Assembly: GCF_002075285.3 (NCBI RefSeq) | Contig: NZ_CP021983.2 | Location: forward strand, 3,750,001 to 3,782,000 | Direction of reading: 5' to 3' | From: Halomicronema hongdechloris C2206 | GTDB lineage: Bacteria; Cyanobacteriota; Cyanobacteriia; Phormidesmidales; Phormidesmidaceae | Length of the DNA stretch: 32,000 nt | Shown: one piece after another, positions 1 through 32,000 of the stretch | How positions within the stretch are numbered: the first letter of the stretch is position 1 | Layout: every line of letters starts with the position of its first letter | Made by a program: the position numbers and the translations under genes | The notes under the pieces: model-generated | Seen by the model: only the letters and a program-made list of their open reading frames with translations | The model's database searches: none | What the model was told of the DNA's origin: nothing

Positions 1-2
1 TC

Positions 3-290
3 CAAGATGGGGGGGCTTACTTCACCGGGATCTGGCGCCAGGCGGAAGACAGCAGCCTTGCGGGGCAGCCCGAGATTTTGTTCCAGCTTTGCCAACGCGA
101 TCTCTCTGTCTCGGAGCTGGTTGAGGCCACTGGCCTGGCCCACCAGCAAGTCGAGGCTGCGCTTGCAACCTTGATCTCCCACGATGTGATTCATGCCACC
201 GCAGCCGGGCGCTATGCCTTTACTGTGGAACTGATGCGCCGGTGGGTGCAGCGACGCCTAAGGAGAATTCTGGGAAAGAAAATGCCTTGA
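3..290 (+). CDS. C-terminal fragment of a larger protein that enters from upstream of the window, with a winged-helix-like tail
   Basis: The frame is open from base 3. The ORF-track start at 78 is a TTG inside that open frame. The tail (LSVSELVEATGLAHQQVEAALATLISHDVI...YAFTVELMRRW) resembles a wHTH module. The product cannot be identified from this fragment. Confidence 0.4.
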   Translation, partial: QDGGAYFTGIWRQAEDSSLAGQPEILFQLCQRDLSVSELVEATGLAHQQVEAALATLISHDVIHATAAGRYAFTVELMRRWVQRRLRRILGKKMP

Positions 291-507
291 GCGCAGGGCC
301 TGCACCCTTGGGTAACAGCCCATAAAATGGGTAATTTTGTTTCCAGAGATCTTCTAAATGCTTAGACCTTTCAGAGCGATGACTACGACCATTGGCGGCT
401 GGCAACCTAACGCCAACGCCGTGAACTAGTGTCTTAGAACTGGGATAGAGGTGTGGTGATGGTGCAGACGGTCTCGATTGAGCAACTGACCCTGTAGTAG
501 CGTTGGC

Positions 508-918
508 CTATGTCCCCTGGCATACTAACACCACCAGCCAGAGGTTGTCCTGCAGGGTCAGGGCATCAATGCGCCCCTCCAGCACCGTGGGGCCTTCCTC
601 TGTGTCTGTTTCCAGGGCCAAGCGCATCCACTGTTCGCCCCGAATGCGGTAAGGGGGGTCGCACAGGCCCAGGGTATCCAGCAGCGGCGACACCATGATG
701 ATGTTCGCCGTCCCCTCGCTGATTTCGCCGTCTTCCAGGTAGTAGAGGTAGCGGTCTCTCAGATGGTCCAGCTCCGCCACTTCCACCGCCGTTAGCTGCG
801 GCAGGGTGTCACGCCATTCGGCACAAAACGGCTCATCCGTTGCCCGGCTCAGGTTGAAGCGTTCGTGGGCTTCCCGCAGGGTGGTGATGGCTTGGGTCAC
901 TGCAATTGTCGTCACCAT
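508..918 (-). CDS. Hypothetical protein of a cyanobacterial restriction-endonuclease-like family, apparently truncated at the 3' end
   Basis: The 136-aa ORF resembles, from memory, a cyanobacterial family often annotated as restriction endonuclease subunit R-like. The shared part includes F..W...LP......E...L......Y......E.....MVSPLL..LG and G.ID.L......LW.VV. The ORF ends (LWLVVLVCQGT) where family members carry the E-S-K nuclease motif, so the catalytic core seems lost. Confidence 0.45.
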   Translation of the reverse strand: MVTTIAVTQAITTLREAHERFNLSRATDEPFCAEWRDTLPQLTAVEVAELDHLRDRYLYYLEDGEISEGTANIIMVSPLLDTLGLCDPPYRIRGEQWMRLALETDTEEGPTVLEGRIDALTLQDNLWLVVLVCQGT

Positions 919-1080
919 TGTGTCGCTAACCTCCTACGCCTGCCGCTCTAGGCACCTTAAACTTCAGCTTATCCCGCCTGTCCCCCAGCTCCACAATGCC
1001 CTGGGTCACTGCCCGAGGGGTGTAGTATTCCCCCGTCGAGTTGGGGGACCCCAGTAGGTAGCCTTGATCACGTCAGTGCT

Positions 1081-1237
1081 CTCTGGCAGCAGCACCCCTA
1101 GGCCGACTCCCTGGAGAATCAGGCTGCGGGCGATGGTGACATAGTGGCGCAGCAGATGCAGCCAGGAAAGGCTACGAACAGGAAAGGCTGCGAAAGCAGG
1201 GGGCCTTGCTCTCAATCGGTGCGAGCGTCGCACCTAA
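1081..1237 (-). pseudogene. ABC-2 type transporter permease, 3'-terminal remnant (copy 1, frameshifted)
   Basis: The minus strand encodes GATLAPIES, then after a frame change SLSWLHLLRHYVTIARSLILQGVGLGVLLPE. This is the conserved C-terminal PIES...NPLRHY...R.....G motif block of ABC-2 permeases. No N-terminal 200 aa is present. It contains a small internal duplication (caggaaaggct x2). It is paralogous to 3339-3525. Confidence 0.6.
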
Positions 1238-1327
1238 GCGGTATCCCCATACCACGTTAAGATTCACCATAATCCTATCAACCGTTGAGGAGGGAGAAGT
1301 CATGATGGAAAGCGTTAGGTACTTGAC

Positions 1328-1657
1328 ATGATTCCTTTCAGCCAAATTCAAGCCTTTAGTCAACAGATCGCTGAAAGATTTGAACCAGAGCGAATTATTT
1401 TGTTTGGATCTTATGCCTGTGGAGAACCAAATAAAAATTCCGATGTTGATTTACTGGTGATTTTGCCCTTTGAAGAATTACCTGTGCACAAGGCCATTGA
1501 AATTCGGCAACGCGTTCCTGCCACTTTTCCGCTAGATCTTATTGCCAGAACTCCTGAGCAAATTCAACAGCGTTTGGAGATGGGAGATTTTTTCATTCAA
1601 GACATCTTGAACAATGGTCAGGTTCTCTATGAAGCCCATCATTCAAGAATGGATTAA
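1328..1657 (+). CDS. Nucleotidyltransferase-domain protein (MNT-type antitoxin of an MNT/HEPN pair)
   Basis: The 109-aa ORF has the classic minimal nucleotidyltransferase motif LFGSYACGEPNKNSDVDLLVI (GS-x9-DxD). It overlaps the start of a HEPN gene by 29 nt. Confidence 0.85.
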   Translation: MIPFSQIQAFSQQIAERFEPERIILFGSYACGEPNKNSDVDLLVILPFEELPVHKAIEIRQRVPATFPLDLIARTPEQIQQRLEMGDFFIQDILNNGQVLYEAHHSRMD

Positions 1658-1720
1658 CAAGGCCGAAGCCGATTTTGCAACGGCCCAGCGTGAATCACAA
1701 GTCACCCAAACACCTAACTA
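1629..1720 (+). pseudogene. HEPN-domain toxin gene, 5' fragment, cut off by the IS630 insertion
   Basis: The ATG at 1629 gives MKPIIQEWINKAEADFATAQRESQVTQTPNY. Reading stops being HEPN-like exactly at the IS end (1721). The frame continues at 2868. Confidence 0.7.
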
Positions 1721-1737
1721 TAGCAATCCCAGTTGAT

Positions 1738-2274
1738 TTATGAACAAGGTGAATATTCTTCTATTTTAGAAAAATCGAACTTTTGATGATCTATAAAGAA
1801 CTCAAACAGATACTTTACAGCGGGGAAAGAACGACACAACCTCCAAAATCTTCTCAATGAATTTTTGGCTTGTAACCAAACATCTTCCACTGGATTTTGT
1901 TCTGGTGAATTGGGTGCAAATAGAATACATTTGAATTGCCATTCTGTCTCTTCCTTCCCATGATTGACTGTAGCTAAAAAATCTTTGATCTCTTGTGACT
2001 TATGATAACTAGCGCCATCCCAAATTAATGCGATTTGCTTCCCAGGATTTTGTTCCTGCAAGTACTTCATAAAAGCAACTGTATTCTCTCCATTCCCTTT
2101 CTCGTAAGGATGCAAAATAAATTCTTTTGTTTGATAGTTTAATGCGCCATAATATGTTTGCCTGATTCTCTCGTTTGTAATAGGGATTTCGATTCGCATA
2201 TCTGTCTTGCCCCAGACATATCCACAAACATCACCCCAAAGGAGATGACACTCATCCAAAAAAAGTACAATCAA
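1738..2274 (-). CDS. IS630-family transposase, OrfB (DDE catalytic part), reached by a -1 frameshift from OrfA
   Basis: The DDE triad context is visible: LFLDECH, IWDGASYHKS and NSPEQNPVEDVW. The OrfB frame is open upstream to the A9 run and reads QKKREEIQGFIRQNQFKIESGELIVLFLDECH, which is -1 relative to OrfA. Confidence 0.8.
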   Translation of the reverse strand: MIVLFLDECHLLWGDVCGYVWGKTDMRIEIPITNERIRQTYYGALNYQTKEFILHPYEKGNGENTVAFMKYLQEQNPGKQIALIWDGASYHKSQEIKDFLATVNHGKEETEWQFKCILFAPNSPEQNPVEDVWLQAKNSLRRFWRLCRSFPAVKYLFEFFIDHQKFDFSKIEEYSPCS

Positions 2275-2855
2275 TTCCCCAGACTCAATTTTGAACTGGT
2301 TTTGACGGATAAATCCTTGGATTTCTTCTCTTTTTTTTTGACTAGAGCTGGATCAGATTTCGGGTTGGTTTTTTGAGATTTCTTCCAACTAATACCTGCT
2401 TCCGAAAAAAGTGTATAGTAGCTTTGCTTAGACTTGTAAATCACATCATAATGTTCATCTAAATATGAAACTAATTCATCAAAGTTCCAGTAGTTTCTGG
2501 TTCTCAGCCACGAGATAATTTCTGTACGATCATCTGGGGTTAGGTAACTTTTTGATCCTTGGTAGCCGAGTTTAATACCTTCAATGCCTTGTGCTTCGAA
2601 TCTGTTCTTCCAATATGTAATAAAAGACTTGTTTATTCCCAGAAATTTGGTAATCTTAAAATATGGCTCACCCTCCAATGCCATTTTTACAGCCAATGCT
2701 CGCTTAAGCTCTCTTGAATCAGGATTACTACTTATAAAGTCTGATAGAATAGCACGATTATCTACTTTTTGTTGGTGTTCTAATTGAAAACTATTCATGA
2801 GTACAACTGTATTGACAGCTTGATGATATTTATATACTACCCATTCTAAACTCAT
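2271..2855 (-). CDS. IS630-family transposase, OrfA (HTH DNA-binding part)
   Basis: The 194-aa ORF has helix-turn-helix regions typical of IS630/Tc1-mariner transposase N-termini (KITKFLGINKSFITYWKNRFEAQGIEGI). It ends just after an A9 run (plus-strand T9 at 2331-2339). An alternative start MNSFQ is at 2798. Confidence 0.8.
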   Translation of the reverse strand: MSLEWVVYKYHQAVNTVVLMNSFQLEHQQKVDNRAILSDFISSNPDSRELKRALAVKMALEGEPYFKITKFLGINKSFITYWKNRFEAQGIEGIKLGYQGSKSYLTPDDRTEIISWLRTRNYWNFDELVSYLDEHYDVIYKSKQSYYTLFSEAGISWKKSQKTNPKSDPALVKKKEKKSKDLSVKTSSKLSLGN

Positions 2856-2867
2856 TTAGGGTTGCTA

Positions 2868-3188
2868 TATGATGCGGTTTGCTTTCATAGCCAGCAGTGC
2901 ATAGAGAAATATCTAAAAGCTTGCTTACAAGAGGCTAATATTGCGTTTAGCAAAACCCATGATCTCGCTTCACTCTTGAATTTGCTTCTACCTATCAAAC
3001 CTGACTGGACTGGCTTGCGCCCCACTCTAGATGCTTTGACTGTCTATGCTGTGGAGTTCCGGTATCCCGGCATGGCCGCAACTCGGGAGATTGCCTACCA
3101 AGCCCTGCAAGATTGCATTCGGGTCCGGCAGATTTTGAGGCAGCATTTAGATTCGATCGACACCACAGATGAACCACAGGGCTCTTGA
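2868..3188 (+). pseudogene. HEPN-domain toxin gene, 3' fragment
   Basis: YDAVCFHSQQCIEKYLKACL...VEFRYPG...A matches the HEPN core. It joins in frame to the 5' fragment at 1720 once the IS is removed. Confidence 0.8.
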
Positions 3189-3338
3189 TATTGCTATAGC
3201 AGGGAGAGGTGTTTAACTTTTCGAGACGCGATATACCCAGACAAGTGCTACACGCAATTGCGGGGCGGGGCGGTCCCAACCCTCAAGCAGTCCCAATGTA
3301 GGCAGACCTCTGGCGGCCAATTCCCCAATCAGGTCAGA

Positions 3339-3525
3339 GCGGTGGATGCTGCCCCCCAGCAGCAGCACAGCAAACAGCAGCAGGGTGATCACCTCCGGCA
3401 GTAGGACCTCTAGGCCGCCCCCCTTGAGAATGAGGCTGCGGGCAATGGTGACATAGTGACGCAGCGGATTCAGCCAGGAAAGGCTGCGGGGGCCTGCTCT
3501 CGATGGGTGCGATCGCACCATTGGC
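3339..3525 (-). pseudogene. ABC-2 type transporter permease, 3'-terminal remnant (copy 2, frameshifted)
   Basis: It encodes GAIAPIESRPPQ, then after a frame change SLSWLNPLRHYVTIARSLILKGGGLEVLLPEVITLLLFAVLLLGGSIHR. It has the same 5' boundary as copy 1 (ggtgcgatcgcacc versus ggtgcgagcgtcgcacc). It starts immediately after the response-regulator stop codon. Confidence 0.6.
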
Positions 3526-3526
3526 C

Positions 3527-4234
3527 CTAGCCGCTGTCTTCAAACTTATAGCCGACGCCAATCACCGTCTTGATGAAACTGGGCTGGGAGGGATCCGGTT
3601 CGATCTTCTTGCGCAGGCGAGCGATATGGGTATCGACTACTCGCTCATCCCCGAAGAAATCATCCCCCCACAGCCGTTGGATCAACTGCTCCCGACTCCA
3701 GACCCGGCCAGGATAACTGAGGAAGCTGGCCAACAGATCGAACTCTAGGTTGGTTAAGTCCAGGGGAGGCTCTGACTCGCCATTGAGATGACGCTGGGCC
3801 TGATGCTGGTCCAGATCGAGGGTAAAGTGAGCGGTGCGATAGACCCGCGAGTCCCGCCCCGCCTGTCGCAGACTACGCCGCAGCAGCGCCCGCACCCGGG
3901 CCACCAATTCTCGAGGGCTAAAGGGTTTGACTAAATAGTCATCGGCCCCCGTAGACAGGCCGATGATGCGATCGATCTCTTCGCCCTTAGCCGTCAGCAT
4001 CAAGATGTAAGGATCCTGAGGCCCCGGCTGTTGACGAATGCGAGCACATACCTCCAGGCCATCGATGCCTGGTAGCATCAGGTCCAAGACGATCAAATCC
4101 GGGGGCTGCTGCCGGTATCGCTCCAGGGCCGAGAGACCATCGCGGCAAACCTGGCAGGTGAAGCCCTCCTTCTCCAGATAGAGCTGAATCAACTGGGCGA
4201 TATCGGCTTCGTCTTCAACAATGAGAATGTCCAT
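3527..4234 (-). CDS. OmpR-family two-component response regulator (receiver plus winged-helix DNA-binding domain)
   Basis: MDILIVEDE...DLIVLDLMLPGIDGLEV...LTAKG is a receiver domain with the phospho-acceptor Asp context. The C-terminus (LDLTNLEFDLL..FL..PGRVWSREQL...WG......RVVDTHIARLRKKIE...I.TV.GVGYKF) is an OmpR/PhoB wHTH. Confidence 0.9.
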   Translation of the reverse strand: MDILIVEDEADIAQLIQLYLEKEGFTCQVCRDGLSALERYRQQPPDLIVLDLMLPGIDGLEVCARIRQQPGPQDPYILMLTAKGEEIDRIIGLSTGADDYLVKPFSPRELVARVRALLRRSLRQAGRDSRVYRTAHFTLDLDQHQAQRHLNGESEPPLDLTNLEFDLLASFLSYPGRVWSREQLIQRLWGDDFFGDERVVDTHIARLRKKIEPDPSQPSFIKTVIGVGYKFEDSG

Positions 4235-4327
4235 GGCCCCAAAACGTTCCAGATTTGCGGTCTTGCACTAGCATACTCAGTGACGCCAACTTGTTTTGGT
4301 CTAGGCCGTTGAACTCAGTGATTCCCC

Positions 4328-6205
4328 ATGGCTGCCTCTACGTCTCCTGCCCCCAACTTCTTAGCGATGCTGACCCAGCAGGTACGGCAGCGGTTTCGGG
4401 GCACTGAGCTGGCTGCAGTCACCATTCGCAGCACCCTGCGTCAGGGGGAACTCCTGGTCCTATTAGATCGGCCTGCAGCGGTCGAGCTGCCTCAGGCTAC
4501 CCTGCTGACTCGACTACAGCAGGCTGTGCAAGACGTGCTGGAAGCCGAAGCGTTGCCGGTGACGATAGCAGCCCCAGACCAGGCCTTGCCGGTGCGACTC
4601 TATCTGCGGCAGCAGGGAGAGGCAAAACCCTACGCCAGCCAGAGATTTCACTGGAGTCCTGATGCGGCCTTGAGCGAGTTGGTCCAACCTACCGAGTCAG
4701 CAGCGGCAGAGACGGCGATTGAGGAGCCCTCGGTTGCTCCAGAGGCGGCGGCGGCGGCCACAGCGGCTGAACCGGCAGATGCCCCCGCGGCTGCAGAAGC
4801 TGCAGAAGCTGCGGCGGTCAGCGCCCCAGCTCCAGAAATATCCCCGCCAGAGCCATCTGAGGCAGCTGCTGATTCCAGCTCAGAACCGACTGCCCAGACA
4901 CCGCCCTGGCGTTGGTATGGTCTGGCGGCAGCGGGGTTGGTGCTGGTGGGCACCCTGGCCTATGGCCTCAGTCGCCCTTGTGTGGTGGGCGGATGCGCCC
5001 GCCTATCCCAAGCCGAGACCCTGGCCGATGATGCTCTGGCCCCGTTGGCGCAAAACCCGGGTCCGGCGGAGATCTTGCAGGCCCAGGCTGACCTAGACCA
5101 AGCCATGGCTCTGTTACAGCCAATCCCGCGTTGGTCTCCCCACTATGGGGCGGCCCAGGATCAGTTGGCCGAGTTTCAAGCCCCCTGGCAGGCCCTGGAT
5201 TGGATCATTCAAGCCCAACAGAAGGCCACCGAGGCGGCTCAGAAGAGTCAGAATCCGCCCCATCCAGTGCAACGCTGGGTAGAGGTGAGCATTCTCTGGC
5301 GACAGGCGATTAATTACCTAGAACAGGTGGCCCCGGACAGTCCGTTGGCGGAGTTGGCGGCGGATAAACTGAGGGAGTATCGCCGCAACCACGCCACCAT
5401 TCAAGGCCGCATCGACACGGAAGAGGCGGCCCAGGCCAATTTGAATGCGGCCCTGGAGAGTGCCGAATTGGCCAACCATCACACGGAGACCTCCCAGTCT
5501 CTGGGGGCGGTGCAACTGGCTGAGCGGGAATGGCAGAATGCCCTGCGCTCTCTGCGTTTAATTCCTCAGGGAACACAGGCCTACAGCGAGGCCCAACCCC
5601 TGCTGAGCCGCTATGAGCAGCAGTTGAGCCAGATTCGCGATCGCATCGCCCAAGAACAACTGGCCGACCAGGGCTATCGCCAGGCCATGGAAGCGGCCCA
5701 GCAGGCCCGCAGCTATGAGCAACAGCATCAGTGGACCCTGGCCGTCACCTCCTGGGAGCGAGCCGTTGCTGAAGCTCAGGCCGTGCCCAACAGCAGCTCC
5801 CTGGCCGAGGATGGCAGCAGCCTGGTGGCCCAGTATCGCCAAGCCCTGACCCAGGCCCGAGGGCAACTGGCCCGGGCCGTGGCCCTGCGGCAAATGGAAG
5901 CCGACCTGGCCCGCCTCTGTGCTGGGTCTCCAGCCCCCTGCCAATACAGCACCGACCAGAACCAAGTGCGGCTGATCCTGGCCCAGGGCTATGACCGGGT
6001 GATCTCCCAGACCATCACCCCGCCCGCCAACCGAGTGGATACGGGGGTATCTGCCGCAACCATTGCCGCTGGCCAGACCCTGATGGAGCAGATCATCAGC
6101 CTGGGCAACCAAAGCCAGCAGCCCATCGATCTCTATGACGCGGAGGAAGGGTTCATCGCCCGCTATCGCCCAGACCTGGGCGGGTTTGTGAAAAATCAGG
6201 GATAG
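4328..6205 (+). CDS. Hypothetical membrane-anchored protein with an Ala/Pro/Glu-rich linker and a long helical extracytoplasmic region
   Basis: The 625-aa ORF has a globular N-terminal region of about 110 aa, a low-complexity AAEAPE linker, and one predicted TM helix (WRWYGLAAAGLVLVGTLAYGL). About 400 aa of Q/A/E-rich helical repeats follow. It is divergent from the response regulator. I recognised no family. Confidence 0.55.
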   Translation: MAASTSPAPNFLAMLTQQVRQRFRGTELAAVTIRSTLRQGELLVLLDRPAAVELPQATLLTRLQQAVQDVLEAEALPVTIAAPDQALPVRLYLRQQGEAKPYASQRFHWSPDAALSELVQPTESAAAETAIEEPSVAPEAAAAATAAEPADAPAAAEAAEAAAVSAPAPEISPPEPSEAAADSSSEPTAQTPPWRWYGLAAAGLVLVGTLAYGLSRPCVVGGCARLSQAETLADDALAPLAQNPGPAEILQAQADLDQAMALLQPIPRWSPHYGAAQDQLAEFQAPWQALDWIIQAQQKATEAAQKSQNPPHPVQRWVEVSILWRQAINYLEQVAPDSPLAELAADKLREYRRNHATIQGRIDTEEAAQANLNAALESAELANHHTETSQSLGAVQLAEREWQNALRSLRLIPQGTQAYSEAQPLLSRYEQQLSQIRDRIAQEQLADQGYRQAMEAAQQARSYEQQHQWTLAVTSWERAVAEAQAVPNSSSLAEDGSSLVAQYRQALTQARGQLARAVALRQMEADLARLCAGSPAPCQYSTDQNQVRLILAQGYDRVISQTITPPANRVDTGVSAATIAAGQTLMEQIISLGNQSQQPIDLYDAEEGFIARYRPDLGGFVKNQG

Positions 6206-6985
6206 CTAGGGCAGGGTTAACTGGGCGGCAGCATTGAAGCACTGACGGCTGATGCCCCGGGTCACCAAGACCCCGGTCAGCAGGGTGGAGAAGGCCAACA
6301 TAAACATGATCAGCATTTGATAGACGGCGGCATTGAGGGGATCGATGCCGCTTAAGAGCTGGCCGGTGATGATGCCGGGCAGTTTGACGATGCCCACCAC
6401 CATCATGGAGTTGACCGTGGGAATCAGGCCGGCCTTGATGGCCTCGCGCCGGTAGCGATGGATGGCCTGGGTGGGGGTGGCCCCTAAGCTCAGGTGGGTT
6501 TCGATCTCGATGCGGCTAGACTGCAGGGTGCTGAGCAGCCGGTCGCCGGCAATGGCGGCGGCAGTCATGGCGTTGCCCAAGATAATGCCGGCCAGGGGAA
6601 TCACATAGCGAGGCTCGTACCAGGTCTCGGGTCGAATCACGACCCAGCTGGTATAGGTCAGGGTGAGGGCGGTGGTGGCCAACAGGGAACTCCAGAGCAG
6701 GGGCAATAGCCGGGGCAGGGTCTTGCTGATGCGATTGCGGGCCACCAGGGCGGCTACTGTCAGCATCACCAGCAGCACCGCCAGCACCGCCCAGGGATTG
6801 CGCCAGGCAAACACCACCGCCAGGAAATAACCCACCAGAAATAATTGCAGTACCGTGCGCAGGGTTGCGATCGCAAGGGTGCCCTGCACCCCCAATTGCT
6901 CCCAACTAGCCAGGCCAATGGCGACCGCGATCAGCCCCAACGCCCACAGCAGGCGCAGCGCATCTAATTCAATCAAGGCATCCAA
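6206..6985 (-). CDS. UPF0014 / FetB(YbbM)-like ABC-type permease
   Basis: This is a 259-aa polytopic membrane protein whose N-terminus and length are typical of the UPF0014 (iron-export FetB-like) family. No cognate ATPase gene lies adjacent. Confidence 0.7.
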   Translation of the reverse strand: MDALIELDALRLLWALGLIAVAIGLASWEQLGVQGTLAIATLRTVLQLFLVGYFLAVVFAWRNPWAVLAVLLVMLTVAALVARNRISKTLPRLLPLLWSSLLATTALTLTYTSWVVIRPETWYEPRYVIPLAGIILGNAMTAAAIAGDRLLSTLQSSRIEIETHLSLGATPTQAIHRYRREAIKAGLIPTVNSMMVVGIVKLPGIITGQLLSGIDPLNAAVYQMLIMFMLAFSTLLTGVLVTRGISRQCFNAAAQLTLP

Positions 6986-7318
6986 GCGGATCGGCTCCTA
7001 GGAATTGAGGGGACAATGTCGCCATTTTATAGCGCTGGCCAGTCAGCTTAGGACGTGGTTGATCGTCCAATAGCCTAGTCTAGGGGGCTGACTGGCTCGC
7101 CACCGCCCAAAGCAGGGTGGCGGTGGCGAGGAGAAACTCGGGGATGGATTTCTCCCTAGGGGTTCATCATTAGGAGCACATAGGCGAAGATAGACCAAGT
7201 CCCACTGGCAATCTCAAGCCTGCCGAGGGCAAGCGTCCCGGTTGGACCGAAGCGCAGTGGACCCCACAGTATCTAGCCCCCGAGTCCCTATCCAGTCACC
7301 CATTTCAGGTGTGAGCGA

Positions 7319-8452
7319 GTGCAGTCCATTCCCCCCTTAGACCTCACAGAGCAGTATGCCGCCATTGCTGCCGAGCTCAATGCTGCTGTACTGGAGGTAT
7401 TACAGTCAGGACGCTATATCAACGGCCCGGTGGTCGATGCCTTCGCCGAGGACTTTGCTCAGTACATTGGCACCCCAGAGTGCGTGGTGTGCAATTCCGG
7501 CACCGATGCCCTCTACCTGGCCCTGCGGGTCCTCGACATCGGCCCCGGTGATGAGGTGATTACATCGCCCTTCACCTTCATCGCCACCGCCGAAACCATC
7601 AGCGCCGTGGGGGCCACCCCGGTCTTCGTCGATATCGAGCCCGATAGCTTCAACCTCGATCCCGAGTTGATTGAGGCCGTCATCAGCCCCCGCAGCCGAG
7701 CCATCATGCCGGTGCATCTGTTCGGGCGACCGGCGGATATGAGCCGCATCAATGCGATCGCAACCGCCCATCGGCTCTACGTGATCGAAGACTGTGCCCA
7801 AGCCACCGGCGCCCAATGGCAGGGACAAAAAGTCGGCAGCCTGGGCCATGTCGGCTGTTTTAGCTTCTTCCCCAGCAAAAATCTAGGGGCCTGTGGCGAT
7901 GGCGGTGCCCTCACCACCGCCGATCCCGCCATTGCCGCCACCGCTCGCATGCTGCGGGAACACGGCAGTCGAGAACGGTACTATCACGAAGCCATCGGCA
8001 TCAACAGCCGCCTCGATGCCCTGCAGGCGGCTATCCTACGCATTAAGCTCCAGCATCTAGACCGCTGGAATGCCCGCCGAGCCGCCATTGCCGATGAATA
8101 TCAGCGTCTGCTGGCCCCCATTGACCAGGTGATCCCACCAACGGCGCCCCAGGCTGGCCAGAGTGTCTGGAATCAATACACAATACGCCTGAGCGCGGCT
8201 GCCAGCGACGATGACCTGCGGCAACGGGTGCGGCAGCAGCTGCAACAGCACGGCGTCAACACCATGATCTATTACCCGCTGCCCCTGCACCAACAACAGG
8301 TCTATGCGGCCCTGGGCTATGGCCCCGGCAGCTTCCCCGTGGCAGAGCAGACCGCCCGCCAGGTGTTATCCCTGCCGATGTTTCCAGAATTGCTGCCAGA
8401 GCAACAGGCGCGAGTAGTCTATAGCCTTAAGGATGCCTTGCTGCAGCGATAG
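7319..8452 (+). CDS. DegT/DnrJ/EryC1/StrS-family PLP-dependent sugar aminotransferase
   Basis: Family hallmarks are present: NSGTDALYLALR..DIGPGDEVITSPFTFIATAE, DCAQATGA and FSFFPSKNLGACGDGGA (the PLP-Lys is in SKNLG). It has a GTG start. Confidence 0.9.
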   Translation: MQSIPPLDLTEQYAAIAAELNAAVLEVLQSGRYINGPVVDAFAEDFAQYIGTPECVVCNSGTDALYLALRVLDIGPGDEVITSPFTFIATAETISAVGATPVFVDIEPDSFNLDPELIEAVISPRSRAIMPVHLFGRPADMSRINAIATAHRLYVIEDCAQATGAQWQGQKVGSLGHVGCFSFFPSKNLGACGDGGALTTADPAIAATARMLREHGSRERYYHEAIGINSRLDALQAAILRIKLQHLDRWNARRAAIADEYQRLLAPIDQVIPPTAPQAGQSVWNQYTIRLSAAASDDDLRQRVRQQLQQHGVNTMIYYPLPLHQQQVYAALGYGPGSFPVAEQTARQVLSLPMFPELLPEQQARVVYSLKDALLQR

Positions 8453-8590
8453 CAATTGAGTCACTTCTATGACATCAATTGACGACGAATTGTTGCATAG
8501 CTTTACAATTGGGCGTTAGTGTTTGTAGTTTTCTATACTATGGTTACGGTACCTGTATTTTGACGTCAGCTGAGTCTCTACCGTAGCGTC

Positions 8591-10480
8591 ATGATGAGTG
8601 CATCGCCGGGTAGCTCTAGGCAGCAAACACGTCAGCAGACGGGGACAGACTCACCGGCAGCATCGACAACATTGCTGCGCAGCCCCACCCCGGCCGGCAG
8701 GTACTCATTCGAGTCCAGAACAAGACAACTGACCCCTGGCGTGGAAGGCAAGAGTCCTGTGAGCAATCCCCGACCGACCCAGATGCGGCGTTATGATCCC
8801 GAGATCTTCGCCCGTTACTACAGTCGTCGTCCTTGGGAACTGATTTGGCGAGCAATACAGGTACTCTGGTTTCTAGGCACCTTCGCCCTACTGTTGTGGC
8901 TAGACCGTCGCTTCGGTCGCGAAGAGCAAACCAAGTTTCGACGCGCCGCCCAACTACGTCAGCTGTTGACCCGATTGGGGCCTACCTTCATTAAGGTGGG
9001 ACAAGCCCTCTCTACCCGGCCCGATCTGGTGCGCCGCGACTTCTTAGAAGAGCTGACCAAGCTACAAGATCAGCTGCCGCCCTTTGCCAATGCCGTTGCC
9101 CACGCCATTCTCGAGAAAGAGCTGGAGCATAGCCCCGGCGAAATCTACAGCTATTTTTCTGAGCAACCCATCGCTGCTGCTAGCCTGGGCCAGGTCTATC
9201 GAGCCCGTCTGTATAGCGGCGAGGAGGTCGCCGTCAAGGTACAGCGTCCCCATCTGCTGCCGGTGATTTGCCGCGACTTGGTGTTGATGCGCTGGGCGGC
9301 CGGATGGCTGCCAAAACTATTGCCCCTCAACCTGGGGCACGATCTGATCATGATCGTGGACGAGTTCGGCGGCAAACTCTTCGAAGAGATCGATTATCTG
9401 CACGAAGGCCGCAATGCCGAGAAGTTTGCCGCCAATTTTCACGACGATGAGCGGGTTAAGGTCCCAGCCATCTACTGGCGTTTCAGCAGTAGTCGGGTGT
9501 TGACCCTGGAGTGGATCAATGGGTTTAAGCTGACGGATCTAGACCGGCTGCGGCAGGCCAATCTCGATGCCGATCAGTTGATCGAGATCGGGGTGACAGC
9601 CGGGTTACAGCAACTGTTAGAGTATGGCTTTTTCCATGCCGATCCCCATCCTGGCAACCTGTTTGCCATGCCCGACGGCCGCATGGCCTACATCGACTTC
9701 GGCATGATGGACCAGCTGCGGCAGGAGACCAAAGAAACCCTGGTGGATTCGGTGGTGCATCTGATCAATCAGGACTATCACCACTTGGCTGAGGATTTCG
9801 TCAAGCTGGGCTTTCTCACCCCCGACATCGACATTCACCCCATTATTCCGGCCCTAGAGGCGGTGTTGGGAGAGGCCTTGGGCTCCCAGGTGCGAGAGTT
9901 CAACTTCAAGACCATTACCGATCGGTTCTCGGAGTTGATGTATGAATATCCCTTTCGGGTGCCGGCCAGCTTTGCCCTGATCATTCGCTCGCTGGTCACC
10001 CAGGAGGGGCTGGCCCTGAGCCTCAATCCCGAGTTCAAGATCGTCGATGTGGCCTATCCTTATGTGGCTCGTCGCCTACTGACGGGGGAAACGCCTTCCC
10101 TGCGGCGACGATTGCTGGAAGTGCTGTTTAAGGATGGTCGCTTCCAGTGGCAGCGTTTGGAAAACATGATTCTGATTGCCCGCAACGACAGCAACTTCGA
10201 TATCTTGCCGACGGCTGGTTTGGGGCTGCGCTACCTGATGTCGGAGGAGGGCCAATATCTGCGGCGGCAATTGCTGCTGGCGTTGGTGGAAGACGACCGG
10301 CTCCACACAGAAGAAGTGCAGAACCTCTGGCGCTTGATTAAGGATGACCTCACCCCTGAGCGGCTTTGGGATGCTGCCTGGGATGCCCTGGCGGATTTCT
10401 CTAAGGAACAGGCGGCGGCACTGGTGCCGGCCCAGGTGGCTAGTTTGGCCGGGGCGTTTCAAGTCCCCCGGCCCCGCTGA
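8591..10480 (+). CDS. ABC1 (AarF/UbiB) atypical kinase family protein
   Basis: The motifs FIKVGQALSTRPDLV, AAASLGQVY.A....G..VAVKVQRP, FHADPHPGNL and IDFGMM are present. The true start may be internal, for example MRRYDPEIFARYY near 8783. Confidence 0.9.
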   Translation: MMSASPGSSRQQTRQQTGTDSPAASTTLLRSPTPAGRYSFESRTRQLTPGVEGKSPVSNPRPTQMRRYDPEIFARYYSRRPWELIWRAIQVLWFLGTFALLLWLDRRFGREEQTKFRRAAQLRQLLTRLGPTFIKVGQALSTRPDLVRRDFLEELTKLQDQLPPFANAVAHAILEKELEHSPGEIYSYFSEQPIAAASLGQVYRARLYSGEEVAVKVQRPHLLPVICRDLVLMRWAAGWLPKLLPLNLGHDLIMIVDEFGGKLFEEIDYLHEGRNAEKFAANFHDDERVKVPAIYWRFSSSRVLTLEWINGFKLTDLDRLRQANLDADQLIEIGVTAGLQQLLEYGFFHADPHPGNLFAMPDGRMAYIDFGMMDQLRQETKETLVDSVVHLINQDYHHLAEDFVKLGFLTPDIDIHPIIPALEAVLGEALGSQVREFNFKTITDRFSELMYEYPFRVPASFALIIRSLVTQEGLALSLNPEFKIVDVAYPYVARRLLTGETPSLRRRLLEVLFKDGRFQWQRLENMILIARNDSNFDILPTAGLGLRYLMSEEGQYLRRQLLLALVEDDRLHTEEVQNLWRLIKDDLTPERLWDAAWDALADFSKEQAAALVPAQVASLAGAFQVPRPR

Positions 10481-10527
10481 CCCCTATAATGGGTCAGTTA
10501 ATGGTTGTTCACAGTTAGGTCGTCCTT

Positions 10528-10890
10528 GTGTATCTCCAGCCTCCTTACGTGCTCTTGATTGCCGGTCTATTGAGTGCGATCGCATCGGGATCTGCCTTCA
10601 GTGCGGTGCTGCAACAGTCCCTCGAAGCCTGGTCTAAAAATCGCTCTACCCGGGTCTTGGCCGGGCTGCGCGGTCCCAAACTAAAGCTCCCCTTCTTCGG
10701 CGTTTGCACTGGGGTCTGTGTTTTCTTGGCAGCAGGGGTGCAAATCTTTGGCTTTTCCAACCGGACGGCCTTTTCCTTTGCGACTCCCATGACATTTTTC
10801 ATTGCCTGGTTAGTCTGGTCTCAGCTGATGAAAGTACTGCTGAGAATCGAGCGTGGCGGCTCCCGAGCCCTAGACATAGATGCCCCTTAA
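10528..10890 (+). CDS. Small hypothetical membrane protein (about 3 TM helices)
   Basis: The 120-aa ORF has three hydrophobic segments and a GTG start. I recognised no family. Confidence 0.45.
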   Translation: MYLQPPYVLLIAGLLSAIASGSAFSAVLQQSLEAWSKNRSTRVLAGLRGPKLKLPFFGVCTGVCVFLAAGVQIFGFSNRTAFSFATPMTFFIAWLVWSQLMKVLLRIERGGSRALDIDAP

Positions 10891-10897
10891 CTGCCCC

Positions 10898-12631
10898 TTA
10901 AAACCGGGGCACATCTTCCAGCACCTGCACTTGAATGACCTGATTGGGCTCAATGGTAATGGCCTGGGGCGACGCAGCCACGGTGGTAGCCGCCCCCAGG
11001 ACTGCCCCGCCGATGAGTCCCAGGCCGCCGAAGCCAGACAGTACAGTCGTGGCTAGGGCGCCAATGCCGGAATTGACCGCCACATTGCTACCGGAGATCT
11101 GGGGACTGCCCACTAACAGGCCAGAGACCGCCGACAACGGCAGGTTACGGGTACCGATGGCCAAGGTCTGGGTAACGAAACGATAGCTGCCACCGTGGGG
11201 TTCGAAGCGACCAATCACCTGACTGCCAGTCGGGGCCAATACCGCCCCTGTGTGAGGATCCCGCAGGTCACTGTCTAATAACAAGACGTCGTACCACGGA
11301 TCGCTCTGGTTGAGTTCCAGGCGCTGGCTGGCCGGATAGCGCAGGGTCAAAACCGTCCCCGCTGGAATCGCCACATCCTCGGGAACAGCAGTCGCCTGGG
11401 CAATGGCTGGGGCCTCGGCAGTTGTTGCTGGAAGCGGTTGGCCGAAGGGCACGGGCGTGGCGGCGGTCGTCGCTGCCGGCGGCGATGAGGGCGGCGGCGG
11501 TGTGCCCACGGCAGGCGTGGCTGTCGCTGTGGGGGCCTCAATAAACGGCGGGGCGGTCACCGTCGCATCGTCCTCGGGGGGAGCAGAAGCCGCGGTCGAC
11601 TCTGCCGCCGGGGTTGGCCGGGGCGTAGGCTCAGGGACAGCGGCTTCTGTGGCCCCTGGTGTGGGCTCTGGCACCTCGATGGATGCATCACTGGTTGTGA
11701 CGGGTGTCTCGGCTGGCGCCGTCTGCTCGACTGGCTCACGGGACTCCAGGGGAGGCACCCTGACTTGGGTTGGCGCTGCCGCAGACTCATCGATTGATGG
11801 CACGCGGACTGGGGCTGTAGCTCCCCCATCTAGGCTGAAGGGGTCGACAGGTAGGCTATCGCTGTTGGCCTCAGAGCGGCTCTCGGTGGGCAACCGTAAA
11901 CTGGCCGCCGAGGTGCTGACATCATCGACACCTGGACGGGAGCTGTTGGGGGCTGAGGTCTCCGCCGCAGAGGATCCATCCCCGGGGTCAGAAGATAGCG
12001 TCTCTGCTGGTGCCGTCGGGGTCTCACCAACGGGGTCTGCAGTAGCTGGGGCCGGCTCTGGCTCTGGGGCCGCTTCCGGTGCTGGGGTCGGCTCTAGGGA
12101 ATCACTAGGGGCAGTATCTGCAGGTGTCGGCGAGGGAATGGCTGGCTGCGAAGACGGCTGACGGGCAATGGCGCTCGAGTCTGCCAGTAATGGGGTCAGG
12201 GTCCAACGGGTCTGCTCCCCGCGAGGCACCGAGGTGAGTTGGGCATGGCGGGGATCGAGGACGGTGCCGGGGGCAAACTCAATGACGATGCGGCTGGAGT
12301 TGTCGTCAAACTGAGCCGCCCGCACGGAACGAATGGGGCCGTCATCGTATTGCTGCACCCCAGGTTGGCTCAGCTCAGTCTGAGGGATATCGAGCACCAG
12401 CCGTGCCGGTTCCGCCAACAGGGAATAGCGGGGTGTAATCCCACTGGGCAGGGTGAGCCGTAATTGGCGACTGCTGGGATCGAAGCTCCAGGTCACCGAT
12501 GCGGCTGCCTGCCCCGGCAATACCACAATCAGGGGGGCCGCCGTTGCGATCGCAAGCCCTAAGGGCAAACCGCCGCCCCCGAGAAGCCAGGTAAGCAGCC
12601 AGAGACTACTGTGCCGTGCCGCATGGGTCAT
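10898..12631 (-). CDS. AMIN-domain envelope protein with a long Pro/Ala/Thr/Glu-rich linker
   Basis: A signal-like N-terminus is followed by an AMIN-type block (LRLTLPSGITPRYSLLAEPARLVLDIPQTEL...IRSVRAAQFDDNSSRIVIEF). Next come about 270 aa of low complexity and a conserved-looking C-terminal beta-rich domain. Confidence 0.7.
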   Translation of the reverse strand: MTHAARHSSLWLLTWLLGGGGLPLGLAIATAAPLIVVLPGQAAASVTWSFDPSSRQLRLTLPSGITPRYSLLAEPARLVLDIPQTELSQPGVQQYDDGPIRSVRAAQFDDNSSRIVIEFAPGTVLDPRHAQLTSVPRGEQTRWTLTPLLADSSAIARQPSSQPAIPSPTPADTAPSDSLEPTPAPEAAPEPEPAPATADPVGETPTAPAETLSSDPGDGSSAAETSAPNSSRPGVDDVSTSAASLRLPTESRSEANSDSLPVDPFSLDGGATAPVRVPSIDESAAAPTQVRVPPLESREPVEQTAPAETPVTTSDASIEVPEPTPGATEAAVPEPTPRPTPAAESTAASAPPEDDATVTAPPFIEAPTATATPAVGTPPPPSSPPAATTAATPVPFGQPLPATTAEAPAIAQATAVPEDVAIPAGTVLTLRYPASQRLELNQSDPWYDVLLLDSDLRDPHTGAVLAPTGSQVIGRFEPHGGSYRFVTQTLAIGTRNLPLSAVSGLLVGSPQISGSNVAVNSGIGALATTVLSGFGGLGLIGGAVLGAATTVAASPQAITIEPNQVIQVQVLEDVPRF

Positions 12632-12836
12632 GATGGTACTCCCGGGATAGTCAATTCCCTGTGATCTCGCCTACAGGATACGTCCAACCGCCGCACTTGC
12701 GTCCCGCTGCCAGGTCTTTTTAGCCAATTTTGCCGGGGAAACGGGATTTTTTTATATTTGTTAATGATACTCACATCCTGTCCGTCAGGGACCCGCTATA
12801 GTTCTGTACTCTGAAAGAGGCATCCATATTCCCCCT

Positions 12837-12880
12837 TGACGAATGACCTGATGAATGACCTGATGAATGACCTGATGAAT
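12837..12880. repeat. 12-bp tandem repeat, about 3.7 copies (TGATGAATGACC)
   Basis: The copies read tgacgaatgacc / tgatgaatgacc / tgatgaatgacc / tgatgaat. The array lies directly upstream of the AGGAG Shine-Dalgarno (12883-12887) of the thioredoxin-fold gene. It is full of TGA codons on the plus strand. Confidence 0.9.
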
Positions 12881-12894
12881 TAGGAGAACATGCC

Positions 12895-13476
12895 ATGGCC
12901 ATGGTTGAGTCCACCATGCTGGAGTTGGGTACCCCAGCCCCAGCCTTTGCCTTACCCGATGTGGTATCGGGGCAGACCATCACCCTAGACGACGTTGCCA
13001 AGGACAAAGCGGCCCTATTGGTGATGTTCATCTGCCAGCACTGTCCCTTCGTCCAGCACGTCAAGCAAGAGCTGGCCCGTTTCGGCCATGACTATGGCGA
13101 TCGGGTGGGCATCGTCGCCATTAGTGCCAACAATGTCGACACTCATCCCCAAGACGCGCCAGACTATCTCAAGGCCATGGCCGAGAGCCTAGGCTTTACC
13201 TTCCCCTTCTGCTACGACGAAAGCCAGGCCGTGGCCAAAGCCTACACCGCCGCCTGCACCCCAGATTTCTTCCTCTTCGATGGCAATCGCCGCCTGGTGT
13301 ATCGCGGTCAGCTCGACGATAGCCGCCCCAGCAATGGCGTCCCGGTTACTGGTAAAGATCTACGGGCCGCTCTGGAGACCACCCTCAAGGGGGAGACGGT
13401 GCCAGCGGTGCAAAAGCCCAGCGTCGGCTGCAACATCAAGTGGAAACCCGGTAACGAACCGCCCTATTTCGGCTAA
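12895..13476 (+). CDS. Thioredoxin-fold thiol-disulfide oxidoreductase (AhpC/TSA-like, CxxC)
   Basis: FICQHCPFV supplies the CxxC motif. TPDFFLFD and YRGQLDDSRP are typical of this thioredoxin-like family. The SD AGGAG lies 7 nt upstream. Confidence 0.85.
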   Translation: MAMVESTMLELGTPAPAFALPDVVSGQTITLDDVAKDKAALLVMFICQHCPFVQHVKQELARFGHDYGDRVGIVAISANNVDTHPQDAPDYLKAMAESLGFTFPFCYDESQAVAKAYTAACTPDFFLFDGNRRLVYRGQLDDSRPSNGVPVTGKDLRAALETTLKGETVPAVQKPSVGCNIKWKPGNEPPYFG

Positions 13477-13483
13477 CCCGCCG

Positions 13484-14128
13484 CTAGCTGCCGTCGATGC
13501 TGAGGGGATCCTCGCCGCCATTCAGATAGACCATGGAGTTAATGATCTGCACCGCCTCGTCAGGGGTGATGTCTTGGCAGGCGGCCTGTCCCTGCAGGCG
13601 CTCGTTGATATAGGCAGCTCCCACCAAGCGATAGAGCCCTGCTTCTCCCCTTAACCAATCACTCCTCAGTTGAGATGCTGCCGGAGCCTGGCTGTAATGC
13701 AGTTGATACTCTCCGTTGGCAAACTGGGGCGGCTGTAACGGCAGCGTTTGGCTAGCCCCCGCGGGATTGTTGCCCGCGGGGGCAAATTCGATGGCAAAGC
13801 AGCGATCACGGTTATCCCGATAGATCAGTAAATAGTAGGGCGGTGCCGGCCGACTCTCCACCGCCACCAAAGACATCTCTGCCGGTAGGCTAGTGGGCAC
13901 GGCAATGGGTACCCCCAAGCTATCCAGTTGCTGCTTGACGGCAGGAGAGAGCTGGGCCAGAAACGCCCCCTGGGGTGGCGGTGGCGGTGCAGCAGTAGTG
14001 GGTGGCGCAGTTTCGGAGGAGAGCTCTGCCTGCGGAGTCGCCTCACAGCCCGTCAGCATCAACACAATTGCCGCCGTCATGGCCCCGACCAAGGGCCCTT
14101 GCTTATGGCAACGGCATGACTTTAGCAT
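13484..14128 (-). CDS. Hypothetical lipoprotein
   Basis: A lipobox-like IVLMLTGC follows a hydrophobic signal and is followed by a Pro-rich linker. I recognised no family. Confidence 0.55.
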   Translation of the reverse strand: MLKSCRCHKQGPLVGAMTAAIVLMLTGCEATPQAELSSETAPPTTAAPPPPPQGAFLAQLSPAVKQQLDSLGVPIAVPTSLPAEMSLVAVESRPAPPYYLLIYRDNRDRCFAIEFAPAGNNPAGASQTLPLQPPQFANGEYQLHYSQAPAASQLRSDWLRGEAGLYRLVGAAYINERLQGQAACQDITPDEAVQIINSMVYLNGGEDPLSIDGS

Positions 14129-14226
14129 CGGTAGGAACTGATATCCGACAGGCTGTGCTCCTAGGATACCTAGGGAAGACTCAGGAGTTTCAGGGAGCGC
14201 TTATGCACGTTAGGCAATCCATAAGG

Positions 14227-15900
14227 TTAGCGATAGAAGCTGACCTTGTGGGGCTTGCCGCTGTGAGGGGTATTGCGATTGACCAGGTCCGATAGGGTGC
14301 TGGTGGTCTGGATGATCTCCCAGCCCACCGGGGATAAGGTCTGTTCATTAAACACGTTCTCTGCCAGCAAGGGATTGGTCAAGGCCTGAGAGAAGGCATC
14401 AATGCCCACCAGGCGACCAATCAGGGGAGACAGGGCCGAATTGTCCCGTACATCTTCGGCATAGAGCCCCACGTAAAACTCGACCTTGTCGACCTCACCA
14501 TATAACTCTTGCAACAGCATCTGGGTGGTGGCATCGCCAGTGATCTGGTTGAAGCGGGTTACCCTGGGATAGCCGCACATCTCCCGATAGTCGTTATAGC
14601 TAGCCATCTGGGCCGCTCGCCCCAAGCGGATGCTAGCTAGTTCCGTAGGCGCCACCAGAAAGTCATCGGTATTGAACAGGCCAATGCGACTAGAGGGTTG
14701 AGACGACGCCTCCTCAAATAATGCTCCTAAGCCCCGATCTATCAGCAGTTGATTGTTCCACAGGCTCGATTCCATTGCCACCTGCTTGTTGTCATAGAGA
14801 AAGCTATCGGGTAAGGCACTGTGCCAGCGATAGACCAGACTAAATTCCATCGTCATCCAGTTGGTGCGATACCACTTTTCGTGGGAAAAGGCGGGGGGAT
14901 CGACAAAGAAGTTGAAGTGGTAGGGCGTGATGTGATTGATGTATTCCTCCACCACAATTTTCATGATCTCGACCATGAGAATATTTCTGGCCGTTTGGAA
15001 GAGCCGTTCGTCATCCCAAGCGGGATAGTGCTGCGCCAGCACCTCACACAGGCGATTGTGTTCCCGTAAACAGAGCACATTGAGCATGACATAACCAATC
15101 TGGATATTGGCCCGCTCGACGCCCATGGCAAATAACTTGGCCTTCAGCGGCCAGTCGAGTCTCTTCTCATCGTTAAGGGGCTCATACAGGCCCTTAAATT
15201 CTGGTTTGACGCTGCCCTGCTTCGGATCTTCGTAGTAAAACAGGGGATATTCTTCGCCATTGAGCCGCTGGCTTTTGAGTTTCCCGCCCTGGAAGGCTCT
15301 GAGTTTGTGGGTTGCTTCTCGAGTCAGCCCATAGACCTGACAGAGATCGATGTGGTGGTTGGAGGTATTCTTCAACCAGTCATCGCGGTCCTTGCGCAGG
15401 AATCCATCCGTAAACCACTGCACCCAGTAGGGAAACAGCAGGGTTGACTTTTCTGAGGGAATGGTGATGGCATTGCCCTCGGCATCTCGCCGCTTCTTAA
15501 ACAAGACCGCCAGATCTTCCAGCTCAGGCAGATTCCCGTCCCGGTTGAACTCTGGATCGGGGGGCAGGTGGCGTCCGGTGTAGCTGCGATCGATGAGGGA
15601 GTCCCAAGAGGTATAGGTATCCGTCTTTTTAGGCAGTCCTTGGTCTGGCACGTACCCCGGCAAGGATTGAAACTGCTCATCCGCTGTATCTGGGACGAAC
15701 GGATCCAGGGTCATCAAGCTAAAGGCATAGGGCCGAGTCGGCGCTTTATAGATGGCACTGTTGATCAAAACCTTATTCACCTTGCGGTTGAGAAAGCGAA
15801 TCTGCTGAATCAACGCCCACAGGACCCTAAAGTTTGTTAAGAGAAATGTCTGCAGTTTGTTGCCGAAGCCATCCCTAGATGTGTCCCGTCTTGGCGCCAT
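14227..15900 (-). CDS. Haem peroxidase-superfamily fatty-acid dioxygenase (cyclooxygenase / alpha-dioxygenase / linoleate diol synthase-like)
   Basis: Three blocks support the call:
- HHIDLCQVYG (peroxidase/COX-type block)
- EFSLVYRWHSALPD (codons at 14821-14832), which carries the Tyr-Arg-Trp-His motif; this supplies the catalytic Tyr and proximal His in fungal LDS/Ppo and related dioxygenases
- NDYREMCG and VEFYVGLYAE, C-terminal blocks like those of COX/DOX
The SD GGGAGG lies upstream of the ATG. Confidence 0.8.
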   Translation of the reverse strand: MAPRRDTSRDGFGNKLQTFLLTNFRVLWALIQQIRFLNRKVNKVLINSAIYKAPTRPYAFSLMTLDPFVPDTADEQFQSLPGYVPDQGLPKKTDTYTSWDSLIDRSYTGRHLPPDPEFNRDGNLPELEDLAVLFKKRRDAEGNAITIPSEKSTLLFPYWVQWFTDGFLRKDRDDWLKNTSNHHIDLCQVYGLTREATHKLRAFQGGKLKSQRLNGEEYPLFYYEDPKQGSVKPEFKGLYEPLNDEKRLDWPLKAKLFAMGVERANIQIGYVMLNVLCLREHNRLCEVLAQHYPAWDDERLFQTARNILMVEIMKIVVEEYINHITPYHFNFFVDPPAFSHEKWYRTNWMTMEFSLVYRWHSALPDSFLYDNKQVAMESSLWNNQLLIDRGLGALFEEASSQPSSRIGLFNTDDFLVAPTELASIRLGRAAQMASYNDYREMCGYPRVTRFNQITGDATTQMLLQELYGEVDKVEFYVGLYAEDVRDNSALSPLIGRLVGIDAFSQALTNPLLAENVFNEQTLSPVGWEIIQTTSTLSDLVNRNTPHSGKPHKVSFYR

Positions 15901-16040
15901 TGCATTCAGCCTCCCTCAATCAGTGCCTACAAGTGTCTACACGTTCTAACCAGAAGTCCAGCCCCCGAACCGCAGAGAGGGTGATGACTTCAGCCCGAGG
16001 CGGCCCATAGCAGGATCCTCGATCTATCATTCCGGACACT

Positions 16041-16128
16041 GACGCCCTCAGAGGACATTTGAAAACTCGACTGAAAGTCCTGCAGGGTAAGCGTTTTAGA
16101 GCGTATGGCTCTGTTAGCCAGAATCCAG
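16041..16128. repeat. 88-bp intergenic repeat, copy 1 (upstream of the dioxygenase gene)
   Basis: 81 of 88 positions are identical to 17645-17732, in the same orientation. It lies in the spacer between the P450 and dioxygenase genes. Confidence 0.9.
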
Positions 16129-16194
16129 TCTGGAGCAAGGTTGCAGGGTACTTTCCAAATATCCTCTCAGGTAGCTTCCTATAGCTGTCCGACA

Positions 16195-17607
16195 TCAACG
16201 GTCATAGGCGATGACAAACCGTTCTGGGAAAGGCGTGCCCTGAAAGTCAATCTTCCCAGCGTCTCCTGGCAACAAGCGTACACCCGGCCGCAATAATACC
16301 TGCTTGATCGTCTCGGGGATTTGCATCATGCCGACATACTTGCCTAAGCAAGTATGGTGACCATAGCCAAAGTGCATGTAGTGGTAAGGAAGCCGATCGA
16401 TGGAAAAGGTCTCAGGCTGGGGCAGCTCATGGGCATCAAACCCAGCCGAAGCCGTACAGGCAAACACCAAACTATTGGCAGGAATGGGCGTCTCTCTGGG
16501 CGTGCCGGCTGCTAGGACGTAATCTTGCTCACAGAGGCGAAACACCAGAGGGTTGATGGGATTGAAGCGGAGCGCTTCCCACACATAGCGATCGAACGTC
16601 TCATCATCGTTGGCCTGGGCAGCCTGCAGTGCCTCCTGCAAGATAGTGGGGGTCAAGAGAATTTGCTCTAATGCTTGCACAATCGCCTGGGATGTAGTCT
16701 CTACCGCACCGATCAACAGCCCAGCCATGTTTGTCACGATTCTCTTATCGTCAAATAAGATATCGTCGGCAAACTGCGTTTTGACCAATCGCGTAAACAC
16801 GTCATCCATGGCATTAGGCTCAGGTGGCGTACTCGATGAAGCAGATCTATTACCTGAGAACAGCTTATCCAGTAGGGCCCTCAGCAAGTCTCCAAAGGAC
16901 AAATTTTGGGGCGAGGTCTGGGTGACCTGAGCTTGTTTCTCTGCCAACAACTGGGTCAGGTAGGTCGTCATTTCTCGACCCGCTTGCACTGCTGCCTCAT
17001 GGATTTGAGGATCATTGGGTAGGTTTTTAAAGAAGTTTGTCTGGGTAGCTCGGGACCAACGATACATACTCTCTAAATCTGGCCCCGGAAAGCCAAAGTA
17101 GTCTCCACAGACGCGGACAGGGACATAGCGCCCTAACTGGCTAACCACTTCAATCTCACCAGCCTGGGCATGGTTGTCTAGGGAGGTTTTTGCAATGTCA
17201 CCGGCCATTTTTCGCACGGCAGGCAAGTCCTCTGGCTGCAACATGGTTTTCATGATGGACTTTTCTCGCCAGTTGATTTCCGTGTTATCTCTGGCCAGCA
17301 TGAAAGGCCCCTCCACCGCTGCATCCATCTTGGAGGCATAGAGTTTGACGGTGAAGACATTTTCCCGAGACAGGACTTCTTGGACGTCAGAAAACAATGT
17401 GACTAGAGTGAATTTTGGAGTCACAAAAATTGGTCGATTTTCACGAAGTTCTTGGAAGAATGGTCGCCATTCCGTCCGAATCCACTGGTTTACCAGCTGT
17501 AACTTTTCAGCCAGGCGATCCATAGGAATATTATCGTACTGTTCTAAATATGACATGATAATTGGCACCTCATAAAAGGGGATATTAGCGGCAATATAAA
17601 CCATCAT
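16195..17607 (-). CDS. Cytochrome P450
   Basis: The haem-thiolate loop is FGYGHHTCLGKYVG (Cys codon at 16348-16350). The EXXR motif is in WEALRFNP. The I-helix is AGLLIGAVETTSQ. A possible alternative start, MSYLEQ, is at 17556. Confidence 0.9.
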   Translation of the reverse strand: MMVYIAANIPFYEVPIIMSYLEQYDNIPMDRLAEKLQLVNQWIRTEWRPFFQELRENRPIFVTPKFTLVTLFSDVQEVLSRENVFTVKLYASKMDAAVEGPFMLARDNTEINWREKSIMKTMLQPEDLPAVRKMAGDIAKTSLDNHAQAGEIEVVSQLGRYVPVRVCGDYFGFPGPDLESMYRWSRATQTNFFKNLPNDPQIHEAAVQAGREMTTYLTQLLAEKQAQVTQTSPQNLSFGDLLRALLDKLFSGNRSASSSTPPEPNAMDDVFTRLVKTQFADDILFDDKRIVTNMAGLLIGAVETTSQAIVQALEQILLTPTILQEALQAAQANDDETFDRYVWEALRFNPINPLVFRLCEQDYVLAAGTPRETPIPANSLVFACTASAGFDAHELPQPETFSIDRLPYHYMHFGYGHHTCLGKYVGMMQIPETIKQVLLRPGVRLLPGDAGKIDFQGTPFPERFVIAYDR

Positions 17608-17644
17608 GGCTGTTCAAGAGAAAGCCGATTCCGTGAAACTAGAT

Positions 17645-17732
17645 GTCGCCGTCAGAGGACATTTGAAAACTCGGCTGAAAGCCCTACAGGGTAAGCGTTT
17701 TAGAGCGTATGACTCTGTTGGCCAGAATCCAG
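17645..17732. repeat. 88-bp intergenic repeat, copy 2 (upstream of the P450 gene)
   Basis: See 16041-16128. It fills most of the 146-bp spacer between the NTF2-like and P450 genes. Confidence 0.9.
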
Positions 17733-17753
17733 AAATGCAGCCAGTTCCCATTA

Positions 17754-18305
17754 CTATTCACCACCGAGGATTCTGTATTCAGCTGTTTCTTGGGCAGATA
17801 GGGACTCGATAAAATCTGCGAGTTTTTTTCCTGCCTTTTTCCGGGTTGCATTTTTAACCACAGGTGTCCAGCCCAAGAAACGACCGGTTGCTCCTAGGGC
17901 CATATCTGACCACTGCCAAAAGTCCCAATCGTCATGATGGCGAATGATTTTTCCAGCTTTGAAGTCGAATTGAGCCGCAACGATATTGTGAACCTGGCGC
18001 CCTGTTTCTGAAAAGTGATAGGTTGCCTCCCAGTGAGCGATCCCGGCGTGCTCATTGGCGGCAGCATCTGTCAGGATGACCTGCAAATCCATGGCATTGC
18101 GGCAGAACATATACCACATGGCGGCAACAGCATCACCGTTTAGATCAAATAGGGCATCGGAAAAATGAATCTCGGGGTGATAGCAGCGCATCATGCCCTT
18201 GTGGTCCCGCTGGTTGAAGCAGGTATAGAAGGTTTGAATTAGAGTGACATTGGGATGCTCACGGCTCATATCGGCAGGAATAGGGTGCTGCGGGGAAGAG
18301 TTCAT
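17754..18305 (-). CDS. NTF2-like / SnoaL-like (ketosteroid isomerase fold) protein
   Basis: The 183-aa ORF has the N-terminal pattern IQTFYTCFNQRD...M..CYHPEI.FSD, followed by a W/H-rich cone-forming beta region (HWEATYHF...G). This is typical of SnoaL/NTF2 superfamily enzymes. Confidence 0.65.
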   Translation of the reverse strand: MNSSPQHPIPADMSREHPNVTLIQTFYTCFNQRDHKGMMRCYHPEIHFSDALFDLNGDAVAAMWYMFCRNAMDLQVILTDAAANEHAGIAHWEATYHFSETGRQVHNIVAAQFDFKAGKIIRHHDDWDFWQWSDMALGATGRFLGWTPVVKNATRKKAGKKLADFIESLSAQETAEYRILGGE

Positions 18306-18405
18306 AGGGGTGCAGAAGGGTGGGCGGGGTCAAATTAGACGGGATAAGCGAATGCTAGGCAACTCTGGGGCCTACTGAGAGTGCCTATCTGGATAGGAGA
18401 GGCTG

Positions 18406-19149
18406 ATGCCATTGCCAAGACCAATCCTTTATATCTTGGCCGGTCTGCCGAGCAGCGGCAAGACCACCCTATCGCAGGGGCTGGCGCGGCGAGTCCACGC
18501 AGCCCATATGCGTATCGATACCCTTGAGCAAGCCCTCAGGGATCTCTGTTCTATCGAGGTCCAGGGGGAAGGCTATGATCTGGCCTATAGAATTGCAGCT
18601 TATGCCCTAGGAGGGAGTCCTACCGTGCTACATCTCCCCATCGAAACCGAGCGATTGAGGATTCGCCGGTTTGAACCGAGCGATAGCCTGCCCTTCCTAG
18701 AATTCATGTTGGATCAGGCGTCAACCCGGTATCTGATGTTCGAGGCCAGGCAAAAGACCGAACCAGGAGCTCGAGAGCTGTTTGAGTCCGTCTGCAGTGC
18801 TTATGATTCCCCAGCGCCGATTCACGCCTATGCGATCGCAACTAAAGACTCAAATCGCTATCTCGGGTCCTGTGGATATTCCCCCTATGATGACGGCATC
18901 GTCGAGTGCTATTACAGCATCAACCGCTCCGAGTGGGGCCGCGGATTTGCCACGGAAGCGCTGATCGCCTTGGCCAGTCAATTGGCTACCCAGGTTGAGG
19001 TGCGGGCCTATTGCCATCCAGATAATGTTGCCGCCCACGCCGTCGCCCGGAAAGCAGGCTTTGTCGACCAGGGCCTTGATAGACACCGGCACTTTGGCCA
19101 TGAGGGCCGGTTGTTTGTCTGCCAGTCTGAGGCTAGCCGTCTCTTTTAG
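18406..19149 (+). CDS. Chimeric ORF: a P-loop (AAA_33/zeta-like kinase) N-terminal fragment fused in frame to a GNAT (RimJ/RimL-like) N-acetyltransferase
   Basis: Residues 1-70 carry the Walker A motif ILAGLPSSGKTTL and YDLAYRIAA, then stop resembling the kinase family. From about residue 75 the ORF is a complete GNAT (ETERLRIRRFEPSD...YAIATKD..RYLGSCGY...W.RGFATEA......VRAYCHPDNVAAHAVARKAGF). Confidence 0.7.
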   Translation: MPLPRPILYILAGLPSSGKTTLSQGLARRVHAAHMRIDTLEQALRDLCSIEVQGEGYDLAYRIAAYALGGSPTVLHLPIETERLRIRRFEPSDSLPFLEFMLDQASTRYLMFEARQKTEPGARELFESVCSAYDSPAPIHAYAIATKDSNRYLGSCGYSPYDDGIVECYYSINRSEWGRGFATEALIALASQLATQVEVRAYCHPDNVAAHAVARKAGFVDQGLDRHRHFGHEGRLFVCQSEASRLF

Positions 19150-19185
19150 ATGCCCTGTGCCGCGGCGCGAGAACTGCCCAGCAGC
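19039..19185. repeat. 147-bp direct repeat, copy 1 (GNAT 3' end plus downstream junction)
   Basis: 144 of 147 positions are identical to 23667-23813. Weaker similarity (about 80%) resumes at 19201-19250 versus 23831-23880. Confidence 0.9.
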
Positions 19186-20182
19186 GGAAAATTCAGGCTT
19201 GAGCAAACCTGAGCGGGCAACCAGACTGCAGGCGATCGCCCCAGGCCAAATACGGTTTTGCTCACCCCGGCCCCGATAAAGCCTGCCAGCATCCCCGTGA
19301 CCCGTCGCTTGGGGCCACCCCAGGCACTGAGTAAAATCGCTCCAGTGACGCCGCCAATCCCTGCGGCTGAAGCGGTACTGGCTAGAACCGTAGCACTGCC
19401 GTTGGTGCGGGCCAAGATCATGGGGTCATAGATGGCTCCGCCCAGGTCGTGAAAGAACTTAAATAGTACGCTAATTAGCAAGAGCGATGCTCCGTTCGGA
19501 GCGGCTACGCCAACGCAAGCTGGGCTGCCGCCAGACTGCTCGGAAGCCGAAGGTGAGTTTAGCCAAGCGGGTCTCAAGTTCAGGGGTCGGTTGGGGCGTG
19601 GGTTGGGGGATGCGGACATAGAGTAGGGTTGCGATGGTCAAAGACCGGCCCTAAAGGGCCATCGCAATTCCAAACGTCGCCAGATCAATCAGCAGAATCC
19701 CCATCAGCCCAATCAGCGGGTACAGGACTCGCCAGCGCCGGTCCAAAAATAGCGGAGCCATAGTGAACCGCTGAGTTCATGCTGTTGGCCCGCGTCAGCT
19801 GGTGTGGCGGCACCATCGAAGAAATCGAGGTTTGGTAGGCTAAACCTTGAATTTGTCCGAAGCCGCCATTTATGCTTGCGGCCAAATAAAGATGCCAAAT
19901 CTGTAGACTGTCTGCCAGAAAAAGAATGCCGATGCCGATGGTTGAGAGGGCTGCAATGCTGTCGCCTAACATCATCAAGTGCTTGCGATTAAAGCGATCG
20001 ACAATGAGACCGGCGACCAGCGTAATCGGAATGTGGGGCAGTTGAGAGAAAAAGCCGACCAGGGCCAGTGCCGTTGCCGAACCTGTTACCTCCCAAGCCC
20101 AAAGGGTGAGGGCAAACTCGGTCATGTAGCTGCCGATGGTTGATGCCAGTTGACCTGACCAGATTATGATGAAGGTACGCAT
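19146..20182 (-). pseudogene. MFS transporter (MFS_3/EntS-like), disrupted and 3'-truncated
   Basis: The N-terminal 150 aa are intact (MRTFIIIWSGQLASTIGSYMTEFALTLWAWE...). The frame breaks near 19720, and an in-frame stop sits inside the palindrome ggccctttagggcc (about 19651-19664). The frame breaks again around 19460-19500. The last segment ends at FPLLGSS exactly at the repeat boundary (19185), so about 130 C-terminal residues are missing. Confidence 0.7.
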
Positions 20183-20247
20183 AAAAATTTACTGCCAGGT
20201 TGCTCCAAGGCGCATACAACACGGTCTGCTGATCGGAGGTGACAGAA

Positions 20248-20760
20248 ATGACTCAAGAATTGCTCGACTTGAGGTTGAGTATTTTGGAAGGGCGATATGA
20301 AGACGCCTTAGACCTCGTGGATGAGCTAGAAGAGATGAGTAAGCAAGCCATCTTGCGAAATATTGAGTCATTTTTAATGCGGCTGATGGTACATCTAATT
20401 AAAAATCAAATTGAACAGCGATTGACCAATTCTTGGACGGCTTCTATTTCTGACTCAATTTTGAGAATTCAAAAGTTGAATTTGAAGGCAAATAAGACAT
20501 CTTATTACGTCAATATTGATGAATGGTTTCCATGGTTAGAAGAAGCGGTCGAAGCAGCAATTGCCCCTGCTAGCGTAGAGGTATTCGGTGGCAGATTGAA
20601 CGCGATTCAGCTCAGTCAACAAGTTGAACGAAAATCAGTGATTACGGCTACTCAGTCATTGCTGGAGTTGACCTATCACTATTCAGGTAAAGAGCTACCG
20701 GCTATCATCATTGCTCGCTTGGTGGAACTGCCAGGAGGCCAAGAATGGCATAGGGATTGA
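20248..20760 (+). CDS. Hypothetical helical protein, DUF29-like
   Basis: The pattern EGRYEDALDLVDELEEMSKQ....IES.L..LMVHLIK.Q.......SW..SI resembles DUF29 proteins, which are common in cyanobacterial accessory regions. The SD GGAGG lies 8 nt before the ATG at 20248. The ORF track uses the GTG at 20239. Confidence 0.45.
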   Translation: MTQELLDLRLSILEGRYEDALDLVDELEEMSKQAILRNIESFLMRLMVHLIKNQIEQRLTNSWTASISDSILRIQKLNLKANKTSYYVNIDEWFPWLEEAVEAAIAPASVEVFGGRLNAIQLSQQVERKSVITATQSLLELTYHYSGKELPAIIIARLVELPGGQEWHRD

Positions 20761-20808
20761 ACCTTTCGTTTCACGGCGTTCTGCTCGATCTCTATGAAAC
20801 CTAGAAAG

Positions 20809-21267
20809 CTAATCTTGGGTCGCTTCTAAAATAGATTGGGGATGAACAACTGTAATATTATCGCTATTGCTAAAATCATCTGGATTAAATGTTAATAAGT
20901 GAGTGATGGCATGAGCCTGCATAACCGCAACCAATCGAGCATCATGGACGCGTTTTCCTTGAATTTGATCGGTCGTCACTAGATTTAACCAGTAAGAAAA
21001 TATTTGCGGTGTTTCTTCAAGCTGTGGAAACTGGTTGAGAATTTGCTCAACTTCAGCACGAGTTTGTTCAACGCTCCAGCCCAGACCGTTGACATCGACT
21101 GGACGAGTTGCAACAACCCAAAACTCAATAATGTTTTGACTGGTGACAAATAATTGATGACTTTGAACTAGCAGAGTGGCAGCGGCTCTACCAGCAATCA
21201 GGTTCATCGGTGAGGTGCGGTCACTCATTCGCAGCAACACGTTGGTATCAAGAAGATAATCTGCCAT
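20809..21267 (-). CDS. PIN-domain ribonuclease toxin (VapC-like)
   Basis: YLLDTNVLLR is the first acidic motif. Its size, and the 1-nt overlap with an upstream small antitoxin gene, are typical of VapBC. Confidence 0.85.
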   Translation of the reverse strand: MADYLLDTNVLLRMSDRTSPMNLIAGRAAATLLVQSHQLFVTSQNIIEFWVVATRPVDVNGLGWSVEQTRAEVEQILNQFPQLEETPQIFSYWLNLVTTDQIQGKRVHDARLVAVMQAHAITHLLTFNPDDFSNSDNITVVHPQSILEATQD

Positions 21268-21533
21268 TAGTCATACATTGACTCTCGTCTCAAAGCTTCA
21301 TCGGGTAAGTTGGGGCCGTCCTTATGGCTTTGTACCCATTGTGTTAATCGTTCAGCCCGTTCTTGGGGGGTGGCGGTTGCCCAAAACGGCTGCTCCGAGG
21401 AAACGGGAGACAGGATTAAACGATTTTCATCGCCTACTTCAAGTTGGAAACGAGTATTGGGCTGAATGGCACGCAGAATCTCTTGGGGAATTTGTAGGGT
21501 GCCAGTCTCGCTGATTTCGACGATTACAGCCAT
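21267..21533 (-). CDS. AbrB/SpoVT-type antitoxin (VapB-like)
   Basis: This 88-aa ORF lies immediately upstream of, and overlapping, the PIN gene. The swapped-hairpin-like N-terminus (GTLQIPQEILRAIQPNTRFQLEV..ENRLILSP) supports the call. Confidence 0.7.
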   Translation of the reverse strand: MAVIVEISETGTLQIPQEILRAIQPNTRFQLEVGDENRLILSPVSSEQPFWATATPQERAERLTQWVQSHKDGPNLPDEALRRESMYD

Positions 21534-21585
21534 TTCAGTGACCTCTAAAGTTCAATGGGCCGGTTTTGGGGTTCTACTCTGCTCA

Positions 21586-21990
21586 TTATCTCTCATCCCC
21601 TGATGGCGGAACTGGGGAAATTTTGGCTATGCCACTCGCTTGGAGCACTTCAGGAAACTGCTTCCAGGGGACATCGTCATCATCGCTGTCGTGATAAAGT
21701 TTGCCAAACCAGAGCAGGGCTTCGGCGCTTTCGGCGAGGGGCAGATCGGTGAACAGGTAGGTGGGCCGATTGGGGGCAGAGACTGAAACCACACAGGCTC
21801 TGCTGCACATCCACAGGCAATCGACGGGTTGAATGGTGATGGGTGAGTCTTGGGATTGGAGAGTGTTGAGCTGCTCTAGCAGTTGAGCGCCCTGGGAGGG
21901 TTTCATGCGTTTGTGAGCGGCATCGTTGCAAGACTGGCAGACAAATAAATTTGGGTTTGACATTGCTCTAGAAGACGAATAATGACTCAA
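21586..21990 (-). CDS. DUF1636 family protein (thioredoxin-like metal/[2Fe-2S]-binding)
   Basis: LFVCQSC....G..LL..L......I.IQPVDCLWMCSRACVVSVSAPNRPTYLFTDLP....AEALL.F...Y......VPWKQFPEVLQ is a close match, from memory, to the DUF1636 consensus. Confidence 0.75.
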   Translation of the reverse strand: MSHYSSSRAMSNPNLFVCQSCNDAAHKRMKPSQGAQLLEQLNTLQSQDSPITIQPVDCLWMCSRACVVSVSAPNRPTYLFTDLPLAESAEALLWFGKLYHDSDDDDVPWKQFPEVLQASGIAKISPVPPSGDER

Positions 21991-22084
21991 TGACCGATAA
22001 GATTGCTCTAGCTTGAAAGACGAAAGTTAAGTCATGAGTGGTCGTGCTAGCGTAGAAGGAAAACACAGGCTGACTGAGGTTGAT

Positions 22085-22300
22085 ATGGCAGAGGTTTCTA
22101 AGCTCGATCAAGTTTTAGAAAGCATTGAGATGCTACCGCTTGAGGATCAAGAAGTGTTGGTCGAGCTTGTGCAGCGGCGATTAGTGGAACGACGACGGGA
22201 GGAAATTGCCGAGCACATTGCTGAAGCTCAAGCAGACGATGAGGCTGGCAAGGTATTTCGAGGTACGGTTGAAGATGCGATCGCCGAATTGAGGGCATGA
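22085..22300 (+). CDS. Type II antitoxin (RelB/ParD-like partner of a RelE/YafQ-type toxin)
   Basis: This small acidic helical protein (LPLEDQEVLVELVQRRL...) has a stop codon that overlaps (ATGA) the start of a RelE-type toxin remnant. I prefer the ATG at 22085 over the ORF-track start at 22034. Confidence 0.6.
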   Translation: MAEVSKLDQVLESIEMLPLEDQEVLVELVQRRLVERRREEIAEHIAEAQADDEAGKVFRGTVEDAIAELRA

Positions 22301-22432
22301 GGCAGGTTCTTTTTGCTTCATCATTCAAGCGCGCTTTCAAACGATATTGTCTCTAACTTTGTGGAAAGTCCAGAGATAGGCGAAGACGATATTTTACTCA
22401 TTGATATTGGCTCTCATGATGAGGTTTATTAA
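22297..22432 (+). pseudogene. RelE/YafQ-family mRNA-interferase toxin with an internal deletion
   Basis: The 5' end encodes MRQVLFASSFKRAFKRY and then hits a stop. A different frame ends with VESPEIGEDDILLIDIGSHDEVY*, the canonical C-terminus of this toxin family. About 50 central codons are missing. Confidence 0.7.
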
Positions 22433-22499
22433 AGGGCAATCGCAGATAAAATTAGCGCAATGTGGCAAGTGCTAGATCAAATGAATTCGAGAAAGCAAG

Positions 22500-22814
22500 A
22501 TGGAAAATGACTTACAAAAGTACATCGAGGCTATAGACGGCGTTCGCAGCGGTAAGCCTTGCATTGCAGGAACCAGGATGACTGTGGCGGACATTGCGAC
22601 TATGTATTTGCGGATGGGACAGTCTTTAGAAGAGATTGCAGGTAAGTATAGACTGTCTTTGGCAGCCGTCTATGCAGCAATGGCATTTTATTTTGAAAAT
22701 CGACAAGAGATCGACCAGCGAACGGCAGAAGCAGAAGCGTTTGCCGAGGCTGAACGGCAGAAGCAACCTTCCTTGCTCGACCAAAAGCTGAGGGCTGCCC
22801 GAGAGCATGCCTGA
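22500..22814 (+). CDS. DUF433-domain protein (antitoxin-like partner of DUF5615)
   Basis: GKPCIAGTRMTVADIATMYLRMGQSLEEIAGKYRLSLAAVYAAMAFY is the DUF433 core. The gene overlaps the downstream gene by 8 nt. Confidence 0.8.
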   Translation: MENDLQKYIEAIDGVRSGKPCIAGTRMTVADIATMYLRMGQSLEEIAGKYRLSLAAVYAAMAFYFENRQEIDQRTAEAEAFAEAERQKQPSLLDQKLRAAREHA

Positions 22815-23091
22815 GCGAATTCGGTTCCATTTGGATGAAAATGTTGATCCAGACATTGCCTTAGCACTAAAACGAATGGGTATTGATGTAACGACTTCGC
22901 AGGAGACAAACCTCTTATCAAGGAGTGATATAGCTCAACTGGATTTTGCAATCTCGCAGTCACGCGTATTGGTAACCCATGATGATGATTTTCTTATCCT
23001 GAATAGCCAGGGTATGGAGCATTTTGGAATCGTCTATTGTCGGAAGGATACAAAGCCGATTGGCTATATGATTCGGATGATGATTTTTTAG
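22807..23091 (+). CDS. DUF5615 (PIN-like) protein, putative toxin of the DUF433/DUF5615 pair
   Basis: IRFHLDENV, VLVTHDDDF and the length of about 90 aa match the DUF5615 family. That family is typically translationally coupled to DUF433. Confidence 0.7.
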   Translation: MPERIRFHLDENVDPDIALALKRMGIDVTTSQETNLLSRSDIAQLDFAISQSRVLVTHDDDFLILNSQGMEHFGIVYCRKDTKPIGYMIRMMIF

Positions 23092-23236
23092 TGAGATCAG
23101 TTCTCATCACTATACCGTCTATCGCAGCAATAGAGCGCTACGCTGTTCGATGCAGCATGGAATGGCAGAACCCGCAAGCATCACGATTCTCAGTCCATTG
23201 GGCTATACGTACATGGTTTTTCGGCCCCATGACTTG

Positions 23237-23646
23237 TTATTTCGAGAATTGTTGCCATTCATCGAAGGTGCCTTCCATTTCGACCCTGCCGTGGTTGAGC
23301 ACAATGATGCGATCGCACCTCTCCAAGACAGCGGGACGATGGGAAACGATGAGGAGAGTGATGGGGTGGTGGGGTGGTGGGATGGTGGGTCCGTCTCCAC
23401 ATCCAGGGCGCTGGAGAGGTCGTCAAATACCAGCAACTCGGGTTGGCGCACGAACATGTGGGCGGCGGCGGCCCGCTGAAGTTGGCCGCCGGAGAGGCGC
23501 ACGCCTCTGGGACCAATCGGGGTGGTGAGCCCTTGGGGCATGGCGGCTAGGTCGTGCTCAAAGACGGCCTGATGGATGGCGGTCTCCAGGGCGGTGGGGG
23601 ATGCCTGGAGCCCCAGGAGAATGTTGTTGCCCAGGGAGCCGCCCAC
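23237..23646 (-). pseudogene. ABC transporter ATP-binding domain, C-terminal remnant with a frameshift or deletion
   Basis: The signature LSGGQLQR, Walker B LLVFDD and the D-loop SALDVET are present. A CCACC-rich stretch follows. The H-loop and tail (TLLIVSHRPAVLERCDRIIVLNHGRVEMEGTFDEWQQFSK*) continue in another frame. There is no Walker A or TMD, and the remnant abuts repeat copy 2. Confidence 0.75.
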
Positions 23647-23666
23647 CCCCTGAACGGCATTGCCAT

Positions 23667-23813
23667 GCCGTCGCCCGGAAAGCAGGCTTTGTCGACCAGG
23701 GCCTTGATAGACACCGGCACTTTGGCCATGGGGGCGGGTTGTTTGTCTGCCAGTCTGAGGCTAGCCGTCTCTTTTAGATGCCCTGTGCCGCGGCGCGAGA
23801 ACTGCCCAGGAGC
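23667..23813. repeat. 147-bp direct repeat, copy 2 (orphan GNAT 3' end plus junction, followed by a diverged MFS remnant to about 23880)
   Basis: See 19039-19185. Here no GNAT gene body lies upstream, so this copy is a remnant. Confidence 0.9.
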
Positions 23814-23934
23814 AGCAAGTTGAGCGATGAGCAAAACTGAGCCGGCACCCAGACGAAGGGCGATCGCCCCATACCAGATCTCGATGATCGCCCCTAGTCT
23901 CATGAGGCGCTTGTTGCCGTTTTATGATGAAAAG

Positions 23935-24963
23935 ATGCAAACGCTTACCCTCACCCGACCTGACGATTGGCATCTGCATCTCCGCGACGGTGCGGCACTG
24001 ACAGCGGTTCTGCCCTACACGGTGCGTCAGTTTGCCCGCGCCATCATCATGCCGAACTTGAAGCCCCCTATCCGCTCGGCGGCAGATGCGGCAGCCTATC
24101 GCGATCGCATCCTCGCCGCCATTCCAGAGGGTCAACGGTTTGAGCCATTGATGACGCTCTACCTCACCGACAACACTAGCCCCGACGATATTCTCCGGGC
24201 GAAAGAATCGCAGTTTATCAAAGCGGTCAAGTACTACCCAGCCGGTGCAACGACCAACTCAGACTCCGGTGTGACGGATATTCGGAAATGCGATCGCATC
24301 TTTGCAGCGATGCAGCAGGTGGACATGCCGTTATTACTACACGGGGAAGTGACCGATAACGATGTTGATACGTTCGATCGCGAGAAGGTGTTTATCGAGC
24401 GACATTTAATCCCCCTGAAGCAGCGATTTCCCAACCTGCGGGTGGTGCTTGAGCATATCACCACCGCCGATGCGGTGCAGTATGTCCTGTCTGCCAACAC
24501 CATCGCGGCAACAATTACGCCACACCATTTGTTGTTTAATCGTAATGCCCTGTTCCAAGGCGGCCTTCGCCCCCATTTTTATTGCCTGCCCATTTTGAAG
24601 CGGGAGGAGCATCGTCAGGCTTTGTTGCAAGCGGCAACGTCGGGGAATCCGAAGTTTTTTCTAGGTACTGATAGCGCTCCCCATCCCCGCACCAGCAAAG
24701 AAAGTTCCTGTGGCTGCGCGGGATGCTTTTCGGCGCTGCACGCCCTTGAGTTGTATGCCGAAGCATTTGAAAGCGTGAAAGCCCTAGATAAACTGGAGGC
24801 GTTCGCCAGCTTCTATGGCCCAGATTTCTATCAACTGCCGCGTAACACCGAGCGAATTAGCTTGTCCCAAACGACTTGGCGGGTCCCTGATCAAGTTCCA
24901 TTTATGGAATCTGGGCTGGTACCGTTGGGGGCGGGGCAGGAAATCACATGGCAAATGGTATGA
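23935..24963 (+). CDS. pyrC: Dihydroorotase, class II (homodimeric type)
   Basis: It aligns along its whole length, from memory, with E. coli PyrC. Matching blocks are [76 protein letters not shown] and [12 protein letters not shown] use the ATG at 23935. The ORF-track start at 23827 lies inside the repeat remnant. Confidence 0.92.
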
Positions 24964-24995
24964 CACTTGCACAACGCCTGGGGGCGATAACTCAC

Positions 24996-32000: not shown

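Follow-up and report, generated by a model that had tools for sequence, protein, structure and literature searches.

The closest described system is that of Nostoc punctiforme, where a linoleate 10S-dioxygenase (10S-DOX; Npun_R5469, B2J5P4) is accompanied by a catalase-related 10S-hydroperoxide lyase (Brash et al. 2014, as summarised in PMC13049297 and PMC9579011). As published, Asp replaces the distal His throughout the 10S-DOX family, the Nostoc enzyme having F143-t-d-s-F there, and 10S-DOX shares 21% identity with 10R-DOX (PMC13049297).

The window analysed here is a stretch of 32,000 nucleotides from Halomicronema hongdechloris. The sequence-only reading had seen in it three genes on the same strand, encoding an NTF2/SnoaL-like protein, a cytochrome P450 and a COX-like haem dioxygenase; the open reading frame coordinates, and Pfam matches for all three, bear this out. 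The cluster looks like an apparently uncharacterised bacterial route to oxidised fatty acids, paralleling the fungal dioxygenase-P450 enzymes, because the trio recurs in other genomes and occurs fused in single proteins. Its features are as follows.

14227..15900, minus strand: COX-like haem fatty-acid dioxygenase (DOX), XM38_035770, 557 aa (Pfam An_peroxidase, E 1.5e-49)
14821..14832, minus strand: YRWH motif, catalytic Tyr357 and proximal haem ligand His360, equivalent to COX Tyr385 and His388 (COX YHWH)
15400..15414, minus strand: FTDGF, distal haem helix, with Asp165 at the COX His207 position (HMMER alignment to COX)
16040..16128, no strand: 89-nt direct repeat, copy A, in the P450-DOX spacer (294 bp), 92% identical to copy B
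16195..17556, minus strand: cytochrome P450 CYP1159A2 (ASC72620.1), about 453 aa from MSYLEQYD (Pfam p450, E 1.1e-17)
16342..16371, minus strand: Cys pocket FGYGHHTCLG, the canonical bacterial FGxGxHxCxG (sequence alignment)
16690..16707, minus strand: I-helix AVETTS with the acid-alcohol pair Glu-Thr (from sequence)
17644..17732, no strand: 89-nt direct repeat, copy B, in the NTF2-P450 spacer
17754..18305, minus strand: NTF2-fold (SnoaL_2) protein, XM38_035800, 183 aa, first gene of the cluster (Pfam SnoaL_2, E 2.3e-14)

The best solved relatives of the dioxygenase are COX-1 and COX-2 (E about 6e-62; HMMER, ovine and mouse COX). Its identity to cyanobacterial homologues is 64 to 79%, the Nostoc-type enzymes, including that of N. 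punctiforme NIES-2108 (locus L068), standing at 64 to 65%. By these alignments it belongs to the cyanobacterial 10S-DOX family, of which the Nostoc member is the characterised linoleate 10S-dioxygenase. The earlier label 'COX/alpha-DOX/LDS-like' is thus retained in its COX part; closeness to LDS or alpha-DOX is not, the nearest relatives being COX and the 10S-DOX family. The YRWH motif had been placed exactly, and is invariant across 13 DOX sequences drawn from all clades. A by-eye alignment of the helix WVQWFTDGF (15400-15426) had put Asp in place of the distal His, and was right: the alignment to ovine and mouse COX pairs Asp165 with His207, and Gln161, just upstream of FTDGF, with Gln203. 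Like the published 10S-DOX, the enzyme retains the equivalents of COX Tyr348, Tyr385, His388 and Gln203 and has Asp where COX has His207, and its substrate-site motifs EEYINHITPYHF and GRLVGIDAFSQA are nearly identical to their Nostoc counterparts. The Halomicronema enzyme sits in a clade separate from Nostoc 10S-DOX; it has a 15-aa insert in the N-terminal membrane-binding region relative to the latter, Tyr instead of Phe at COX Tyr504, and Val instead of Ile at Nostoc Ile483.

The P450 was named CYP1159A2 in the supplement of PMC7014017. Its longest open reading frame covers 16195-17607 (470 aa); the real start is probably at 17556, because homologues begin at MSYLEQYD. The Glu-Thr pair of the I-helix, pointed out by the sequence-only reading, is conserved in the family: Glu is kept in 123 of 124 members and Thr in 109 of 124, including the fused proteins P0273 and P0285 described below. 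If anything, this pair speaks for O2 activation. The protein also carries ExxR, and the folds nearest to its AF2 model (pLDDT 91.1) are CYP134A1, CYP109, P450BioI and CYP142. In all these respects it looks like an ordinary class I monooxygenase dependent on O2 and ferredoxin, and such hallmarks (Glu-Thr, ExxR, Cys pocket, nearest folds) count against the hydroperoxide-isomerising role proposed below. To our knowledge, the P450s that convert hydroperoxides (CYP74, CYP8A, CYP5A, fungal LDS/AOS and CYP152) lack the acid-alcohol pair. In a tree of the family, a lipoxygenase (LOX)-linked subclade is separated from a DOX-linked one, and more distant relatives adjoin RoxA-like di-haem cytochrome c proteins and DyP peroxidases. 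NCBI labels the protein 'pulcherriminic acid synthase', with a score of 74.5 bits against a cut-off of 500.

The AF2 model of the third protein (pLDDT 93.5) is an NTF2 cone with an extra C-terminal helix. Its Foldseek matches are SnoaL2/AclR and LEH (E about 1e-7) and KSI, at 12 to 20% identity, and profile matches of the LEH/SnoaL2 type are weak (E 0.001 to 0.01). In a profile alignment, itself weak, the Arg and Asp positions of the LEH catalytic triad correspond to Trp92 and Ala94; that this pair is not kept counts against the pathway as proposed. Conserved polar residues particular to the family are Tyr42, His43, His91, Tyr96, Arg103, Asn107, His123 and Asp125. Orthologues (60 to 67% identity) always lie directly upstream of a P450 gene.

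Gene neighbourhoods were then compared among relatives. The commonest order is lipase, dioxygenase, catalase-related gene; the latter is present in 64 of the 80 best DOX loci, at a median of 189 bp downstream of the DOX gene. A P450 gene is found in one of these 80 loci and an NTF2 gene in none, so that a P450 partner is a minority arrangement among DOX loci. The NTF2>P450>DOX order nevertheless occurs again in two other lineages (L081/L082 and L117), which answers the question, raised from the sequence, of its conservation elsewhere. P450>DOX pairs are found at L112 and L115/L116, a DOX gene followed by a P450 fused to an NTF2-like domain at L121, and the order P450>DUF1304>LOX>DOX>catalase-related gene at L050; the same P450 family adjoins lipase and lipoxygenase genes in Nostoc. 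Altogether, the P450-DOX association spans at least six independent contexts and three DOX clades, and extends to LOX. Two observations count against a single module: NTF2-P450 pairs exist without a nearby DOX gene (L083-L088), and no P450 lies within 6 kb in the nearest relatives of the dioxygenase (L001-L004). The long intergenic spacers of the cluster (about 200 bp between NTF2 and P450, 294 bp between P450 and DOX) do so too.

Single-chain fusions were also encountered. In P0273 (979 aa), the P450 part is 56% identical to the Halomicronema P450 (E 4e-167) and the DOX part 50 to 55% identical to its dioxygenase; the reading frame is continuous in L123. P0285 and P0338 are further P450-DOX fusions, and in all three the P450 domain precedes the DOX domain. 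The extra domain in DOX fusions is a catalase-related one or a P450, the two never occurring together, and none of the P450-DOX fusions has a reductase or ferredoxin domain. This comparative evidence lends strong support to the earlier proposal of a split, fungal-like DOX and P450 (plus NTF2) oxylipin module, minus its family placement and its origin by transfer.

As to that origin, HIP1 sites are enriched across the window (16 observed, 0.65 expected), and when 16 sites are placed at random, a gap as long as the HIP1-free stretch at 12554-18831 turns up 42% of the time (P≈0.42). The GC content of the cluster is 0.50 to 0.53, compared to 0.58 to 0.65 for the genes on its left; the whole window averages 0.544, and it has other stretches of still lower GC. 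GC3 is 0.67 for DOX, which matches the neighbours, 0.57 for the P450 and 0.53 for NTF2. Both the gap and the GC lower than in the left neighbours were therefore seen correctly, but horizontal transfer is unsupported, given the P value, the GC3 of the dioxygenase and the lower-GC stretches of the window. The 89-nt repeat was not found in any fetched relative locus, and has no Rfam match.

We consider it highly probable, from gene order and fusions, that the three genes are functionally coupled. That they form one oxylipin module, in which the P450 processes the hydroperoxide made by the dioxygenase, has in our view an even chance of being correct. In such a pathway, the dioxygenase, probably a membrane-associated COX-like haem enzyme, would use a Tyr357 radical to take a hydrogen from a C16-C18 unsaturated fatty acid, and O2 would be inserted to give a hydroperoxide, as suggested by the characterised Nostoc homologue (about 64% identical), which makes the 10S-hydroperoxide. 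Because Asp replaces the distal His, and the family is poor at reducing its own product, the hydroperoxide would be released with little reduction. Gene context and fusions suggest that CYP1159A2, placed in the slot of the catalase-related hydroperoxide lyase, would take it as substrate. With the Glu-Thr pair in place, heterolysis of the O-O bond and then oxygen rebound would be favoured, and the outcome would be an isomerisation of the diol-synthase or epoxy-alcohol-synthase type, for which an external reductant is unnecessary. Most tentatively, the NTF2 protein might open or rearrange an epoxide in the P450 product, or hand the lipid over.

CYP1159A2 could instead be a conventional monooxygenase of the same pathway, which would use O2, and electrons supplied by a ferredoxin encoded elsewhere (such as a photosynthetic one), to hydroxylate or epoxidise the fatty acid, or its hydroxy or hydroperoxy product, into di- or tri-oxygenated fatty acids. 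We hold this to be possible, if rather unlikely. The conserved Glu-Thr pair and the canonical ExxR and Cys pocket agree with it, as do the nearest structures, which are class I monooxygenases, among them CYP109A2 and P450BioI, both of which handle fatty acids, and the top PDB sequence matches, which are hydroxylases and epoxidases. It fits poorly with fusions devoid of redox domains, and with the way P450 and catalase-related partner substitute for each other, both in fusions and at five of the six P450-linked loci. Redox genes weigh on the same side in part: none is linked to the P450 in any relative locus examined, and no ferredoxin or reductase gene was detected among the scanned window ORFs of at least 150 aa or the scanned smaller ORFs near the cluster. 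The latter absence had been taken as a sign of a hydroperoxide-rearranging P450; the absence is confirmed, but it says little, since the ferredoxins that serve bacterial class I P450s are often encoded elsewhere.

Direct replacement of the 10S-hydroperoxide lyase by a P450 acting as a homolytic hydroperoxide lyase or allene oxide synthase (AOS) analogue appears improbable. It would yield short-chain volatiles of the 1-octen-3-ol type or allene oxides, and these would then be cyclised or hydrolysed by the NTF2 protein, whose fold is used by cyclases and epoxide hydrolases. The P450 does hold the slot of the Nostoc lyase partner, and fungal 8R- and 9R-AOS have Thr at the distal axial position (PMC13049297); however, the intact acid-alcohol pair would favour heterolysis, the CYP74-type Cys-loop insertion is absent from the P450 alignment, and the co-occurrence of P450 and catalase-related gene at L050 suggests non-identical roles. 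Finally, adjacency might be incidental, NTF2 and P450 being a mobile pair for an unrelated lipophilic substrate (terpenoid, carotenoid or cyclodipeptide). Pairs without DOX, the GC3 of both genes below that of DOX, the repeat on both sides of the P450 gene and the NCBI name could be cited in its favour. The name falls far short of its cut-off, and the recurrence of the association across contexts and clades, together with in-frame P450-DOX fusions, leaves this explanation close to refuted and, to us, very improbable.

Compared with known systems, the module proposed here shares most with that of Nostoc: the dioxygenase is of the same family (about 64% identity to Nostoc-type sequences), with identical catalytic Tyr and His residues, a Tyr348 counterpart, Asp in place of the distal His and near-identical substrate-site motifs, and the two-enzyme logic, a dioxygenase followed by a hydroperoxide-consuming haem enzyme, would be the same. 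It differs in its partners, a P450 and an NTF2 protein placed upstream; there is no catalase-related gene in the window, and no Tle1-like lipase gene upstream of the dioxygenase. With the fungal DOX-CYP enzymes (Ppo/linoleate diol synthases, AOS and EAS; PMC13049297) it has in common the coupling of a COX-like dioxygenase to a P450, in bacteria as neighbour genes and, in metagenomic relatives, as single polypeptides, as well as the bacterial-type HxCxG Cys pocket. The Halomicronema genes, however, are split, bacterial fusions run P450 then DOX whereas fungal ones run DOX then CYP, the dioxygenase is much nearer COX and 10S-DOX than fungal DOX and has Asp for the distal His, the P450 keeps Glu-Thr where fungal LDS and EAS have Asn, and an NTF2 partner is added. 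Animal COX with CYP5A1 (thromboxane synthase) or CYP8A1 (prostacyclin synthase) offers a similar succession of a COX-type peroxide and a separate P450; in Halomicronema the P450 comes from a bacterial family unrelated to these and has its acid-alcohol pair intact, the genes are clustered, and endoperoxide formation is not indicated. The third protein resembles limonene-1,2-epoxide hydrolase and SnoaL2/AclR in its NTF2 cone, and departs from them in its low identity, its own polar set and its additional C-terminal helix.

The sequence-only reading had described three genes on one strand, and open reading frames were found for all of them, each with the Pfam match corresponding to its proposed family:

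14227-15900, minus strand: COX-like haem dioxygenase (DOX), XM38_035770, 557 aa; Pfam PF03098 An_peroxidase, E = 1.5e-49
16195-17607, minus strand: cytochrome P450 CYP1159A2, ASC72620.1, ORF of 470 aa; Pfam p450, E = 1.1e-17
17754-18305, minus strand: NTF2 (SnoaL_2) protein, XM38_035800, 183 aa; Pfam PF12680 SnoaL_2, E = 2.3e-14

The products encoded in the window, which is from Halomicronema hongdechloris C2206, are 100% identical to XM38_035770, CYP1159A2/ASC72620.1 and XM38_035800. The YRWH motif of the dioxygenase was located at exactly the predicted position (14821-14832), and the AVETTS motif of the P450 I-helix is present at 16690-16707. All P450 homologues begin at MSYLEQYD, so that the P450 start is probably 17556, and a GAGG motif is found upstream of this start; the spacers are therefore about 200 bp (NTF2-P450) and 294 bp (P450-DOX). 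As shown below, the interpretation of the locus as an oxylipin cluster is supported in its core, namely a dioxygenase combined with a P450/NTF2 module, while several details had to be corrected. The P450 ORF (16195-17607) bears the public name 'pulcherriminic acid synthase', which is probably wrong, since the match to TIGR04538 reaches only 74.5 bits, far below the cut-off of 500; the cyclodipeptide reading was accordingly rejected. This exact protein has been named CYP1159A2 (ASC72620.1; supplement of PMC7014017), and no function of CYP1159 was reported in the literature searched, the coverage of which was incomplete.

The best solved relatives of the DOX were COX-1 and COX-2 (E ~6e-62, residues 93-545), with plant alpha-dioxygenase (E ~1e-11) and lactoperoxidase far behind. 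The alignment with COX pairs Gln161 with Gln203, Asp165 with His207, Tyr320 with Tyr348, Tyr357 with Tyr385, and His360 with His388; the YRWH (residues 357-360) and EEY (318-320) motifs both align to COX and are kept across all DOX clades. It had been proposed by eye that an Asp replaces the distal His. This is correct, because Asp165, within the segment FTDGF (residues 163-167), is the residue paired with His207. All 13 DOX sequences sampled from every clade contained QWFTD(G/S)F and, judging from this sample, the replacement is family-wide and not peculiar to the window gene. The corresponding segments are F143-t-d-s-F in the linoleate 10S-dioxygenase (10S-DOX) of Nostoc punctiforme and F205-t-h-q-F in COX (2026 review, PMC13049297).

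The DOX family is widespread in cyanobacteria, with 64 to 79% identity to the window DOX. Nostoc sequences, including that of N. punctiforme NIES-2108, are 64 to 65% identical over their full length, and the substrate-site motifs named in PMC13049297 are almost unchanged, although not identical: compared to Nostoc 10S-DOX, the window DOX has Val at Nostoc Ile483, and a Tyr is kept at the position of COX Tyr504, in contrast to the Phe of Nostoc. On the basis of this identity and these motifs, the window DOX is filed as a new member of the known cyanobacterial 10S-DOX family, with putative oxygenation of oleate and linoleate at C10 (S). In a neighbour-joining tree, it grouped with the DOX of two metagenome contigs (L081/L082; L numbers designate fetched comparison loci) and with those of L001-L004 (Leptothermofonsia, Nodosilinea, Phormidesmis), at which the partner genes are absent nearby. 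The clade of the window, L081, L001 and L003 carries a ~15-aa insert in the membrane-binding region near the N-terminus (window 15600-15700, DOX residues ~67-100), and the P450-linked DOX clade of L112, L115 and L117 has a ~30-aa deletion there.

The usual context of the DOX gene was established on the best 80 loci, taking one genome per species. A catalase-related gene (395 aa) was present downstream in 64 of the 80 loci, at a median distance of 189 bp, and a Tle1-like phospholipase gene 82 bp upstream in 48 of them, a class-3 lipase gene being found directly upstream instead in a few loci. Examples of this usual operon are:

L044, 4903-5922
L018, 4891-5853 and 7774-8961

The published Nostoc tandem consists of DOX and the catalase-related gene, to which these loci add the upstream lipase gene; this arrangement suggests a three-step cassette of lipase, dioxygenase and lyase. 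The window differs from the two-gene Nostoc system in that no catalase-related gene lies directly downstream of DOX, and a tblastn search across the whole window gave no match to this gene. Among the 80 best DOX loci, an orthologue of the window P450 was present within 6 kb in only one (L050), and the NTF2 gene in none.

Relatives of the arrangement were gathered starting from the P450 and NTF2 homologues, a metagenome scan with the P450 yielding 23 loci. The three-gene order turned out to exist elsewhere. On the two metagenome contigs L081/L082, the order SnoaL_2, P450, An_peroxidase is as in the window (P450 76% and DOX 73% identical), and it is found again in Cyanobacteria bacterium RU_5_0 (L117; NTF2 67%, P450 80% identical), with a DOX of a different clade. 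In L112 and L115/L116, P450 precedes An_peroxidase without an NTF2 gene, and in L121, An_peroxidase is followed after 42 bp by a P450 of 600 aa to which an NTF2-like DUF6841 domain is fused C-terminally, a fusion for which further members exist. No homology was detectable between this domain and the window NTF2, and the NTF2 fold was therefore recruited twice. L083-L088 had NTF2-P450 pairs without DOX, followed by an alpha/beta-hydrolase-like gene in one case; the genes following such pairs (261 aa and 370 aa) had no PDB match, gave faint alpha/beta-hydrolase Pfam matches, and did not recur. NTF2 homologues of less than 50% identity were not P450-linked.

Other relatives of the P450 are associated with lipoxygenases. 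In Nostoc (L113/L114 and L122), the order is Tle1-like lipase, P450, DUF1304, lipoxygenase, and L089 has a similar layout as judged from ORF sizes only. L050 combines P450, DUF1304 and lipoxygenase with DOX and the catalase-related gene, in this order. The Nostoc clusters are located as follows:

L113/L114, 4531-9835: lipoxygenase-linked P450 cluster
L122, 4939-10179: lipoxygenase-linked P450 cluster
L089, 3391-8695: lipoxygenase-linked P450 cluster (ORF sizes only)

The P450 tree is composed of two subclades, one lipoxygenase-linked and the other DOX-linked. In some of the lipoxygenase-linked Nostoc P450s (575 aa), the N-terminus is extended by about 140 aa of uncharacterised sequence. We conclude that the P450/NTF2 neighbourhood of DOX is meaningful. 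More distant P450 relatives (33 to 47% identity) adjoin RoxA-like di-haem cytochrome c proteins, DyP-type peroxidases or a patatin-like phospholipase, and given the RoxA-like and DyP-type neighbours, the broader P450 clade may be habitually paired with oxygen- or peroxide-using haem enzymes. The distant loci are:

L095, 171-1946; L096, 3790-5760; L100, 3789-5873
L102, 4400-5914; L104, 7067-8665
L103, 7297-9657

The DOX also served as query for an exhaustive HMMER search, and the many long relatives obtained (P numbers) were resolved by Pfam and BLAST. One of them, P0273, is a P450-DOX fusion of 979 aa, encoded without interruption by one ORF of an NCBI MAG contig (L123, 447-3386). Its P450 part matches the window P450 over the full length at 56% identity (E = 4e-167), its I-helix (LLIGAVETTSQAIVQALEQI) is identical to that of the window P450, and its DOX part is 50 to 55% identical. 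Further P450-DOX fusions were P0285 (43%) and P0338 (40%), and P0345 is a fusion in the reverse order, DOX-P450. In P0312 and P0355, DOX is fused to a P450 with the Cys loop GHICPGKD, which resembles that of CYP74. Eight fusions joined DOX to a catalase-related domain, and one to a patatin. The fusions were drawn from several independent samples. Across P0312, P0355, P0274, P0275/P0277/P0289 and others, the partners are this P450, a patatin-like phospholipase, or catalase-related domains, the last on either side of DOX; other DOX relatives have N-terminal extensions of 450 to 860 aa, and those scanned gave no Pfam match. None of the resolved fusions combined a catalase-related domain with a P450, and at the level of sequence architecture the P450 thus stands where the known consumer of the DOX hydroperoxide is otherwise placed.

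This would make the P450 a converter of the DOX hydroperoxide, a role that has to be weighed against its sequence features. All the hallmarks of class I bacterial P450 monooxygenases are found in CYP1159A2, namely FGxGxHxCxG, ExxR, the acid-alcohol pair and the P450 fold. ExxR is present, and the Cys pocket (FGYGHHTCLG) and AVETTS are both canonical and conserved; in the family, fused forms included, the acid-alcohol pair has Glu in 123 of 124 members and Thr in 109 of 124. The AF2 model (pLDDT 91.1) had CYP134A1, CYP109, P450BioI and CYP142 as nearest folds, at 17 to 21% identity. In the self-sufficient P450s that convert hydroperoxides or endoperoxides (CYP74, CYP8A and CYP5A), the I-helix acid-alcohol pair is lost and the Cys loop atypical, whereas the window P450 keeps both the pair and a canonical pocket.

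The P450 might then act in the same pathway as an ordinary monooxygenase that depends on O2 and ferredoxin, and the intact pair, absent to our knowledge from the known peroxide-converting P450s, is real evidence for this. What speaks against it is that the P450-DOX fusions are devoid of a reductase domain, that P450 and catalase-related partner occur as alternatives, and that redox genes were called at none of the partner loci examined. If the P450 instead takes the hydroperoxide, the Glu-Thr pair could promote heterolytic O-O cleavage of the P450-bound alkyl hydroperoxide, and for this reason chemistry of the diol-synthase or epoxy-alcohol-synthase type is favoured over a lyase or AOS type.

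The NTF2 protein was modelled with confidence (AF2 pLDDT 93.5) as an alpha+beta cone of the NTF2 fold, and Foldseek matched it with probability 1.00 to SnoaL2, LEH and KSI; its likeness to SnoaL2/AclR, LEH and KSI is at the fold level only. Epoxide hydrolases of the LEH type use an Asp-Arg-Asp catalytic triad. A profile alignment with LEH, which is weak (E ~1e-3), places Trp92 and Ala94 of the NTF2 protein at the R-x-D positions, and only Asp125 meets the RDYFD segment. The NTF2 family has its own set of invariant polar residues.

Acquisition by transfer had been suggested from a low GC content and from a gap without HIP1 sites. HIP1 sites are far more frequent in the window than expected (16 compared to 0.65), and a gap at least as large as the one observed (6286 bp, ~6.3 kb) occurred in 42% of random placements (P ~0.42), so it is not unusual. 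Nor does GC content argue for transfer, since the DOX GC3 (0.67) matches that of neighbouring genes; the GC3 of the P450 (0.57) and NTF2 (0.53) genes is lower than that of DOX, yet inside the range of the window ORFs (0.31 to 0.81). A mobile NTF2-P450 module would fit the patchy distribution, the integrase fragments adjoining the cluster in L081, and the variable-looking surroundings in the window, which include a split MFS gene, an IS element and a toxin-antitoxin pair; none of this amounts to proof. Repeats and other elements in the window are as follows:

16040-16128 and 17644-17732: 89-nt direct repeat, 92% identical, in both spacers, flanking the P450 gene
1738-2855: IS630-like transposase (HTH + DDE_3), GC ~0.35, between 96-nt direct repeats (1081-1176 and 3393-3488, 86% identical)
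18406-19149: GNAT acetyltransferase with a P-loop kinase-like N-terminus
19146-19619 and 19685-20182: MFS_3 transporter broken into two ORFs
19035-19251 and 23663-23879: 217-nt direct repeat, 90% identical, 4.6 kb apart

One plus-strand reading frame is open in both copies of the 89-nt repeat. No copy was found in any fetched locus, syntenic loci included, there was no Rfam or plasmid match, and none of the fold z-scores (-0.06 to -1.97) was significant. The IS630-like element (1081-3488) looks like a recent insertion, and the split MFS_3 transporter is probably a pseudogene; the first copy of the 217-nt repeat overlaps the 3' ends of the GNAT and split MFS genes. The right half of the window (20809-21533, 24996-26369, 27037-28989) encodes a PIN-domain toxin, preceded by a small partner, as well as one protein with a TIR domain and one with an eCIS_core domain, a content that is variable and defence-island-like. 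A DUF1636 gene (21586-21990) was considered as redox partner and rejected, being 3.3 kb off across unrelated genes and not conserved with the cluster. In both the window (12895-13476) and L117 (AhpC, 4361-4996), the cluster is met at its DOX end by a convergent gene for a peroxiredoxin-like protein with a thioredoxin fold. The two are only 21% identical and of different subfamilies, so a conserved link was rejected, and the shared adjacency is probably a coincidence.

The coupling of DOX and P450 is considered a speciality of fungi, which has its animal parallel in COX and the CYP5A/CYP8A enzymes. In the literature searched, of which coverage was incomplete so that a prior description is possible, the only bacterial DOX system was that of Nostoc, with its catalase-related lyase, and no P450 partner of a bacterial DOX, whether separate or fused, was described. 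What is new here is the P450/NTF2 partnership and the fusions, within the known theme of a dioxygenase plus a haem partner. The cluster predicts new cyanobacterial oxylipins, provides a pathway context for the orphan P450 family CYP1159 and for an orphan NTF2 family, allows a misleading database name to be corrected, and raises the mechanistic question of whether a P450 can isomerise hydroperoxides while its acid-alcohol pair is intact. Taken jointly, CYP1159 might consist of bacterial DOX-coupled P450s which isomerise fatty-acid hydroperoxides without a redox partner despite the acid-alcohol pair, partners being swapped among COX-like dioxygenases, lipoxygenases and possibly di-haem or DyP enzymes; we put this forward as a tentative proposal, with the odds against it. 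If it were true, NTF2 would be a new oxylipin-modifying enzyme, the cyanobacterial products would be ones not yet described, and the P450-DOX pairs and fusions would be a prokaryotic counterpart, even an ancestor, of the fungal DOX-CYP and animal COX-to-CYP5A/8A logic.

The fungal Ppo/LDS enzymes are single polypeptides with an N-terminal DOX joined to CYP, whereas the window has separate genes, P450 then DOX, with a spacer of 294 bp. The fungal enzymes have a distal His in DOX (AxxIthd helix) and an Asn rather than the acid-alcohol pair in SRS4 of the P450 (PMC13049297); the window has Asp165 in DOX and Glu-Thr in the P450 I-helix. According to a speculation in the same review, the fungal CYP partner descends from an ancient bacterial P450 that had been fused to a member of the COX superfamily (PMC13049297), and the window locus and its relatives offer test cases for this idea, in the form of actual gene pairs in bacteria and of natural fusions of P450 and DOX.
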